Positions 1 to 64,000 of a stretch of 64,000 bases of DNA are shown piece after piece (within the stretch, counting starts at the first letter, position 1; each line of letters begins with the position of its first letter). A program made the position numbers and the translations under genes. Under the pieces are notes generated by a model that saw nothing but the letters and a program-made list of their open reading frames with translations, ran no database searches and was not told the origin of the DNA. Origin of the DNA: Vulcanimicrobiota bacterium (lineage in GTDB: Bacteria; Vulcanimicrobiota; Vulcanimicrobiia; Eremiobacterales; Eremiobacteraceae); assembly GCA_963812135.1 (NCBI GenBank), contig CAWETU010000001.1:768001-832000 (forward strand), read 5' to 3'.

Positions 1-838
1 AACCGTTGAGCACGACCGCCCCGAGCGTGCCATGACCCGCCGGCGCGTTTTGTCCGACGCCGAATGGGTTGCCCGGGTCGTTGGGCACATACGGATCTTC
101 AAGACACTGCGCCCGAAAATCTTCGAGCGTCCAATACGACTCGGGAACGACGGCGACGGGATGCCGCGAATTGCACTCCTGCATCGAAATGGCGCTGCGC
201 GCGCAGACATCGCGCTCGAGCCGATTCGCGATGGTGAAGAGCAGGAACGAGGCGGGATTGTCGACGCTCGATCCCGTCGTAGTGCTGCCGGTCGCCGGCC
301 CCGAGCCTCCCTTGCTGCCGCCGCCGCCACCACCACCAGCGCTGGGTGGTTTGGACGACGATGAACCGCCGGAAGAACCGCCCGAAGGGCCGGCGCTGGG
401 GGCGCCGATCGACAAGAGCACGTAGAACGTCGGCTCCTGCGTCGCGATAAGCGGACGCTCCTGCGGCTGACGTCCGAGCACGCCTTCACAGAACTTCAAT
501 TGTTCCCACAGCGTACGCGGGTCGGTCTGACTTTGGCTCGGAGAGCAAGCGCTCCGAGCCACCGTTTGTCCGGCGAGTGCGGCGCATGCGTTCAGCCGGC
601 CGATGAGCAGCTGCGCTAAGTACGACTTGACGCCCAGGGGAATAGAATCAGCGGCTCGATAGTTCGGCGAGTCAAAATTGTACACCGCGATGACGTCGTA
701 GAGATCGCCGGTCGAGCAGATCGAGGAAGACAGCGAGGGCGCCGCGCTTTGCGCCACGGCGCCGTTCGGCACGGCCATGTTCAGCGCAATGGCGATGAGA
801 CTGCCTGCGGCGACAAAAGCGAAAGGCTTGCGGGTCAT
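1..838 (-). CDS. Secreted Cys-rich hypothetical protein with Gly/Ser linker (3' end runs off window)
   Basis: Not in the ORF track because no stop lies in the window. Manual translation from ATG 838: MTRKPFAFVAAGSLIAIALNMAVPNGAVAQ (signal peptide)...GGSSGGSSSSKPPSAGGGGGGSKGGSG...; GGAGG SD upstream; begins 20 nt after the patatin stop. Confidence 0.7.
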   Translation of the reverse strand, partial: MTRKPFAFVAAGSLIAIALNMAVPNGAVAQSAAPSLSSSICSTGDLYDVIAVYNFDSPNYRAADSIPLGVKSYLAQLLIGRLNACAALAGQTVARSACSPSQSQTDPRTLWEQLKFCEGVLGRQPQERPLIATQEPTFYVLLSIGAPSAGPSGGSSGGSSSSKPPSAGGGGGGGSKGGSGPATGSTTTGSSVDNPASFLLFTIANRLERDVCARSAISMQECNSRHPVAVVPESYWTLEDFRAQCLEDPYVPNDPGNPFGVGQNAPAGHGTLGAVVLNG

Positions 839-857
839 GAGACGTTGCCTCCCGAGG

Positions 858-2081
858 TTAGTCTCTCGATCGTTGCGCCGGCAAGAACCCTGCAAAGTCG
901 TCCGGCGAAACGTAAAGATCTGCCGCGGTCTTACCGACGAGCTGCAATTCGTCGAGGTGCGTAGCCTCAAACGGAGCAACCGCGCGCTCGTGGATGGCCT
1001 TCAACCCGAGGCGATCTAAACCTTGCCGCGACACATCGACGTTGTAGCGGACATACGTGAAGAGCTTGTCGGCGAGCGGCGCCCGGTTGTCCACGAGAGT
1101 TCCGATCTCGGAATCGAGCGCCTCGCCGTGGCGCGTCCTGCCAAAAACGCGGCACAGCATGTCCTGCTCGACCGCGGCAGCGGAGATCAGCGCGGAGGGC
1201 AAGGACTGCAGGTTGTAGAGCAGATTCATCTCATTTGCCCGCAGGCTCCGGTTGGCGCTCTCGCTCAGCCCGGTTCCCACGGAGACGAGCAACAAGTCCC
1301 GTTCGCCCGGCGGCCAGTGGACCTCATACGGCGGCAGTGTCGCCATGAGAAAGAGCAAGAAGGAAGGGTTGTTATAGACCGTCACGCCGCCGTCGATGAA
1401 AATGAATTGCTGGTCGCCCACATCGATGACCTCGGGCGGGAAGAATACCGGAGCAGCCGTGCTGGCGCGCACGAGTTGCCAGAGCGGTAGGTTCAGGTTG
1501 CAATCAGGCGATTCGAGACTGTTGAACTTCGCTCGCGGGTTGTTCGAGAGCGGCCACGGTGAATCGGTGGAGGCGTTGCGCATGACGATCAGCAGCAGGG
1601 TCCGCAGCTTGTCCGTTCCCAGTGTCGCCTCGCGCCCCGCGTCTTGGCCGATCACCGATTTTATCCGTGCCGCGAGAGCGTTGTGCGTGAACATCGACGA
1701 TGACGTCAAGATGCCCACCGTGCTCAAGAGTTTGGTGGCGGCCGAATCGGGACCGAACCGCCGCGCGGCGCGCAAAAACATGTTCGCAGGATCGAACATG
1801 TCATGGGCGGCGGTTCGAATGATTTCGCGGATCTGCGCTGCCGAGTATCCGAGGGAGACGAGCGTGGCGATGATCGCACCGGCGCTCGTGCCGGCGACGT
1901 AGTCGAAAAAATCCGCCAGGACGAGGCTGTCGCGGCCCGTCGCTTGCCGCAACAGCGTCTCCAAACGCAACAAGAACTCGACGGCGATCAATCCGCGAAT
2001 TCCACCGCCGTCTACCGAGAGAAGCCTCTTCGGACCAGGCGCGGTCAAACGCGCTTCCACCTGCGATGGCACGAACGCCAC
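858..2081 (-). CDS. Patatin-like phospholipase
   Basis: DGGGIRG oxyanion loop, GTSAG nucleophile elbow, RASTAAP motif, DGG catalytic Asp. Confidence 0.92.
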   Translation of the reverse strand: MAFVPSQVEARLTAPGPKRLLSVDGGGIRGLIAVEFLLRLETLLRQATGRDSLVLADFFDYVAGTSAGAIIATLVSLGYSAAQIREIIRTAAHDMFDPANMFLRAARRFGPDSAATKLLSTVGILTSSSMFTHNALAARIKSVIGQDAGREATLGTDKLRTLLLIVMRNASTDSPWPLSNNPRAKFNSLESPDCNLNLPLWQLVRASTAAPVFFPPEVIDVGDQQFIFIDGGVTVYNNPSFLLFLMATLPPYEVHWPPGERDLLLVSVGTGLSESANRSLRANEMNLLYNLQSLPSALISAAAVEQDMLCRVFGRTRHGEALDSEIGTLVDNRAPLADKLFTYVRYNVDVSRQGLDRLGLKAIHERAVAPFEATHLDELQLVGKTAADLYVSPDDFAGFLPAQRSRD

Positions 2082-2158
2082 GTTCGGTCATGCGGCGCTT
2101 CCCTCTTTCCAACCGGCGGGGTTCGGCGCGTTCGCTCCAGAACGCGGCCACTTTGACA

Positions 2159-3838
2159 GTGCTGCAATCGGAAGCCAAAACCACGAGGGCAGGATTCCAT
2201 GATCTGCCCTTGGTCGTCGGCGTGTCCGGGCATCGCGATCCACCGGCAGACGCCGAACCGCAGTTGCGCGAGCGCTTCGGCGAAGTTCTCGGCGGACTGG
2301 CGCATCGTTACCCGCAGATGCCCTTGCTCGTCCTTTCGGGTCTGGCTGCCGGCGCAGACATCATCGCGGCAGAAGAAGCGCTCGATCGCGGCGTCGCGGT
2401 GCTAGGCTGCCTGCCGATGCCCCAAGCGGAGTACGAAAAGGACTTCTCGCCGGAAGAGCTGCAGCGTTTTCGGCGCGTGCTGCCGCGCTGCTGGGACGTC
2501 ATCGTCGTCGGCACATCGGCCAACCGCGAGCAGAACTACGTCGATGTCGCGACGTTCATCGCCTACTATTGCCATGTGTTGGTCGCCTTTTGGGATGGCT
2601 TACCGGCGCGCGGACCCGGCGGAACCGCGGAGGTCGTCGAGCTGCGCAAAGGCGTCTTGCCGAGCGCGTTGGGCGAGACGCTGGTCGCATATCTGCCCGA
2701 CACCGGCCCGGTCTTTCAGATCGTCACGCCGCGCCGGGGACAGCCGCCGCCGCACGACAGCTTTGCCTTGCACGAGTTCTATCCGCAACGCGAGGCCCTA
2801 ACCGCACGCGATAAAGAACCCGGGACCTCGACCGGCCGGCGCGAGTTCGAAAGTGCACTGGCGCGGCTCGAGCGCTTCAATCGCGACTTAGGTACGCACG
2901 CGCCCGATGCAAAAGCGTTCACGCTGGCCGATTTTCGCGATCGCACGGACGCGGCCGCGAACAAGCTGCAAGTCGACACGTTGCGATCGGTCCAGAGCGT
3001 CTTCATAGCTACGGCGCTCGCCGCCGCCGCGCAATTGATCTTCCCGACTGACGGCTCATTCAATATTCCAAGCTGGCTCGGCATCGGCATACGCATAGGC
3101 TTTCTCATCATCGCCGTGCTCGTGCTGGCGATCGCGAAGCGCAGCGATTACGAAAATCGCTATCAAGACTACCGAGCCATCGCCGAGGCGCTTCGCGTGC
3201 AGTGCGCGTGGTGTTGCGCCGGCCTGGGCAACCGATTGGTCGAAGCGTCGTATTTGCAGATGCAGCAAAGCGAGCTGGAATGGATCCGGCTGGCGCTGCG
3301 AACGATGTACCTGATCACCGGGGCCGGCACTCCGTCGCCTGACGACTCCCCGACACATCCCGAGTGTCTACGCTGGATCGACAGCCAGATAGAGTATTAC
3401 GAGAGATCGGGGCGGCGCGAGGAACGGCAGATGCGATACGCGAGATGGGCGATGATCGCGCTACCCGTCGCAGGTGGCGTCGTCTCGGCCAGCGCGGGAG
3501 TCCTGGCCTTCATGGTCTCACACAAGGTGCTACTCGTACCGCCCGCGCAACTTGCCGACACGCTACGCGTCCTGACGTATTTGGGCACGATGCCGTTTGC
3601 GCTCGGCGGCATGCTCGCGCTGTGGATCCGCTTCTACGTCGAGCAGCGCGGATTCGCCGAGAACACGCGGCGCTACCACCACATGTACGCGGTCTTCAGC
3701 GCAGCCAAGCGGCGCCTTGTGGAACGGGCCCGCGATCCGCGCAAAGTGCTGGAAGAACTCGGCCATGAGTCGCTTTCCGAACACGCGGAGTGGCTGATCT
3801 TGCATCGCGAGCGGCCGCTGGAGTTCGTCCACACCTAA
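2159..3838 (+). CDS. SLOG-superfamily domain fused to two SLATT-like 2TM domains
   Basis: N-terminal VGVSGHRD...LSGLAAGAD...LVAFWDG...GPGGTAEVV (SLOG/YpsA-like). Two hydrophobic hairpins follow, with YQDYRAIAEALR and LGHESLSEHAEW (SLATT-like). Start uncertain (GTG 2159, TTG 2153; ORF open from 2066). Confidence 0.72.
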   Translation: MLQSEAKTTRAGFHDLPLVVGVSGHRDPPADAEPQLRERFGEVLGGLAHRYPQMPLLVLSGLAAGADIIAAEEALDRGVAVLGCLPMPQAEYEKDFSPEELQRFRRVLPRCWDVIVVGTSANREQNYVDVATFIAYYCHVLVAFWDGLPARGPGGTAEVVELRKGVLPSALGETLVAYLPDTGPVFQIVTPRRGQPPPHDSFALHEFYPQREALTARDKEPGTSTGRREFESALARLERFNRDLGTHAPDAKAFTLADFRDRTDAAANKLQVDTLRSVQSVFIATALAAAAQLIFPTDGSFNIPSWLGIGIRIGFLIIAVLVLAIAKRSDYENRYQDYRAIAEALRVQCAWCCAGLGNRLVEASYLQMQQSELEWIRLALRTMYLITGAGTPSPDDSPTHPECLRWIDSQIEYYERSGRREERQMRYARWAMIALPVAGGVVSASAGVLAFMVSHKVLLVPPAQLADTLRVLTYLGTMPFALGGMLALWIRFYVEQRGFAENTRRYHHMYAVFSAAKRRLVERARDPRKVLEELGHESLSEHAEWLILHRERPLEFVHT

Positions 3839-3950
3839 GCTCGCACCGCTTCGGTGGTTCGGCGACGGCCTTAGTCCCAGGACTCGCCCACGGGGTCATG
3901 GAAAAGGCCGCACTGAGGGCCCCTGCGTTTAGTTTATGACGTTTTAGTTT

Positions 3951-5471
3951 ATGCCTTTCCAGATCTTCGTTTCCTATGCGCGCAATGATGATTTGCCGCC
4001 GTTAGACGGCGAAGGCAAAGGCTTTGTCACGACCCTTCTCAAGCACCTCGAGTTCCATTTCACCTGCTTCGGCGAACCGACCCCGGTCGTGTGGCGCGAC
4101 AAGCGCGCGATCGCGCGCAGCGAACAGTTCGACCCTATCATCGAAAAGGGCATTCAGGAGTCGCAGCTGCTCCTCGTGGTGCTGTCCAACAACTGGATTC
4201 ACCGCGAGTTCTGCCGGCGCGAGCTCGATATGTTCGCGCAACGCTGGCACAAGGAAGGTGACGACGGCGTCAAGCGGCGGATCGTCGTCGTCGGCAAAAA
4301 TTACATCGAGCCTGCCGCGCGACCGCCGCTCTTGCAGGGGCAGGAAGGGTATTTATTCTACGCCCCGGACGACGAGAACCCGAGCCGCTATCGCGAGTTC
4401 TTCGTGCGCGGGAAGGCGCGTGAAGAATTCCACGAACACACGCAGGAACTCGCCGAGGACATCTGGCGACGCGCCTGCGAGCACGAACAAGTAGCTCCGC
4501 CCGCGTCCGGTCTCGCCGGCGCCGGCTGGGTGCCGGTGCAATCGAGCGGCAGAAAGATCTACCTGGCCAAGCCCGCCGCCGACATGCGCGCGGCATACAC
4601 CCGCCTCGTGGACGAATTGCGCCAGCGCGGATATGTGGTCGAGCCGTCGCCTGAAGCCGACATCCCCGCGGACAGCAGCGCGGCAGACTTCCTTCGCAGT
4701 TCGCTTGAAGGCACGGAGCTCTCGATCCATTTGCTGGGCGACAAGGCTGGTTGGGCGCCCGAAGACTGCGAGCCGATCGTGCCGCTGCAGTTGAAGCTGG
4801 CTGCCCAGGCGCAATCGCGCCGCATCATCTGGGCGCCGAAGATCCTCGTCGACGAACACGAGCACGCGCATGCTTCGAAGGCACGCGACCCGTTCGCCGT
4901 CCTCGACAAATTCGATCGCAAGCTCGACAACGACACGATCGACGGCAGTGAGACCAGCGCGTTCGCGCAGTTCGTCGTCCAGCATCTCGACAAGAACGCG
5001 CCGCCCGTGCCAGAAATCGAGTCGATCGACGCAAATGCCCGCGTGTATCTCTACCATCGGCCCGAAGATACGCAATACGCCGTCAAGATCGCAACGGTGC
5101 TCGCCGAACGCGGCATACAGCCGGTCTTCCCCGCGTTCGAAGGCGATCCGGCTGAGCTGGCCGCGCTCCACCGGCGGGAACTTGCCGAATGCGACGCGGT
5201 CGTGCTGTGTTGGGCCAACGCCGCCGAAGTGTGGGTCAAGAGCCAGGCGCGCGAACTCAAAAATTGGCGCGAGCTCGGCCGCGACCATGGTTTTGCGTGC
5301 CGGGGTTTGGTCGCCGGACCGCCTCCGGGTCAGCGCAAGGATCTCCTCGTGCAGTTGCCGCCGCGCAACGAAATCGACGTCGTGGTCGATCTGACCCAGT
5401 CGGAAGACTTGACGCCGGGGGCGCTCGACCCGCTCATCCGCGCCACCCAATCGCCGCAGGACGCCGCCTAG
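3951..5471 (+). CDS. Protein with three tandem TIR/TIR-like domains
   Basis: IFVSYARND...LLVVLSNNWIHREFCRREL (TIR with candidate catalytic Glu); second KIYLAKPAADM...SIHLLG (DUF4062-like); third RVYLYHRPED...CDAVVLCW. Confidence 0.82.
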   Translation: MPFQIFVSYARNDDLPPLDGEGKGFVTTLLKHLEFHFTCFGEPTPVVWRDKRAIARSEQFDPIIEKGIQESQLLLVVLSNNWIHREFCRRELDMFAQRWHKEGDDGVKRRIVVVGKNYIEPAARPPLLQGQEGYLFYAPDDENPSRYREFFVRGKAREEFHEHTQELAEDIWRRACEHEQVAPPASGLAGAGWVPVQSSGRKIYLAKPAADMRAAYTRLVDELRQRGYVVEPSPEADIPADSSAADFLRSSLEGTELSIHLLGDKAGWAPEDCEPIVPLQLKLAAQAQSRRIIWAPKILVDEHEHAHASKARDPFAVLDKFDRKLDNDTIDGSETSAFAQFVVQHLDKNAPPVPEIESIDANARVYLYHRPEDTQYAVKIATVLAERGIQPVFPAFEGDPAELAALHRRELAECDAVVLCWANAAEVWVKSQARELKNWRELGRDHGFACRGLVAGPPPGQRKDLLVQLPPRNEIDVVVDLTQSEDLTPGALDPLIRATQSPQDAA

Positions 5472-5474
5472 CAA

Positions 5475-8400
5475 ATGCGACCGTTTCCCGGACTACGGCC
5501 GTTTGATTTCGAAGACCGCGAGTTCTTTTTCGGCCGTGAGGACCAGATCTTTTCGCTGTACCGGCTGCTCGAGCACAGCCGGTTCATCGCAGTGGTCGGC
5601 AGCTCCGGCAGCGGGAAATCGTCGCTCGTGCGCGCCGGGCTGCTGCCGGTCATAGAAGAGGAAAGTCAAGGCGATGGCGGGCGCAAGTGGCGTTTCGCCA
5701 CCTTGCATCCAGGCGACGCGCCGGTCGCGGCCCTCGCTTCGGCGATCACGTCGCTGGCCCAAGGCGCCGATGAGCACGCAGAGATCAGGCACGAGCGCAC
5801 GCTCTTCGCGTTGCGCCGGTCGAGCTTCGGGCTGAGCAAGGCGGTCGACGACATCGGCGATCTGTCGGGCAAATCCGTATTGCTCGTCGTCGATCAATTC
5901 GAAGAACTGTTCCGTTACGCGACGAGCGCGACGCGCGACAGCCGCGGTAGCGCGCTCTGGCGCGACGAGGCAGCCAACTTCGTTCAATTGTTGCTCGAAG
6001 CGACGCGCAGCCGGTCGAGCTCGATCCACGTCCTCATCACCATGCGCTCGGACTTCATCGGTGATTGCGCGCAGTTCCACGGACTGCCCGAAGCGGTCAG
6101 CGCCGCGCAATTCCTCGTGCCGTCGCTCACGCGCGACCAACGGGAAGACGTCATCCGCAAACCAGTGGAGAAAGCCGGCGCAACGATCGATTCGACATTG
6201 GTCGAGATGCTGCTCAACGATGCCGGCAGCGAGACGGATCAATTACCAGTCCTGCAGCACCTCTTGTCGCGGTTATGGGATCGAGCGCAACCGGATGCCG
6301 CCGGCAACCGGCATCTCGGCCTGGACGAATATCGCGCCATCGGCAGCATCACCGGCGCGCTGTCGCAGCACGCCGATGAGGTCATGGCATCGTTGCCCGG
6401 ACTCGAGCTTGCGGTCGAGCAGACTTTTCGTGCGCTGAGCGAGGTCGATTCGGAAGGCCGCGCCACACGCCGCGCGCTGCCATATTCTCGTCTGCTTGCG
6501 GAAACGGGTGTACCTGAGGCCGACCTCGTGCGCGTGCTGGACCGCTTTCGCGCCGAAGACTGTTCGTTTATCTTGCCGCCGCCTGCCGCCGTGCCGGTGC
6601 TGCGCGGTGCCGCGCGCGTCGACGTCGTGCATGAGGCACTCTTACGCCGCTGGGAGCGGATCAGCGCCGACAAGCCGCACGTGCTCGACGGGCGGATGCA
6701 AACCGGGTGGCTAAACGCCGAGGCCGCCGACGGCAGATTCTACCGCGCGCTGCTGGCGTTATTGGAGACCGGCTCTGCCGCGACGGCGATGACGCTGCCG
6801 CTTGATCAAGTCGAAGCGCGTTGGGACTGGTGGATGTCGCGCCCGCGCACGGCGGCATGGGCCGAGCGCTATGGCGGCCGCCTTCCCAGCGTCGAGAAAC
6901 TTTTCCAGGATAGCCTTGCAGCGCTTGCGACCGAGCAAAAACGGGAAGAGGAAGCCGAACGCCGCGAACGCGAGCAAGAACGGCGCGAGATCGAAACGCA
7001 AGAAGCCGCAAAACGCGAGCGCCTCGAGCACCAAGCCGAGGTCGACCGCATGCGCGTGGAGTCGGCACAACGCCTCACGCAGCGCAGCCGCATCGCTGCC
7101 GCGGCGATGCTGGTCGTCGCGGTCCTCGCGATCGCATCGGCAGTCTTTGCCTTTCAAGAGAAAAGAGCAGCTGACGCGGGCGCACGGGCCGCGGACGCGC
7201 GGGCGGCGGCTGAAGCAGCACTGGCCACGGCACGGAAGCGAATGGCGGATTTGGGAACCGTGGCCCAAGTCGCGGCGAAGCACGCCCAGCATGAGGCGAA
7301 CGTCGCGCAGCATGAGGCGAACGTCGCCACCACCGCGCTCACCGCCGCGGAACAGCAGCGTCAGAACGCGATCGTTCAGCGAAATAATGCAAATAACCAG
7401 CGTACGATCGCGCAGGATCAGACCGCGCGAGCGCTTGCGGCGAGATCCCAAGTCTTCATGCAACGCGGTCGACAAGCATTGCTTGACGGCGACGACAACA
7501 GCGCGGCGCTCTTGCTTGCCGCCGCGTACCAAGGCGATTCATCGGATCCCGTCGTGCAATCGCTTCTGCGCCAAGCACTGGCCAAGCTGCAGATCCGGCC
7601 GACGTCCATCGACGCGCACAACAATGGATTCATCACCGCACTCGCGGTCGATCCGCATAGCCAGCGCGTTGCGACGGCGAGCACCGATGGATCGGTGAAG
7701 CTTTGGAGCGTCTCCGGCCGCCCGATCCAATCATTCCACGATCAAAACGACGTCATCACCGGGCTCGCCTTCGATCCATCCGGGAAGTACCTCGTCAGCG
7801 TCGGCCGTGACGGCACGGCGAAGCTGCACGATCTCGCCGGCCTGACCACCGGTTCGGATCCTCCCGCGATCGCATTGCTCGATGCGAAAGACAAACTCGA
7901 AGGGCACGTCGGGCGGATCAATTCAGTCGTTTTCAGTCACAACGGTGCGCGCATCTTGACATCGGGCAGCGACGGCATGGTCAAACTGTGGAATGCGGCC
8001 GACGGTAAGATGATCGCCGAATGGAGCGGTGCGTCGCCCGGCGTCGCGATCAACGACGCGATATTTAGCCGCGACGACCAGATCATCGCCGCGTGCGCCG
8101 CCGACGGGTCGGTCACGGTTTGGGACCTGACCGGCAAACAGATCAACTCGAAGACCGTCACCTCGAAGAGCCCGCTCGTGCATCTGGCGATCTCACCCAA
8201 CGGCCGGACGGTGGTCGCTGGTGCGCTCGACGGAGCGATCATCGCATTCGACTTTAACGCGCTCGCGTCGCACGAATCCAGCTATAGTCCGCCTGAGTGG
8301 CATTACCAGCATCAGGCGATCAACGCGCTTTCGTTCGACGCGACCGGCAAACGGGTGTTGAGCGGGAGCGCGGACGGCACAGTCGTTCTGCTCGACGCGG

Positions 8401-9818
8401 CGAGCGGCAGGCCGCAAGTGACGATCGCCCCCCGACCTGGTGCGCCCGCGGTCTTGACCGCCTCGTTCGATCCCGCCAGCAACGGGTTCGAGGCGACGTA
8501 CGCCGACGGCTCGCTCAATCTGTGGACGCAAGAAGGCGATCCGTTGGTGATGCTGCACGGACCCGTTGCAGTGGAAGCGCGATTCGTTCCCGACGGCAGC
8601 GCGCTTGTGACCGGAAGCGATCACGGCATCGTCGATCTGTGGCCCTTGCCGGTCACATTGAGCAAGCTTGCGGCTTCGCATCGCGCAGGCGTCGAATCGA
8701 TCGAGTTCGATCATGCCGGACACATGCTGACCGCCAGTCAAGACGGCACAGCCGCGCTGTGGCAAGCCGGGGAACAACCGCAACTCGAACGCGTTTTGCC
8801 GCACTCGCCGGGTTCGGCGTGGGTCGTCGCGGCGCGCTTCAGCAGGGACGGCAGCCGCATCGTCACGATCGGCGGCGCCACGGCGAAGATCTGGGACCTC
8901 CAGTCGGCGACCCCGCTGGCGACGATCCACACGACGGCGCAGAACAAACGTTTCATTCAAGCCGAATTCGTCGGGGGCAGCCACAACGTCATACTCGCGC
9001 AAACCGACATGGATCCGGCGACGCACGTGTACGAGACCAACGGCTGGAGGGTGTGGTCGAGCAACGGCCCGCGAGAGATCGCAAAGCAGCCCGGTTACCA
9101 ATCCGACATCCGGGAGCTGGTCCTGACGGATGACGGGAAGTACACGCTTTCAGTCAGTCAAGACGGCTACGCGTTCGTCTACGACACGAACGGACATTCG
9201 GATAACTATCAGACGTGGAAGGACGCCGCCGAGGCGATCGCCCTCGGAGACCGTTTCGTGCTTGGCGAGGCCAACGGAAACCTGCACATCATATATCCGA
9301 CTGACGCAGAGAGCCGCGGCGAGTGGTCGAGCAATGACGCGCGCGTTCTGACGCTCGCCCTATCGGCGGACCACAAGTGGCTCGTCTCTGGAGGCGCGGG
9401 CGGATCTCCGGGCGCGATCTGGGATCTCACGCAGCAACGGCATTCGCACGTTTCGCTCGGCGGCGGCGCCGGATCGATCGAATCGGCATCGTTCTCTCCC
9501 GGCGATGCGCGTTTTCTCACGGCGATTTTCTCCGACGGAACGGTGCGGTTGTGGGATCGCGAGTCGGGAAATGTCCTGGCGTCGGCGTCCGTGCCGGGCG
9601 CGCACGCAACCGCGGCGGCGTTCACACCGGACGGGTCGGCGATCATCATCGGCTCCGAGGACGGAGGCATGTATGTCTGGCGCATTCGCGGTGGCCTACC
9701 GAGCCCGAGCGACGCGGCTGCGCTTGCGCTGCGCGAGACGAACCATTCGGATATCTCCGATCCGCTGATGACCCAGGCCGTATTCACCTTGCAGCAGGCA
9801 GCGCCGCGTGCGAACTGA
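5475..9818 (+). CDS. nSTAND1 NTPase - coiled coil - TM - WD40 repeat protein (NLR-like)
   Basis: RPFPGLRPF...FFGRE, Walker A GSSGSGKSS, Walker B VVDQFEELF, ITMRSDF, LPVLQH, HEALLRRW; TM IAAAAMLVVAVLAIASAVFAF; many WD repeats (e.g. GHVGRINSVVFS...DGMVKLWN). Confidence 0.9.
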   Translation: MRPFPGLRPFDFEDREFFFGREDQIFSLYRLLEHSRFIAVVGSSGSGKSSLVRAGLLPVIEEESQGDGGRKWRFATLHPGDAPVAALASAITSLAQGADEHAEIRHERTLFALRRSSFGLSKAVDDIGDLSGKSVLLVVDQFEELFRYATSATRDSRGSALWRDEAANFVQLLLEATRSRSSSIHVLITMRSDFIGDCAQFHGLPEAVSAAQFLVPSLTRDQREDVIRKPVEKAGATIDSTLVEMLLNDAGSETDQLPVLQHLLSRLWDRAQPDAAGNRHLGLDEYRAIGSITGALSQHADEVMASLPGLELAVEQTFRALSEVDSEGRATRRALPYSRLLAETGVPEADLVRVLDRFRAEDCSFILPPPAAVPVLRGAARVDVVHEALLRRWERISADKPHVLDGRMQTGWLNAEAADGRFYRALLALLETGSAATAMTLPLDQVEARWDWWMSRPRTAAWAERYGGRLPSVEKLFQDSLAALATEQKREEEAERREREQERREIETQEAAKRERLEHQAEVDRMRVESAQRLTQRSRIAAAAMLVVAVLAIASAVFAFQEKRAADAGARAADARAAAEAALATARKRMADLGTVAQVAAKHAQHEANVAQHEANVATTALTAAEQQRQNAIVQRNNANNQRTIAQDQTARALAARSQVFMQRGRQALLDGDDNSAALLLAAAYQGDSSDPVVQSLLRQALAKLQIRPTSIDAHNNGFITALAVDPHSQRVATASTDGSVKLWSVSGRPIQSFHDQNDVITGLAFDPSGKYLVSVGRDGTAKLHDLAGLTTGSDPPAIALLDAKDKLEGHVGRINSVVFSHNGARILTSGSDGMVKLWNAADGKMIAEWSGASPGVAINDAIFSRDDQIIAACAADGSVTVWDLTGKQINSKTVTSKSPLVHLAISPNGRTVVAGALDGAIIAFDFNALASHESSYSPPEWHYQHQAINALSFDATGKRVLSGSADGTVVLLDAASGRPQVTIAPRPGAPAVLTASFDPASNGFEATYADGSLNLWTQEGDPLVMLHGPVAVEARFVPDGSALVTGSDHGIVDLWPLPVTLSKLAASHRAGVESIEFDHAGHMLTASQDGTAALWQAGEQPQLERVLPHSPGSAWVVAARFSRDGSRIVTIGGATAKIWDLQSATPLATIHTTAQNKRFIQAEFVGGSHNVILAQTDMDPATHVYETNGWRVWSSNGPREIAKQPGYQSDIRELVLTDDGKYTLSVSQDGYAFVYDTNGHSDNYQTWKDAAEAIALGDRFVLGEANGNLHIIYPTDAESRGEWSSNDARVLTLALSADHKWLVSGGAGGSPGAIWDLTQQRHSHVSLGGGAGSIESASFSPGDARFLTAIFSDGTVRLWDRESGNVLASASVPGAHATAAAFTPDGSAIIIGSEDGGMYVWRIRGGLPSPSDAAALALRETNHSDISDPLMTQAVFTLQQAAPRAN
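7287..7328 (+). repeat. 21-bp tandem duplication (QHEANVA x2) in the coiled coil of the STAND gene
   Basis: CAGCATGAGGCGAACGTCGCG followed by CAGCATGAGGCGAACGTCGCC. Confidence 0.9.
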
Positions 9819-11520
9819 GCGCTTCGGGCGAACCTTTGCCCTGCTTGCCGGCGTCGCGCTCGTATCGTGTTTGATCTGCGCACCGGTGCGAGCGTCGAGC
9901 GTACCCTTTGTGTTCACCAATGGCAATCTGCTCATTGATTTCAGCGATCTTACCACGCGCGGCGGACTCCGCATGGGGGCCTATCGCACCTATAACTCGT
10001 GGAACACCAACCTCATGGGCAGATACGGCGACGGTTGGGAAACGTCATCCGAGAGCTATCTCGTCGTTCAGGCGGACGGCTCGATCGTCGTGCACGAATT
10101 CGGCGGCGGCGCCAACAATTCGTTTACGCCGACGTCACTCGGCCGCCGCAATGCGACGGATATACTCGACGAGATCATGCGCGCCGCGCAGACGACGGGA
10201 CACTTCGGCAGCGATGCGGACCGCGCCGCGTACGAACACTGGCTCCAGAGCGACGGCAACGAAGAGGACCAGTGGCAGCATTATGTCGACCTCGGCTTGA
10301 TAAAACGGCCCGATCCCCCGGTCGGTCAGACGTTCTTCAGCAGTCAGTTCTACACCGAATACTTGACGCGGGTACCCGAAGGGTACCAACGGGAACGCCG
10401 ATTTCCAGGCAGCGTGTATTTCCAGGCCTTCAACGAGATGGGCAAGATGACCCGATGGTGGGATGCCAACGGCGATTTCATCGCGATCGACTTGACAAAG
10501 GACGGCAACTACGCGCAAGCGTCCGACAATTGGGGCGATCGATTTACGTTTTCGACGACCACCGCCGGACTCGTCACCGGCATCAGCGACTCGCAACACA
10601 TCGTGCGCTATCACTACCAAGCGGCCGCTAAGCCCTACACCGGCTCCGACCTCATGTCCGTGGACATCGACGGCAAGGTGACGCGTTATGGTTACGACGC
10701 GAAAAACCGGCTGATCGCGATTTGGTATGCCGACAACACCGCCATGCACATCACATATGATGATCTCGGGCGAGCGGCGAGCGTCAACGATGCGGACGGT
10801 ACCGTGACAAGCTATCGTTACACCATGTGCGCCACGCCGGCGTCAACCCAATGCACGTTTGAAAAAGACACGCACGCTCCCAACGGTCAGACCCACAGCG
10901 ACGTGACCGCGTTCTCGTATGACGCGGGTGGGCACAAAGAGAAAGACGTCGAGACATACGACGGCGCAGTCATCAAGACGACGGCGTATGACGGTAAGGG
11001 TCTCATCGCGTCGGTGACGACGCCGCAGGGAACGACCGAATTTGGGCGCGATTACCTTAATCGCGTGAACTTCGCACGCGTGCCGAGCGGAACGACGTAC
11101 GCGTGGCAGTACGATCCGGCGAGTCGCAGCGTCTCAATCCTCACGCGCACGACGAAAGACGGCGTCGTGGTGGAGCATTTTCAATACGATCCAAAATTCA
11201 ATCTCGTCCGGGCGTACGACAGTGCCGGCCATGACTTCTCAATCGACCACGATGCACACGGGCGTGTCGCGTCGGTCAGCGGCGGCGAGATCAGTTTGAA
11301 CTTCACCTTCTCGGATGCGCGCGCAACCAGTCCGGACAGCGTCGCGCTCGACGGGGTAGGCTCGGTGAGTCTTTCCTATGACGCCAACGGCGCCGTCGCC
11401 AAGGCGCAAAGCGCGGGCGGCGTTGAGGTCGTCGCGAAAGTCAGGGCCGTGCTGAAATCTGTTGACGACCTTATCGGGGATGCTTCTTTCCATGTGGTCA
11501 CGCTGCCCGCCGGCACATAG
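9808..11520 (+). CDS. Secreted RHS/YD-repeat protein (DUF6531-like N-terminus), no C-terminal toxin
   Basis: Signal peptide; NGNL...RTYNS...YGDGW; repeated YD motifs (YGYDAKNRL, TYDDLGR, YDAGG, YDGKG); overlaps the STAND stop by 11 nt. Confidence 0.8.
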   Translation: MRTERFGRTFALLAGVALVSCLICAPVRASSVPFVFTNGNLLIDFSDLTTRGGLRMGAYRTYNSWNTNLMGRYGDGWETSSESYLVVQADGSIVVHEFGGGANNSFTPTSLGRRNATDILDEIMRAAQTTGHFGSDADRAAYEHWLQSDGNEEDQWQHYVDLGLIKRPDPPVGQTFFSSQFYTEYLTRVPEGYQRERRFPGSVYFQAFNEMGKMTRWWDANGDFIAIDLTKDGNYAQASDNWGDRFTFSTTTAGLVTGISDSQHIVRYHYQAAAKPYTGSDLMSVDIDGKVTRYGYDAKNRLIAIWYADNTAMHITYDDLGRAASVNDADGTVTSYRYTMCATPASTQCTFEKDTHAPNGQTHSDVTAFSYDAGGHKEKDVETYDGAVIKTTAYDGKGLIASVTTPQGTTEFGRDYLNRVNFARVPSGTTYAWQYDPASRSVSILTRTTKDGVVVEHFQYDPKFNLVRAYDSAGHDFSIDHDAHGRVASVSGGEISLNFTFSDARATSPDSVALDGVGSVSLSYDANGAVAKAQSAGGVEVVAKVRAVLKSVDDLIGDASFHVVTLPAGT

Positions 11521-11534
11521 AACCCCTCACAGCT

Positions 11535-12713
11535 TCACGCCGGTTTCGGGCTGGTCTGACCAAATCGATCGGACCAGTCGATGCGCGCCGTCAGCTGCAT
11601 GGTGAGGAACAGTGTGATGATCGCGCCGATGGTGATGGCAAGTCCGCTCGTCCCCTCATTGAACAGCGCGAGCGAGAAGAGGATCAGGTAGAATACCTGG
11701 GCGAGGCCTGCCTCTACCGCCGCAAAGCGCAATCCGACGACGAGCCGCAGGTACGTGATCGTAAGGAACATCGAAACAACCGAGCAGATCGCGAACGCCG
11801 TGCCGATGGGCAAGCGATCGACCGTGTACGCGAAAAGCAGATGGAACGAGAAGAACGCCGCGGCTAAGAAGAAATAGTTCATCGGGTGGAGCTCGATCCG
11901 GCGTATCGTCGTGATGACGAAGATAACGAAGAAGTAGAACAACAGCGAGAGCGGCGCCCAGAACGTGATACGCTGCGCGAGCGGCCCCGGTTGCAGATGC
12001 TCGGGCAATCGCATGCCGATGCCGTAGCCGGCCACGAGATCGCGGTAGCTCCACACAAGATCCCAGCCGCTTGCCGTCTTGCGCTCAGTGGTCGGCGTCA
12101 ATGTGCCCTCGGGAAAGTCGATCGCGTCGAAATCGGTACGCATGGTCAGAACGAAGTCGCGCACCACGTTCACGCCAGGCCCGAACTTGTACGACCACCG
12201 GCCGACGCCGTGCGACCTGTAGGATACGACGACGTCAGCTGCACGACCGGGTGCCACGGGGATGTCGAGATCGATGACCCCGATCGCAGCGGGATCGGTG
12301 ACGGGTGCGCCGTTGACGAGCACTTTGACGTCATCGTACACGGCGTTGTCGGCAGGCAAACGCAGCTGAAACCCCACGCGCTGACCGTTGCCGTTGTTCA
12401 CCACCCGATACGCGCCCGAAAAATCGACGCGATAGGTGTTGAACCAGATCAACCCCTTCCGGCGTTGGTCGAGCGCAAGCGCGACACCGATGGTACTGGC
12501 GTCGGGTGGTTTGTTGAGGATCAGCTTGCCCTGCGTGACCGAGAAGATCGGGGCGCTTTGCGTCTGCTCGGGCAACCATAACGTCCCTATCGCTCGCCGC
12601 TGCGTTTCGCCGGCTTGCTCAGATCGATACAGCAGCGTGGCGCCGAGAACCATCCATGCCGCGGTCGCCCCGATCCAGATGAGGATCAACGCTGCGATGC
12701 GCAACGCCATCAT
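11535..12713 (-). CDS. Inner membrane CreD-like protein
   Basis: N-terminal TM, extracytoplasmic domain with RRKGLIWFNTY, C-terminal multi-TM block with LHPMNYFFLAAAFFSFHLL. Confidence 0.75.
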   Translation of the reverse strand: MMALRIAALILIWIGATAAWMVLGATLLYRSEQAGETQRRAIGTLWLPEQTQSAPIFSVTQGKLILNKPPDASTIGVALALDQRRKGLIWFNTYRVDFSGAYRVVNNGNGQRVGFQLRLPADNAVYDDVKVLVNGAPVTDPAAIGVIDLDIPVAPGRAADVVVSYRSHGVGRWSYKFGPGVNVVRDFVLTMRTDFDAIDFPEGTLTPTTERKTASGWDLVWSYRDLVAGYGIGMRLPEHLQPGPLAQRITFWAPLSLLFYFFVIFVITTIRRIELHPMNYFFLAAAFFSFHLLFAYTVDRLPIGTAFAICSVVSMFLTITYLRLVVGLRFAAVEAGLAQVFYLILFSLALFNEGTSGLAITIGAIITLFLTMQLTARIDWSDRFGQTSPKPA

Positions 12714-12714
12714 G

Positions 12715-12770
12715 TTTACTTTGCCTCACAAAGTCAATGTCTTGCTTTACTTTGTACCACAAAGTCAATG
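12715..12770. promoter_or_regulatory. Two tandem palindromic operators ACTTTG-N5-CAAAGT (25-bp direct repeat, 31-bp period) upstream of the creD-like gene
   Basis: TTTACTTTGCCTCACAAAGTCAATG (12715-12739) and TTTACTTTGTACCACAAAGTCAATG (12746-12770); on the minus strand they contain TTGACT and the GAGG SD. Confidence 0.75.
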
Positions 12771-12821
12771 GCAGCGCAAGAGCGAAGTTGACGCTCCGAG
12801 GCTTTCCGACGACGATTTCGG

Positions 12822-14093
12822 CTAGCGGACTAAGCGGAACTTCGCATAGACGTACGGATAATTGGGCCGGAACCAGTTGCGCAGGCTCCGCCGGATGAGC
12901 TCGCGCGCGGTCACCGCCGAGGCGCCCTTCATCACGAAGTGCTCGCCGTCGAAGAAGTCGGCCGAGTAGCCCGGATACGACTGCATGCGCTCGAAGCCGG
13001 GCAGCGGTCCGAACACGGTCGACGTCCACTCCCAGCCGTTGCCGACAAGATCCTCGACGCCCCACGCGCTCGCGCCCGCCGGGTGAGAACCTGCGTCGAC
13101 CGGATCGAAGCGATCGAAACCGAAGTTGCCGTGCTCCGATGACGGCGCCGCATCGCCCCAGGGTTGGCTGCGTTCGGATCCATCGGGAGTCCCATACGCC
13201 GCGCGATGGAACTCAGGCTCGGTCATCAGCCGCGCGCCGCGCCACGCCGCGTACTTGCTCGCCTGCTCTTGCGAGACATAGACGGGCCACGCGGGCGGAA
13301 GCGGCAGTTCTTCGAACATCGCGACCTGCATCCAGCGCCCATCGCGTTTGACCCAGAACGCCGGCGCTTCGCCGCCGCCTTGCTCGACGAACTCGAGCCA
13401 GTCCGCATTGGTGACGCTGTGCTTGTCGATCTCAAATGCCGGCACGTCGACTTCGAGCGTACGAAACTCGTTATCCCAACCGAACTCGACGTTTTCGGGC
13501 GACGCGCCCAGCGTCGCACGGCCTGCGGGCACGCGTATGCGAGCCTTTTCCGGCGGCGCTCCTCCGGCGACGGGTCTGACGCTGCCCGCGGGTGCGCGCT
13601 TTTCCGCCAACGGCACGCGATGCAACATGTACAGCAGCGTCTCGTGATGCATCGGTTCGTGTTCCAAGATGGTGTAGATCGCTTCTTTGACGCGCGGCGT
13701 GACCGAACGCGGGTCGGCGTCCGCCTTGCGCAAGATCTCACGCACCGCGGCATCCCACTTGGCTGCCATCGCCTGCACCTCAGCACGCGACGGCCACTGC
13801 TGCGGCGCGCTTTTTTGTGCAGCGTCGGCACTGCTAGGATCGATGCCGCGATAGAACAGCCGCTCCAAGCCCTCGTCGATGGCCGCGACGCCGACCGCAT
13901 CTTTGGCGAGCGTGATGAAACTGAACGCGGGGATGTGCCCCTCGTAGAACCGGACCGGGTGGCGCAGTGGGATCGGTCGCGAGTCGTACGCCTCGGGCGT
14001 GACCATGTCGAACAGCGACGCCGAGCGGCGCCGGTTCTCATCATACCACTGTGTGAAACTCGACCGGCCGGTGGTCGCGAGCGTGACGGCCAT
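12822..14093 (-). CDS. SUMF1/EgtB/OvoA-family non-heme iron sulfoxide synthase (DinB-like + FGE-sulfatase domains)
   Basis: LRHPVRFYEGH and EHEPMHHE iron ligands; FGWDNE, LVGNGWEWT, RNWFRPNYPY; ATG 14093 with GGAG SD. Confidence 0.85.
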   Translation of the reverse strand: MAVTLATTGRSSFTQWYDENRRRSASLFDMVTPEAYDSRPIPLRHPVRFYEGHIPAFSFITLAKDAVGVAAIDEGLERLFYRGIDPSSADAAQKSAPQQWPSRAEVQAMAAKWDAAVREILRKADADPRSVTPRVKEAIYTILEHEPMHHETLLYMLHRVPLAEKRAPAGSVRPVAGGAPPEKARIRVPAGRATLGASPENVEFGWDNEFRTLEVDVPAFEIDKHSVTNADWLEFVEQGGGEAPAFWVKRDGRWMQVAMFEELPLPPAWPVYVSQEQASKYAAWRGARLMTEPEFHRAAYGTPDGSERSQPWGDAAPSSEHGNFGFDRFDPVDAGSHPAGASAWGVEDLVGNGWEWTSTVFGPLPGFERMQSYPGYSADFFDGEHFVMKGASAVTARELIRRSLRNWFRPNYPYVYAKFRLVR

Positions 14094-14193
14094 GGGAACT
14101 CTCCAATCTTGACCCGCTTGATACAAGAAACGGCTTGCGGGCACGGGTACGTTTACCCTCCACTTCGCGGGCCTACGCGCGGTCCGTACTATA

Positions 14194-14895
14194 CTACTGG
14201 ATAGAGGCGACCAAGAACGGTTTCGTCGTCGGCGCCTGCGAGCCGCCGTCAGGTTCAACCGTCACCGCGACCGTCAGTCCTTTTTCTGCGCCCACCGGCA
14301 GCACGACGCTCGCGTCGCCGTTCGCGTCCGGTTTGAACGTCGGCGCCGGCGTGGGTTTTGCGCCCGCTCTGATGTACCACGCTTGATAGACCTTGCCCGA
14401 CGGCGCCGGTTGGAAACCGTGCGCTTCGAGTCGCAGTGTGCCTCCCGCAGCGACGACGCGTCCGCTGATCCCGCATGGCTCGACCGAAGTGCATGCGACG
14501 GCCCAGCTGCGCGCGCCGAACTTGCCCGATTCGATCGCCCACGTCGTCGCGAAGACGATCAGCACCACCGCCGCCGCGGCGGCGAGCCAACCGGGTTGTC
14601 TCCAAAACGCCGGCCGCATGGGGATGACGCGAGGCGCTGGTTGCGATGTGGACGACGTTTGGGGCGCGGGCTTCGTCTTCGCGATCGCCAGCACGCGCTC
14701 GCGCAGACCGGGTGGCGGCGGCTCGGCAACGCTGGCGGCCAATGCGAATGCGGCGAGGCGGCCGCGCATGAGCGCTTCTCGGCAACCTGGATCTTTGAGA
14801 TATGCTTCGACCGCGGCTCGCTCTTCCGGCTCGAGCCCGCCCAGCGCATAAAGTTCGGCGAGCTCGCGCATGGCCTGGTCGCGCTCGTCCATCAT
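14194..14895 (-). CDS. Anti-sigma factor, RskA family
   Basis: ELYALGGL...PPPGLRERVL, TM WLAAAAAVV, YQAW, AVTVEPDGGS..PT; ATGA overlap with the sigma gene. Confidence 0.88.
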   Translation of the reverse strand: MMDERDQAMRELAELYALGGLEPEERAAVEAYLKDPGCREALMRGRLAAFALAASVAEPPPPGLRERVLAIAKTKPAPQTSSTSQPAPRVIPMRPAFWRQPGWLAAAAAVVLIVFATTWAIESGKFGARSWAVACTSVEPCGISGRVVAAGGTLRLEAHGFQPAPSGKVYQAWYIRAGAKPTPAPTFKPDANGDASVVLPVGAEKGLTVAVTVEPDGGSQAPTTKPFLVASIQ

Positions 14896-15428
14896 GTCGT
14901 TTGTACCTCGCCGAGCGCGTCCATCAGACGTCGCAGGCCCGCGCGGATGCGGCTCTTGATCGTGCCGAGCGGCGCGCCGAGCTTCTCCGCGACCTCGCGA
15001 TAGGAGAGCCCGTCGAAAAACGCACGCTCGATCGCCTCGCGCTGATCGGGCGGCAACGTGCGCAGCGCGTCGCCGACCGCGGCCGCCCGCACGCGTTCGA
15101 ACACTTCATCATCGATATCGGTCAGCGCCGGCAAGTCGGTGGGCATCTCAGGTTCACGCGTGCGCACCGCCGCGCTCCGCAAGACGTCGATCGACGCATT
15201 GCGCGCCACGGTCGCCACCCACGCGGCGAAATTGCCGCCTTGGAACGACGCCGGCCGCGACCAGATCTGTAAGAACACGGATTGGGCGACGTCTTCAGCT
15301 TGCGTCGCATTGCCCAGCATCCGCCGCGCGACGCCGAAGACGAGCGCCGCGTGACGATCGTACAGCTGCGCGAAGGCGTCTGCATCGCCGCGGCGCACAC
15401 GCTCGATCAGCGCAGCATCGTCACCCAT
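14892..15428 (-). CDS. ECF sigma-70 factor (SigK-like)
   Basis: AFAQLYDRH, AEDVAQSVF, VARNASIDVLR, LGTIKSRIRAGL; alternative start ATG 15536. Confidence 0.92.
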   Translation of the reverse strand: MGDDAALIERVRRGDADAFAQLYDRHAALVFGVARRMLGNATQAEDVAQSVFLQIWSRPASFQGGNFAAWVATVARNASIDVLRSAAVRTREPEMPTDLPALTDIDDEVFERVRAAAVGDALRTLPPDQREAIERAFFDGLSYREVAEKLGAPLGTIKSRIRAGLRRLMDALGEVQTT

Positions 15429-15548
15429 GTAGCCGCGCGGTTCGCGCGCGAAAGACGCATCGCCTGGTGTGCCCGACGCTGCTGGCCACCAGATTCCAAG
15501 CAGCATCCTACGATGCGCGACTCCGATCGTGCACATAACTATAAGAAG

Positions 15549-15616
15549 AACGGCTCCCGCGCTCCCGCGGATTGATGCCGGGCGAATCGCTCATCCGAGG
15601 TTCATCGTGGTTCGTT
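15549..15616. promoter_or_regulatory. Back-to-back ECF-type promoters ATCC-N16-CGTT
   Basis: Minus strand: CAATCC(15574-15569)-N16-CGTT(15552-15549). Plus strand: TCATCC(15591-15596)-N16-CGTT(15613-15616). Confidence 0.6.
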
Positions 15617-15652
15617 AGGCGAGTGCACCCTTCTCGTCTAGGAGGCTATTTG

Positions 15653-16447
15653 ATGAACCGCAAGATGTTGCCCATAGCGGGCGGAGTCGCGTTTGCCGCA
15701 TTGGCGGGCGCGCTCTTCTTGTACACCGCGCATCCGGTGCGCGGCTCCGATCACCAAGACTCGCCCACCATGATCGCGCGACCGGGCGCGGACATCACCG
15801 ACGTGTTCGTGTTCCCGCCACCGACCGGCGGCGCAGAACAGAACAACAACGTCGTGCTGGTGATGAACGTGAACCCGCTGATCCCGATGGGGCAATCCGG
15901 CAGCTTCGCATTCGACCCCGCGGTCTTGTATCAATTCAAGATCGCGCTCGGCAGCGACACGGCCGAAGACCTCGTCATCCAGTTCAAGGCCAACGCATCT
16001 GGAACCGCGCAGACGCTGACGATGTACGGACCGGCGAAGCCGAACGTCGCCGGCACAACGTCCATGCTCGTCGCGTCCACGGGATCATTCGGCTTCAACA
16101 CGCCGGCGACGCTCACGCTCAACGGCAAACAGATCCAGGTCTTCGCCGGACCGCGCGAGGACCCGTTCTTCTTCGACCTCGCGCGCTTCTTCATGATCAT
16201 CCCGGATCGCAACTACCAGAACCAGCCGAATCCGCCGCCGGCGACCGCGTCGTCGTTCCGCGGCTTCCCGAACGCGGGCAACACGACGACCTGCGACCAC
16301 ACCGCCTCGCAAGATTTCTTGTCGAGCAATGGTTTCAACGTCCTGTCATTGGTCGTCGAGCTGCCGCGCACGCTGCTCGCGCCCACGTCCGGCGTTCCCG
16401 GCGTCATCAAGGTGTGGGCGACCAGCAGCACCACGTCAGGCTCATAG
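15653..16447 (+). CDS. DUF4331 family secreted protein (N-terminal type)
   Basis: Signal peptide, SDHQDSP, ADITDVFVF, FAGPREDPFFFDL; GGAGG SD. Confidence 0.85.
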   Translation: MNRKMLPIAGGVAFAALAGALFLYTAHPVRGSDHQDSPTMIARPGADITDVFVFPPPTGGAEQNNNVVLVMNVNPLIPMGQSGSFAFDPAVLYQFKIALGSDTAEDLVIQFKANASGTAQTLTMYGPAKPNVAGTTSMLVASTGSFGFNTPATLTLNGKQIQVFAGPREDPFFFDLARFFMIIPDRNYQNQPNPPPATASSFRGFPNAGNTTTCDHTASQDFLSSNGFNVLSLVVELPRTLLAPTSGVPGVIKVWATSSTTSGS

Positions 16448-16461
16448 GAGGTTTGAAACAC

Positions 16462-17049
16462 ATGCGCATCATCACTCTGTTCGGGCTCGGTGCCGTCGTG
16501 ATCGCCTCCGTGGCGGCCGCAGCGTGTTCGAGCAGCTCGACAAGCACCAATCCCACCACGCAATCATATACGCAGATCGAACGCCTCGCCCGTCCGGCCG
16601 TCAAAGAAGCGTTTGAGGCGTACCAACGCCACGATCAGACGAACAGAAGCTCGCCGTTCGCCGATCCGATCTTGCCGGGCGACATCACGGCGTTCATGAC
16701 GGGACCGAGCAGCGTCGCGAATCGGTCGGCCGGGACCGCCACCGCGCTGGTCGGCGTGCTCATTCCCGACGTCATGATCTCCGATCTGTCGCAGTCGGGC
16801 GTCGGCGCCGCATATCTCGGCGTTGAGACCGGCGGCGCCACCGGCAGCAAGTTCGGCGGCCGCGGATTGCATGACGACGTCATCGCCACCGACTTGAGCG
16901 CGATCTTCGGAAACACGCTCTCGGCGCTCGGCCTCGTGGCCGACGATGGCGCGGAATCGCCGTGCCTTGCGAACGACAACGTGCCGTATGGCAGCAGCGG
17001 CGGCAAACACGACACTACGACATTCCCCTACGTCGGGGCTCCACGTTAG
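16462..17049 (+). CDS. DUF4331 family lipoprotein (C-terminal type)
   Basis: Lipobox AAAC, YTQIERLARPAV, GGRGLHDDVI, FPYVG; AGGAGG SD. Confidence 0.8.
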   Translation: MRIITLFGLGAVVIASVAAAACSSSSTSTNPTTQSYTQIERLARPAVKEAFEAYQRHDQTNRSSPFADPILPGDITAFMTGPSSVANRSAGTATALVGVLIPDVMISDLSQSGVGAAYLGVETGGATGSKFGGRGLHDDVIATDLSAIFGNTLSALGLVADDGAESPCLANDNVPYGSSGGKHDTTTFPYVGAPR

Positions 17050-17072
17050 AGCATACCAACGTACGAGCAACC

Positions 17073-17108
17073 GGGCGGGCGTCAGGCGACGCCCGCCCTT
17101 CTCTTTTT
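17073..17108 (+). terminator. Intrinsic terminator
   Basis: GGGCGGGCGTC-AGGC-GACGCCCGCCC followed by TTCTCTTTTT. Confidence 0.85.
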
Positions 17109-17275
17109 GCCCGAACAGCCGCTCGAAGTAGAAATTTCGTCCGGCGGGACGACAGAATCGGCAAATCTCGTCATATCCGTCCCTGCCGGCCCTAGACGTT
17201 TGGCCCTCGGGTATCGAATACGTACTATCGCCCTCGGGGCGACCTACCAGAGCCAACGTCAGGAAAACCCACAAC

Positions 17276-18571
17276 ATGCCCCCGCGCAAGAAAACCAGCG
17301 CCCCGGTCAGCCATCGACTGCGCAATGGTCTCCGCGTCGTCACCACGCACACGCCCGATTCGGGCACGCTGAGCGTCTCGCTCGCGCTGCGCGCGGGATC
17401 GCTCTACGACCCGCCGCATGCGAACGGCCTCGCCCATTTCTTGGAGCACTTGATCTTCAAAGCCACCGCGGACTACTCGCGCCAGGAGCTGGCCGCGGCG
17501 ATGCAGCGGTGCGGCAATCGCTTCGATCCGTCGACCAACAAAGAACTGATCTCGATCTCGGGCAGCGTGCCGGTCGCGAAGACCGAGCTGGCGCTCGACC
17601 TCATCAGCAGCGTCGCCCGCCGGCCGCTGCTCGATCCAAAAGATTTCGAGACCGAGCGCAACGTCGTGCTCGAGGAGCTGCGCGATTGGGAGGATGACCC
17701 GAGCAAGCGGATCGAGGTCCTCAGCGACGCCGCGCTGTGGGGCTCGCACCCGCTTGGCCGTGACATCGGCGGCACGCGCGCGACGGTGCGCGAGATCTCG
17801 CGCGCACAGGTACGGAATTTCCACCGGCGTTTCTTCCACCCGCGCAACGCGGTGCTCAGCCTCGCCGGGCCGTTGAGCCAGCCCGCGCTGGTCGATGCCG
17901 CCACGCGACACTTCGGATCGTGGCGAGCGGCGCCGACGGCAATCGTGGCGGTCCCGCCGCGGCATGCGTCCTATCAGCCATCGATGAGCCGCGGCCGGCG
18001 CGCGAAGACGCTGCGCCGCGCGAACTCGCAGCAAGTGTGGTTCTCGATCTCGACGACGACGCCGTCATACCCCGACGGCTACGACGCGGTGCTGCGCACG
18101 CAGCTCGCCCAGACGATGATCGGCGAAGGCGACGGCAGCCGGCTGTGGGATGGCCTGCGCGAAAAGCTCGGCTTGGCGTACGAGGTGTACACCACACAGG
18201 ATTTCTATGGCAGCGTTGGTGTGATGAGCGCGATGGCCGCGGTCGGACGCGGCCGCGCCGCGGTCGCTATGCGCGAGATGCGACGCATCTTGGAAGAGAC
18301 GCGCCACGGTTTCTCGACCGATGAGTTCGACCGCGGACGCGAAGCGTTCGCCTCGCAGATCCAGCTGTACTCCGAATGGAACGGCGAGCTCGCGCGCCGG
18401 TATGCCGAGCTGTCGCTCTTCGACCAGCCGCTGATCACGCCGCAGCAAGAGCTCGACATGCTCGCGACGCTGCGCGCGTCGGATTTCAACGACTTCATCA
18501 AGGAGAAGATCCGTTGGGATTCAGGTACGCTGTGCGCGATTGGAGCAGGCTCCGCTCTGGAGGCGATGTAG
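17276..18571 (+). CDS. M16 family (pitrilysin-like) zinc peptidase
   Basis: GLAHFLEH inverted zinc motif, ERNVVLEE, SRLWDGLREKLGLAY. Confidence 0.92.
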   Translation: MPPRKKTSAPVSHRLRNGLRVVTTHTPDSGTLSVSLALRAGSLYDPPHANGLAHFLEHLIFKATADYSRQELAAAMQRCGNRFDPSTNKELISISGSVPVAKTELALDLISSVARRPLLDPKDFETERNVVLEELRDWEDDPSKRIEVLSDAALWGSHPLGRDIGGTRATVREISRAQVRNFHRRFFHPRNAVLSLAGPLSQPALVDAATRHFGSWRAAPTAIVAVPPRHASYQPSMSRGRRAKTLRRANSQQVWFSISTTTPSYPDGYDAVLRTQLAQTMIGEGDGSRLWDGLREKLGLAYEVYTTQDFYGSVGVMSAMAAVGRGRAAVAMREMRRILEETRHGFSTDEFDRGREAFASQIQLYSEWNGELARRYAELSLFDQPLITPQQELDMLATLRASDFNDFIKEKIRWDSGTLCAIGAGSALEAM

Positions 18572-18591
18572 CGGTCGAATTTATTCGATCG
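18565..18591. repeat. GTAG-type REP-like palindrome, copy 1
   Basis: GATGTAGCGGTCGAATTTATTCGATCG; overlaps the M16 stop codon; a degenerate core TCGAGTTTACTCGACCG follows. Confidence 0.75.
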
Positions 18592-18598
18592 TTCGAGT

Positions 18599-19213
18599 TT
18601 ACTCGACCGAGCGGGCGGCCTCGACGATCAACTTCGCAGCCGCTTCGATCCCGAATCGAGCGGTGTTGACGACGAGGTCGTAGTGGCGCGGATCGCGCCA
18701 ATCGACGACGTTGTAGAATTCCTTGAAATACTCGCCCCGGTGCTGATCCGACTTGCGCAGCTCTTTGAGCGCCTCGTCCGCCGATAAGCCCAGTCGCCGC
18801 TCTATCCGCGCGACGCGATCCGCCTGCGGCGCAGTGACGAAGACGCGCACCACGTCGGTCCGGTCTTTGAGCAGTATCGGCGCGCCGCGGCCGATCACCA
18901 CGAGCGACTCGCTCGCCGCGCGCTCTTTGATGATGGTCTCGGTGAGCTCAACGAGACGCTCTTCAGACCAGTCAGGCAGGCCTTGGGACGAGAGCGACTC
19001 GGGATACGCTGCGGTGATGCCGCGCAGCACGCGATCGGTGAAGCTTTCGGGCTGCTCGTCGCGCTCGGCGACGTACGACGCCGGCGCGCCGATGCGTTGC
19101 GCGACGAGATTGACGATCTCGTTGTCGAGCAGCGGGATGCGCAGCGCGGCCGCGACTGCATCGCCGACGCTGCGGCCGCCGGCGCCCAGCTCGCGCGCGA
19201 TGGCGACGATCAC
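18599..19213 (-). CDS. Cytidylate kinase-like family protein
   Basis: IVAIARELGAGGRSVG, VVIGRGA, DWRDPRHYDLVVNT; GTG 19213 overlaps the upstream stop. Confidence 0.85.
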   Translation of the reverse strand: MIVAIARELGAGGRSVGDAVAAALRIPLLDNEIVNLVAQRIGAPASYVAERDEQPESFTDRVLRGITAAYPESLSSQGLPDWSEERLVELTETIIKERAASESLVVIGRGAPILLKDRTDVVRVFVTAPQADRVARIERRLGLSADEALKELRKSDQHRGEYFKEFYNVVDWRDPRHYDLVVNTARFGIEAAAKLIVEAARSVE

Positions 19214-19488
19214 GGCGCGTGCGCGAGCAGTTTGCCGCCTTCGCGTTTCATGGCGTCGATCGCGACGCGCCGCTCGATCTTCGCGCGCGACACATCGAGC
19301 GAGACGATCCAACGCAGATCGTCGCGCTGATTGTCGCCGGGCCGCGGCGCGCGCGGTTGTCCGCCGGGCGGCACGGCGAATACGCCGATCGCATCCGGCT
19401 CGATGCCCTGATTGCGAAACCAGTCGATCGCGGCGGTGGCGTACCGCATCTGTGGGAACTCGGCGACGACGACCTGCGATTGTGCCAT
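19210..19488 (-). CDS. Hypothetical protein
   Basis: MAQSQVVVAEFPQMRYATAAIDWFRNQG...; GGGAG SD; coupled to the downstream gene. Confidence 0.65.
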   Translation of the reverse strand: MAQSQVVVAEFPQMRYATAAIDWFRNQGIEPDAIGVFAVPPGGQPRAPRPGDNQRDDLRWIVSLDVSRAKIERRVAIDAMKREGGKLLAHAP

Positions 19489-19573
19489 ATGTCGGCGCTC
19501 CCATTTCGCACGGGCGGGACCCCGCCCTCCGCTCCGATAATGTAGTCCCGCCCTCTTGAGGGCGGGAGAGGAT

Positions 19574-21025
19574 ATGGCAGGCAAGACGCCCATCACGGTC
19601 GCGTACGGCGACGGAATCGGTCCGGAGATCATGAACGCGACGCTCGACGTGCTCAAAGCGGCGGGCGCGCAAATCGAGCTCGACGTCATCGAGATCGGCG
19701 AGAAGGTCTATCTCGCAGGCAATCCTGCCGGCATCGCTCCCGAGGCGTGGGAATCGCTGCGCCGCACCAAAGTCTTCCTCAAAGCGCCCATCACGACGCC
19801 GCAAGGCGGCGGCTACAAGAGCCTCAACGTCACGACGCGCACCGCGCTCGGCCTGTACGCCAACGTGCGCCCGTGCGTCTCGTACGCCCCGTACGTGAAG
19901 ACCAAGCATCCGGTGATGGATGTCGTGATCGTGCGTGAGAACGAAGAAGACGTCTACGGCGGCATCGAGTACCAACAGACGCACCAGATGACGCAGGCGC
20001 TCAAGCTCATCTCGCGGCCGGGCAGCGAGCGCATCGTGCGCTACGCATTCGAGTACGCACGCCGCAACGATCGCAAGAAAGTCACCTGTTTCACCAAAGA
20101 CAACATCCTCAAACTGACCGACGGGCTGTTCCACAAGATCTTCGAAGCGGTCGCCAAAGAGTATCCGGAGATCGAGCACGAGCATTGGATCGTCGACATC
20201 GGCGCGGCCAAACTCGCCGACACGCCTGAAGCGTTCGACGTGCTCGTCCTGCCGAATCTGTACGGCGACATCCTCTCCGACGTCGCCGCGCAGATCACGG
20301 GTTCTGTTGGCCTCGCCGGCTCGGCGAACATCGGCGAGGTCTGCTCGATGTTCGAGGCGATTCACGGCTCGGCGCCGCGGCGCGCGGGGCAAAACGTCGC
20401 CAACCCCTCGGGCCTGATGCTCGCGGCGGTGATGATGTTGGTGCACATCCGCCAGACCGATGTGGCGACAAAAATGCACAACGCGTGGCTGCGCACGATC
20501 GAAGACGGCATCCACACGTATGACATCTATCGCGAAGGCACCAGCAAGCAGAAAGTCGGCACGCGTGAGTTCGCGCAGGCGGTGGTCGAGCGGCTCGGGC
20601 AAAAGCCGCAACACCTCAAGGTTGTCTCATACAAAGACGTTCCAACGGAGAAGTCTCCGGCGTTCGCCGCGATGGCGACGGACAAACGGAAAAAGGCGCA
20701 GGTCGGCGTCGACGTCTATCTCGATTGGTCCAAGGGCACGCCGGATGATCTTGCCGCGACGCTCGCGCCGGCCGCCGGACAAGAGCTCGAACTCAAAGCG
20801 ATACTCAACCGCGGCACGCGTGTGTGGCCTAAAGGCTTCCCCGAGACATTGTGCACCGACCAGTGGCGCTGCCGTTTCGTCGCGCGATCGGGCGGCGAGG
20901 TCTCGCACCGTCAGATCATCGAGCTGCTGGGACGAATCGCGGGTGCTGGATTCGATTTCATCCAGACCGAGGCGCTCTGCACGTTCGACGGCGAGGCCGC
21001 ATTCTCGGGAATCCCGGGCGAGTAG
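19574..21025 (+). CDS. icd: NADP-dependent isocitrate dehydrogenase
   Basis: GDGIGPEI, KAPITTPQGGGYKSLNVT, LPNLYGDILSD, FEAIHGSAP, C-terminal extension NRGTRVWP. Confidence 0.93.
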   Translation: MAGKTPITVAYGDGIGPEIMNATLDVLKAAGAQIELDVIEIGEKVYLAGNPAGIAPEAWESLRRTKVFLKAPITTPQGGGYKSLNVTTRTALGLYANVRPCVSYAPYVKTKHPVMDVVIVRENEEDVYGGIEYQQTHQMTQALKLISRPGSERIVRYAFEYARRNDRKKVTCFTKDNILKLTDGLFHKIFEAVAKEYPEIEHEHWIVDIGAAKLADTPEAFDVLVLPNLYGDILSDVAAQITGSVGLAGSANIGEVCSMFEAIHGSAPRRAGQNVANPSGLMLAAVMMLVHIRQTDVATKMHNAWLRTIEDGIHTYDIYREGTSKQKVGTREFAQAVVERLGQKPQHLKVVSYKDVPTEKSPAFAAMATDKRKKAQVGVDVYLDWSKGTPDDLAATLAPAAGQELELKAILNRGTRVWPKGFPETLCTDQWRCRFVARSGGEVSHRQIIELLGRIAGAGFDFIQTEALCTFDGEAAFSGIPGE

Positions 21026-21026
21026 C

Positions 21027-21773
21027 CTACTTCAAACGATAGCCGATTCCGACGTACGGCCCGTCGCGCACGAAATTGAACGTGCCCGTGCGCCGCACGT
21101 TCGTCGTCTGATAGTATCCCAACACGAGACTCAAGTCGGTTTTGGGAAATGCCAGCGACCCGCCGACATCGAGTTCGTTGGCGGAGAACTCCGAGTGGGC
21201 GGAGCCGCTGTTCGGGTTGTTCGGATCCGCGAGCGGATAGGTGCCTGACTGATTCGGGAAATAGAAGAACGAAGCGTACGGGCTGATCAGTTTTTGCGGA
21301 TTCGGCTGCAACTCGGCCCCGATGCCCAGTGCGGTGAGGCGCGGGAAGTTGTAGTTGTTAAACGAGTTGGAATACGCGAATCCGAAATAGACCGGCAGAT
21401 GCAGAGGTTGGTACTCGAGACGGAACTCTGACTCCGCGTCGGTCGCGGTGAACGCCGGCACGATGACCGTGCCTGCGGGATAATTGAGCGCCGTGCCAGG
21501 GCCACCCGACGGCGTCGTCGCGTTCACCAAGCTTCTCGAAAGATCGCTGTGATAGCTGTATTGTGCGGTAAAGCGGCCGTAGTCGATACGCACCTTCGCG
21601 GCGTACGAACCGGCCAGGTTATCGCCATCGTCGGTCGTGACGCCGTTGTACGTATCGCCGTACAGGGGCGTGTATTGGAGATACGAGGACGGCGATAACG
21701 CGTTCGCCGCTTGCGCCGGCAGCGCGCAGAGCGTCATCAATAGCACGAAAAGCAGAGCGGCGTTCAAACGCAT
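21027..21773 (-). CDS. Secreted, probable outer-membrane beta-barrel protein
   Basis: Signal peptide MRLNAALLFVLLMTLCALPAQA; aromatic-rich alternating strands; ends GPYVGIGYRLK. Confidence 0.65.
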   Translation of the reverse strand: MRLNAALLFVLLMTLCALPAQAANALSPSSYLQYTPLYGDTYNGVTTDDGDNLAGSYAAKVRIDYGRFTAQYSYHSDLSRSLVNATTPSGGPGTALNYPAGTVIVPAFTATDAESEFRLEYQPLHLPVYFGFAYSNSFNNYNFPRLTALGIGAELQPNPQKLISPYASFFYFPNQSGTYPLADPNNPNSGSAHSEFSANELDVGGSLAFPKTDLSLVLGYYQTTNVRRTGTFNFVRDGPYVGIGYRLK

Positions 21774-21867
21774 GACTTGACCGACGTTTGGTTCGCCGCT
21801 CACATGAATCCTTGGGACAAACGGCGCGGGATAGGCGCGCATGCGACTCATGACGAAACCCGGCATT

Positions 21868-24638
21868 ATGGCGAGCATCGATACGTTCAAGAGCAATGCG
21901 GCGCTCGACGTCGATGGCAAGCGCTCGACCTATTACCGGCTCGGCGCGCTGAGCGACGCCGGCGTCGGACACGTCGACAAGCTGCCGTTCTCCCTCAAAG
22001 TGCTGCTCGAGAACATGCTGCGCTTCGAAGATGGACGCTCGGTGACCAAAGAGCACATCGAAGCGCTCGCCTCGTGGGATCCGAAACGCCCGTCCGACCG
22101 CGAGATCGCCTTCCGGCCGGCGCGCGTGCTGCTCCAAGACTTCACCGGCGTGCCCTGCGTCGTCGATCTTGCCGCCATGCGCGACGCGATGGCCGATCTC
22201 AAAGGTGACCCGAACAAGATCAACCCGCTGCAAGACGTCGAGCTCGTGATCGACCACTCGGTCCAAGTCGACGCATACGGATCGCTCAACGCGTTCCAGA
22301 TCAACGCGGACATGGAGTTCGCGCGCAATCGCGAGCGCTACCAGCTGCTCAAGTGGGCGCAAGAGGCGTTGCGCCGGTTCAAAGCATTGCCGCCGGATAC
22401 CGGCATCGTGCACCAGGTCAATCTCGAGTATCTCGCGCGCGTCGTGTTCAAAGAGGAGCAGAACGGCGAGTCGGTCGCGTATCCGGACACGCTCGTCGGC
22501 ACCGACTCGCACACCACGATGGTCAACGGGCTGGGCGTCTTGGGCTGGGGCGTCGGCGGCATCGAAGCCGAGGCAGCGATGCTCGGGCAGCCCGTCTCGA
22601 TGTTGATCCCAGAGGTGATCGGCTTCCGGCTCAGCGGCAGACTGCCCGAAGGCGCGACCGCGACCGACCTCGTGCTCACCGTGACGGAGATGCTGCGCAA
22701 GAAAGGCGTCGTCGGAAAATTCGTCGAGTTCTTCGGCGCAGGGCTGAGCAATCTCAGTCTGGCGGATCGCGCGACGATCGGCAACATGTCGCCAGAGTAC
22801 GGTTCTACCTGTGCGATCTTCCCAGTCGACGAGGAGACGCTCAAGTATCTGCGTCTCACCGGCCGCAGCGAGGCACACATCGCGCTCGTACGCGCGTACG
22901 CCCAAGCGCAAGGCATGTTCCGCACCGACGCAAACCAGCGACGCGCTGTACACCGACGTGCTCTCGCTCGACCTCGGCGACGTCGAGCCTAGCCTTGCCG
23001 GCCCTCGACGGCCGCAAGACCGCGTGCCGTTGCGCTCCGCCAAAGAGGCCTTCGACAAAGCGATGGCTGGATTCGCCGAAGGCCGGCTCCGCTCCGAAGA
23101 CGCCTGCGGTCGCCGCCGAACGGTGGGCGGAGGAAGGCGGCAGCGTGCTCACCGCGCAGCAGGCGCGCCGCCGCGCACATTACACGGGCCCCAACGGCGA
23201 AGAGGCCGAGCTGTGCGACGGATCGGTCGTCATCGCCGCGATCACGAGTTGCACGAACACGTCGAACCCGAATGTGATGGTTGGCGCCGGTCTGCTCGCG
23301 AAGAAAGCTGTTGAGCGCGGGCTCGCGTCGCAGCCCTGGGTGAAGACCAGCCTCGCGCCCGGCTCGAAAGTCGTCACCGACTATCTGCAAAAAGCCGGCC
23401 TGACGCCGTATCTCGAGCAGCTCGGTTTCTATCTCGTCGGCTACGGCTGCACCACATGCATCGGCAACAGCGGACCGCTCGCCGAGCCTATCAGCAACAC
23501 GATCACCGACCACGATCTGGTCGTGTGCGCGGTGCTGTCGGGCAACCGCAATTTCGAAGGCCGCATCCACCCGCTCGTGCGCGCGAACTACCTCGCGTCG
23601 CCGCCATTGGTCGTCGCGTACGCGCTCGCGGGCACGATGGAGATCGATCTTCTCAACGAGCCGCTCGGCCGCGACGCCGGCGGCACGCCCGTCTACCTGC
23701 GCGACATATGGCCGTCGTCGGCCGAGATCAATGCGACCGTGGCGGCGTGCGTGGCCGACGCGATGTTCAAACGCCAGTACGCCGACGCGTTCGGCGGCGA
23801 CGAGCGCTGGAAATCGCTCCACGTCCCCGAGGGCGAGCGTTTCGCGTGGGATCCAAACTCGACGTACGTGCGCAAGCCGCCGTTCTTCGACGGCGTCAAC
23901 GCACAGCCGCCGCCGTTGCGCGATATCAAAGGCGCTCGCGTGCTCGCCCTGCTCGGCGATAGCGTGACGACGGATCACATCTCGCCTGCCGGCAACATCG
24001 CGAAGAACAGCCCCGCGGGCAAGTATCTCATCGCGCATGGCGTCGAGCCGCTGGATTTCAATTCGTATGGCGCGCGCCGAGGCAATCACGAGGTGATGGT
24101 GCGCGGCACGTTCGCCAACGTCCGGCTGCGCAATCTCCTTGCGCCCGGCACTGAGGGTGGCGTCACGCGGCACTTGCCCGACGGCAAAGAGATGACGATT
24201 TACGACGCTGCCATGCAATACGAGCGCGAAGGCACACCGCTCATCGTCATCGCCGGCAAAGAGTACGGTTCGGGTTCGTCGCGCGACTGGGCCGCGAAAG
24301 GGCCACGCTTGCTCGGCGTGCGCGCGGCGATCGCTGAGAGCTTCGAGCGCATCCACCGGAGCAACCTGATCGGCATGGGCGTGCTGCCGTTGCAGTTCGA
24401 AGCCGGCCAATCGGCCGCGTCGCTCGGGCTCACCGGCGAGGAGCTCTACACGATCGAGGGCATCTCAGACGGGATGAGCGTCGGCAAGCAGTTCAGCGTG
24501 CGAGCCACCGCGCCCGACGGAACCCACACGACGTTCAAGGTAAAGGTCAGGATCGACACGCCGGACGAGGTCGAGTACTACCGGAACGATGGCATCCTTC
24601 CATATGTCTTGCGGCAATTGCACGCCGCCAAGGGCTAG
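21868..24638 (+). CDS. acnA: Aconitate hydratase A, interrupted by two +1 frameshifts (~22933, ~23077; probably sequencing errors)
   Basis: [24 protein letters not shown] in one frame; [17 protein letters not shown] in the next; [37 protein letters not shown] in the third. Confidence 0.93.
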
Positions 24639-24667
24639 CCGTCCGGGACAACGAACCCCGCCAACGC

Positions 24668-25084
24668 ATGTTCGTCAGGTGGTCCCTCGCGCTCGCCATC
24701 ATTTTAGTCACCCTCGCAGCCGCGGCGCCAGCGACCCGAGCATCAGCCTGCGTGGTCACGCAGGGCGACCGCATCGTGCTTGCCGGGCAAAGTCTCGACC
24801 CGGACGTGTTCGTTTGGGATTCGGCCCAACGTCTCACTTCGTACCTCGAGGGCGATTACACGACGGAGCTTGTCCTGCGCCACACAATGCTCGCCTCTCC
24901 CGGGACAAAAGCGATCGCCGTCGGTTGCAAGGAGGGGGCGGCCAAACCGCAATATGCAAAGTCAAATCTCGACCTCGTCGGCGTGAAGCTTGTCGAGGGG
25001 CCGAATCGGGGACGCTACGGCTGGGTCGTGGCGGACGATGTCCACCGGCCCGACGGCAAACCGGTCACCCCGCCTACACCGTAA
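24668..25084 (+). CDS. Secreted hypothetical protein
   Basis: Signal peptide followed by a globular domain; fills the gap between acnA and the ABC permease. Confidence 0.7.
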   Translation: MFVRWSLALAIILVTLAAAAPATRASACVVTQGDRIVLAGQSLDPDVFVWDSAQRLTSYLEGDYTTELVLRHTMLASPGTKAIAVGCKEGAAKPQYAKSNLDLVGVKLVEGPNRGRYGWVVADDVHRPDGKPVTPPTP

Positions 25085-25099
25085 TACAATAGATACGAC

Positions 25100-26083
25100 A
25101 TGCTGACATACGCCATCCGCCGCACCTTACAAGCCATCCCGCTCTTGCTGCTGATAAGCATGGTGTTATTTGCTATTTTGCACGCGATGCCGGGTGGCGG
25201 GCTCGCCGCGTACGCCGGCAATCCGCACCTCACCGCGGCCGACATCGCGCGTCTGCAGCACAATCTCGGCCTGGACCGGCCGGTGTACATCCAGTACCTG
25301 AGCTGGTTGGGGAAGGTGTTGCACGGCGATTGGGGATGGTCGAATCTCAATTCGACCACGGTCGTCGAGGCGTTCGCGGAGCGCCTGCCGGCGACGCTCA
25401 CGCTGATGGTGACGTCCTTCATTATCTCGCTCTTCATCGGCTTGACGCTCGGCATCCTCGCCGCGATCCGGCCGTATTCGACGCTCGACTACTTCGTGAC
25501 GACCTTCGCGTTCTTCGGACAGTCGATGCCATCGTTCTTCTTCGCGCTGATCCTGCAGCTGCTGTTCTGCGTGCACGGCATCCACCTCCAAGCGTTCGGC
25601 TACGCGCTCAACATCCAGCTGCCATCGGCCGGCATGACATCGACGGATGGCGGCGACATCCTCGATCGCATCTCGCACCTCATCCTGCCCGTGACCGTGC
25701 TGACGCTGTTGCAGGTCGCGACGTGGTCGCGGTTCACGCGCGCCTCGATGCAAGAGGTGCTGCACACCGACTACATGCGCACCGCGGCCGCCAAGGGTCT
25801 CCCGTTTATGACGATTTTGCTCAAGCACGGCCTGAAGAACGGATTGATGCCGGTGGTCACCATCATCGCGCTCACCATTCCGTTCCTGATCGGCGGCGCG
25901 ATCGTGACCGAGCAGATCTTCGCGTGGCCGGGCATGGGGCGCTTGTTCATCACCGCGCTCGGGCAACAAGACTTCGGCCTGCTGATGGGTTACTTGGTCA
26001 TCATCTCGATCTTGGTGGTCCTCTTCAACTTGCTCGCGGATCTGGCGTATGGCTGGCTCGACCCGCGCGTGAAGTACGACTAG
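25100..26083 (+). CDS. Peptide/nickel ABC transporter permease (OppB/DppB family)
   Basis: LGLDRPVYIQYLSWL, DYMRTAAAKGL, EQIFAWPGMG, LDPRV. Confidence 0.93.
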   Translation: MLTYAIRRTLQAIPLLLLISMVLFAILHAMPGGGLAAYAGNPHLTAADIARLQHNLGLDRPVYIQYLSWLGKVLHGDWGWSNLNSTTVVEAFAERLPATLTLMVTSFIISLFIGLTLGILAAIRPYSTLDYFVTTFAFFGQSMPSFFFALILQLLFCVHGIHLQAFGYALNIQLPSAGMTSTDGGDILDRISHLILPVTVLTLLQVATWSRFTRASMQEVLHTDYMRTAAAKGLPFMTILLKHGLKNGLMPVVTIIALTIPFLIGGAIVTEQIFAWPGMGRLFITALGQQDFGLLMGYLVIISILVVLFNLLADLAYGWLDPRVKYD

Positions 26084-26093
26084 GAGTCTGACA

Positions 26094-27011
26094 GTGGCCG
26101 TCGCGACCCAGACTCTGCCGCCGCTGATCCTCGAAGACGATTTCGTCTCACGGCGCAATCTCGTCTGGAAGAAATTCTCGCGACATCGCCCCGCGCTGAT
26201 CGGCGCGTGCGTGCTGCTGATCTTCGTGCTCGCCGCGATCCTCGCGAAATGGCTCGCGCCGTTCGACCCCGCCGCGATCGATCCGGTATGGCAGGGCACG
26301 CCGCTCGCACCGGGCGTGCACAACCATCTGCTCGGCTCGGACGAGCTCGGTCGGGACCTGCTGTCGCGGCTCATGTACGGCGGCCAGATCTCGCTCTCGC
26401 TGGCGGCCACCGCCATGCTCATCGAAGTCGTGCTCGGCACGATTCTCGGAGCGATCGCCGGCTATTTCGGCGGCTGGGTCGACTACGCCATCATGCGCGT
26501 CACCGATGTCTTCTTGTCCATCCCGCTGCTGCCGCTATTGCTGGTGCTCACCGGCATCGTCGCGGCGACGTCGGTCAAGGCGAACCTCGGATTCGTGTGG
26601 GTCGCCGTCATCATCGGCGTGCTGTCGTGGATGACCGTCGCGCGTCTCGTGCGCGGCGCGTTCTTGAGCCTGCGCGAAAAGGAATTCGCCGAGGCCGCGC
26701 GCGCGATCGGCAGCAAGAACATCTCGATCATGTTCAAGCATCTGCTGCCCAACACGGTCGCGCCGATCATCGTGCAGGCGACGCTCGACGTCGCCGGCAT
26801 CATCATCCTCGAGTCGACGCTGTCGTTCTTGGGCTTCGGCGTCCAGCCGCCGACCGCGTCGTGGGGTAACATGCTCTCGAGCGCGCCGGAGAACATGCAG
26901 ATCGCGTGGTGGGCCGGCGTGTTCCCCGGTCTGTGCATCTTCTTGACGGTCTTGTCGATCAATTACATGGGCGACGGCTTGCGCGACGCGCTCGATCCAA
27001 ACGTCGAATAG
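26094..27011 (+). CDS. Peptide/nickel ABC transporter permease (OppC/DppC family)
   Basis: HLLGSDELGRDLLSRLMYG, EFAEAARAIG, HLLPN, GDGLRDALDP. Confidence 0.93.
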   Translation: MAVATQTLPPLILEDDFVSRRNLVWKKFSRHRPALIGACVLLIFVLAAILAKWLAPFDPAAIDPVWQGTPLAPGVHNHLLGSDELGRDLLSRLMYGGQISLSLAATAMLIEVVLGTILGAIAGYFGGWVDYAIMRVTDVFLSIPLLPLLLVLTGIVAATSVKANLGFVWVAVIIGVLSWMTVARLVRGAFLSLREKEFAEAARAIGSKNISIMFKHLLPNTVAPIIVQATLDVAGIIILESTLSFLGFGVQPPTASWGNMLSSAPENMQIAWWAGVFPGLCIFLTVLSINYMGDGLRDALDPNVE

Positions 27012-27023
27012 CACGCTTCGGCC

Positions 27024-27052
27024 TTGACGGCGCGGGCCGCGTAGCGTATAAA
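27024..27052 (+). promoter_or_regulatory. Sigma-70 promoter for tRNA-Leu
   Basis: TTGACG-N17-TATAAA ending 12 nt upstream of the tRNA. Confidence 0.65.
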
Positions 27053-27064
27053 TGTCTGGTGCCC

Positions 27065-27151
27065 GCCCAGGTGGCGGAATTGGTAGACGCGCTAGTTTGA
27101 GGGGCTAGTCGGGTAAAACCGGTGCAGGTTCGAGTCCTGTCCTGGGCACCA
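27065..27151 (+). tRNA. tRNA-Leu (anticodon GAG)
   Basis: GCCCAGG/CCTGGGC acceptor stem, GGAATTGGTAGAC D-loop, CTAGT-TTGAGGG-GCTAG anticodon arm, long variable arm, GTTCGAGTC T-loop, encoded CCA. Confidence 0.97.
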
Positions 27152-27165
27152 TTGGAGGATGACGC

Positions 27166-28116
27166 GTGAAGTGGGCGATCGGCGTGGATCTCGGCGGCAC
27201 GCACGTGGCCGCAGCGCCGGTCGACGAACGCGGCCGCATCCGTAATATCTATACTCGCGAGCTCGAATCGCACGACATCAAGTACGTCGTCGGCGAGGTC
27301 GCCAAAGTCGTCGACAAAGCCGTGGCTCTGCTCGGCAAACGCGACAAGTTCACGATCGGCGTCGGCTCGCCAGGTAACATCGAAGAGCGTACGGGCATCG
27401 TGCGCTGGTCGCCGAACTTCGGTTGGCAAGACGTGCCGCTGCGCGACAAGCTCGAGAAGAAGCTCGGCCATCCTGTCCGTCTGCTCAACGACGCGCGCTG
27501 CGCCACCATCGGCGAATATCTCTACGGCGTCGGCAAAGGCGCGCGCGACTTCGTGCTGATCACGCTCGGCACCGGCATCGGCGGCGGCATCGTCGCCAAC
27601 GGCAAACTGTTGCTGGGGCACGCGATGGGCGCGGGCGAGATGGGCCATCACGTCATCCGGGCCGACAGCGGGTTCACATGCACGTGCGGAAAGATCGGCT
27701 GCTTCGAAGCGCAAGCTTCGGGCACCGCGCTGTTGCGCCACGCGCTTGCGCTTGCGCCGTCGTTTCCGCGCAGCACGCTGCTCACCGGCACGCCGCAAGC
27801 GGACTGGGGATCGAAGATGATCTCGCGTGCCGCGGCGGCGGGCGATCTGCATGCCGTGGCGACTTGGAACGCATGGCTGCGCGATCTCGCGTGCGGCGTC
27901 GCGAACATCATCGCATTTCTCAATCCCGAAATCATCGCGCTTGGCGGCGGCGTCGGCCGCACGGACGACACGCTGTTAGCGCAGCCACTCACCAAACTCG
28001 TGGACGAACAGACTGTCACGGTGCCCAAACATCAGACGACGATCGTGCGCGCCAAACTCGGCAACGAAGCCGGCATCGTGGGCGCCGGCTCCATGGCGTT
28101 GCACGGAGTTCCCTAA
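27166..28116 (+). CDS. ROK family sugar kinase (glucokinase-like)
   Basis: GVDLGGT, LNDARCA, TLGTGIGGG, GEMGH, CTCGKIGCFE. Confidence 0.92.
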   Translation: MKWAIGVDLGGTHVAAAPVDERGRIRNIYTRELESHDIKYVVGEVAKVVDKAVALLGKRDKFTIGVGSPGNIEERTGIVRWSPNFGWQDVPLRDKLEKKLGHPVRLLNDARCATIGEYLYGVGKGARDFVLITLGTGIGGGIVANGKLLLGHAMGAGEMGHHVIRADSGFTCTCGKIGCFEAQASGTALLRHALALAPSFPRSTLLTGTPQADWGSKMISRAAAAGDLHAVATWNAWLRDLACGVANIIAFLNPEIIALGGGVGRTDDTLLAQPLTKLVDEQTVTVPKHQTTIVRAKLGNEAGIVGAGSMALHGVP

Positions 28117-28123
28117 GAGGTTC

Positions 28124-29311
28124 TTAGGAGACCGCGACCTTCGCGGGTGCGGGCAGCATGCTCGCCAACAGGCGCGCGATGTCTTCGGCCGCGTGGGGAC
28201 GAGCGCTTTCGAGCGCGCGCTGTCGGTAATCGCCTAACACTTTTGGATCGCGGAAGAATCGGCGCAACGTCGCGCTGACTTCAGGCGCCTCGAGCGCCAC
28301 TACGCCGGCGCCGCGCGACTCCACGTATGCCAAGTTGCCCGCTTCTTGGCCCGAGATGTAATCGCAGACGATGATCGGCAGGCCGCACGCCGCGGCCTCG
28401 GCGATCGTGCCGGGCCCCGCTTTGGAGAGCAGCACATCAGCGGCGCGCATGTAGTCCGCGATGTTGTCGACGAAGCCGAGGATTTTCGCATCCTCGCGGA
28501 AGCGCGGCGCCATCGCGATCAAGCGCTCGCGCAGGCCTTCGTTTCTGCCAGCGATGGCGACGACTTGCAGATTGAGCGCGCGCACCGTGCCGGCGATGCG
28601 CCGCAAGATGCTGCGCAGCCGCCCGCCGCCCTCGCCGCCGGACATCACGAGCAACGTGTGCCGCGCGGGATCGAGCCCGAGGGCGCGCTTGGCCTCGAGC
28701 CGGTCGCGCGGCGGCGAAAAACCGTCGCGGATAGGCAGGCCGAGATTGTGCACGCGCTCGGCCGGGATGCCGCGGCTCGTGCACACGCGCACGGCTTCAG
28801 CCGACGCGACGACGTATTGATCCGCGGATGCGTCGGCGGTCCACGCGTGGTGGATGGTCACGAGGTCGGTGATGACGGTGACCAGCGGCGCGCGGCTGCC
28901 GATCGCATTGATCGTCTCGCGCGCGAGTTCGTTGAGCAGCGGATGAACCGAGACGACCAGCGACGGATCCACGCGCTCAATGAGCTGGCGGAAGTTGCCG
29001 CGGATGAACGGCTTGCCGAGCTCGGTCATGATCCGCGCGCGCGTGCGTCCGTTTGAGAGATGGAACAGCGCCGGATAGGGACTCGGCTGGACGTTCAAGA
29101 GCGCACCGTAGCTCTTGATGCCTTCACGCAGCGGGAAGACGCCGCAAGCGGCAAACGCGTCGATCATCTCGGTGCGCACGCCGCCCGCCTCGAGCCGTTG
29201 GAGCGCGCTGTCGATCGCTTCGGCGGCAGTGCGATGCCCGCCGCCCGTGTCGGAGAACAAGAACAGCACGGAGGGTTGTTTGGACGAAGATCCGTCCTGC
29301 GCGGGAGGCAC
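28124..29311 (-). CDS. MGDG synthase/UgtP-like diacylglycerol glycosyltransferase (GT28)
   Basis: SDTGGGHRTAAEAI, VSVHP, TVITD, KAGPGTIAEA, GQEAGN; start approximate. Confidence 0.88.
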   Translation of the reverse strand: MPPAQDGSSSKQPSVLFLFSDTGGGHRTAAEAIDSALQRLEAGGVRTEMIDAFAACGVFPLREGIKSYGALLNVQPSPYPALFHLSNGRTRARIMTELGKPFIRGNFRQLIERVDPSLVVSVHPLLNELARETINAIGSRAPLVTVITDLVTIHHAWTADASADQYVVASAEAVRVCTSRGIPAERVHNLGLPIRDGFSPPRDRLEAKRALGLDPARHTLLVMSGGEGGGRLRSILRRIAGTVRALNLQVVAIAGRNEGLRERLIAMAPRFREDAKILGFVDNIADYMRAADVLLSKAGPGTIAEAAACGLPIIVCDYISGQEAGNLAYVESRGAGVVALEAPEVSATLRRFFRDPKVLGDYRQRALESARPHAAEDIARLLASMLPAPAKVAVS

Positions 29312-29404
29312 GATCAGTGCTTTCGCGTTGCGGCCTGTGCCGCCCCTGGGCGAGGTGGGCGCGGCCGCTCGCCAGAACTGAAGGGACGGCGTAAAGGAGA
29401 CACT

Positions 29405-30559
29405 ATCAAGAACAGCAGCATCACCGTCAACCCCGGCCTCGAAGGCGTCGTCGTGGGCGCCACCGGCATCAGCAAAGTCGCGGGCGAGGAGGGCCGCCTC
29501 ACCTATCGCGGGTTTGACATCGCCGACCTTGCCGCGCACGCGACATTCGAAGAGGTCGCGTTTCTTTTGTGGGACGGCCGCCTGCCGAACCGCAAAGAGC
29601 TCGACGAAACGCGAGCCCAGATGGCGTCCAAGCGGGCCTTGCCCGGTCCCGTGCTGGACATGTTGCACGGCGTGCCGCGCGACGCGTGGCCGATGGACGT
29701 CTTGCGCACCGCGGTCTCCTCGTTATCGCTCCACGTGCCGCACAAACCAGACGGCACGCACGTGTCCGACGTCTCGACCGCGATGCATCTCACCGCGTCC
29801 ACCGCGACCGCCGTCGCAGCGTGGGACCGGTTGCGGCGCGGTCTGGAACCGGTCGCACCGCGCTCCGATCTCGCGCATGCAGCCAACTTCCTTTATATGA
29901 AGAACGGCGAGGTGCCGTCCGAGACGGCCGCTCGCGCGCTCGACGTCTATTTCGTGCTGCTCGCCGACCACGGGTTCAACGCGTCAACGTTCGCGGCGCG
30001 CGTCGCCGCGAGCACGTGGGCCGACATGTATGCCGCGTCGACCGCGGCAATCGCGACGCTCCAGGGCGATCTGCACGGCGGCGCGCCCGGCAAAGTCATG
30101 AAGATGATCCTCGACATCGGCGACCCTGCCAAGGCCGAGGCGTACGTGCGCGCGTTGCTCGAAAAGGGCGACCGCGTCATGGGGATCGGCCATCGCGAAT
30201 ACAAGGTGCGCGATCCGCGTGCCGAGCCGCTCGAGCGGATGGCGCGCGAACTGGGCGCCAACGTGGGCACGCCGCAATGGTACGCCGTCGCGCGTAAGCT
30301 CGAAGACGTCGCGGTCCAACAGCTTCACGAGAAAAAGCCCGGCCGCCGCCTGTATGCGAACGTCGAGTTCTACTCCGCGCCGACGCTCTATGCGCTCGGC
30401 ATCGATCCCGACGAATTCACGTGCATGTTCGCGTGCTCGCGCATGGCCGGCTGGACCGCTCACATCATGGAGCAGATGAAGGATAACCGGCTGATTCGGC
30501 CGCAGGTTGAATACACCGGATTGGTCGGCTTACCGTGGGTTTCGATCGATCGCCGCTAA
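29405..30559 (+). CDS. gltA: Citrate synthase / methylcitrate synthase (apparent ATC start)
   Basis: PGLEGV, LTYRG, ADHGFNASTF, LHGGA, MGIGHREYK, YANVEFY; AAGGAG SD precedes an in-frame ATC. Confidence 0.88.
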   Translation: MKNSSITVNPGLEGVVVGATGISKVAGEEGRLTYRGFDIADLAAHATFEEVAFLLWDGRLPNRKELDETRAQMASKRALPGPVLDMLHGVPRDAWPMDVLRTAVSSLSLHVPHKPDGTHVSDVSTAMHLTASTATAVAAWDRLRRGLEPVAPRSDLAHAANFLYMKNGEVPSETAARALDVYFVLLADHGFNASTFAARVAASTWADMYAASTAAIATLQGDLHGGAPGKVMKMILDIGDPAKAEAYVRALLEKGDRVMGIGHREYKVRDPRAEPLERMARELGANVGTPQWYAVARKLEDVAVQQLHEKKPGRRLYANVEFYSAPTLYALGIDPDEFTCMFACSRMAGWTAHIMEQMKDNRLIRPQVEYTGLVGLPWVSIDRR

Positions 30560-30566
30560 GAGAGGC

Positions 30567-31256
30567 ATGTTGTCAATGAAGACCCGTCTACTCGTTGCGG
30601 CCGCGTTTATCGCGGTCGGGTGCATCGCGCTTTCCGTCGTCGGCTGCTCCAAAGGGCAGCAGCAAACGTCGGGCCCAATAGCCTCGGCGCCTGCGCTCGC
30701 CAACACAACGGGCTTGCCGTTGCCGGACACCGCCGTCGTCATCGACGCGCGCCAATTCCACCAGACCATCGATCCGTCGCAAGAGAAGGGCACGGCGATG
30801 TCCTCGCTAGGCAAGGGAAACTATGACGGGAACGAGGTCGTCGCATCGAGCACGGCCAGCACCGACGATCTCAACAAGTGGCTCGCGACGGTGAACCCGC
30901 CCGCCGGCTACACGCGCGCGAACATTCCGGCGAATGTGTCGACGACGGCGCAGCGCTACGGCATCACATACGTCGTCTTCACCAGCGGCAACTCAAAAGG
31001 CTCGACCGTCATCGTGATGGACCCCAAGACGGTCTACGCCAAGCTCGGGCCGGTGCTCAAAGTGCTCGACAGCTACAGCTCGCTGCCGCCCCAGATGCGC
31101 GCGGGCATGGACAGTCAAGTCAAAGCGCGCACCGGACAATCGATCAGCGAGATGATGGACAAGAGCGCGCCGCTTGGCGCGGCGATCGCCGCCATCAACG
31201 AGTTCCGCAACTCCGACAAGCGCGCGATCATCTTGGTGACGGCTCAGAAGATCTAG
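30567..31256 (+). CDS. Lipoprotein, unknown function
   Basis: Hydrophobic signal ending in lipobox VVGC; alternative start ATG 30576. Confidence 0.75.
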   Translation: MLSMKTRLLVAAAFIAVGCIALSVVGCSKGQQQTSGPIASAPALANTTGLPLPDTAVVIDARQFHQTIDPSQEKGTAMSSLGKGNYDGNEVVASSTASTDDLNKWLATVNPPAGYTRANIPANVSTTAQRYGITYVVFTSGNSKGSTVIVMDPKTVYAKLGPVLKVLDSYSSLPPQMRAGMDSQVKARTGQSISEMMDKSAPLGAAIAAINEFRNSDKRAIILVTAQKI

Positions 31257-31277
31257 CGCTCCCAAGTAGACTCCTAC

Positions 31278-31312
31278 AGGCCCCGAGCGTTGTGCTCGGG
31301 GCCTCTTCGTTT
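31278..31312 (+). terminator. Intrinsic terminator
   Basis: AGGCCCCGAGC-GTTGT-GCTCGGGGCCT followed by CTTCGTTT. Confidence 0.75.
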
Positions 31313-31335
31313 GTGCGCAGGAGCGCAGTATCATA

Positions 31336-31371
31336 TTAAGGGAAACTTAAGAAGGGTTAACGAGTATTAAG
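31336..31371 (+). promoter_or_regulatory. Four helically phased TTAAG/C direct repeats (OmpR/PhoB-type box-like)
   Basis: TTAAG 31336, TTAAG 31347, TTAAC 31357, TTAAG 31367, directly before ATG 31375. Confidence 0.5.
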
Positions 31372-31374
31372 GCT

Positions 31375-31845
31375 ATGCGCGTGCCTGTTCTCCTCGGTCG
31401 CTTCATCGCATTGACGGCGCTCATCGCCGCTGCGGCTGTTGCGCCCTGCTCAGCCGCCGATCAGCGGCAAGCCACACCGCCGCCGTTGTTTCTCGCCGGC
31501 TTCGCACTTCCGAACGTCGTGTATTACGGCAACTGTGGAATCGTCCGGCCGACTGTGCTCACGTTTCGCAGCGATTTCACGTCCGACTACAGCCTGCGTG
31601 TCACCGCACGTTACGATTACGTGAGTGAGAATCCGCGGCTGCCCGAATCGACGACGTTGAGCGTGCAGTTGGCGCAGCTCACCACCGTCACGTACGGCGC
31701 AAGCGTCGACGTCGAATCGGAAGCCTTCGCATACCTGCGCGGCGGAAGCGGCACGTTGCGTTATCGAGTCACCGCGATCGACGCGCTGGCGACGCCGAGC
31801 GAAGGCATCACGGGAAGCGTCCGAGTCGAGTACTGCGGCGCCTAA
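31375..31845 (+). CDS. Secreted hypothetical protein
   Basis: Signal peptide; beta-rich mature domain with two Cys near its termini. Confidence 0.7.
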   Translation: MRVPVLLGRFIALTALIAAAAVAPCSAADQRQATPPPLFLAGFALPNVVYYGNCGIVRPTVLTFRSDFTSDYSLRVTARYDYVSENPRLPESTTLSVQLAQLTTVTYGASVDVESEAFAYLRGGSGTLRYRVTAIDALATPSEGITGSVRVEYCGA

Positions 31846-31963
31846 CCACGAACGTCACAGTGTAAAACTCGGGTGCGTTCAGCTACAAAACACCACTCCT
31901 AAACGGCCCATCGGGGGTTACCAGCGCCGTCAGGAACCAATCGTGTAAACGCAGAACCCTCAG

Positions 31964-32764
31964 GTGATGCAGGTACAAAGCCCGCCTAGGTTTCGGGACC
32001 GGCTTCTTGGCGCAGTTCTTCTGATTCTGGGACTCGTTGGTGCTTGGCAAATACTTGGATGGCTCTGGCACCTATTTTCTTCACCAGCGGCCTGGATCGC
32101 CGTAGCCGAATTCTGGCAGGAGCATATCGCGCCGAACGCAGCCACCTGGGTTCCGGCGGCGATCACAGCCTCGGCGACAACGGTTCTAGCTTTCGCAACC
32201 TGGGCACTCTTACGAATCGCCAGAGCGCAGGTATCGTCGGATGCGCCGTTCCTTTCGCTCGGCATAATAGACCCGCCGGCGCAGCCAGCCTTCCCACAGC
32301 TTGCACCCCATTTTGCGGCAGCACCGCAGATGTACGCACAGCCCTTCCCAACGGAAGACCTCGCGCACCCACAGCTAGCTCCATACATAGTTAACCAGGC
32401 GCCGAATTATGTTCAACTGGTCGTCTCCAATGATCAGCAGAAGCCGCACGGCGCGGCAGCTGATATCGCAATTGATATGACCTTGTGGTTTGGTGCAGCG
32501 GATACCGCACTCGCGCATCCGTACATGCTTAGGCGAACGGCACGTATCTCGGCTCTGCGAGCGAGCAGCAGCACCACTGGCCCAATTTTCAACATTGGCA
32601 GTTTGACCGGATATACCGTGATGATTAACGATATTTCATATAAGGATGTTCAAGGTCGTACACGTCGCTCAGCTGTTGGCACTAGCTTCTTCCGCAGATA
32701 CCAGTCTGGCGCGCAAGTACTGTTGACGAGGGTCTTCCAACCCGTGAGAGGGGAACTTGGTTAG
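31964..32764 (+). CDS. Hypothetical membrane-anchored protein (lower-GC islet)
   Basis: 266-aa ORF with two N-terminal hydrophobic segments; many A/T third positions. Confidence 0.55.
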   Translation: MMQVQSPPRFRDRLLGAVLLILGLVGAWQILGWLWHLFSSPAAWIAVAEFWQEHIAPNAATWVPAAITASATTVLAFATWALLRIARAQVSSDAPFLSLGIIDPPAQPAFPQLAPHFAAAPQMYAQPFPTEDLAHPQLAPYIVNQAPNYVQLVVSNDQQKPHGAAADIAIDMTLWFGAADTALAHPYMLRRTARISALRASSSTTGPIFNIGSLTGYTVMINDISYKDVQGRTRRSAVGTSFFRRYQSGAQVLLTRVFQPVRGELG

Positions 32765-32796
32765 CGCACGAATCGTGTAGCTAGAGGTGAATTGCT

Positions 32797-32991
32797 ATGC
32801 CATCTACGGTGGATTGGCCTGAGGCCGCCGAGAAACTGAACCCCAAGGTAGACGACTCGATTGGATCCGAGTCGCGCGTAGAGTTCGTGCCTCCGCCATC
32901 GTTCCTCGGGTGGATTGTTTTCATTCTTCTTGCCCCATTTGCAACGTATTCTCGTCCGAAGCCTGATCAACCCGGGGAAGAAGCGGCCTAA
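32797..32991 (+). CDS. Small hypothetical protein with one hydrophobic segment
   Basis: GAGGTG SD upstream of ATG; 64 aa. Confidence 0.35.
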   Translation: MPSTVDWPEAAEKLNPKVDDSIGSESRVEFVPPPSFLGWIVFILLAPFATYSRPKPDQPGEEAA

Positions 32992-33229
32992 CTCGATTCC
33001 ATCGAGCTGACCAAGGCCTCCAAAATCGGATATAGTTACAACTGGGCTTCGGCTGACAGCCGCGATTTCTGTTTGTGCGTGCAATGGGTTTCGCGGGTGC
33101 CGCTTACTTTTATGGTAGTTCCAAAAGGCAATGTGGCCCGGACCATCCATTAGTCGCAATCGAATCCGCTTTTCTTTTCCGACTGGCAAGCAGTTAGCTC
33201 AAGGTTCCACAAACGGCGCCACGAGGCAG

Positions 33230-34619
33230 CTACTGGACGAGCGTGGGCCAGCGCTCCAAGTCGCTGATGAGGTCGTCGACGATCGATTCGTGCTCCGGCT
33301 TCATCAGCACGCATCGCACGACTGAGCAATCCTGTGCATCCCAATCGACTGATGGTAGCGCGGCGCGGCCAAACGCGCCACCAATGCGCCACTTCGCGAC
33401 GTAGAATGGCCGGCGTGCGTCGCGCATCAGGGCGACGAACAGCGCTTCGGTGCGAGCCGAGATCGCCGTGACGGCGACTCGTTCGTCCGGTCGGCACGGC
33501 GCGAACGTCACGATATCGAGTTCGGGCTCGACCACCGGCAGCAATGCACCACCGCGGCGCGCTCGCTCGATCGCCGCGAGCGCAGCGCGTCTGCACGCGA
33601 GCAAGATCGGTCCGAGTCCTTCCGATGGACGCAGCGGCAGCGCGCGCAGCGTCGTCCACAACGCCGCCGCGGCGGCTCCGGCGCGCGAGCACTCAAGGCT
33701 GATCTCACCCAAGTGCAACTCCGCCGATGTGAAGTAGGTGTACGGCGAGTCGTGCTTGTACAACGCGCCGACGCTCGGATCGGCGAACAGCACACAGCCG
33801 CAGCCATACGGCTGAAGCCCATGTTTATGGGGATCGACCACGATCGAATCACAGCGCCGGAAGCGCGGCCCAAGTCTGCGGCCGCATTCGCGCTTCCGGG
33901 AGATCGGCGATCAACGCATAGAAACCGCCATAGGCGGCGTCAGCGTGCACGCGCCAACCGCGCTCGCGCGCGAGAGCGGTGATCTCGTCAAGCGGATCGA
34001 TCGCCCCGGCAGCAGTGGTTCCGGGAGTCGCCACGATCGTTCCGATGTTCGCGTCACTCTTCAAGGCGCGCAGCGCGGCCACATCGAGTCTGCCGCGCGC
34101 GTCGACCGGCAGCACGACCGTTTCGACGCCGAGCACTTCGCACATGCGCGCGTGCGTGTAATGCGCTTCGCTGGAAAATGCGATGCGCTTGCCTGGATGA
34201 AGCCGCGACGCTACCCATAGCGCTTCAAGATTCGCGATGGTGCCCGAACTCGTCAGATGGCCGAGCGCGCCGTCATCGTATCCGAAGAGTTGCGCGATCT
34301 GCGCGACGCACTCCCGTTCCAGCGCAGCGGTGGCCGGTCCGCCGTCGAGCGCGTGATTGTTGGGATTGATGCGAGCTGCGGTAAGATATGCCGCGAGCGC
34401 CACGGGATGCGGCGGCTTGAGCATCTGCCCGGCGTAGTCAGGATGGAAGAAGGGATAGTTGTCGCGCAGTCGCTCGACGAGCGCGTCTATCGCAGCCTCG
34501 GCAGTTGCAGCATCGACATCGGAAACCGCAGCCGTCTCAAAGGGACGCCAGTTACGCTCCCATGCCGCAACGCCGTCCAAACCGCGAGCGATCAGGCCAC
34601 GGAATTGAGACTCGTCCAT
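33230..34619 (-). CDS. Group II PLP-dependent decarboxylase, one +1 frameshift at ~33859 (probably sequencing error)
   Basis: YAGQMLKPPHP, SSGTIANLEAL, HADAAYGG, then in the shifted frame DSIVVDPHK (PLP Lys), ECSRAG. Confidence 0.88.
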
Positions 34620-34634
34620 ATGGGCGACCTCTGA

Positions 34635-37600
34635 TCAGAGTTCGGTGACGGTCGAGAACAGGTCGTCGAGGTCTTCGCGCGTCAAGCTCTTGGCGAACGC
34701 GGCGTCGCTTGAAATCACCGAATCGGCTAGCGCTTGTTTGCGCTGCTGCAACGCTTGGATCTTCTGCTCGACCGATCCGATCGTGACGAGCCGGTACGCG
34801 GTGACCGGTTTGGTCTGGCCGATGCGGTGCGTGCGATCGATGGCTTGGCGTTCGATCGCCGGATTCCACCACGGGTCGTACAGCACGACGTAGTCGGCTT
34901 CGGTCACGGTCAATCCCACGCCGCCCGCCTTGAGGCTCATGAGGAAGATCGGCGGACCGTCTTCGCGCTTGAAGTCCTCGAGCACTTTGGCGCGGTTCTT
35001 GGTCGTGCCGTCAAGATACGAATATGTGCGGCCGCGCGCATCGAACGCCTCGCGGATGATGCCGAGCATCTCGGTGAACGACGAGAACACAAGCACGCGA
35101 TGGCCCGACTCGACGATCGACTCGGCGAGTTCCATAAACGCCGAGAACTTGCCCGACGCGTCTTCGTCTTCGCGCCAGTGTTCGCCGACCAGACCCGGAT
35201 GGTTGCAGATCTGGCGCAGCTTGGTGAGCGCGGCGAGGATCGAGAGCTGCGCGCGCCCGATGCCGTGCTCGTCGACTTCGCGCATGATCTCGCGCCGCGC
35301 GCGCAGGACGACTTCCTTATACGCTTTGCGCTGCGACTGCGTCATCTCGCACTCGATGGTCTGCTCGGTGCGCGACGGCAAGTCGGCGGCGACCTGTGTC
35401 TTGAGACGCCGGATCATAAAGGGCTGGACGCGCTTGGCGAGACGCTGCTGCTTCTCGACGTCGCCGTCGCGCATGATGGGCGTTTCAAACGTCGCGCGGA
35501 AATGGCTCTCGTTGCCCAGCAGGCCCGGCATGACGAAGTCCATGATCGACCATAGATCGAGCACGGAGTTTTCGATCGGCGTGCCGGTGAGCGCGAGGCG
35601 CTGCTCGGAGACGAGCGACTTGATGACCTGCGAGATCTTGGCTTGCGGATTCTTGATCTGCTGCGCTTCGTCCAGCACGACCGTCCGGAACTGGATCTTC
35701 GACAAGCTCTCCGCGTCGCGGCGCGCCAGCGCGTAGGAGGTCACGAGCAGATCGTACTTGTCGGCGCTGTTGTAGACGTCTTCACGCCCGGCGCCGGCGG
35801 ACAGCAACGAGACTTTCAATTCGGGCGTGAAGCGTGCGACCTCGCCGACCCACGTGTGCGTGACGGACGTCGGGCAGACGATCAGGCTTGGCGCGCTGCC
35901 GCGGCGTTGGCGCTCGCGCTCGAGATAGGAGAGCACTTGCAGCGTCTTGCCGAGGCCCATGTCGTCGGCCAGGATGCCGCCGAAGGCGTAGCGTCCGAGA
36001 TACGCGAGAAAATCAAGACCGCGGCGTTGATATGGACGCAAGATCTTCGCGAGATGCTTGGGCGGCTCGCATTCTTCGATGCCGGAGAAGCCGCGCACCG
36101 CTTCGCGCAACGCGCGCAACTGCTCGGGGAGTTCGGCGTCGCCGCATGCCTTGGCGAGATCGTCGTAGACCGAAAGCATCTGCGCGGCCGTGAGCCTCGT
36201 CTTGCCGCCACGCTCGAGGCCGCCGCCGAATCCGCCGGTCGCTTCGCGCAGCAGCGCGAACGACGAGAGGTCGATGAACTGCCCGTCGGAGAGCCGGTGA
36301 TATCGGCCGGCGCTTTGCCACAGCGCTTTGATGTCGTCGGCGGTGAGCTTTTGTCCGTCGAGCAGCAGTTCGACCGAGATCTCCAACCAGTCGATCGGGC
36401 CGAAGAGATTTGCCGCGCCCTTCGCGCCTTTGACTTTGGTCGCCGGCTTCTCATCGCTGTCGACGGTGACCGAGACCTGCAGCACCTTCGGGCCTTGCAC
36501 GAGAGACTTGACGGTCTCGTCCATGTCGAGCTGATAATCCGCGCGCCATCCCGGCAAGATCTCGGTGCCAAATTGATACGCGGCGTCGGTCGGCTCGACG
36601 CGCCAGCCGGTCTCGTCGTAGCGCGGCACCGTTTCGTCGGGTCGCAGCGCGGCGAGTTGTTCATACACGTCAGCGGCTGGCCGGCAGCCGGCCGCCTCGA
36701 TACGCGCGCGCAATCGTTGTGCCAGCTCGGGCGTGCAATACGCGTAGCGCGCTTCGACGCCTTTCTTGCCGCTGTCCACGCGTTGGAGCGGATTGAAATC
36801 CTGCGGCGTCACGCGCCAGTTCGCGCCGCTGCGCGCATCTTCGATCGACGCCTCGACGGTGATGCCATCGCCCTGCCAGTACAACTTGAGCAGCGTCTGC
36901 AGCGACATCTCGTCCGCCAACACCATGAGCGACGAGGCCGTGTCGCGGTCGAGGAAACCATGAGCGCGCGCCAAGAACAGCGGCACTTCGTTCGCGGCGA
37001 TCGGCACGCTGCCGCTCGCCAGCCGCTCGACGATGCGCAGGCTGAAGCTGCCGTCGTGCAGATAGAACGTGCCACCGTCGTACAACCACGCGGGCGTTCC
37101 GTCGATCGGGCGCACCGCAGAGACGTCGACCGTCGTGCCGTCGGGCCGCACGAAGACGCCGGAGAGCACCAGGTCGCCGTGCTCGTCGCGCGTGCCGGAG
37201 AGGCGCAGATGCAACGGCGCGAGCGCGATCTTGACGAGCGGCATGGCTTCAGGGTGAGCGCCGAGGTGGTCGTCGTAGCGCACGCGGGGATGGGAGATCA
37301 GCCGCAAGAGCAGCTGCGAGAAATTGTTGGTCAGCGCTTTGGTCTGCTCGCTCGTCGCGCGCGCGAGCGCATAGTCGGCGGGCGTGCCGAACATCGAGCC
37401 CAACGACGCGTCGGCGAGCAGCGCGCTATCGTGACGATCCCACTCTTCGCCGGTGAGGTTCGCTTGCCGCGTCGTGCGGTAGAGCTGCTGAAGATCGGCA
37501 TGCGTGCGCGCGACGCCATGCAGCTTCGGCGCATCGAGGCACAGCCGCGCGTAGAAGACGCCGAGGCGATCGTCGAACCCGACCACGACCCAGAGGCGCC

Positions 37601-38168
37601 GGCGCGGGGCCACGCTTTCGTGGTGCGGCGTGAGCAGGTCGAGCAGCTCGGGCGGCGTCGGAGCGACGGCGACCGGCGAGCCGTTGCGTGGCTGCTCGCC
37701 GTTGGCGGTGGCTTTGCCGTTGCCAACGGTGTGGCCGTTGCCCGCGGCAGGCGAGGCCGCCGGCGGAGTCGCGGGCGCTTCGGTGTCGCGCGTCGAGAGC
37801 TCGATCAAGGTGTACAGCGCTGCGACCGCGTGCTTGCAATCGTAGCCGTATCGGCACGTGCAATTGCACCGCATCCCCAAGGGAAGGCGCGACGAGTCGC
37901 GGGTGAGCGTGGTGGTGTGGGTCTCGGTGTCTGCGACGGTGCCGACGATGTCGTTGCGCCGTAGATTCAGACTGCGGACTTTGCTGCGCTGGAATGCGGC
38001 GAGCCCTTGCGCGATGATCGTCTTGGGAAACGTGCCTTCGATCGCCGCTTGCGTCGGAATGCTTGCTTGCCAGGCCCCCAGCGGCGCGCCGCCTCGTTCG
38101 GGCGCGACGCCCTCTTCGAAACGCAACATGACAGGTTGTGCGGACTTGCTCGCCGCGCGGACAGCCAT
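34635..38168 (-). CDS. SWIM zinc finger + SNF2 family helicase
   Basis: CNCTC...CKH (SWIM), LRPYQ, ILADDMGLGKT, LDEAQ, LTGTPIEN, DPWWNPA, DRTHRIGQ. Confidence 0.93.
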   Translation of the reverse strand: MAVRAASKSAQPVMLRFEEGVAPERGGAPLGAWQASIPTQAAIEGTFPKTIIAQGLAAFQRSKVRSLNLRRNDIVGTVADTETHTTTLTRDSSRLPLGMRCNCTCRYGYDCKHAVAALYTLIELSTRDTEAPATPPAASPAAGNGHTVGNGKATANGEQPRNGSPVAVAPTPPELLDLLTPHHESVAPRRRLWVVVGFDDRLGVFYARLCLDAPKLHGVARTHADLQQLYRTTRQANLTGEEWDRHDSALLADASLGSMFGTPADYALARATSEQTKALTNNFSQLLLRLISHPRVRYDDHLGAHPEAMPLVKIALAPLHLRLSGTRDEHGDLVLSGVFVRPDGTTVDVSAVRPIDGTPAWLYDGGTFYLHDGSFSLRIVERLASGSVPIAANEVPLFLARAHGFLDRDTASSLMVLADEMSLQTLLKLYWQGDGITVEASIEDARSGANWRVTPQDFNPLQRVDSGKKGVEARYAYCTPELAQRLRARIEAAGCRPAADVYEQLAALRPDETVPRYDETGWRVEPTDAAYQFGTEILPGWRADYQLDMDETVKSLVQGPKVLQVSVTVDSDEKPATKVKGAKGAANLFGPIDWLEISVELLLDGQKLTADDIKALWQSAGRYHRLSDGQFIDLSSFALLREATGGFGGGLERGGKTRLTAAQMLSVYDDLAKACGDAELPEQLRALREAVRGFSGIEECEPPKHLAKILRPYQRRGLDFLAYLGRYAFGGILADDMGLGKTLQVLSYLERERQRRGSAPSLIVCPTSVTHTWVGEVARFTPELKVSLLSAGAGREDVYNSADKYDLLVTSYALARRDAESLSKIQFRTVVLDEAQQIKNPQAKISQVIKSLVSEQRLALTGTPIENSVLDLWSIMDFVMPGLLGNESHFRATFETPIMRDGDVEKQQRLAKRVQPFMIRRLKTQVAADLPSRTEQTIECEMTQSQRKAYKEVVLRARREIMREVDEHGIGRAQLSILAALTKLRQICNHPGLVGEHWREDEDASGKFSAFMELAESIVESGHRVLVFSSFTEMLGIIREAFDARGRTYSYLDGTTKNRAKVLEDFKREDGPPIFLMSLKAGGVGLTVTEADYVVLYDPWWNPAIERQAIDRTHRIGQTKPVTAYRLVTIGSVEQKIQALQQRKQALADSVISSDAAFAKSLTREDLDDLFSTVTEL

Positions 38169-38296
38169 ACTTGTTTCGTATTCGCCAAGACGGGCCCAGG
38201 CCTCCCGCCTAGGACGCCGCCATCATTTGACCGAATCGGCTCTCAGCGTCGAACATATCGCTTCGTGTCATTCGTCTTTGATGGAGGATTTGCACC

Positions 38297-39200
38297 ATGG
38301 AGCGCCGATTGCGGTTTCTTTCCTTCGCATTGTATGCTGGCTTCGCGGCACTCGTCGTTGCCGCGCTTCCGCTGTTCGGCGCGACTGCGCCGCCAGACGC
38401 AGCTCCAGTACACTAGGACGTCGAAGGCGTCGATGCCGGGCCCGATGAGCATGTTCGTCCATCCCAAAGCGACCAGCGAGACGACGACGATCGGGCCGAC
38501 CCGCATGCGCACCGACGACGGCAGCAACAACACGAGTCAAATCATCCAATGCGACATGAAGCGCATCATAAGTGTCGACAACAACGCGAAGACGTACTGG
38601 TCGATGACCTTCGATCAGATGAAAGCCGCGATGGCGGCCGCTCAGGCGCAAATGCAGGCGCAGATGAAGGGCCGGACGCCGCCGCCGGCTCCATCGGGTC
38701 CCGCCCAGCCTCCGGTCGAAGGGTCGGGCGGCCTGACGCTCAGCGTCAACACCGTCAACGATCCGAACACGCGCCAGTTCTTCGGCATGACCGCACACCA
38801 CGTCACCGAGACGATCAGCGGCACCGCGAATGGGACCGGCCAATGTCCGAGCGGAACGCTGACCATGACCAACGACGAATGGTACATCGCGAACCCGGTC
38901 ACGTTCTCGTGCCCGGTCCCCCGTATGCAGGCGCCGCCACCGCCGCCGATGCAGCAAGGCGGTCCGAAGGGGTCGAACCCGTGCATGTCGAGTTTCCAAT
39001 TCCAAGCGAGCGGCAAAGCGCATACCACGGATCGCTTCGCGTTTATTCAAGACACCACGATCAACCTCGGTATCAAGATCGCCACACACGAAGAAGTGAC
39101 GAAGTACGAAACGCAGCCGTACGATCCGTCGTTCTTCAACCCACCCGCGGGCTACAGCCAAGTCTCGCCGCCCTCGGACTTCTCGGGCGGGGCGCACTAA
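38297..39200 (+). CDS. Secreted hypothetical protein (DUF4412-like), +1 frameshift at ~38401
   Basis: GGAGG SD and ATG 38297 encode signal peptide MERRLRFLSFALYAGFAALVVAALPLFG; the mature domain continues in the +1 frame and ends DPSFFNPPAGY. Confidence 0.7.
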
Positions 39201-39233
39201 GCCGACAGGATTGCGCGCGGGGCGCACCGGAAA

Positions 39234-40323
39234 GTGCGTCCCGTGCAACCGCTCTCGATACCAGGTCTCTTCACGTGGTCGGTGTGGCAACCCGACCGCA
39301 ACGTGTTCTTCAACTCGTACTTCATCGGGCGCGATGACGGCAATATCGTCGTCGACCCGCTCGCGTGGACCCCGCAGGACGAAGCAGAGATGCGCGAGCG
39401 CGGCGGCGTGGCGTGGATCATCATCACCAATCGCGATCACGAGCGCCGCTCGCGCGACCTCGCGGCGCTTTTCGCGGCGAAGATCGCAGCGAGCGAGCGC
39501 GATGCACCGTTGCTCTCGGGTCCAGTCGATCGCATCCTGCGTGAGGGCGATAAAGTGTTCCCCGGCATCGCGATCATCGAGCTCGAGGGTCTGAAGTCGC
39601 CGGGCGAGATCGCGCTGCACCTGCTCCGGCACAAAACCACGATCGTCGGCGACAGCTTGTGGGGCGATCCAGCCGGGCGCGTCCGCTTGCTCCCCGACGA
39701 GAAACTGCTCGATCCAAAAAAAGCGGTGCTCTCGCTGCGCAAGTTGTGGGCGCTGCAGCTTGACGCGCTGCTCGTCGGCGACGGCGCCTGCATCTTCCAC
39801 GGCGCCGACGCGGTGATCGGCGAGTATCTGCAGTCGCGCACCGACGTCTATGTCAACCGCATCAACATCGACGAAGCGCCGGCGGAGACGTCCGACGATA
39901 CGAGCGCAAAAGGGGTGCGCTTCGCCGCCGACGACAAAGAGATCGGGCTGCTACATCGGCGCGCGCAAGCTCGGCTATCGCGTGTCGACGTTGCCTCCCG
40001 GGTCAAGCTTTTGTCCGATGCATTCGCACGCCCGCGAGGAGGAGATGTTCTTCGTGCTGGACGGCACGCCGACGATCCGCACCCCGCGGGGCGACGTCGC
40101 GTGCCGGCGCGGCGACTTCATCTGTTTCCCGATCGGCGTGGCAGGCACGCATCAATTGGCAAACGCGTCCGATGCGCCGTGCACCGTGCTGCTCGTCGGC
40201 AACTACGAGCCTACCGACGAGGTCTGCCGCTATCCGGATTCAGGGAAAGTGATGATCGACTCGGTCGACGGTAGTGTCATTTTGCGCGACGCGCCGGCGC
40301 TCGAGTACTTCGACGGCGAGTAG
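39234..40323 (+). CDS. MBL-fold hydrolase fused to cupin domain, +1 frameshift at ~39950
   Basis: FNSY, VDP, ITNRDHER, KSPGE, LVGDG; cupin part CPMHSHAREEEMFFVLDG...HQLAN in the next frame. Confidence 0.8.
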
Positions 40324-40325
40324 TC

Positions 40326-40352
40326 CGGTCGAATAAATTTGACCGCTACATC
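40326..40352. repeat. GTAG-type REP-like palindrome, copy 2 (inverted)
   Basis: CGGTCGAATAAATTTGACCGCTACATC between convergent stops. Confidence 0.75.
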
Positions 40353-42697
40353 TAGATCCTGATTTGTTTGAGATAGGTCGCGAGGATGCGGTTGAATTCT
40401 TCGGGTTCGACCGCGTCAGCCGTGCGGAAATCCAACTTCGCCGACGCCTGAGCGCCCGGCCCGTTGGCGGGATTCACGGCCGTGATACTGACCTGAGGTA
40501 AGGTCGCGCGCCACGGTCGCACGTCGGGCGTTTGGGAGAAGACACCGCTAAGCGGCGTCGCCGAAGCGTCGAACATGCTCATCGACGGTAGTCCGAGCGC
40601 GAGCTCGATCGTGCGCAGCACGCTCGACGTCGTGTAATGGGTGTGGTCGACCGCCCCGCGATTGACATATGCCGAGACGACGAGCGCCTCGATGCGCTGA
40701 TTGCTCACGTGATCCGGGCCTGCCTGAGCGTCATCCTCGATGCTGACGAGCAGCGTGTCCTTCCAATACCGGCTGTGGCTCAACGCCTCCACCATCCGGC
40801 CAAGCGCGTAATCGTTGTCGGCGATCATCGCGTAGGGCGTGCGCGCGCCGGGTTTCATCGCAGCCGTGTGATCGCTGGGCAGCCAGATCACTTCGAGCTG
40901 CGGCAGTTCACCATTGGCCTCGAACTGGCGGAATTCGCGCAACCACTCGACGATGCGATCTTGGTCCGAATACGACACATCGAAAGGCCGGTAGGCGACA
41001 TCGAGCAACGCGTCGATTGAAGGCTGCACGCCACGCGCGGGCGAGCTCTCGGAGACCGCTCCCTCACCATAGAGGCGGACGTTGACGCCGTGCTTGACGG
41101 CCACGTCCCAGATGTAGCCCGCGCTCGGCCGTAAGATCGGGTTCGAGAAATCGTAGAAACCGCCGTCGCGTCCGGCGTACGACGCGGGCCACATGCGCTG
41201 CACGTAATCGCTTGCATACGCGCCGTCAGCCCACTCATGACCGTCGGCGCTCACCGTTCCCTCGCCGTCAAAATTATCGAGCAGCACGAATTCGTCGGCG
41301 AGACGATGGATGTTGGGCGTGATGCGCTGTCCGAAGATCGCAAGCGACGCCTGGCCGTTGCCACGCGTGTCGTCACCGAGCACCTCGTCGTACGTGCGGT
41401 TCTCTTTGATGACGTAGATAACGTGTTTGAACGGCGGCAGCGCCGCGGGCGACTGCGGTTGCGGACTGAATGGTGAGTTGGCGCGCGCGATGGCGAGCCC
41501 ACCGGCGAGCGCGCTGCGCGAAAGCGACGTGACGGTCTCGAGGTCGCCGTTGGCGGTATTCGGCGCGTAGTACGTCGAGTTGCGCTGGCCCGGCGGCGTC
41601 ACCGACGAATGCATGAAATCCGGATTGGCGTGCCCCGAGAGTCCTTTGCCGTCGAGCACGTATAAGCGCTTGCCATCCTTGCTCTGCGCGACATCGGTCG
41701 GATACCAGCCCACCGGCACCGCGCCGAACACGAGTGGCGCAGTGCTGGAGACATCGATTGCGACCACGGCATTGGCATCCGCGTCGGCGACGAACAGCGT
41801 GCGGCCGTCGGCGGACATCGTCAGGCCGCTCGGCGTTGCGCCTTCGGGCGATCCCGGGTACAGCCCGACATCGATCTTGCCGCGCAACCGGTCGGTGAGC
41901 GTGTCGATCACGTCGACGGTGTTCTCGTTCGCGCACGCGACGTACAACGTACGCCCGTCGTTGCCCATCAGCAAGGCGCTCGGATGGTCGTCGGTGTTGA
42001 TCGTCGAGACGACGGCTCCGCTGCTCGAGTCGACGACGCTGACTGAGGCAGCGCCCCAATTCGAGACGTAAACGCGCGCGCCGCTGCTCGACAGCGCCAC
42101 GCCGTAGGGCGTGTTTCCGACGTGCGCGGCGAACAGCGTCGTGCTGCTGCGGGTGTTGACCGCGACGAGCGCGTCAGCTCCCGCCACCGCCGCGAAGACG
42201 GTCGAGCTGTCGAGCGACACCGCGAGACCATTGACCCAGATCTTGCCCGAGCCTAACGGCAAAAAGCTACGATCGCCGAGCTTGCCGGTCGACTGATCGA
42301 ATGCGAAACGCGTGATACCGCCGTCATTCGCGGCCGATGCGTACAGCGCATCGCCGCTCGGCGAGAACGCCAGGCCGTAAAACGTATGGGCGATCGATTG
42401 CTGATCGACGATTTTGCCCGTCTCTTGGTTCACGACGTCGATCGAGAGATCGCCAAAGCCCGCGTTTGAGATCGCGAGCCAGTGCCCGTTCTGGTCTTGC
42501 GCGAGCCGCAGCGGCAGGGTGCCGAGCGGCAGGATCGTCGATCCCGCCGGCGTGACGTGCCAGCCGTTTGGAAGGACCGCCACCAAGGCGGCACGCGGCG
42601 CCGAGACTGTGCCCAAAGCACACGCTAGAGCGGCGAGCGCGAACGCAAGGACGGCAAGCCCGATGCGCTGCGTGCGGACAACCATCGGCAACCTCAT
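40352..42697 (-). CDS. Secreted YVTN/YncE beta-propeller + phosphoesterase (alkaline phosphatase superfamily) protein
   Basis: LPNGW..TPAG, YVSNWG, VGWYP, HVIYVIKENRTYD, SADGHEW, EDDAQAGPDHV; start approximate (or 42685). Confidence 0.88.
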   Translation of the reverse strand: MRLPMVVRTQRIGLAVLAFALAALACALGTVSAPRAALVAVLPNGWHVTPAGSTILPLGTLPLRLAQDQNGHWLAISNAGFGDLSIDVVNQETGKIVDQQSIAHTFYGLAFSPSGDALYASAANDGGITRFAFDQSTGKLGDRSFLPLGSGKIWVNGLAVSLDSSTVFAAVAGADALVAVNTRSSTTLFAAHVGNTPYGVALSSSGARVYVSNWGAASVSVVDSSSGAVVSTINTDDHPSALLMGNDGRTLYVACANENTVDVIDTLTDRLRGKIDVGLYPGSPEGATPSGLTMSADGRTLFVADADANAVVAIDVSSTAPLVFGAVPVGWYPTDVAQSKDGKRLYVLDGKGLSGHANPDFMHSSVTPPGQRNSTYYAPNTANGDLETVTSLSRSALAGGLAIARANSPFSPQPQSPAALPPFKHVIYVIKENRTYDEVLGDDTRGNGQASLAIFGQRITPNIHRLADEFVLLDNFDGEGTVSADGHEWADGAYASDYVQRMWPASYAGRDGGFYDFSNPILRPSAGYIWDVAVKHGVNVRLYGEGAVSESSPARGVQPSIDALLDVAYRPFDVSYSDQDRIVEWLREFRQFEANGELPQLEVIWLPSDHTAAMKPGARTPYAMIADNDYALGRMVEALSHSRYWKDTLLVSIEDDAQAGPDHVSNQRIEALVVSAYVNRGAVDHTHYTTSSVLRTIELALGLPSMSMFDASATPLSGVFSQTPDVRPWRATLPQVSITAVNPANGPGAQASAKLDFRTADAVEPEEFNRILATYLKQIRI

Positions 42698-42785
42698 ATT
42701 AACTGAAGACATTAGCGGCAAGGCGCTGACGCCGCTAGCTTTTTGGGGCGCAGGTGGCGATGCCTGCCGTTCGAACGAAGCAGCG

Positions 42786-44075
42786 ATGGCCCACACAACC
42801 GGCGCCGCGTCCCACCGGATCGTGATCCTCGGCGGAGGATTCGGCGGTCTCTATGCGGCGATGGCGTTGCAACGCGCGGCGCGCCATCGGCCCGACATCG
42901 ACATCACGTTGATCGCGCGCGAAAATTTCTTCTTGTTCACGCCGATGCTGCCCCAGGCGGCCACGAGCAGCATCGACACCAACCACGTCGCGGTGAGTCT
43001 CCGCCGCGTGCTGCCGAGGGTACGAGTCTTGGAGGCGGAGATCGACGCGATCGACTTGGCGGCGCACACGGTGGCGATCACGCATGGCGACGGCCATCCG
43101 CATAGCGTAGGTTGGGACCAACTCGTGATCGCGGTCGGCGGCGACCCGAATTTCTTCGGCCTACCCGGGGTCGCCGAGTATGCGCTGACGATCCGCACGC
43201 TCGTGGACGCGGTCGTGCTGCGCAACCGCGTCATCGACATGCTCGAACAAGCCGAGCTCGAAGACGATCCAGCAGTGCGCAAGCGCCTGCTGACCGTCGT
43301 CGTCGCGGGCGCCGGGTTCGCCGGGATCGAGACCGCTGCGGAGATGGACCTGTACATGCGCACGGCGGCGAAGACGTATCGCAACGTCAAGCCGTCGGAA
43401 GTCACGACGATCGTGCTCGACTTGCGCAACAGCATCTTGCCCGAGCTGTCGCCGCAGCTGGGTATGTGGACGCAGCGCGCGCTCGAGAAGCGCGGCGTGC
43501 AATTCCGGCTGGGCATCGGCGTGAAATCCGCCGACGCGCAGGGCGTCACATTGGCGGATGGCACGCGCATCGATACGCAGGTGTTCGTCTGGGCGGGTGG
43601 CGTTTCGGCAAATCCGCTCGTGGCCGCGCTGCCATGGGCGACCGAACACGGCCGAGTGCCGGTCGACCCGAATCTGGCTGTTCCCGGCTACCCTGGCGTG
43701 TGGGCAGTGGGCGACGCGGCGGTCGTGACGCCGCCCGGTGGCGGGCCCCCGTATCCGCCGACCGCGCAACACGCGCTGCGCGAGGGCATACACGTCGCCC
43801 GCAACGTGATGGCGGCGATCGATGGGAAACCGCTGCGGCCGTTCGCCTATACCACCATTGGCCAGATGGCGCATCTGGGCGAGCGCCAAGCGGTGGTCAT
43901 GCTCGGCGGCCTGAAGATATCGGGGTTCCCGGCGTGGTGGCTGTGGCGCACGTACTACTTGTTCCGCATCCCGACGCTGGAGCGCAAGATACGTGTCGCC
44001 ATCGACTGGACGCTGGACCTGCTCTTCTCGCGCGATACCGTGCAGATGAAGCTGCCACCTGGAAAAAGCGGATAG
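42786..44075 (+). CDS. ndh: Type II NADH dehydrogenase (FAD-dependent)
   Basis: IVILGGGFGG, LFTPMLPQ, GAGFAGIE, WAVGD, PPTAQHA. Confidence 0.9.
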   Translation: MAHTTGAASHRIVILGGGFGGLYAAMALQRAARHRPDIDITLIARENFFLFTPMLPQAATSSIDTNHVAVSLRRVLPRVRVLEAEIDAIDLAAHTVAITHGDGHPHSVGWDQLVIAVGGDPNFFGLPGVAEYALTIRTLVDAVVLRNRVIDMLEQAELEDDPAVRKRLLTVVVAGAGFAGIETAAEMDLYMRTAAKTYRNVKPSEVTTIVLDLRNSILPELSPQLGMWTQRALEKRGVQFRLGIGVKSADAQGVTLADGTRIDTQVFVWAGGVSANPLVAALPWATEHGRVPVDPNLAVPGYPGVWAVGDAAVVTPPGGGPPYPPTAQHALREGIHVARNVMAAIDGKPLRPFAYTTIGQMAHLGERQAVVMLGGLKISGFPAWWLWRTYYLFRIPTLERKIRVAIDWTLDLLFSRDTVQMKLPPGKSG

Positions 44076-44077
44076 AT

Positions 44078-44938
44078 ATGGGACGCCGGGTCGACTACGA
44101 TAAGGGCATCATGAAGAACAACAACGATGTCGTCGTCGTGCAGCGCGCGTGCCGCGTCCTTGAATCGGATTTCGAAGCGATGCCCACGCTGCGCCAGCTG
44201 GCCAACGAACTCGGCGTGCCGCCGGCGCGCTTGCACCGTGCGTTCAAGCGGATCGCGGGCGTATCGCCTCGCCAATACGGCCAAGAACAGCGCCTCGCAA
44301 AACTCAAAGCTCGCTTGCGCGATGGCGAACCGGTCAGCCGCGCGATCTACGACGCGGGCTTCGGTTCGAGTCGCAGTGTGTACGAGCGGGCGCGCGAAGA
44401 TTTTGGGATGACGCCGGCGCTGTATCGGCGCGGCGGTGATGGGATGCGTATCGGCTACGAGATCGTGTCGTCGCCGCTCGGACGTCTGCTGGTCGGCGCG
44501 ACCGACACGGGCGTCAGCTCCGTGTGCATCGGCGATTCGGACCGCGCGCTCGAGCGCGCGCTGCGCGACGAGTATCCCGCGGCGAGCATCGAGCGCGGCG
44601 GACCGAACCTGAAGCGATTCGTCGAAGCGATCATCGACTATCTCAAGGGCGATCAACCGCACCTCGATCTGCCGATCGACATCCAGGCGACCGCGTTCCG
44701 GCGCCGCGTGTGGCAGGCCTTGCGCGACATCCCGTACGGTCAGACGCGGACATACGGCCAGATCGCAACGGCGATCGGCGAACCGAAGGCGGCGCGTGCT
44801 GTCGGCCAGGCGTGCGGTGCGAACCCCGTCGCGCTGGTGATCCCGTGCCACCGCGCGGTGCGCGGGGATGGCGCGAGCGGTGGCTATCGCTGGGGTCCGA
44901 AGCGCAAGCAGAAACTGCTCGCGCAAGAGCGCGCCTGA
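44078..44938 (+). CDS. Ada-like AraC HTH + O6-methylguanine-DNA methyltransferase lacking the Ada Zn domain
   Basis: LHRAFKRIAGVSPRQY, AIYDAGFGSS, TAFRRRVWQAL, IPCHRAV active site. Confidence 0.9.
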   Translation: MGRRVDYDKGIMKNNNDVVVVQRACRVLESDFEAMPTLRQLANELGVPPARLHRAFKRIAGVSPRQYGQEQRLAKLKARLRDGEPVSRAIYDAGFGSSRSVYERAREDFGMTPALYRRGGDGMRIGYEIVSSPLGRLLVGATDTGVSSVCIGDSDRALERALRDEYPAASIERGGPNLKRFVEAIIDYLKGDQPHLDLPIDIQATAFRRRVWQALRDIPYGQTRTYGQIATAIGEPKAARAVGQACGANPVALVIPCHRAVRGDGASGGYRWGPKRKQKLLAQERA

Positions 44939-44944
44939 CGCAAA

Positions 44945-44974
44945 CGTAGGACCCGGCTTCGCTCGGGTCCTACG
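44945..44974. terminator. GTAG-starting hairpin between convergent genes (REP-like or bidirectional terminator)
   Basis: CGTAGGACCCG-GCTTCGCT-CGGGTCCTACG. Confidence 0.65.
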
Positions 44975-45364
44975 CTATTCAGGCCAGTTGCCTGACTTGA
45001 TCCGCGGCAGCCCTTTGACATCGCGATTATAGAGATAGACCCACGCCGATATCGTCGTGGCTTCTTTATCAAGCACCGCCTGCTTCACGACACGGACGTA
45101 CAGGCTGTTTTCAGGATTCTGCGGATCGTATTCCTCGATCTCGTCGAGCAGCTCGAGCGCGACCGCGATGTCTGGAAAGCGGTAGAGCTCGCCGTGGACG
45201 CTGCCATCGCCATCCACCATGCCTGGATACTCGCCGACCGAGTAGAGCGCGCCGCGCACGGTCGCATCGCCGATAAAGGTTCCTTGCGCGCAGTAATGGT
45301 TCAGCGCGAAACCCCGTTTCAGCAAACCGTAGACGAAGACGCAATCGCCGCCGTCGCCGGACAT
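44975..45364 (-). CDS. Gamma-glutamylcyclotransferase (AIG2/YtfP-like)
   Basis: VFVYGLLKRG, YPG, VHGELY, LDEIEEY, AWVYLY. Confidence 0.88.
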   Translation of the reverse strand: MSGDGGDCVFVYGLLKRGFALNHYCAQGTFIGDATVRGALYSVGEYPGMVDGDGSVHGELYRFPDIAVALELLDEIEEYDPQNPENSLYVRVVKQAVLDKEATTISAWVYLYNRDVKGLPRIKSGNWPE

Positions 45365-45437
45365 TCCAGCCAAGGAAGCACCCTCCCGTGCACGAAGCCA
45401 GGCATAACCTGCTACGGAGTTCTTTCACCCGCCTGCC

Positions 45438-46487
45438 ATGATCATCCGCGCCGACCGCCTCACTAAGCAATTCAAAACCCTGCGCCGCAAGGAGGGCGCG
45501 CTTGGCGCGCTCGCGACGCTGTTCTCGCGCGACTACGAGGTCAAAGACGCGGTCCGCGACGTCAGCTTCGAACTCGACAAGGGCGAGCTCGTGGGTTACA
45601 TCGGCCCCAACGGCGCCGGCAAGTCCACCACGATCAAGATGCTCACCGGGATCCTCGTGCCTACCAGCGGCGCGTGCACGGTCAATGGCATCGTGCCATG
45701 GGCTGATCGCCAAGGCAACGGCAAACAGATCGGCGTCGTCTTCGGACAACGCACGCAACTGTATTGGGATCTGCCGCTGATCGAGTCGTTCCGACTGCTG
45801 CGCGCCATCTACGATATTCCCGCGCCGATGTACGAACGCAATCTCAAAGAGTTCACCGAACTGCTCGGCCTCGACGAATTCATCCGTACGCCGGTGCGCC
45901 AGCTGAGTCTCGGCCAGCGCATGCGCGGCGATTTCGCGGCCGCCATGCTCCACGAACCCAAAGTCGTGTTCCTCGACGAGCCGACGATCGGCCTGGACGT
46001 CGTCGCGAAGGAGAACATCCGCCAGTTCATCGCGCGCGTCAACCGCGAGCGCGGCACGACGTTCATCCTCACGACCCACGACCTCGCCGACATCGAGAAA
46101 CTGTGCGCCCGCATCATCCTCATCGACCACGGCCACAAGCTGTACGACGGCAGCGTCGAGACGATCAAGCAGCGCTACGGCCGCAATCGCACGCTCACCG
46201 CCGATTTGGCGTGCGAGAACTGCGACGGCATCCAGATCTCGATCCGCGGCGCGACCGTCGTGGCGCGCGAGGGCCCGCGCATCGTCATCGAATTCAACCG
46301 CGATGTCGTGCGCGCCGATGAGCTGGTCGTCGAATTGACCAAGTATGCAGAGCTCGTCGACGTCACCATCGCCGAACCGCCGCTCGAGACGATCATCCGC
46401 GGCATCTATCAACACGGTTTCGAGCCCGGCGAAGGCGGCGCGCCGCCGGACTTCGCCCTGCCGAGCGAGATCAAGGTAGCGCCATGA
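45438..46487 (+). CDS. ABC transporter ATP-binding protein
   Basis: GPNGAGKST, LSLGQRMR, FLDEPTIGLD. Confidence 0.93.
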   Translation: MIIRADRLTKQFKTLRRKEGALGALATLFSRDYEVKDAVRDVSFELDKGELVGYIGPNGAGKSTTIKMLTGILVPTSGACTVNGIVPWADRQGNGKQIGVVFGQRTQLYWDLPLIESFRLLRAIYDIPAPMYERNLKEFTELLGLDEFIRTPVRQLSLGQRMRGDFAAAMLHEPKVVFLDEPTIGLDVVAKENIRQFIARVNRERGTTFILTTHDLADIEKLCARIILIDHGHKLYDGSVETIKQRYGRNRTLTADLACENCDGIQISIRGATVVAREGPRIVIEFNRDVVRADELVVELTKYAELVDVTIAEPPLETIIRGIYQHGFEPGEGGAPPDFALPSEIKVAP

Positions 46488-47569
46488 GCGGATCGCCGCG
46501 CTTGCGCGAATTGCTGCTCGTCGTGGCGCTGTGCATCGCTGCGGCGCTGCCCGCCTCCGGCGCGGCTGAGATCGGCAGCGAAGCCGGCGTGCAAGTCGAT
46601 CTCAACAAGGGCGTGTGGGTGCACGGCCCCGATCTTCCGTCGGCGCGCCAAGACGCCGCCGTCGCCGTGATGGGCGGGCGCATCTACGTCGCTGGCGGTT
46701 TCGGTCCGCACGATGAACAGATGGCGACCTTGCTGGTGCTCGAGCCGACCTTTCCATCACCCGAGGCCAGACCCGATGTCGCGGGCCCGATCATCTCGCG
46801 GCCGGGTGAATGGCATGCCGCGGCCACAATGCCCGAGCCGGTGGATCACGCGGCTGCCGCAGGCATGGGCGGATATCTCTACGTCGCAGGCGGCCGGATC
46901 GAAGATCTGGTCACGAACAAGTTCTGGCGCTACGATCCGATCGAAGATGTGTGGACTGAGATGCCGTCGATGCCGTACCCGCGTTACGGCCCGATGCTGC
47001 AGGCGGTCGGCGGGAAGCTCTATCTCTTGGGCGGGCAGTCGTCGCACGGTAACGATGAGACGAGTCTGATGATCTTCGACCCTGCGACCAATCAGTGGCG
47101 TTCGGAAGAGTACGCGCTCGGCAACGAGCGTTTCATGGCGGCATCGATCGTCCTCAACAACAAGATCTATGTCGTCGGCGGCCGCGGACGCGAAGAAGTC
47201 AACTATCGCTCTTGCGATATCTACGATCCGGCGCATGACCGCTGGAGCACGTGCAGCAGCCTTCACGAAGGACGCTCCGACTTCGGCCTGGCGGTCGTCA
47301 ACAGCCGGCTGATGGCGATCGGCGGCGAGAATGTGCTCAACGACACCAACACGCAGACGACCGAGATTTCCGCGACGGACGGCACCGGCTGGATGAGCGG
47401 CCCCTGGCTCCCGAGCCCGCGCCACGGCATGGCGGTGGCCACGCTCGGCAATCAGATCTGGGTGATCGGCGGTTCGCCCTACATCGGCACCGGCCCGACG
47501 CCGACCGTGTTGCGCTACGTCAGCCCCGTCACGAAGATCAAATTCAAAGGGCGCGTCCCCGCGCACTGA
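46484..47569 (+). CDS. Secreted Kelch-repeat protein
   Basis: Signal peptide; repeats IYVAGG, LYVAGG, LYLLGG, IYVVGG, LMAIGG, IWVIGG. Confidence 0.88.
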   Translation: MSGSPRLRELLLVVALCIAAALPASGAAEIGSEAGVQVDLNKGVWVHGPDLPSARQDAAVAVMGGRIYVAGGFGPHDEQMATLLVLEPTFPSPEARPDVAGPIISRPGEWHAAATMPEPVDHAAAAGMGGYLYVAGGRIEDLVTNKFWRYDPIEDVWTEMPSMPYPRYGPMLQAVGGKLYLLGGQSSHGNDETSLMIFDPATNQWRSEEYALGNERFMAASIVLNNKIYVVGGRGREEVNYRSCDIYDPAHDRWSTCSSLHEGRSDFGLAVVNSRLMAIGGENVLNDTNTQTTEISATDGTGWMSGPWLPSPRHGMAVATLGNQIWVIGGSPYIGTGPTPTVLRYVSPVTKIKFKGRVPAH

Positions 47570-48378
47570 TGGCACGCGCGGCCTACGTCGAGTTCGCGAA
47601 GGTCGCATTTTCCCGGGAAGCGACGTACCGCGAAGAGGTCTTCACGCACATCGGCTCGATCGCGCTGCGCGTCTATCTGTTCTACGCGCTGTGGAGCGCG
47701 CTGTACGCGAACAACGGGCCGAGCCAAGGGTTCTCGTTTCAAGACATCATCACGTACGCGACGCTGTCGCTGCTCATCGGGCTGATCTACAACGTCCAAG
47801 GCCCCTACGTGGTGCGCGAGAAGATCCGCGAAGGCAACATCGCGATCGACCTCATGCGACCGATCAGCGTGCCGTGGTACGTCTTCGCCGACACGGTCGG
47901 CCAAGCCGGGTTCGCGCTTGCGCAGATCATCGTGGCGTTGCCGATCGCGATCGGCTTGCTCGCGCTCACCGGCACGCACTTGAGCCTGCCGCCGTCGCCG
48001 CTGATGGCGCTCGCCTTTCTCGTGAGCGTCATCCTCGGCTTTCTCGTCAACTTCTTCCTCGATCTGCTGATGGCGACCATCACGTTCTGGACGATGGAGA
48101 TCTTCGGCTTCCAGCTGATGGTGCAATTCATCACCTCGCTGCTCGCGGGAGCGTACGTACCGATCCAATTCTTCCCGGATTGGATCAAGCCGTTTGCGCT
48201 CGCGTCGCCCTTTGCGGCCATCTACAACGCGCCATTGTCGATTTACCTCGGCAAGTATCAGGGACAGGAGCTGCTGGCGACACTGGGCTTGCAAGTCTTC
48301 TGGGTCATCATCTTCGCCGTCGGTTCGCTTGCGCTGTGGCGCGTGGGCGAGCGGCGCGTGCTGGTGCAAGGTGGCTAG
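47569..48378 (+). CDS. ABC-2 type permease (DUF990-like)
   Basis: IREGNIAIDLMRP, LLAGAYVPIQFFP, ends LVQGG. Confidence 0.88.
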   Translation: MARAAYVEFAKVAFSREATYREEVFTHIGSIALRVYLFYALWSALYANNGPSQGFSFQDIITYATLSLLIGLIYNVQGPYVVREKIREGNIAIDLMRPISVPWYVFADTVGQAGFALAQIIVALPIAIGLLALTGTHLSLPPSPLMALAFLVSVILGFLVNFFLDLLMATITFWTMEIFGFQLMVQFITSLLAGAYVPIQFFPDWIKPFALASPFAAIYNAPLSIYLGKYQGQELLATLGLQVFWVIIFAVGSLALWRVGERRVLVQGG

Positions 48379-49186
48379 CCTCGCGCCGTACTGGCGCACG
48401 TACAAAGAGTTCTGGCGCCTCAACTTCCTGACGTTGGCCGAATACCGCGCCAATTTCTTCGTCTGGCTCGTCTTCACGCTCGTGCTGCACGGCTCGGCGG
48501 TCGCCACGATCTGGTTGACGATGCAGCGCTTTCCGAGCATGAACGGCTGGACGTGGCAGCAAGTCGTTTTTCTGTACGCGCTCTACTGGCTCGCATCGTC
48601 GCTCAACGGCACGTTTTTCTTCACCATCGGCGACGTGCCGTATCACATCCGCGAAGGTAGATTCGACCGTTTCCTGGTGAGGCCGCTCGACCCGCTCTTC
48701 CAAATCATCTCGCAGCCGGGCCAGATCTGGCCGGACGAACTCGTCGTCGCGATCATCTTCTTCGCCGTCGTGCAAGGCCTGGTGCACGTCCAATGGACGC
48801 TCGCAACCGTCGTGTTGCTGCTCGGCGCGATGATCGGCGGCGCGTTGATCGACTTCGCGATCCAGCTCGCCGTCGCGACGCTCGCGTTCTGGGTGATCCG
48901 GCTCGACACGCTGCGCTGGGTCGTCATGTCGCTCGAGACCGATTTCACACGCTATCCGCTGTCGATCTACAATCGCGGCGTGCGCTTCGTGCTCTCGTTC
49001 ATCTTCCCGTTCGCCTTCATCAACTATTTCCCGGCGGCGACGGTGCTTCACAAAAGCGTCGAGGGACAATACCACATCAATCCGGTGTTCGGATGGCTCA
49101 CGCCGCTTGTCGGGCTGGTCTGGTTCGGCGCGGCGTACTTGTTCTGGCGGCGCGGACTGGACCATCACCAGAGCACCGGCTCATGA
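48371..49186 (+). CDS. ABC-2 type permease (DUF990-like)
   Basis: EYRANF, GRFDRFLVRP, YPLSIY, ends QSTGS. Confidence 0.88.
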   Translation: MASLAPYWRTYKEFWRLNFLTLAEYRANFFVWLVFTLVLHGSAVATIWLTMQRFPSMNGWTWQQVVFLYALYWLASSLNGTFFFTIGDVPYHIREGRFDRFLVRPLDPLFQIISQPGQIWPDELVVAIIFFAVVQGLVHVQWTLATVVLLLGAMIGGALIDFAIQLAVATLAFWVIRLDTLRWVVMSLETDFTRYPLSIYNRGVRFVLSFIFPFAFINYFPAATVLHKSVEGQYHINPVFGWLTPLVGLVWFGAAYLFWRRGLDHHQSTGS

Positions 49187-49199
49187 GCTATGCGCGGCG

Positions 49200-49406
49200 C
49201 TAGGCGCGGAACCGATCCATCAGCCGGCGGAAGTAGCTCTGCCGGGGTGACTCGCCGCTTTGGGGCCACAATGTGAGCCCGCACATGAAGCATGCGAACT
49301 CGCACTCGCTATATCCGAGGATAGGATAGGCGTAGCGCCGGCGCTCCATCCCGGGCGCGCGGCATTTGGGGCAATGGCTGAGTGCGATGGTAAGGTCGGC
49401 GATCAC
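49200..49406 (-). CDS. Small zinc-ribbon-like protein
   Basis: CPKC...CFMC pair in 68 aa. Confidence 0.45.
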   Translation of the reverse strand: MIADLTIALSHCPKCRAPGMERRRYAYPILGYSECEFACFMCGLTLWPQSGESPRQSYFRRLMDRFRA

Positions 49407-49481
49407 GGCCGCACACTACAAGCGACACGAGTGTGATTCCTTGGAAAATGAGCCGGATGCCATCGCGAAGAACGGACGCCT

Positions 49482-49904
49482 ATGGATTTGACCAAAGGAT
49501 TCCCGCGTAGTCCACGCGAGAAGCTTGGTGGCATTGCTATGTTTCCGCGCACGATCGACAAAGCGCGCGCGCACATGGCAGGCACATTGGGTGAATATAT
49601 CTACGACTGTCCGATGGATCGCGAACTGTTCGAAACGCTCGGCTGCAACGCGGAAGAGTTCGAACAAGCGGTGCGCGTGTCCGCAACCGACGGCGAAGTG
49701 CTCGATCTGCTGGTCCAAAAGCGCATCCCGGACGACAAGCTCGCCTCACATAACAATCGTATCAATACTTGGACGCCCTCCACGCCGGATGGCTGGGACC
49801 GTTTCAAGGCAGAACTGCAGACGATCGGCGGCGGCAACCCCAAGATCAAGTCTCGCACGGACTTGATCGACTTCGAAGAGGGACGATTCCCGGGCGCGAC
49901 GTGA
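49482..49904 (+). CDS. DUF5069 family protein
   Basis: PRSPREKLGG...PRTIDKARA...GEYIYDCPMD, DFEEGR. Confidence 0.8.
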   Translation: MDLTKGFPRSPREKLGGIAMFPRTIDKARAHMAGTLGEYIYDCPMDRELFETLGCNAEEFEQAVRVSATDGEVLDLLVQKRIPDDKLASHNNRINTWTPSTPDGWDRFKAELQTIGGGNPKIKSRTDLIDFEEGRFPGAT

Positions 49905-49997
49905 CCCGTGAGCACATCCTTTGAAAATATGACTCAGACGAAGCGCGATCCGCCCGCGCCCTTGACGCCTGCCATATTTCGCGTGATGGTGTGGCTC

Positions 49998-50110
49998 AAG
50001 AGGGCCGAGTTAGCGGCCTGTGGGGAGGGGCGCCGGGTTGCCGGACCTCAAAGATCCACGAAGCGCACTAGCGCCGGGGCGGACCCGGTCCACGCGGCTT
50101 CGGCTGCGTG
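49998..50110 (+). ncRNA. Candidate structured 5' leader RNA upstream of tnaA (family not identified)
   Basis: Hairpins GGCCG/CGGCC, a multi-branch stem closed by CCGGGT/ACCCGG, and a C-UUCG-G hairpin; TTGACG at 49962. Confidence 0.3.
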
Positions 50111-50127
50111 AGGGTGCACGCAACGAG

Positions 50128-51540
50128 ATGACCTTCAAGACGATCATCGAGCCGTTCCGCATCAAGACCGTCGAACCGATCAAGATGACGACCCGGCCGC
50201 AACGCGAGCGATTGCTCGAAGCGGCCGGATATAATCCATTTCTGCTGCCCGCGCAAGACGTCATCATCGATCTGCTCACCGACAGTGGCACTGGCGCGAT
50301 GAGCGCCGAGCAGTGGGCCGCGCTGATGCGCGGCGACGAATCATATGCCGGCGCGCGATCGTATTACCGCTTCGCCGACGCCGTGCGCGAGGTGTTCGGA
50401 TTCACGCACGTCTTACCGACGCATCAAGGCCGCGCCGCCGAACGCATCTTGTTCTCGACGGTGTGCAAAGCAGGCGACGTCGTCCCCAACAACACCCATT
50501 TTGACACGACGCGCGCCAACATCGAGGCGACCGGCGCGCAAGCGATCGACTTGCCGATCCGCGAGGGCCTCGAACCCGCGACGTTTCATCCGTTCAAGGG
50601 CAATATGGACGTCGACGCGCTTGAGGCATTGATCGCCGAGACAGGCGCCGCGCGCATACCGCTCGTGATGATCACCGTCACCAACAATTCGGGCGGCGGC
50701 CAGCCGGTCTCGATGGCCAACATCAAAGCGGTCAGCGCGGTGTGCCGCACGCACGGGCTGCCGCTGTACATCGACGCATGCCGCTTCGCCGAGAATTGCT
50801 GGTTCATCCGCGAGCGCGAAGAGGGGTACGCCGACCGCGCCGTCGCCGACATCGCGCGCGAACTCTTCTCGTACGCGGACGGCTGCACGATGTCGGCCAA
50901 GAAAGATGGGCTCGTCAACATCGGCGGATTCTTGGCGACCAACGACGACGCGCTCGCCCGGCAAGAGGCGACGCTGCTGATCCTCACCGAGGGTTTTCCG
51001 ACCTATGGCGGCTTAGCGGGCCGCGACTTGGAAGCCATCGCCGTCGGGCTGCGTGAAGTGCTCGAGCACGACTATCTCCACTATCGCATCGCATCGACCG
51101 CCTACCTCGGCCGGCATTTCACCGAACTCGGCGTGCCGATCGTGCAGCCGCCGGGCGGCCACGCGATCTACATCGATGCCGCGGCGCTGCTCGGCCACAT
51201 CCCGCAATCGCAATATCCGGGTCAAGCGCTGCTCGCCGAGCTGTACGTGACGGGCGGCATCCGCGCGGTCGAGATCGGCAGCGTGATGTTCGGCAAGACC
51301 GATCCCGCAACCGGGCAGGAGCTGCTCGCGGCGATGGAGCTTGTGCGTCTCGCGATCCCGCGCCGCGTCTACACGCAGAGCCACATCGACTACGTCATCG
51401 AGGTGATGGCTGACGTCTACGAACGGCGCGCCACGATCAAAGGTCTCGACATCGTATGGCAGGCGCCGCCGCTGCGCCATTTCACCGCTCGCTTCGAACC
51501 GGCGAAGCACCGCCCGCGCGCGACGGCCTCGCGGTCGTAG
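50128..51540 (+). CDS. tnaA: Tryptophanase (beta-eliminating lyase)
   Basis: EPFRIK, DLLTDSGT, HQGRAAE, MSAKKD (PLP Lys), RLAIPRRVY; LRHFTA (His as in tryptophanase; tyrosine phenol-lyase has LRFFTA). Confidence 0.87.
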   Translation: MTFKTIIEPFRIKTVEPIKMTTRPQRERLLEAAGYNPFLLPAQDVIIDLLTDSGTGAMSAEQWAALMRGDESYAGARSYYRFADAVREVFGFTHVLPTHQGRAAERILFSTVCKAGDVVPNNTHFDTTRANIEATGAQAIDLPIREGLEPATFHPFKGNMDVDALEALIAETGAARIPLVMITVTNNSGGGQPVSMANIKAVSAVCRTHGLPLYIDACRFAENCWFIREREEGYADRAVADIARELFSYADGCTMSAKKDGLVNIGGFLATNDDALARQEATLLILTEGFPTYGGLAGRDLEAIAVGLREVLEHDYLHYRIASTAYLGRHFTELGVPIVQPPGGHAIYIDAAALLGHIPQSQYPGQALLAELYVTGGIRAVEIGSVMFGKTDPATGQELLAAMELVRLAIPRRVYTQSHIDYVIEVMADVYERRATIKGLDIVWQAPPLRHFTARFEPAKHRPRATASRS

Positions 51541-51544
51541 ACGC

Positions 51545-51985
51545 ATGCCGGCCAAGGGCATCGATCCGAAGGATATTCCGGAGCGCTTTCGGCGCATCTT
51601 CACCGAGAATCCCATCATCGATCACTTCGACCTTGAGGTGATCAGCTATGGCGACGGGATGTCCGTGCTGCGCTTTCCTTACAAGGAGATCTTCACGCAG
51701 TACCAGGGCGCCGTCCAAGGCGGCATCATCGCGGCGTACGCCGATGCGGCGATCGCAGTCGCGATGCTCTCCATCATTCCGGAAGGGCGCGATATGGTCA
51801 CGACAGATCTCCATGTGCAATATCTGCGGCCCGTAGTCTCTGGGCCGATCACCGCCCGCGCGGACGTGGTGCATCGCGGCAACACGTTGCTGCTCGGCAC
51901 GGCCGTCGTCGAAAACGAGGCGGGCGCGATTTGTGCGCGCTGCAGCGCGACCTACATGGTCGTCAGTCCGCGGGGGCTCACCTGA
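51545..51985 (+). CDS. PaaI family thioesterase
   Basis: GAVQGGIIAAYAD, TTDLHVQYLRP. Confidence 0.85.
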   Translation: MPAKGIDPKDIPERFRRIFTENPIIDHFDLEVISYGDGMSVLRFPYKEIFTQYQGAVQGGIIAAYADAAIAVAMLSIIPEGRDMVTTDLHVQYLRPVVSGPITARADVVHRGNTLLLGTAVVENEAGAICARCSATYMVVSPRGLT

Positions 51986-52392
51986 TGCGGTTCCACATCG
52001 ACGAGCCCGTCCGGTGGAGCGATGTGGATGCGGCAGGGGTCGTCTACTTCGGCACGTTCGTCCGTTTTTTTGAAGTCGCGGAAGAGGAGCTGTTCCGCGC
52101 CGCCGGCATGCCGTACGGCATCGTCTTCGATCGATTCGACTGCTGGCTGCCGCGCGTCCGCTACTCGTGCGAGTTCCGCGCGCCCGCGCGGCTCGGCGAG
52201 ATGATGCACGTGTGTGCGGGCGTGCGCCGGCTCGGCGATAAATCCATCACCCTTGGCTTCACGATCGACCGTCAGGATGGCGTGCGCGTCGCCGATTGTG
52301 AGATCGTGTTGGTATGTGTGGACCGTCAGACGTGGAAGGGCAAGTCGGTACCCGAGGGTTTGCGCGCGGCGCTCGCGCCGTTCAGCGAGTGA
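51985..52392 (+). CDS. 4HBT/YbgC family acyl-CoA thioesterase
   Basis: VRWSDVDAAGVVYFGTFVRFFE. Confidence 0.88.
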   Translation: MRFHIDEPVRWSDVDAAGVVYFGTFVRFFEVAEEELFRAAGMPYGIVFDRFDCWLPRVRYSCEFRAPARLGEMMHVCAGVRRLGDKSITLGFTIDRQDGVRVADCEIVLVCVDRQTWKGKSVPEGLRAALAPFSE

Positions 52393-52570
52393 TCGGCCGC
52401 GGCTCCTCGGCGCCGCTCATGCAAACGCCGCAGGGCTCCATGCCGACCTCATGCGCGAGCGCGGCGGTGATCGTCAAGACTTTGTCTCCGGCGGATGCCG
52501 AGAGCTGGCGGTGGCATTCACTGCCGGCCGCGTGATAGAGGCGCTCGCCCAGGATCGCGACGACTTCCAT
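52382..52570 (-). CDS. Small metal-binding protein (Ada Zn-binding-like motif)
   Basis: MEVVAILGERLYHAAGSEC...GMEPCGVC; TAATG coupling with the upstream gene. Confidence 0.55.
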   Translation of the reverse strand: MEVVAILGERLYHAAGSECHRQLSASAGDKVLTITAALAHEVGMEPCGVCMSGAEEPRPITR

Positions 52571-53085
52571 TACTTCTCGACGACGCTCGTGCTGCCGAAC
52601 AGGTGGTGCTTCACCTGGGTGTAGTGGAGGTCGGCGGGTTTTTCTCCATCGTAGTGCGCGATGTACGTCACCGGGTTGAGCTCCATCCAACCGGCAGGAT
52701 AGTTGTTCGTCGGTTTGTCGAACTGCCGTGTCAGCGTGCCGCGCGCGACGACAAGATCGTTGCGGTGGAAGTGCAGGCTTCGGATGAAGTACTTCATCGA
52801 CCGGAACCGGCGTGGCGCTTCGACGATGACGAAGTCACCTTTATGGTCGATCAAATACACCTGCAGGTCACCATCGGTCTCGTCGGATTTGTGCGAATAG
52901 TAGCCGACGACGGTGATATCGGCGCCGACCGGCGTCCGATCGATGTCGGCGATCGCAACCCGTTGCCCGGGCGAGTTGACGTCGACCGTGACCGGCGGGG
53001 GCTTGATCGTGCGCTCGGCCGGAGCCGGCGAAACGCCGAGAATGAAAAACGCCGCGCTGAGCGCGGCAGCAGCAACACGTCTCAC
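52570..53085 (-). CDS. Secreted hypothetical protein, possible OB-fold
   Basis: Signal peptide; ETDGDLQVYL...IVE, MELNPV. Confidence 0.6.
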   Translation of the reverse strand: MRRVAAAALSAAFFILGVSPAPAERTIKPPPVTVDVNSPGQRVAIADIDRTPVGADITVVGYYSHKSDETDGDLQVYLIDHKGDFVIVEAPRRFRSMKYFIRSLHFHRNDLVVARGTLTRQFDKPTNNYPAGWMELNPVTYIAHYDGEKPADLHYTQVKHHLFGSTSVVEK

Positions 53086-53228
53086 CAAGCTGCTTTCGGC
53101 GGTCCGAAAGAGCGCTGCCTCCTTGCCGCATGCCGAAAATCTTGGTATACTTAGCACTCAGCCATATTACGAGTAATACGCGCGGCGCGTCCCGCATTTG
53201 CGGACGTGAACAGTGATTGACGGACGGA

Positions 53229-53465
53229 ATGCAAGATAAAAAGCTCTCATCCTTTGGCAACATCGATCGGCTCGTCGAGGAGATCCCCAACAAGTACCTG
53301 CTCGTGAACACCGCGCGCGTCCGCGCGCAACAGCTCGTGAATGGGGCAGAGCCGATGACCGAGGGTTCAAATCCGGAGAAAGCCGTCAGCACCGCGTTCG
53401 CGGAGATCGCTGCCGGCCGGCTTGAGGTTTCGACCGAACCCGAAGTCCCCCCGACCGAAGAATAG
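53229..53465 (+). CDS. rpoZ: RNA polymerase omega subunit
   Basis: NKYLLVNTARVRAQQL...KAVSTAFAEIAAG. Confidence 0.9.
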   Translation: MQDKKLSSFGNIDRLVEEIPNKYLLVNTARVRAQQLVNGAEPMTEGSNPEKAVSTAFAEIAAGRLEVSTEPEVPPTEE

Positions 53466-53468
53466 TTT

Positions 53469-53498
53469 TGTAGCGGTCGAATTTATTCGACCGCTACA
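53469..53498. repeat. GTAG-type REP-like perfect palindrome, copy 3
   Basis: TGTAGCGGTCGAAT-TT-ATTCGACCGCTACA. Confidence 0.85.
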
Positions 53499-53771
53499 TC
53501 AAGGCCAGAATCGCCGCTGACGCTCTCGTCGGCGGTTTTTATATGCCGGCGCGAACGCGCCGATTAGCCAGAGGCCAAGATTGATCGACGCGACCACTGT
53601 TATCACCGTGAGAGCCAAGTTGCCTTTGGCGATCATGAAATCAAAAACATCCGTGACAGACAGAGGCGCGAGTCGATAGCCCGTCCAAGCCGCAACCAGC
53701 AGCACGATAATGGAGATGACCATGTACGCGACGGCTCCGTGTCGATGCTCGCGCTGATCGGGCGAGGCCAT
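53499..53771 (-). CDS. Small two-TM membrane protein
   Basis: Two hydrophobic helices and a basic C-terminal tail. Confidence 0.55.
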   Translation of the reverse strand: MASPDQREHRHGAVAYMVISIIVLLVAAWTGYRLAPLSVTDVFDFMIAKGNLALTVITVVASINLGLWLIGAFAPAYKNRRRERQRRFWP

Positions 53772-53796
53772 TGTCGCGTGCGCTGAGTGAAACAAA

Positions 53797-54223
53797 ATGA
53801 ACCATCTCAACCAGCAGGCAGACTATCTTTCCGGCCGTCCGCTACACAAACGCGCACGCAGCCATCGACTGGCTGAAGCGCGCGTTCGGAGCGACGGAAC
53901 GCGCTGTCCACGTAAACCCAGACGGCACGGTTGCGCATGCCGAGCTGTTCATCGCAGACAACTTGATTATGTTGGGCGAGAGCGATGCGGCCGGCGACTA
54001 TCCTGTCCGCTCGCCAAAACAGGTCAACGCGGTCACCGCAAGCTTTTACGTCGTCTTGCCGAACGATGCCGCCGTGGACGCGCTTCACGAACGCGCAAAA
54101 ATATCGGGCGCGACGATCACGCATGCGCCGTACGACACCGACTACGGCTCGCACGATTTCTCGGCCTTCGATCTTGACGGTCATCCGTGGACGTTCGGCA
54201 CGTACGACCCGTTGGTTGATTGA
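53797..54223 (+). CDS. VOC/glyoxalase (PhnB-like) protein, +1 frameshift just after the start codon
   Basis: Removing one A at ~53800 gives MTISTSRQTIFPAVRYTNAHAAIDWLKRAFG...HAEL...DLDGHPWTFGTY. Confidence 0.8.
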
Positions 54224-54236
54224 ATTCGGCCGCTAC
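54214..54236. repeat. GTAG-type REP-like palindrome, degenerate copy 4
   Basis: Reverse complement GTAGCGGCCGAATTCAATCAACC; contains both convergent stop codons. Confidence 0.55.
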
Positions 54237-54586
54237 TTGTGCCAGCGGGCGGCGGTGGTCGACGACTCGCGCACGACGACCTCGTCGATGCTCACGCGTG
54301 CGCCGGCGGCCGCTTGCAGCTTGCGGGCGAGCACGAGCGCGATGTTCTCAGCGGTGGTCGGCACGTCTTTGAAGTCCGCGAGCGCGTTGAGATCGCGATG
54401 GTCGAATGCGTCAACGACGCGCGAGAGCACGTTGTAGTCGATCACCATGCCGTGTTCGAGCTGCTCGGCCGAGGCCGCGATCTCAACCTCGTAGCGGTGA
54501 CCGTGCGGGCGATTGCAGGGCGATTCGTACGGCAGCGCGAGCATGTGAGCCGCATCGAAGTGACAGACCAGCGAGATCGAGATCAA
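54233..54586 (-). CDS. queD: 6-carboxy-5,6,7,8-tetrahydropterin synthase
   Basis: FDAAH...CNRPHGHRY, DHRDLN, TTAENIA; TTG start overlaps the queE stop. Confidence 0.9.
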   Translation of the reverse strand: MISISLVCHFDAAHMLALPYESPCNRPHGHRYEVEIAASAEQLEHGMVIDYNVLSRVVDAFDHRDLNALADFKDVPTTAENIALVLARKLQAAAGARVSIDEVVVRESSTTAARWHK

Positions 54587-55269
54587 CGCCCGGGTTCTCC
54601 GCCCCACAAGATGTAGTGGAGCTGCGGCAGCACGCGTCGATCGGTCGAGCCCCAACGATCGTCGGCGATCGCCTTTTCGGTCAGCGCGCGCAGCGTCGCG
54701 ATATAACGCTCACCGCGACCGGCGCTCGCGCTCTCGGGCTGCAAGATCACTGGAGTATGCGCCGGTAGCGAGGTATCGAGCTCGCGCACGCACGCGAGCG
54801 CCGCTTCGTAGTCGCGGTCGTCGGCGATCACGAATTTCAACTGCATCCGCCCCGCCGCGGTCGCGCAGAACTTGCGCAACGTCGCCGGCTTGGGCGCGTA
54901 ACCCGAGCTGCCGACCTTCGGGCTGATGGAGAACAGCGAAACGTCTGGAAGATCCGCGAAGATCGTGCCGCTCGTCTCGACCGTGATGTGCTTTCCGCGC
55001 AGCGCAGCGACCAACGGCGCGACGTCCTGCGCGAGCGGTTCGCCGCCCGTGATCACGACGGCGCGCACGCCCGACGCGGCCGCGGCGAGCGCATCGACGC
55101 TCATCGGCGTGCCGGAATCGCCTTCGAGCGCGTAGGGAGTGTCGCACCAAGCGCAGCGCAGCGGACAGCCGTCGAGTCTGATAAAAAATGCCGGCGTGCC
55201 GATCTCGCCGCCCTCTCCCTGGACGGAGAGGAAGGTCTCGTTCACGCGCAGCGTCGCAGTGGCGAGCAT
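54583..55269 (-). CDS. queE: 7-carboxy-7-deazaguanine synthase (radical SAM)
   Basis: FLSVQGEG, GCPLRCAWCDT, TGGEP, ETSG, SPK, LPQLH. Confidence 0.9.
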   Translation of the reverse strand: MLATATLRVNETFLSVQGEGGEIGTPAFFIRLDGCPLRCAWCDTPYALEGDSGTPMSVDALAAAASGVRAVVITGGEPLAQDVAPLVAALRGKHITVETSGTIFADLPDVSLFSISPKVGSSGYAPKPATLRKFCATAAGRMQLKFVIADDRDYEAALACVRELDTSLPAHTPVILQPESASAGRGERYIATLRALTEKAIADDRWGSTDRRVLPQLHYILWGGEPGR

Positions 55270-55401
55270 CAGACGGTTTTTTCGCGTTCTTCCCTGCGCA
55301 GCCTCTACAAGGGCGCGCCCGCACAGCGTCGAACTGCGCTCATCCTCAACTCGCGTCCGGACGGTCGACGATTTTCGATCGCAAATAGGGGGTGATATCA
55401 A

Positions 55402-57468
55402 ATGGCTACACCTGCAGCCGCAGGCATTAGAAATGTGGCCTTTGTGGGACCGCATCATAGCGGCAAGACGACGCTGGTCGAAGCCTTGCTCGCGCACACC
55501 AGCGCGGTTCCGAGGAAGGGATCGGTGACCGATGGCACCGCCACCACCGACCACGATCCCGAATCGCACGCGCACCAGATGTCAGTCACGCCAAGCTTCG
55601 CGCACCTTCAGACCGACGGCGTCCGTGTCAATATCATCGATTGTCCGGGCGCTGTTGATTTTATCGAGGAGACGAAATACGCACTGCTCGGCGCCGATGC
55701 GGCCGTGATCGTCGTCGAAGCCGATCCGGCGCGCATCCCGCAAGTGGAGATCCTGCTCGACTATCTCGAAGCGCGCAAGACGCCGCATTGCTTTGTCATC
55801 AACCGGCTCGACCGCCCAGGCGCCGATTTTCCCGCCACCTACGCGCTGCTTCGTCAACGCTTCGGCAATCATGTCGTCGCCGAACAGCTGCCGATCGGCC
55901 AAGGCGAAAATTTCACCGGCTATGTGGACGTCGTCAGCCTCAAAGCGTTCGCGTACGGCGACGGCGGCGCGACGACGCCGTCGACGCTGCCCGAGCACAT
56001 GGCGGACAAGACGCACGAAGAACTCCTCGAAGCGCTCGCCGATTTCGACGATCACCTGATGGAGGAGATCCTCGAGGGGCAAGAGCCGCCGCTCGATGAG
56101 GTCGAACGCGACCTCGTCGCGGACGTGAGCGCTGACAAGATCGTGCCGGTGCTGGTCGCCGCGGGCGTGCGCGGCTGGGGCGCTCCGCAATTGTTGGAAG
56201 TCATCTTGCGCCAATTCCCCGACGCACTATTGACGCCGCGCGTCGACGCACAAGGCAAGCCGGTCGAGCCGAATCCCGCGGGTCCGCTCGTCGCGCAAGT
56301 GTGCAAGACATTCGTGCACCCGCAAAGCGGCAAGATCTCCGTGACCCGCGTGTTCGCGGGCACCATCACCGCCGACTCGCAGCTGACGAGCCCGGCGCGT
56401 CCGGACGTCAAAGAGCGGCCGGGCGGCTTGTTCATCCTGCAAGGCAAGAACCAGACCGCGGTCACGAGCGCAGGACCCGGCAGCATCGTCGCGCTCTCGC
56501 GGCTTGACGCGATGCACACCGGTGACACGCTGACGGTCGGCGGCGGCAAGACGTCCATGAGCGTGCCTCCGGCGGGCAAGCCGGCGTTTGCGCTGGCGAT
56601 CCGGCCGCACGATCGAGCGGACGAAGCCAAGTTGTCGCAGCTGCTCGTGCGCATGCGAGAAGAGGATCCCTCGGTGCTCGCCGAGCGCGCGCCGTTCACG
56701 GACGAGCTCGTGCTGCGCGGTCACGGCGAGATGCATCTGGCCGTCACGGTCGAGCGGCTGCAACGCAAGTACAGCGTCAAGCTGGACACCGCGCTGCCGC
56801 ACGTGCCGTACCGCGAGACCATCACGGGCAAGACGCAGCAACAAGGACGCTACAAGCATCAGACCGGCGGCCACGGCATGTTCGGCGACGTGCATCTCGA
56901 GATCCATCCGCAACCGCGCGGCACGGGCCTCAAGTTCGACGAGAAGATCGTCGGCGGCGTCGTGCCCAAGCAGTTCTTTCCGGGCGTGGAGAAAGGCGTG
57001 CGCGAAGCGCTTGAAAAGGGGCCGATCGCCGGCTTCCCGGTCGTCGACGTCCTCGTCACCTTGTACGACGGCTCGTACCACACCGTCGATTCGAACGAAG
57101 CATCGTTCCGGATGGCCGCGTCGCTCGCCATGCGCGAGGGCTTGCCCAAGTGCGCGCCCGCGTTGCTCGAACCGATCCTGCGCGTCGAGATCACGGTCCC
57201 GTCGCATTTCACGAGCGTCGTGCTGCAACAGGTCTCCGGTCATCGCGGACAGATCCTCAGCTACGGCGCGAGCGACGAGCGCTCGGGCTGGGATACGGTC
57301 AAGGCGCTCGTGCCGCAAGCGGAGCTGCCTCGATATCTCACCGAACTGCGCACGGCGACGCAAGGCCTGGGCTACTATGTCGCCGAGCACGACCACTTCG
57401 AATACGCGCCGCCGAAGGTCACGCAAACCGTGACCGCGGAGCGCAAGGAGGCGGCTGCGGCCAGATGA
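55402..57468 (+). CDS. Elongation factor G-like protein (EF-G2 type)
   Basis: GPHHSGKTT, DCPG, NRLD, GHGEMHL, PYRETI, KHQTGGHG, DGSYHTVDS. Confidence 0.9.
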   Translation: MATPAAAGIRNVAFVGPHHSGKTTLVEALLAHTSAVPRKGSVTDGTATTDHDPESHAHQMSVTPSFAHLQTDGVRVNIIDCPGAVDFIEETKYALLGADAAVIVVEADPARIPQVEILLDYLEARKTPHCFVINRLDRPGADFPATYALLRQRFGNHVVAEQLPIGQGENFTGYVDVVSLKAFAYGDGGATTPSTLPEHMADKTHEELLEALADFDDHLMEEILEGQEPPLDEVERDLVADVSADKIVPVLVAAGVRGWGAPQLLEVILRQFPDALLTPRVDAQGKPVEPNPAGPLVAQVCKTFVHPQSGKISVTRVFAGTITADSQLTSPARPDVKERPGGLFILQGKNQTAVTSAGPGSIVALSRLDAMHTGDTLTVGGGKTSMSVPPAGKPAFALAIRPHDRADEAKLSQLLVRMREEDPSVLAERAPFTDELVLRGHGEMHLAVTVERLQRKYSVKLDTALPHVPYRETITGKTQQQGRYKHQTGGHGMFGDVHLEIHPQPRGTGLKFDEKIVGGVVPKQFFPGVEKGVREALEKGPIAGFPVVDVLVTLYDGSYHTVDSNEASFRMAASLAMREGLPKCAPALLEPILRVEITVPSHFTSVVLQQVSGHRGQILSYGASDERSGWDTVKALVPQAELPRYLTELRTATQGLGYYVAEHDHFEYAPPKVTQTVTAERKEAAAAR

Positions 57469-59987
57469 GCCACATCACGCGACGCGCGTTTCCGCTGCCG
57501 GCGAGCAAGCCTCATTACGCGCCCGATCGGCGCGCGCGCGTCGACCATATCGCGTTGAAGCTGTCGTTCGATTTCGCGCGCAAGATACTCAAAGGGCGTT
57601 GCGACACGACGTTCACCGCGATCGGCGGTCCGCTCACGTCGTTCGAGCTGCAAGCCGGCAAGATGGTGATCAAGGGCGTCCGCTCCGGCGGCAAAACGCT
57701 GCCGAACGAGCTGATCGGCGAAACGCTGCGCATCGAGCTGCCGAGCCTCGCGCGCGGTAAATCCACGACGGTCAGCGTGGACTACGAAGTCCGTCAGCCG
57801 CAGCAGGGCATCTATTTCATCGGACCCGACAAGGGCTACCCCGACAAACCGTACCAGGTGTGGACCCAAGGCCAAGACGCCGACGCCCACTACTGGTTCC
57901 CGTGCGTCGATCATCCCAACGCCAAAGCGACGACTGAGGTCACCGCCACGGTGCCGTCGGATTACTTCGTGCTGAGCAACGGCACGCTCGTCTCCACCGA
58001 TGAAGATACGGCGAAGAAAACGCGCACCTACCATTGGAAGATGGACGTGCCGCACGTGACCTACCTGGTCAGCGTCGTCGCCGGCAAGTTCGTCGGCCGC
58101 ACCGATAGCTCGAACGGCGTGCCCGTGTCGTGGTACGTCGAGCCGGGGCGCGAGGCCGACGGCCGGCGTTCGTTCGGCAAGACGCCGAAGATGGTGAAGT
58201 TCTTCGGCGATCGCATCGGGGTCAAGTACCCGTACTCGAAGTACGCCCAGATCGCCGTGCGCGATTTCGTCTTCGGCGGCATGGAGAACACGACGTGCAC
58301 GACGCAGACCGACTCGACGCTGCACGACGCGCGCGCCGCCATCGACTTCACGAGCGACGACCTCGTGGCGCACGAGCTGGCCCATCAATGGTTCGGCGAC
58401 CTGCTGACGTGCAAGGACTGGTCGCACGCGTGGCTCAACGAAAGCTTTGCGACGTATTTCGACGCGCTCTTCAAAGAGTTCGATCTGGGGGAGGACGAGT
58501 TCGCCTACCAGCGCGTCATCAATCAAGACCTGTATCTAAAGGAAGATACCGACCGCTACCGCCGTCCGATCGTCACCAACGTCTATTACGAGCCGGTCGA
58601 TCTCTTCGACCGCCACCTCTATGAGAAGGGCAGTTGCGTCCTGCACATGCTGCGGACGCAGCTCGGCGACGCGCTCTGGTGGCGCGCGATCAACGAGTAC
58701 GTCAGCGCCAACGCGCAGGGCAGCGTGGAGACCGTCGATTTCGCGCGCGCGATCGAGCGCGCCAGCGGCCGCAACTTCGCGCGTTTCTTCGACCAATGGG
58801 TATATGGCGCGGGCCACCCCGAATTCATGGTCGCGTATCGCTGGGATGGTGACACCAAGACCGCAGTCGTGGACGTGAAGCAAACGCAGAGCGAATCCGA
58901 CAACACCGCGCTGTTCGCGGTCCCGGTCGAGCTCGAGTTCGGCCTTGCGCGCGGCAAACGCGAACGGCTCTCGGTCGTGTGCGATGCACGCGAACAGTCT
59001 TTCCGGATCCCGCTTGCAGCGCGCCCGCAGACGTTCGTCTTCGATCCGCCCGCTGACGTGCTCAAAACGGTCAAGCTCGACGTGCCTCGCGACATGCTGC
59101 TGCGCCAATTGGCTGAGCACCCTGAAGTCGGCGCACGGGTGGGCGCCGCGCGCGCGCTCGCGGATGATCCAGCATCGCAAGTCGTCGAAGCGCTCGCGTC
59201 GGCGCTCAACAAGGATCGGTTCTGGGGCGTGCAAGCCGAAGCAGCGAAGGCGCTTGGCGCGATCCGCACCGATGCCGCGTTGGCGGCGCTGATCCGCAGC
59301 ATCAAAGTGTCCAACCCAAAGGCACGGCGCGCCGTGGCCGAAGCGTTGGGCGAGTTCCGCGGCGACGAAGCATGCCGCGCTCTGGAGCCGCTCGCTAAAT
59401 CCGACCGCTCGTATTTCGTCGAAGCGACCGCGACGTCGTCGATCGGCAAGACGAAGTCGTCGAAATCGTTTGAGCTGCTGCGCAAAGCGCTGAGCAAGGA
59501 TTCGTTCAACGACGTCGTGCGCTCCGGTGCGCTGGCGGGCTTCGCCGCGCTTGGAGACGAGCGGGCCATCCCGATCCTGCTCGAGTGGACGACGTACGGC
59601 CGCTCGGGATTCGCACGGCGCGCCGCCGTGCACGGGTTGGCGAAACTCGGCGAGCGGCGCAAGGACGTGACCGAAGCGCTGATCGCGCTGCTGCGCGATA
59701 AGCAATTACGCGTTTGCCTCGCCGCGGTCGACGCGCTCGGCCGCATGAACGCCGTCGACGCGCTCACGGAGCTCGACCGGGTCGCCGGATCGGAGGTCGA
59801 GGGACGGTTGCGCAGCATGGCCATGGAGGCGGCGCAGAAGATCCGAGCGGGCACCCAGCAATCGGACGAGCTCAAGCGCTTGCGCGAAGACGTCGATCAA
59901 CTACGCGCGTCGAACGCGCGGCTGCAGTCGCGGCTCGCCGAGCTTGAGCCAGCGATCGCCGCAAACGGGAAACGGTCCAAGCGCTAG
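57465..59987 (+). CDS. M1 family aminopeptidase with C-terminal HEAT repeats
   Basis: GGMEN, HELAHQWFGD...E zinc motif, YEKG, HEAT repeats; ATGA overlap. Confidence 0.92.
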   Translation: MSHITRRAFPLPASKPHYAPDRRARVDHIALKLSFDFARKILKGRCDTTFTAIGGPLTSFELQAGKMVIKGVRSGGKTLPNELIGETLRIELPSLARGKSTTVSVDYEVRQPQQGIYFIGPDKGYPDKPYQVWTQGQDADAHYWFPCVDHPNAKATTEVTATVPSDYFVLSNGTLVSTDEDTAKKTRTYHWKMDVPHVTYLVSVVAGKFVGRTDSSNGVPVSWYVEPGREADGRRSFGKTPKMVKFFGDRIGVKYPYSKYAQIAVRDFVFGGMENTTCTTQTDSTLHDARAAIDFTSDDLVAHELAHQWFGDLLTCKDWSHAWLNESFATYFDALFKEFDLGEDEFAYQRVINQDLYLKEDTDRYRRPIVTNVYYEPVDLFDRHLYEKGSCVLHMLRTQLGDALWWRAINEYVSANAQGSVETVDFARAIERASGRNFARFFDQWVYGAGHPEFMVAYRWDGDTKTAVVDVKQTQSESDNTALFAVPVELEFGLARGKRERLSVVCDAREQSFRIPLAARPQTFVFDPPADVLKTVKLDVPRDMLLRQLAEHPEVGARVGAARALADDPASQVVEALASALNKDRFWGVQAEAAKALGAIRTDAALAALIRSIKVSNPKARRAVAEALGEFRGDEACRALEPLAKSDRSYFVEATATSSIGKTKSSKSFELLRKALSKDSFNDVVRSGALAGFAALGDERAIPILLEWTTYGRSGFARRAAVHGLAKLGERRKDVTEALIALLRDKQLRVCLAAVDALGRMNAVDALTELDRVAGSEVEGRLRSMAMEAAQKIRAGTQQSDELKRLREDVDQLRASNARLQSRLAELEPAIAANGKRSKR

Positions 59988-60000
59988 CGCTGCGCAGCGC

Positions 60001-61533
60001 ATGAGCAGGCAGAAAGCATTCGTCAATGCCGACGTCACCACGTTGCATGCGGCGCAGCCGCGTGCGCGCGGCGTGCTGGTGCGCGATGGACGGATCGAGC
60101 GGCTGATCGAGGGCGTGCCGGTCGGCCTGCCGCGCGACGTTGAGATCGTCGACTGCGGCGGGGCGGCGTTGCTGCCCGGATTTCATGATTGTCATGTCCA
60201 TTTCACCGACACCGGGTTGCTGGCCGGCCCGTACGACATGCGCGACTGTGGGGACGTCGCTTCGATGCTGGGCCGGGTTGGCGAGCTTTGCGCCAGCCAA
60301 GCGTCATCCGATCCGCTGTACGCCGGCAATTTCGATGAGCAGCTGCTCGCGGAGCATCGGCCGCCGACGCGCGCCGAGCTCGATCGCGTCGCGCCCGACC
60401 GGCCGGTGCTGCTCACGCGCGTCGATGGTCACTCGAGCGTCGTCAACAGCGCCGCGCTCCATGCACTTGACGTCGGCGCGCTGGAGGGCGTCGAACTCGA
60501 CGAAGCGGGGGTGCCCACCGGGCAGCTGCGCGCTGCGGCGAACTATGCGGCGCAGAATGGCATCTTCGCGCGGCTGAGCGACGCGAGCAAGCGCGCCGCC
60601 GACGCGCGCGCCGCCGGCGTCGCTCTGCGCGCGGGCATCACGACGGCGCACAATGTGATCGTCGGCGACGAACCGCTCGAACGGCTCGAGGCGCAGTACC
60701 GAGGCGACGCAGCATTGCCGTTGCGCGTGATCTCCAAGACCTGCTCGAGCGACGTCGGCAAGGTCAAGCGCCTTGGCCGGCGCGTGTTCGGCGGCGACAT
60801 CTTCGTCGACGGCTCCATCGGTTCGCGCACAGCGGCAGTGAGCCACCCGTATCGCGACGGCGCGGGCGAAGGCATCCTGTATTTCACGCGGCAGCAGCTC
60901 ACCGAGCTCTTCGACGAGGCGTCCGAAGCGGGGCTGTCGCTCGGGGTGCACGCCATCGGCGATCGCGCCATCGAGGAGACCATCGCTGCTTGGGAGGCGG
61001 TGATCGCCAAACGCGGCCCGCTCACGAGCGTGCGGCCGTCGATCGACCACTTCGAGATCGCCACCAGTGATCAGATCGTGCGCGCGGCAAACTGCGGCAT
61101 GCTGCTCTCGGTCCAACCTGCATTCGACCAGCTGTGGGGCGGCACGGACGGGATGTACACGCGCCGGCTCGGCGAACCGGTCGCGGTCACGATGAATCTT
61201 TTCGCAAGCGCGAAGGTTGCCGGTTGCGTGATCTGCGGCGGGTCCGACTCGCCGGTGACTTCATTCTCCGCGCTGCTTGGGATCCACGGTTTGATGAACC
61301 ATCACGTCGCCGCCGAGCGATTCAGTGCAGCGGACGCGCTGCGCGCCTACACCGCAGACGCGGCGAAGCTGTCGTTCGACGAACTGCGCCGGGGTATCAT
61401 CGCCCCTGGCTTCGACGCCGATTTCGCGATCCTCGAGCGATCGCCGGATGCCGTGCCGCGCGAGACCGTCAAAGATCTGCGCGTGGTGATGACGGTCGTC
61501 GCCGGCGAGATTCGATGGGATTCAAGATTATGA
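60001..61533 (+). CDS. Amidohydrolase (Amidohydro_3/YtcJ-like)
   Basis: LPGFHDCHVH, DGSIGSRTA, VHAIGDRA, GGSDSP, DADFAIL. Confidence 0.9.
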   Translation: MSRQKAFVNADVTTLHAAQPRARGVLVRDGRIERLIEGVPVGLPRDVEIVDCGGAALLPGFHDCHVHFTDTGLLAGPYDMRDCGDVASMLGRVGELCASQASSDPLYAGNFDEQLLAEHRPPTRAELDRVAPDRPVLLTRVDGHSSVVNSAALHALDVGALEGVELDEAGVPTGQLRAAANYAAQNGIFARLSDASKRAADARAAGVALRAGITTAHNVIVGDEPLERLEAQYRGDAALPLRVISKTCSSDVGKVKRLGRRVFGGDIFVDGSIGSRTAAVSHPYRDGAGEGILYFTRQQLTELFDEASEAGLSLGVHAIGDRAIEETIAAWEAVIAKRGPLTSVRPSIDHFEIATSDQIVRAANCGMLLSVQPAFDQLWGGTDGMYTRRLGEPVAVTMNLFASAKVAGCVICGGSDSPVTSFSALLGIHGLMNHHVAAERFSAADALRAYTADAAKLSFDELRRGIIAPGFDADFAILERSPDAVPRETVKDLRVVMTVVAGEIRWDSRL

Positions 61534-61549
61534 TAAACAGGGGTGCTAA

Positions 61550-62140
61550 ATGTCGTTAGAGATCATCAGCACGACAGCGACGCTGATCACCGCTGCGGTC
61601 ATCGCCGCGACGGCGATCGCGGCGATCATCCAATTGCGGCACCTGCGCGCCGCGAATCAGATCACGGCGCTGTGGGCGGTTCAGAACGAGCTCGATAGCC
61701 AGGATTTTCGTGAAGCTGAGATCGTGGTCCGCACGGAGTTGGACAACGCGCTGGCCGATCCCCAGTACTGCCAGTTCGAGATCCGCATGTCACGCGGGGA
61801 CGTCCAACAAAAGGCCGACGATAGGTTCTTGAAAATTCGGCAGTCCGCGAACTTCATCGGGAACACGTTCGAGAACGTCGGTTCGATGGTGAAGAACGGC
61901 ATCTTGGACGAGCATCTGGTGATGGATATCTACTGTTGGATCGTGTTCTCGCATTGGAAGCGCCTGTCGGGCATCACGGCGCTGTCGCGCATCGCCACCG
62001 GGGAGCCGAGCATCTACGAGAACTTCGAGTACCTTGCGGTCTTATCGAAACGGTACTTGAAGGCGCATCCCGTCACGTACCCGCCAAATGTCGAACGCCT
62101 GAAGCTCGAAGTGCCGCCGGCCGCAAAGCCGTACCTATGA
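61550..62140 (+). CDS. Membrane-anchored hypothetical protein (DUF4760-like)
   Basis: N-terminal TM, FENVGSMVKNG, YENFEYLA. Confidence 0.7.
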   Translation: MSLEIISTTATLITAAVIAATAIAAIIQLRHLRAANQITALWAVQNELDSQDFREAEIVVRTELDNALADPQYCQFEIRMSRGDVQQKADDRFLKIRQSANFIGNTFENVGSMVKNGILDEHLVMDIYCWIVFSHWKRLSGITALSRIATGEPSIYENFEYLAVLSKRYLKAHPVTYPPNVERLKLEVPPAAKPYL

Positions 62141-62344
62141 TCCCTTGGCGAGCATCACTGAGCTGGACTTGATAACGGCGGTGACCGCATCGCCAGTCTT
62201 GAGCTCCAGCTCGTCGATCGCCTCAGCCGTCACGATGGCGACGATATGGTTGTCGCCCACGCGGACGTCGACTTTCGCCTGAAGTCCGTCGATCTTGATC
62301 GACTCGACGATCCCCGGCAGCTTATTCCGCGCGCTGAGCTTCAT
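62135..62344 (-). CDS. TOBE/Mop molybdate-binding protein
   Basis: MKLSARNKLPG...ELELKTGD.VTAVIKSSSV. Confidence 0.9.
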   Translation of the reverse strand: MKLSARNKLPGIVESIKIDGLQAKVDVRVGDNHIVAIVTAEAIDELELKTGDAVTAVIKSSSVMLAKGS

Positions 62345-62690
62345 TCACACCTTCCGTCGCTGCGCGATCGATGGAGAACGCCGCGATGAGCGTCGCACTG
62401 ACTGTTGGGTGGTCGATGTCGGCGCCGAGCAGCGCGCGCACGCGATCGAGCCGGTAGCGCACGCTATTGCGGTGCAAGAAGAGCGCGTCCGCCGTGATCG
62501 AGACGCTTGCGCCGCATGCGTAATACGCCCGCAGGGTCTTCTCGAGATCGCTGCCGCGCTCGGCATCGGCGCGCCGCAGCGCGAGCAAGAGCCGCCGGCA
62601 CGCATCCACCACGTCAGGGTCGCGCGCCGCAGCCGCCGCGGCGCGTTCGAGCACCTCGTGCGGGTCATGCAGGCGGCGCGGGGCGTCCAT
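62322..62690 (-). CDS. Stand-alone PucR/CdaR C-terminal HTH protein
   Basis: LEKTLRAY...TADALFLHRNSVRYRL. Confidence 0.8.
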   Translation of the reverse strand: MDAPRRLHDPHEVLERAAAAAARDPDVVDACRRLLLALRRADAERGSDLEKTLRAYYACGASVSITADALFLHRNSVRYRLDRVRALLGADIDHPTVSATLIAAFSIDRAATEGVNEAQRAE

Positions 62691-62751
62691 ACGACAAAAG
62701 GTTGCGCGCGCGGAGGGCGGGCCCCTACGTGCCGGGGAAAGAGTGCTCCCC

Positions 62752-64000
62752 GTGGCCAGTAACCTCAAGATAGGGTTCTCATCAATCGTGCGCATCGAGG
62801 CGCCCACGACGATCGGCACGTTCGCGCATATCGCGTCCGCCATCGCGGATGCCGGTGGGCGCATCGGTGCGGTCGACGTGAGCCGTGTCGGCATGAAGCG
62901 TGCGATCCGCGACATCAGCATCGACGTCGCCGATGAGGACCACCTGCACAAGGTGGTCGACGCGATCTCGCGGATCGACGGCGTGCGCGTCATGCACCTC
63001 ACCGATCGCACGTTCCTCGCGCACCTCGGCGGCAAGATCGAGGTCAATCCGAAGATCCCCGTGACCAATCGCGAGATACTCTCGCGCGTCTACACGCCGG
63101 GCGTCGCGCGCGTGAGCCTCGCGCTCGCCGAAGATCCGTCGAAGGCATACAGCCTCACCGTCAAGCGCAATATGGTCGCGATCGTCTCGGACGGCACCGC
63201 GGTGCTCGGGTTGGGTGACGTCGGGCCGTACGCCGCCCTGCCGGTGATGGAAGGCAAGGCGATGCTGTTCAAGCAGTTCGCCGGCGTGGACGCTTTCCCG
63301 ATCTGCCTGTCGACCACCGACCCGGATGAGATCGTGAAGACAGTCATCAACATCTCGCCGGTGTTCGGCGGCATCAACCTCGAAGACATCTCGTCGCCGC
63401 GCTGCTTCGAGATCGAACGGCGCTTGAGCGAGGCGCTGGAGATGCCCGTCATGCACGACGATCAGCATGGCACGGCGATCGTGATCCTCGCGGCGCTGAT
63501 CAACGCGCTCAAAGTTGTGCACAAAAAGATCGAAGACGTGCGCATCGTCATCAACGGCATCGGCGCGGCCGGCTCCGCGTGCGCGAAGATCTTGATCTCC
63601 GCGGGCGCCGGCGACGTCATCGGCGTCGATCGCAACGGCGCGCTGGTCGCGGGCCGCGATTATTCCGGCAACGCGATGCAGCAATGGGTCGCAGAGCATA
63701 GCAACAAGCAACGCCGTTCCGGCCCGCTCAGCGAGGTGCTCAAAGGCGCCGACGTCTTCATCGGGCTGTCGATGCCGAACATCGTCAGCGTCGAGGATCT
63801 GCAGCGCATGGCGAAAGATCCGATCGTGTTCGCGATGGCCAATCCTTTGCCGGAGATCGCGCCCGATATCGCGGAGCCGTATGTCGCGGTCATGGGCACA
63901 GGCCGCTCCGACTATCCGAACCAGATCAACAATCTGCTCGCATTTCCCGGTGTGTTCCGCGGCGCGCTCGACGCGCGCGCGCGCTGCATCAACGAACCCA
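62752..64000 (+). CDS. ACT-domain NAD(P)-dependent malic enzyme (3' end runs off window)
   Basis: Manual translation from GTG 62752: ACT-like N-terminus, YTPGVA, DGTAVLGLG, PVMEGKA, INLEDI, HDDQHGTA, TGRSDYPNQINN. Confidence 0.9.
   Translation, partial: MASNLKIGFSSIVRIEAPTTIGTFAHIASAIADAGGRIGAVDVSRVGMKRAIRDISIDVADEDHLHKVVDAISRIDGVRVMHLTDRTFLAHLGGKIEVNPKIPVTNREILSRVYTPGVARVSLALAEDPSKAYSLTVKRNMVAIVSDGTAVLGLGDVGPYAALPVMEGKAMLFKQFAGVDAFPICLSTTDPDEIVKTVINISPVFGGINLEDISSPRCFEIERRLSEALEMPVMHDDQHGTAIVILAALINALKVVHKKIEDVRIVINGIGAAGSACAKILISAGAGDVIGVDRNGALVAGRDYSGNAMQQWVAEHSNKQRRSGPLSEVLKGADVFIGLSMPNIVSVEDLQRMAKDPIVFAMANPLPEIAPDIAEPYVAVMGTGRSDYPNQINNLLAFPGVFRGALDARARCINEP

Follow-up and report, generated by a model that had tools for sequence, protein, structure and literature searches.

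Genetic organization of the island

The locus is a 12-kb island of six tightly packed genes from a soil bacterium, lying at positions -472 to 11520 of the window, by which is meant the whole 64,000-nucleotide stretch of DNA that was analyzed. The first gene, encoding a secreted protein termed SEC, is cut by the window start. It was called as an open reading frame with a hydrophobic N-terminal segment at positions 1-840 on the minus strand, continuing to about -472, and in the genome its full length (-472 to ~840, minus strand) gives 436 amino acids from the likely Met. SEC is placed downstream of, and in the same operon as, a gene for a CapV-like patatin phospholipase (858-2081, minus strand). 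The remaining four genes, all on the plus strand, encode a SLOG-SLATT protein (2159-3838, with an alternative ATG at 2066), a TIR protein termed TIRx3 (3951-5471), an nSTAND1-TM-WD40 protein termed STAND (5475-9818), and a short secreted YD/RHS-repeat protein of 570 amino acids (9808-11520). The TIRx3 and SLOG-SLATT genes are adjacent with a gap of 112 nt, the STAND gene starts 3 nt past the TIRx3 stop, and the start of the RHS-repeat gene overlaps the STAND stop by 11 nt. Six tightly packed genes with two secreted partners had been claimed in an original prediction for this DNA, and this description was borne out: all six genes are present and closely spaced, and SEC and the YD-repeat protein each carry a signal segment.

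Comparison with three genomes of the same genus revealed that the six genes form one discrete indel, since exactly these six are absent between shared flanking genes. Within the phylum, 36 of 301 genomes carried TIRx3 (a tally that includes G000 and the unpublished G182); the five other genomes of the genus had none. The grouping of the genes is beyond chance, because the six-gene indel is accompanied by joint recurrence in related loci. A chance juxtaposition, or a set of decaying genes, with no joint function is very improbable, given that the open reading frames are intact, catalytic motifs are conserved, the genes overlap or lie 3 nt apart, gene order is strictly conserved, and contigs from RNA libraries lie over the genes. 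These contigs came from two soil RNA libraries and gave partial coverage of the patatin, SLOG, TIR, STAND, and RHS genes, with one contig bridging the STAND/RHS junction; they are a weak hint at expression, and DNA carry-over is possible. The other genes examined in the window are housekeeping genes and offer no defence-island context.

Domain architecture of TIRx3

Domain 1 of TIRx3 (3951-4478, plus strand) was matched by both Pfam TIR_2 (1.5e-15; 34-58 bits against a cut-off of 28) and Pfam TIR (27-31 bits against 21.3). In VIA-align comparisons it gave Z-scores of 13.3-11.8 across the MyD88, RPP1, and SARM1 TIRs, the highest being for MyD88 (Z 13.3, rmsd 3.5, 134 aligned) and the value for SARM1 being 11.8. 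The domain contains Glu91 within a C-x-x-E-L motif, a residue retained in 54 of 56 family members and invariant in a set of 29 sequences. In alignments, E91 falls on the same position as the Glu of WCxxEL in the RPV1 and TLR2 TIR domains and the Glu of WPQKEL in the bacterial TIR PdTIR (3h16), and the Glu at this position is what we take to be the catalytic TIR Glu. Domain 1 is, from its sequence, a catalytic-type TIR and a predicted NADase.

The second domain (4545-5003, plus strand; residues ~199-351) was assigned a flavodoxin-type fold by VIA-align, with Z-scores of 11.6 to MilB, 11.2 to RCL, and 10.7 to ThsB, and the fold is also nucleoside 2-deoxyribosyltransferase-like. It had no Pfam match and showed no conserved catalytic Glu in the family alignment; the residues that are conserved are H260, Q280, and W294. 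The third domain (5034-5471, plus strand; residues ~362-500) is a divergent TIR/NDT-like domain, assigned from VIA-align together with a TIR_2 match of 21.9 bits that falls under the 28-bit cut-off. Its equivalent in the relative P0273 reaches 31.3 bits and passes. The VIA-align Z-score of domain 3 to a deoxyribosyltransferase was 10.7, although CheY-like folds score similarly. Residue E435 is retained in only 34 of 56 family members, and domain 3 is probably non-catalytic. Comparison of the three domains with hhalign gave no significant profile-profile similarity (probability <1%). The protein had been described as a triple TIR, which holds for domain 1 and gives way, for domains 2 and 3, to TIR/NDT-like flavodoxin folds. 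The best NCBIfam match of the whole protein was FxsC_Nterm, at 25.6 bits far under the cut-off of 130.

A predicted type-II membrane STAND protein

The STAND protein was resolved into the three parts that had been proposed for it, nSTAND1, one hydrophobic helix, and WD40. The nSTAND1 NTPase domain (5475-6665, plus strand), predicted to be cytoplasmic, occupies residues 3-397 and was matched by Pfam nSTAND1 (PF20703) at 4.9e-87, with 293.5 bits against a cut-off of 27.1. The Walker A motif GSSGSGKS (G42-S50) and the Walker B motif DQFEE (D140-E144) are invariant in 29 sequences. A single transmembrane helix at residues 540-558 (7092-7148, plus strand; hydropathy 2.72), predicted to be N-in/C-out, precedes a putatively extracytoplasmic WD40 beta-propeller region (7602-9818, plus strand; Pfam WD40 1.9e-60), where WD40 and many other propeller models of Pfam match residues ~710-1391.

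An equivalent transmembrane helix follows the NTPase in 55 family members, and counts of Lys and Arg in its flanks were higher on the N-terminal than on the C-terminal side in 51 of these, tied in four, and reversed in none. From hydropathy and the charge rule together, STAND is predicted to span the membrane in type-II orientation, which places the sensor outside the cytoplasm. This membrane topology is the main structural point, and it was missed in the original prediction. A sensor so placed would change the range of cues that can be detected.

The domains that follow the helix are variable. Among 51 ectodomains, 42 were tallied once six close relatives and three truncated sequences had been omitted, and these comprised 15 WD40, 15 TPR, one each of FGE-sulfatase, VHL, and bPH, one weak match to another domain, and eight with no Pfam match. 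In the close relatives, identity was 80-82% for the TIR protein and 79-83% for the N-terminal part of STAND, falling to 51-59% for the C-terminal part of STAND, 41-55% for the RHS-repeat protein, and 54-66% for SEC; the extracytoplasmic parts thus diverge fastest.

A complex between nSTAND1 (residues 1-490) and TIRx3 was weakly predicted by structure modelling, with a score of 0.38 against 0.00 for the best of three controls. In the benchmark, 116 of 157 solved complexes and 2 of 215 mismatches passed the mark for such scores; note, however, that at ≤0.60 only 18 of the 157 solved complexes did so, along with both mismatches. The runs agreed in at least 56% of contacts, the partner pLDDT was at least 79, and own alignments were used.

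The SLOG-SLATT protein, the patatin, and the secreted proteins

The gene at 2159-3838 had been read as encoding a SLOG/SLATT protein, an assignment that was upheld by a DUF4231 match over the Pfam cut-off (27.7-30 bits against 24.7), the SLOG fold, and transmembrane segments. We take DUF4231 to be a member of the SLATT clan; matches to SLATT_1, SLATT_3, DprA, and YAcAr were all sub-threshold. In the 559-residue form, a YpsA/DprA-type SLOG domain at residues ~16-205 precedes a helical membrane region that has SLATT-type transmembrane hairpins. An AlphaFold model (pLDDT 87.2, pTM 0.84) was compared with known folds by VIA-align, and the predicted N-terminal domain gave Z 17.4 to YpsA (rmsd 2.9, 162 aligned), 13.5 to ShosA, 13.1 to DprA, 9-10 to LOG, and 7.0 to the SLOG domain of ThsA. 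On this model the SLOG domain is nearest to YpsA/DprA rather than to ThsA SLOG. Its conserved Gly-rich motifs are GxxGHR, GLAAGAD, and PGGT.

The cytoplasmic patatin, likewise as originally predicted, was identified by Pfam Patatin (5.8e-24) and by the PADLOC phospholipase effector model (9.4e-33), and the motifs GTSAG and DGG were read from its translation. The match to NCBIfam CBASS_lipase (92.2 bits, 3.5e-26) is under the 200-bit equivalog cut-off, and a CapV equivalog was ruled out. No sensor domain was recognized in the patatin. For SEC, searches of Pfam, NCBIfam, PDB sequences, and the ESM Atlas returned no match; SEC homologues adjoin patatin and SLOG-SLATT genes in related loci.

The RHS call of the original prediction stands as far as the repeats are concerned (RHS_repeat 2e-20, together with a DUF6531 match). 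What had to be corrected is the nature of the protein, a toxin-less fragment of 570 residues. No toxin domain was detected in Pfam, the NCBIfam RHS_core match scored 40.7 bits against a cut-off of 2000, and the PDB Rhs matches span only about residues 250-475. A full YD-shell RHS toxin is ruled out for this repeat fragment, which has no C-terminal toxin tip. The gene lies directly downstream of a WD40-type STAND gene in 14 loci, including the one in the window.

Conservation of two modules

The TIRx3 profile was used to fetch 73 loci from metagenome-assembled and other genomes of, by their record titles, several phyla. In 69 of the 73 a nSTAND1 gene lies directly downstream of TIRx3 on the same strand, with an estimated median gap of 24 nt, and the four misses are three contig ends and one TIR outside the family. 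Homologues of the island genes do co-occur in other genomes, the point on which the original prediction had staked itself. The NTPases of these loci are almost always predicted to cross the membrane once, N-in/C-out, and to carry a variable WD40 or TPR domain on the outside.

The effectors are less constant. Patatin or SLOG-SLATT genes lie near the core in 14 of the 73 loci, in at least five arrangements, with further SLATT or SLOG genes in four more core loci and one more ~10 kb off, while the flanks examined held no SLOG, SLATT, or patatin gene in about 54 of the 73. In three alphaproteobacterial genomes with the core, SLOG-SLATT is absent from the entire genome, so the effectors are dispensable for the core. 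The relative L004 (80% identical) keeps TIR-STAND-RHS and has no patatin, SLOG, or SEC gene within ~10 kb upstream of the TIR gene and ~1.5 kb downstream of the STAND gene.

When the search was run the other way, starting from SLOG-SLATT, it yielded 80 metagenome loci. Patatin adjoins SLOG-SLATT in 19 of the 34 loci that could be evaluated. With at least 5 kb of flank on each side, 20 loci remained, and in 16 of them SLOG-SLATT lies beside TIRx3-STAND or another TIR protein. Thirteen of the 20 carry an ORF with a TIR domain according to our own HMM (eight TIRx3 and five other TIRs, the three of these with a Pfam architecture being TIR-NB-ARC-TPR, CHASE2-TIR, and TIR-only), and three more were found by tblastn to have TIRx3 or STAND; no TIR was seen in the remaining four. 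Proteins of the MAP3K_TRAF_bd/TPR-S kind recur beside SLOG-SLATT, and DndB, RES, CHAT, and transposase genes occur in the vicinity of some relatives. Two modules are conserved, TIRx3 with nSTAND1 and SLOG-SLATT with patatin; the system is modular, with no fixed six-gene unit, and in most loci the TIRx3-STAND core stands alone.

One interpretation of these data is that two independent neighbours share the island, a self-contained TIRx3-nSTAND1(-RHS) system and a separate SLOG-SLATT-patatin(-SEC) cassette. It could be that the TIR merely depletes NAD+, as Avs, bNACHT, or SPARTA-type effectors do, and that the cassette has its own trigger, with MAP3K_TRAF_bd/TPR-S proteins as its possible sensor, the two coming together only because conflict genes cluster. 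The frequency of the solitary core, its presence in genomes that lack SLOG-SLATT, the state of L004 in the flanks examined, and the four long-flank loci with SLOG-SLATT or patatin and no detectable TIR all fit such an arrangement. However, the TIR proteins that SLOG-SLATT adjoins are of at least four architectures, no enzyme that would make a signal is encoded in the cassette itself, the co-occurrence of the modules extends across distant lineages, and the six genes were gained or lost as one block in the genus. Two unconnected systems are, on balance, rather unlikely. We lean narrowly toward a single modular, NLR-like, TIR-based conflict system, probably anti-phage or abortive, built around a membrane receptor.

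Relationship to known systems

No PADLOC system model fits the island. The novelty claimed for the combination has nevertheless to be softened, as TIR with SLATT and TIR with SLOG in Thoeris, and receptor-like TIR-ParA systems, have already been described; among earlier descriptions, Thoeris types III and VII and the TIR-ParA systems predicted in silico come nearest. In the accessible text of a Thoeris survey of December 2025 (bioRxiv 10.64898/2025.12.03.692087), type III combines several TIR proteins with a SLOG effector, type VII combines a TIR with a SLATT effector and a cADPR signal, phospholipases are among the predicted effectors, and TIRs in Avs proteins were discarded. The island resembles Thoeris, as that text presents it, in having a TIR with a catalytic-type Glu beside a SLOG and SLATT effector and in a TIR-made, ADPR-derived signal opening a membrane effector, which for the island is a proposal only. 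It differs in that its TIR is strictly paired with a membrane STAND, the presumed sensor, whereas Thoeris TIRs are presented there as sensing phage themselves; in the two extra TIR/NDT-like domains on the TIR protein; and in the fusion of a YpsA/DprA-type SLOG and SLATT in one protein. The PADLOC ThsB model matched the island TIR at no better than E 0.0075, and none of the Thoeris system models fits.

Receptor-like TIR-ParA (FxsC/FxsT-type) and PCTM systems were predicted in October 2026 (bioRxiv 10.64898/2026.10.19.760177), in work that its accessible text presents as purely computational. As far as that text goes, the likeness extends to an upstream gene with an active TIR and one or more inactive TIR domains (for the island, in architecture, the FxsC_Nterm match being sub-threshold), a downstream NTPase forming the cytoplasmic part of a type-II protein that has a single TM helix and an extracellular sensor of variable kind (for the island, by prediction), SLATT as an associated effector, and a proposed periplasmic sensing of invasion. 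In contrast, the island NTPase is nSTAND1, with no ParA/AAA_31 domain in Pfam; it is the TIR protein and not the NTPase that bears the probably inactive TIR-like domains; and the sensors described in the accessible text include neither WD40 or TPR ectodomains nor a YD-repeat partner.

With Avs/AVAST, bNACHT, and nSTAND1 conflict systems (PMC8195603, PMC10907252), as described in the accessible parts of these papers, the island shares a STAND NTPase, a C-terminal repeat sensor, and a TIR effector, as well as membership of the nSTAND1 family and a patchy distribution. Unlike in Avs and bNACHT, the effector is a separate gene and not an N-terminal fusion, nSTAND1 starting at residue 3, and a membrane helix is predicted to lie between NTPase and sensor, with the sensor facing outward. 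No EAD or Death-like adaptor was detected in the island, and there was no PADLOC Avs match at E ≤0.01. A single-polypeptide, cytoplasmic Avs/bNACHT defence is ruled out by the separate TIR gene and the TM helix before the sensor. As in CBASS, a CapV-like patatin and a SLATT membrane domain (Cap15-like) would be the killing effectors, but the presumed signal is TIR-made and not a cyclic oligonucleotide, and no CD-NTase domain was found in the six island proteins or flanking genes.

Proposed mechanism

Building on what was observed of the domains, the topology signal, the linkage of the genes, and the mobility of the island, we infer activation and signalling steps of the following kind. The core would consist of cytoplasmic TIRx3 and the type-II, single-pass STAND, with its NTPase inside and its WD40 propellers outside, and the secreted YD-repeat protein, translationally coupled to STAND, would work with the ectodomain. 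The ectodomain, possibly together with the YD protein, would bind an extracytoplasmic cue, candidates being phage adsorption or injection, a breach of the envelope, or attack by a competitor. NTP-dependent oligomerization of nSTAND1 at the membrane might then cluster TIRx3 through its extra TIR-like domains and switch on the TIR active site, leading to cleavage of NAD+. In this island, the SLATT pore protein may read an ADPR-derived product, the putative ligand, through its SLOG domain, as probably would the CapV-like patatin, and the membrane would be destroyed. In loci without SLOG-SLATT or patatin, loss of NAD+ alone could be the output.

It could also be that the island serves cell-surface signalling or programmed death and not anti-phage immunity, in roles such as sensing of envelope damage, recognition of kin or non-self, or defence against contact-dependent bacterial attack, with the YD-repeat and SEC proteins as ligands, baits, or co-receptors. 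A sensor outside the cytoplasm, two fast-evolving secreted partners, YD/RHS repeats of the type common in interbacterial conflict, and the lack of a defence-island context in the window point this way, as does the enrichment of related in-silico systems in multicellular bacteria indicated in the accessible text of the TIR-ParA work (10.64898/2026.10.19.760177). However, the distribution is patchy and mobile, TIR, SLATT, and CapV-like components are the usual equipment of abortive anti-phage systems, and some relatives have DndB, RES, CHAT, and transposase neighbours. Phage injection, too, could be detected by a sensor in the periplasm, so that the two readings overlap; a purely signalling or death role appears quite unlikely.

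A fuller version of the preferred conflict-system reading, possible though doubtful, is that of a cell-surface innate-immune receptor pathway, in which a membrane-threaded, NLR-type STAND with outer WD40/TPR domains and YD/SEC co-receptors would act through a TIR messenger that opens a SLOG-gated SLATT pore and engages the CapV-like lipase. Were this correct, an attacker would be detected from outside, before or during entry, and the pathway would combine, in a prokaryote, the logic of a Toll-like receptor (outer repeat sensor, TM, TIR) with that of an NLR. To our knowledge, the known bacterial NLR-like and TIR defences sense invaders in the cytoplasm; an outward sensor on a STAND tied to a TIR would show outside-in immune or death signalling in bacteria. 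The pathway would also join three separately studied modules, namely STAND sensing, Thoeris-type TIR signalling, and CBASS-type SLATT/patatin killing.

The strict two-gene core makes a compact, testable system, in which the activation of a separate TIR by a STAND oligomer and the role of the extra TIR-like domains can be asked about directly; a further question is which ADPR-type ligand a YpsA-type SLOG domain reads. The two extra domains form a TIRx3-specific D2-D3 module that was found in 131 clusters at 50% identity (E ≤1e-30). The module is widespread in soil bacteria, and in one relative, P0308, a ParA-like domain is fused to the module.

The island and its insertion site

The ORF listing of the window (G000:C1:768001-832000) bore out the original prediction of six packed genes in two divergent units: all six are intact and closely spaced. 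On the minus strand, the patatin gene (858-2081; Pfam 5.8e-24, PADLOC phospholipase effector 9.4e-33) is followed 18 nt 3' by the gene for SEC, a secreted protein of 436 aa with no known family (~-472 to ~840, cut by the window start). The plus strand carries SLOG-SLATT, a fused-domain predicted membrane effector with two possible starts (2066/2159-3838); the TIR protein TIRx3 (3951-5471, 506 aa); STAND, an nSTAND1-TM-WD40 protein of 1447 aa (5475-9818) that starts 3 nt past the TIR stop; and a secreted YD/RHS-repeat protein of 570 aa (YD protein, 9808-11520) that overlaps the STAND stop by 11 nt. In a tblastn search of the window's own genome, each island gene turned up only once.

Housekeeping genes flank the island and abut or overlap its genes: a ketoacyl synthase lies upstream, and a CreD-like and an EgtB-like gene lie downstream. 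The remainder of the window is likewise housekeeping. In two genomes of the same genus the distance from the ketoacyl synthase to EgtB is about 400 bp, and in a third the synthase lies 60 bp from CreD. Because the flanking genes are near-adjacent in these three genomes, the indel is exactly the six island genes. TIRx3 was present in 0/5 other genomes of the genus, in 3/3 genomes of each of two sister genera, and, across the phylum, in 36 of the 301 genomes sampled, a count that includes the window's own genome and one unpublished genome (G182). The EgtB-like gene (12822-14258, minus strand; DinB_2 plus FGE-sulfatase) stands just outside the island and, since it is kept by the insertion site in same-genus genomes, is not part of the system; FGE domains are described as sensors in other nSTAND1 systems in the available text of one survey (PMC8195603).

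Linkage of TIRx3 and STAND

Searching species-representative genomes with a TIRx3 profile yielded 73 core loci, assigned by their record titles to MAGs or isolates of Eremiobacterota/Vulcanimicrobiota, Alpha-, Beta- and Gammaproteobacteria, Acidobacteriota, Planctomycetota and Chloroflexota. An nSTAND1 gene was found downstream of TIRx3 on the same strand in 69 of them, separated from it by an estimated 24 nt at the median and 358 nt at most; of the other four loci, three run into the end of a contig and the fourth is a TIR-domain match only. One locus (L017:14555-19231, minus strand) encodes a second nSTAND1 protein of 1559 aa, with ~210 extra N-terminal residues, convergent to the TIRx3-STAND pair.

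A complex of nSTAND1 (residues 1-490) with TIRx3 was modelled using custom alignments. The prediction scored 0.38, the best of three controls scoring 0.00. For reference, 116 of 157 solved pairs and 2 of 215 mismatches reached the mark; just 18 of the 157 solved pairs did so at scores of 0.60 or less, as did both mismatches. The runs agreed in at least 56% of contacts, with partner pLDDT values of at least 79. These models lend weak support to a physical pairing of nSTAND1 and TIRx3.

Domain composition of TIRx3

The TIRx3 model (pLDDT 83.9, pTM 0.40) comprises three domains, with ranges taken from VIA-align, and whole-protein Foldseek searches returned mixed, low-TM matches. The first domain, D1 (aa 1-176), has a TIR fold, with VIA-align Z scores of 13.3-11.8 to MyD88, RPP1 and SARM1; its Glu91, retained in 54/56 family members, aligns with the Glu of WCxxEL in RPV1 and TLR2 and of WPQKEL in the bacterial TIR 3h16. 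D2 (aa 199-351) is MilB-, RCL-, deoxyribosyltransferase- and ThsB-like (Z 10.5-11.6) and gave no Pfam match, and D3 (aa 362-500) is deoxyribosyltransferase-like and about equally like CheY-like receivers (Z about 10). The TIR_2 score of D3 was 21.9 bits, below the 28-bit cut-off; the same domain in a related protein (P0273) passes at 31.3 bits. Family conservation revealed no well-kept acidic catalytic residue in D2 or D3, and hhalign profile comparison no significant similarity among D1, D2 and D3. For these two reasons the earlier 'triple TIR' reading was revised: it holds for D1, D2 and D3 being only TIR/NDT-like, and the protein is better read as one apparently active TIR followed by two probably inactive TIR/NDT-like domains.

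The D2-D3 module family comprises 131 representative clusters at E <=1e-30 and 538 at E <=1e-10, mostly of TIR-D2-D3 layout, with a few bearing HTH or ParA-like N-termini instead. In P0242, P0332 and P0308, for example, an XRE-type HTH or ParA-like (AAA_31) N-terminus replaces or supplements the first TIR.

Predicted topology and divergence of the outer parts

STAND matched nSTAND1 in Pfam at 4.9e-87 (aa 3-397), with invariant Walker motifs, and has one TM helix (aa 540-558) followed by WD40 propellers. A single hydrophobic helix after the NTPase domain was found in 55 STAND ORFs, with Lys and Arg more abundant on its N-side in 51, tied in four and reversed in none (mean 4.9 vs 2.2). By the positive-inside rule, this N-side excess predicts an N-in/C-out topology for the family. 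Among STAND ORFs of 650 aa or more, six showed no helix within the range scanned; in three of these the gene call is fragmented and the helix lies elsewhere. A scan for post-TM domains covered 42 of 51 ectodomains, six close relatives and three truncated ones being left out; it assigned WD40 to 15, TPR to 15, and FGE-sulfatase, VHL-beta, bPH and a weak other domain to one each, with no Pfam match in eight.

The YD protein has a signal segment, DUF6531 and YD repeats; it scored far under the RHS_core cut-off, and no toxin tip was found in it. A YD-repeat gene was found only after WD40-type relatives of the window STAND, at 14 loci including the window. Among five close relatives (four for the YD protein, which is not within the flank covered for the fifth, L079), identity to the window was 80-82% for TIR, 79-83% for the STAND N-part, 70-78% for patatin, 65-67% for SLOG-SLATT, 58-66% for SEC, 51-59% for the STAND ectodomain and 41-55% for the YD protein. 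The most rapidly changing parts are thus the predicted outer ones (7602-11520 and 1-840), 41-66% identical, compared with 79-83% for the cytoplasmic TIR/NTPase part (3951-7000). Such quick change is consistent with contact to a ligand that itself changes; relaxed constraint could also account for it.

The putative effector cassette and its linkage to the core

In SLOG-SLATT only DUF4231 passed the Pfam cut-off, the SLATT_1, SLATT_3, DprA and YAcAr matches all being below threshold. In its AlphaFold model (pLDDT 87.2, pTM 0.84; 30-sequence alignment) the N-terminal domain was closest to YpsA (Z 17.4, rmsd 2.9, 162 aligned), then to ShosA (Z 13.5), DprA (13.1), LOG proteins (9-10) and the SLOG domain of ThsA (7.0); the C-terminal half is made of long helices, and two of its segments are strongly hydrophobic. 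SLOG and SLATT were reportedly defined by Burroughs and co-workers in NAR in 2015. For SEC, searches of Pfam, NCBIfam, PDB sequences and the ESM Atlas gave no lead to a family or fold; its best PDB-sequence match (E 0.0012) was a low-complexity stretch of FAM155A and was set aside.

A reverse search of metagenome contigs, starting from SLOG-SLATT, yielded 80 loci. Patatin lay directly downstream on the same strand in 17 loci, divergently upstream, as in the window, in 11, upstream on the same strand in three and nearby in six, and 19 of the 34 loci flanked by 1.3 kb or more on each side contained it. An apparent 1016-aa SLOG-SLATT-patatin fusion in L134 and L135 was an ORF-picking artefact, the ORF listing giving two genes. 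SEC-like genes were found in ~17 of the 80 loci, and at one locus SEC is immediately 3' of the STAND gene, the position of the RHS gene in the window.

In twenty SLOG-SLATT loci the flanks reach 5 kb or more on each side. A custom HMM found a TIR-domain ORF in 13 of them, eight being TIRx3 and five other TIR proteins, three of which are TIR-NB-ARC-TPR, CHASE2-TIR and TIR-only in Pfam; tblastn added three loci with TIRx3 or STAND, and four had none. Homologues of the island genes thus co-occur in other genomes on the effector side too (16/20); the original prediction had named a lack of such co-occurrence as refuting it. A SLOG-gated effector recurring by unrelated TIR architectures is the pattern expected of a receiver for a TIR signal. 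Seen from the core, patatin and/or SLOG-SLATT occurred within the flanks of 14/73 loci, in several arrangements; four more loci (L042, L053, L033, L067) have further SLATT/SLOG genes near the core, and the L016 genome has SLOG-SLATT a little past the flank.

Note, however, that obligatory coupling of core and effector seems unlikely, since ~54/73 core loci have no such effector within their flanks, SLOG-SLATT is absent from three alphaproteobacterial genomes bearing the core, and L004, an 80%-identical relative locus keeping TIR-STAND-RHS, has no patatin, SLOG or SEC in the flanks covered. The main alternative is that two independent systems share one island; the bare core loci would agree with it and the recurrence of SLOG-SLATT beside TIR or STAND genes would not, and it is considered rather unlikely.

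Proteins of ~450-565 aa with MAP3K_TRAF_bd and TPR-S, absent from the window, recur by SLOG-SLATT and TIRx3-STAND (L090:11865-13286, L103:8409-10103, L110:1265-2809, L121:9583-10944, L128:6466-7947, L148:6588-7976, L043:8577-9983) and may serve the effector cassette as an additional sensor or adaptor. Other core neighbours of conflict type are SLATT-only, RES, TIR plus SLOG (LD_cluster2/3), CHAT-TPR, DUF900 hydrolase and trypsin-TIR proteins (L042:8340-9995, L053:6099-7013, L033:17247-19294, L067:196-2301, L014:16565-19474, L015:2050-3093, L062:14346-15614). This variety suggests that effectors are swapped around a constant TIRx3-STAND core.

Proposed mechanism and related systems

The favoured interpretation of these data is a single chain running from an outer sensor through STAND and TIRx3 to SLOG-SLATT and patatin. 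It builds on the observed domains, linkage, topology prediction and mobility; all its activation steps we infer, and as a whole it is held to be somewhat probable. The outer sensor, with its YD partner, would bind a cue, nSTAND1 would oligomerise at the membrane, and TIRx3 would assemble via D2 and D3 and cleave NAD+; an ADPR-type product would be sensed by SLOG, and the membrane would be attacked by a SLATT pore and the patatin lipase. At effector-free loci the output would be NAD+ depletion alone. A non-phage role, in envelope damage, kin recognition or interbacterial attack, overlaps with this chain and appears distinctly improbable.

In the available text of a Thoeris survey (bioRxiv 10.64898/2025.12.03.692087), type III combines TIR with SLOG, type VII combines TIR with SLATT and a cADPR signal, and phospholipases are among the predicted effectors; that text makes no mention of a membrane STAND partner. 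The available text of a 2026 preprint describes, in silico, receptor-like TIR-ParA and PCTM systems in which an active TIR is accompanied by inactive ones, the NTPase is a type-II single-TM protein with a variable outer sensor, and the effectors are SLATT proteins; it proposes periplasmic sensing (bioRxiv 10.64898/2026.10.19.760177). As far as that text goes, the island shares this logic, but its NTPase is nSTAND1 rather than ParA; the TIRx3 match to FxsC_Nterm is far under cut-off. The D2-D3 variants with HTH or ParA-like N-termini link the TIRx3 family to the TIR-ParA systems.

nSTAND1 itself appears in the available text of conflict-system surveys (PMC8195603; PMC10907252). No system-level or equivalog match was found in PADLOC (2023) or NCBIfam, and a literature search did not find a membrane-spanning nSTAND1 paired with a TIRx3-type protein, a family that the supplementary tables of the preprints may list. 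The TIRx3-STAND system is rated as real and as common among soil bacteria, and comparative genomics had anticipated it in part.

Expression and neighbouring genes

Contigs from two soil RNA libraries (97-100% and ~93-95% like the window) cover parts of five island genes, and one spans the STAND/RHS junction. This is only a hint that the island genes are expressed, DNA carry-over being possible, and island bins without such cover are no evidence of silence. Downstream of the island, at 2.7 kb, lies an ECF-type sigma and RskA-like anti-sigma pair (14197-15536, minus strand). Beyond it, DUF4331 is split over overlapping plus-strand ORFs (15572-17046), 15572-16444 matching model positions 1-87 and 16414-17046 positions 232-421, a split that a frameshift, a sequencing error or the presence of two genes could explain.

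Follow-up and report, generated by a model that had tools for sequence, protein, structure and literature searches.

A SLOG-SLATT_3-SLATT_1 fusion protein of Vulcanimicrobiota, a candidate Thoeris-like receptor-effector genomically coupled to TIR genes

In Pfam, SLATT_3-SLATT_1 proteins are described as associated with TIR or SLOG domains, and Burroughs et al. in 2015 reportedly predicted effectors of this kind, with the same associations, that would form a nucleotide-regulated pore. In plants, TIR-NLRs signal to helper channels. The accessible sections of two papers, relying on Burroughs 2015, treat SLATT as a predicted membrane effector regulated by ADPr derivatives or by nucleotides (PMC9503650, PMC7159879). 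The closest described system is type VII Thoeris, in which, according to the available part of the source, ThsB (TIR) and ThsH (SLATT) defend the cell and signal with cADPR, ThsH being proposed as a signal-gated membrane oligomer (bioRxiv 10.64898/2025.12.03.692087). The same part reports a Thoeris survey with 29 effector types, from which the TIRs of Avs proteins were removed; bacterial STAND/NLR-like TIRs, commonly assumed to be NAD+-consuming killers, were set aside there (10.64898/2025.12.03.692087). From partial texts, the SLOG domain of type I ThsA binds 3'cADPR (10.1101/2022.05.07.491051; 10.64898/2026.03.01.708072), that of type III Thoeris is of the SMF/DprA type (PMC13276650), and SLATT also occurs in DRT10 (10.64898/2026.04.29.721553). 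YpsA of B. subtilis (PDB 2nx2) is a stand-alone soluble SLOG protein tied to gpsB, for which the accessible text gives no known ligand (PMC6459960).

The window analysed here is a stretch of 64,000 nucleotides from Vulcanimicrobiota bacterium (GCA_963812135.1, CAWETU010000001.1:768001-832000). At 2159-3838 (+) it holds an intact open frame, closed by a TAA codon (3836-3838), for a SLOG-SLATT_3-SLATT_1 protein. We propose, at roughly even odds, that this protein is a Thoeris-like receptor-effector that is gated at the membrane by a TIR-made signal as part of an immune response. The frame specifies 559 amino acids from the GTG at 2159, from which residues are numbered throughout, and 590 from the ATG at 2066. 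In an alignment with seven close relatives, the column of their ATG or GTG start falls on ACG 2183 (2183-2185), and the true start is either GTG 2159 or this non-canonical ACG; residues 1-8 have pLDDT values below 50 in the AlphaFold2 model. A contig of run X1, which may be the source sample, reads 1900-2775 identically, including the ACG, and in 19 of the 20 sequencing runs the share was at most 0.20. No sigma-70-like promoter or terminator was seen in 1900-4100. In metatranscriptome X18, contigs of a close relative, which are no proof of transcription, cover both the SLOG-SLATT gene and the TIR gene.

The family is large, with 6535 cluster representatives at E <=0.001 and 802 at E <1e-30, the best 150 of them mostly near-full-length matches, and it is covered by no model in Pfam, NCBIfam or PADLOC. 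Unnamed clusters of the ESM Atlas were also matched, and in some of these a minority of the members carry DUF4231, SLATT_1 or SLATT_3. No relatives were found in the viral contigs searched, and a search of longer proteins returned no fused form among 8000 candidates, which is weak evidence. Apparent fusions of 730-770 amino acids in L087, L093, L096 and L109 were rejected as TIR fusions, the TIR being a separate overlapping ORF. Two loci (L141:8286-11544 and L063:9920-15837) carry two SLOG-SLATT copies each, and L063 has many frame breaks, probably errors of long-read assembly.

The AlphaFold2 model of the protein, built on a 129-sequence alignment (pLDDT 93.1, pTM 0.92), comprises a SLOG domain and a helical membrane part and nothing else. 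The SLOG domain spans residues ~16-245 (2204-2893, +) as judged from fold match and conserved motifs. Among solved structures it comes closest to B. subtilis YpsA (Foldseek E 2.6e-4), with Z 14.6 and rmsd 2.7 over 159 aligned residues for the whole model, and Z 15.9 and rmsd 2.9 over 162 for the domain alone. For the domain alone YpsA is followed by DprA (Z 12.1), ShosA (11.5) and then LOG-type proteins, and the top 37 rows of the fold list are SLOG-family chains, which places the domain in the SLOG superfamily. An N-terminal SLOG fold with a pocket, as claimed by the sequence-only reading, is borne out; its further suggestion of a sensor of the type I ThsA kind has to be replaced by a YpsA-like domain, ThsA (6lhx) standing at rank 41 with Z 7.3 and rmsd 3.6 over 120 aligned residues. 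PADLOC likewise found no ThsA match, and the domain is not a STALD-type SLOG as in type I.

The motifs of the putative pocket (G-x-T-G-H-R, A-x-G-A-D, W-D-G and G-G-T) are near-invariant in the 129 homologues; the conserved residues are G21-x-T/S-G24-H25-R26, A63-x-G65-A66-D67, P86, Y92/D95/F96, R123/Y127, W145-D-G, G154-G-T156 and R192. Over 116 proteins, an average of 20-23 of 24 chosen pocket positions carry the consensus residue in every class of partner. G-x-D is named as the YpsA substrate-binding signature in the accessible part of PMC6459960, and the GxD/E signature is kept here (G65 in 127 and D67 in 124 of 129 homologues), which together with the nearest fold assigns the domain to the YpsA clade. 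Since the Pfam YpsA model matched neither the protein nor the family members scanned, it is a divergent YpsA branch at most; identity to YpsA is 14-16%, and the domain is fused to membrane units. Pfam also gave weak matches to DprA (25 of 115 members) and YAcAr (13 of 115). Type III Thoeris likewise combines several TIR domains with a SLOG effector of non-STALD type; its SLOG is described, in a partial text, as SMF/DprA-type, DprA is the second-ranking fold here after YpsA, and the protein may overlap with that type. As the domain is nearest to YpsA and only distantly like ThsA, 3'cADPR should not be assumed as its ligand, and this distance from a SLOG of known ligand counts against the receptor proposed here. 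TRPM chains (Z ~7-7.6) also place a SLOG-type domain before a membrane channel, which is an analogy only, as nothing in their membrane part points to common ancestry.

Two SLATT-like units make up the remainder of the protein. The first (SLATT_3/DUF4231-like; 2942-3334, +) contains TM1 (~277-296) and TM2 (~307-325), followed by conserved helices with DYRAxAExLRVQxxW and WIR, and the second (SLATT_1-like; 3350-3835, +) contains TM3 (~433-451) and TM4 (~471-490) and the C-terminal motif ELGxEALxExxxWxxxHRERP. Pfam DUF4231, which we take to be a SLATT family, exceeds its cut-off in the query (27.7 against 24.7 bits); the SLATT_3 and SLATT_1 matches lie under their curated cut-offs, which again counts against the proposal. 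These models recur in the family, with DUF4231 in 70, SLATT_1 in 33 and SLATT_3 in 23 of 119 members by Pfam, and SLATT_1 in 69 and SLATT_3 in 67 by NCBIfam. Hydropathy peaks cluster at four places across the 129 homologues. At a threshold of 1.6, four hydrophobic segments are called in 52, three in 56 and two in 17 of them; the fourth helix is below this threshold in the query and has a peak in 106 homologues. An internal duplication of the units was considered and dropped, the profile comparison giving a probability of 9.6 and the units resembling different SLATT families. Sequence searches of PDB returned nothing useful, and compared with solved folds the membrane part matched generic helical bundles only (Z <=8.5).

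Two SLATT-like membrane units without a SIR2 effector had been predicted from the sequence, and both points hold: neither SIR2 nor Macro was matched in Pfam, NCBIfam or PADLOC. The likeness then drawn to the membrane output of type II ThsA did not last, the closer precedent being type VII Thoeris (TIR and SLATT) and not a Macro and TM protein. As in type VII, a TIR gene with a catalytic Glu is adjacent to the gene of a SLATT effector, with the SLATT_3 and SLATT_1 matches here below cut-off; unlike in type VII, there are two SLATT units and a fused SLOG pocket, and the partners are large sensor-TIRs that are often NLR-like or unlinked. Like type I ThsA (SIR2-SLOG), the protein fuses a SLOG-superfamily pocket to an output domain and is coupled to TIR, but it has no SIR2, its SLOG is N-terminal and YpsA-like, and its output is membrane helices. 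Type II Thoeris (TM with a Macro sensor) differs in that no Macro match or fold is present here, and the protein lies outside both types. With the effectors reportedly predicted in 2015, as cited second-hand, it shares the tandem SLATT_3/SLATT_1, the association with SLOG and TIR and a predicted nucleotide-regulated pore, the SLOG here being fused in one chain. The pairing of TIR with SLATT is already validated, according to the available part of the type VII source, and the putative receptor with its fused SLOG and two SLATT units is best seen as a variant of this known kind, which most likely works in the manner of a Thoeris effector and may belong to type III or type VII. Our full-text literature search found no description or test of a SLOG-SLATT-SLATT fusion, which Burroughs 2015/2020, the type III primary paper, or Fig. 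1C/Table S1 of 10.64898/2025.12.03.692087 may list.

One clade of homologues has lost the SLOG motifs and kept the SLATT motifs (L060, L061, L062 and L149, and partly L057). Their genes (L060:8589-9980, L061:5285-6191, L062:3024-4835, L149:7592-8980 and that of L057) adjoin those of MAP3K_TRAF_bd/TPR-S proteins. Possibly this clade has switched to another signal enzyme, or its SLATT units are activated independently of SLOG. Its retention of the SLATT motifs counts against a SLOG-gated receptor and fits a different division of labour, in which the SLATT units sense the messenger, as proposed for ThsH, and the SLOG enzymatically breaks down or edits the signal, thereby setting a threshold or acting as an off-switch. 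Five Arg residues on the SLATT cytoplasmic helices (R339, R346, R377, R550 and R552) are invariant or nearly so, and in the available part of 10.64898/2025.12.03.692087 the model of ThsH has charged pockets where SLATT protomers meet. Many SLOG relatives in the fold list, moreover, are LOG or PpnN hydrolases, and the pocket retains the polar residues H25, R26 and D67. We nevertheless regard this arrangement as unlikely: the degenerate clade adjoins a different predicted signal enzyme (the MAP3K_TRAF_bd proteins), YpsA-like SLOGs are said to include cADPR sensors in the accessible text of PMC9503650, and the full-length pTM of 0.92 suggests that SLOG and SLATT domains pack together.

The SLOG-SLATT gene belongs to a cassette of six. 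At one end, as the last cassette gene on that side, a protein (1-979, -) that belongs to no Pfam family and has a signal-like N-terminus continues beyond the window (767531-768979 of contig C1, genome G000); in many Vulcanimicrobiota loci it accompanies the patatin and SLOG-SLATT genes. The patatin-like phospholipase gene (858-2081, -), with DGGG, GTSAG and DGG motifs, is divergent from the SLOG-SLATT gene. Directly after the latter comes a tandem-TIR protein of 506 amino acids (3951-5471, +), whose N-terminal TIR has Glu91 at the catalytic position, whose C-terminal TIR has Tyr for the first-strand Ser, and whose middle domain is DUF4062-like in homologue L147. PADLOC matches it to ThsB1 only at E 0.0075, and it shows weak FxsC-like similarity; active and inactive TIRs of FxsC type occur with STAND modules in the accessible part of 10.64898/2026.10.19.760177.

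The next gene (5475-9818, +) encodes an NTPase of the type named nSTAND1 in the available text of PMC8195603, with WD40 propellers, Walker A and B motifs at 42 and 140, respectively, and a single TM helix at 540-558, so that the propellers are probably outside the membrane. It differs from an Avs/AVAST-type NLR in that nSTAND1 begins at residue 3, the TIR is encoded in a separate gene, and the NTPase is separated from WD40 by a TM helix, unlike the cytoplasmic sensor of that type. An RHS/YD-repeat protein (9808-11520, +), whose N-terminus has a hydrophobic stretch resembling a signal, completes the cassette.

Four close relatives (L031-L034) have all six genes in this order, with an insertion after the SLOG-SLATT gene in L032. 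In G227, of the same genus, the flanking ketoacyl synthase and creD genes are adjacent, some 40 bases apart as against ~12 kb here, and the cassette is therefore accessory. Its GC is like that of the surroundings, and no integrase or other defence genes were found among the flanking ORFs scanned; both points count against an immune receptor. Beyond the cassette, a stretch kept in G227 (11535-15536, -) holds a creD-like gene and a DinB_2/FGE-sulfatase gene, together with what we take to be an ECF sigma and anti-sigma pair.

The TIR neighbours of homologues are diverse. They include TIR-NB-ARC-TPR, tandem TIR with nSTAND1-WD40, TIR-TM, TIR-TPR, TIR-FGE-sulfatase and TIR-STING proteins, and further neighbours are multi-TM proteins with a C-terminal TIR (CHASE2-type), short TIRs beside Tll0287-HAMP, and DUF4062-NACHT-TPR proteins. 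Among 80 TIR domains aligned from SLOG-SLATT loci, 76 carry Glu in the catalytic column. In a FastTree tree of 116 rows (loci L031-L150, near-complete and non-identical proteins only), 67 rows are labelled with a TIR partner; TIR linkage occurs in many clades, and by heuristic labels the type of partner changed 20 times or more. The small TIR profile used missed real TIR neighbours (L110, L128, L129), and the "none" labels are thus overcounted. The commonest labelled partner is an NLR-like TIR-NTPase-repeat protein (22 of 67), and a patatin gene is present in 20 of 80 loci. Two stretches (L151:1-11500 and L152:1750-5243, of genomes G321 and G309) hold tandem arrays of TIR-TPR proteins of ~580 amino acids that are 37-79% identical.

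Several neighbourhoods stand apart. A unit of Tll0287-HAMP, short TIR and SLOG-SLATT genes is conserved in Steroidobacteraceae and related proteobacterial bins (L087, L093, L096, L101, L103, L104, L106, L107 and L109), and looks like environmental sensing. In Pelotomaculum a TIR-STING gene lies directly upstream of the SLOG-SLATT homologue (L110:1458-2522). Elsewhere the neighbours include an ion-channel gene (L088:11783-12646), a TrkA-N protein (L097:7858-9711) and adenylate/guanylate cyclase-domain proteins (L064:7825-9717; L076:5911-9225). Loci L125, L128, L130 and L131 share one chromosomal site, presumably marked by scpA-like and endonuclease IV-like genes, and a TIR-NB-ARC-TPR gene is present there in L128 and absent from the other three.

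Partners of this kind might also be the killers themselves. TIR-STAND proteins are generally regarded as NADase effectors, and were excluded as such from the Thoeris survey in the available part of its source (10.64898/2025.12.03.692087); plain ADP-ribose is a TIR product, and the SLOG-SLATT protein could have an accessory part, responding to bulk ADP-ribose or to the loss of NAD+ or binding the TIR directly, with no dedicated messenger. A self-sufficient killer, however, would not require near-obligate co-occurrence with one receptor, and the partner TIRs are of several sequence groups and architectures, which argues against a fixed protein contact. We rate this explanation as improbable.

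The gene is carried by 92 of 301 genomes of the phylum (including the unpublished G247) and by two of five in the genus, a patchy carriage as with accessory defence genes. In G000 the only ORF matched by a TIR profile is the tandem-TIR gene directly after SLOG-SLATT. TIR_2 was found in 79 of the 80 carriers searched, the other 12 being mostly fragmentary or weak matches plus G247, as against 17 of 80 non-carriers searched out of 209 (including the unpublished G128, a positive); in the two families that contain carriers, 5 of 23 non-carriers had it. Counted from the 150 matches listed, besides which there are 67 weaker ones, a TIR_2 match lies within 10 kb of SLOG-SLATT in at least 51 of 80 carriers, where uniform placement predicts 1.54; in carriers with a single TIR_2 it lies no more than 6 kb away in 20 of 26, among the matches listed. 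In a second class (101 genomes, around G318 with locus L082, Kapaibacterium), 17 genomes are carriers, 15 of them with full-length genes, and TIR_2 is present in 13 of 17 carriers versus 19 of 84 non-carriers. Five or more TIR_2 matches occur in 10 of the 17 carriers, which have 5 to 27 each (27 in G406), versus none of the 84 non-carriers, and the receptor gene in loci of this lineage stands amid housekeeping genes, the TIR genes being arranged in the tandem TIR-TPR arrays of the two stretches examined (L151 and L152). The second-class genomes may represent only one or two clades, so that these counts are not independent trials, and non-independence among kin means that the co-occurrence counts in general overstate statistical strength. 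The functional link to TIR enzymes that had been suggested from the sequence is now supported by neighbourhood and by presence/absence counts.

Some observations count against a receptor for TIR products. TIR_2 matches are absent from carrier G227, from 8 of 32 genomes (orphan carriers) and from 3 of the 15 full-length second-class carriers (G303, G412 and G421); only 16 of 47 loci in L064-L110 have a TIR in the locus, and many SLOG-SLATT copies stand among housekeeping genes. Orphan carriers may be incomplete genomes, or may have TIRs missed by the TIR_2 model. Taken with the other neighbours, which include cyclases and STING-TIR, they would also fit a protein that is independent of TIR and responds to another nucleotide ligand, its linkage reflecting co-transfer on islands. 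We consider this very improbable, as the co-occurrence holds for unlinked genes, all 10 genomes with at least five TIR_2 matches in the second class are carriers, and the linkage recurs in many clades.

From what is observed, namely the fold, the conservation of the pocket, the four membrane helices and the tight genomic coupling to TIRs with a catalytic Glu, we infer every causal step of the following receptor circuit. A sensor would be triggered, here the membrane-anchored nSTAND1-WD40 protein and elsewhere TIR-NB-ARC-TPR, TIR-TPR or membrane TIR proteins. The TIR would then turn NAD+ into an ADP-ribose-type messenger, not necessarily 3'cADPR, which would bind the YpsA-like SLOG pocket. The SLATT_3-SLATT_1 helices would in turn oligomerise or open and thus permeabilise or depolarise the inner membrane, and this immune response would arrest or kill the cell. 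A second effector of the same signal may be the patatin encoded next to it.

The same gating by a messenger could instead serve a regulated, non-lethal flux of ions or solutes in the sensing of environment or envelope. A number of the partners sit in the membrane and have extracytoplasmic parts (TIR-TM, CHASE2-type TM-TIR, Tll0287-HAMP and the STAND protein with outside WD40), the receptor keeps fixed housekeeping sites in some lineages while the TIR genes vary, and the absence of relatives from the viral contigs and of a defence island from the flanks point the same way. On the other hand, the commonest labelled partner (22 of 67) is NLR-like, the TIR-TPR arrays with their 37-79% identity, the patatin in 20 of 80 loci and the patchy carriage look immune, and the SLATT systems tested so far are anti-phage. 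A non-lethal role therefore seems to us doubtful beside an abortive immune response.

The pattern of one receptor and many TIR sensors is the part of the finding most worth testing. Tentatively, and with less than an even chance of being right, we suggest that each genome has one copy of a receptor-channel, which detects one and the same NAD-derived messenger from many diversified NLR-like TIR sensors, even unlinked ones. In that case TIR-NLRs of bacteria, like those of plants, would act through a separate executor in the membrane and would not kill by depleting NAD+, and the YpsA-type pocket may recognise an undescribed messenger; the likeness to the plant pathway, in which many TIR sensors feed one membrane output through a helper channel, is an analogy only. 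An unmodelled family of 802 representatives that tracks NLR-like TIRs closely, with one pocket, makes the question of the second messenger directly testable. If the proposal is true, YpsA-type SLOG domains would gain their first ligand, and channels gated by a SLOG domain a bacterial model.
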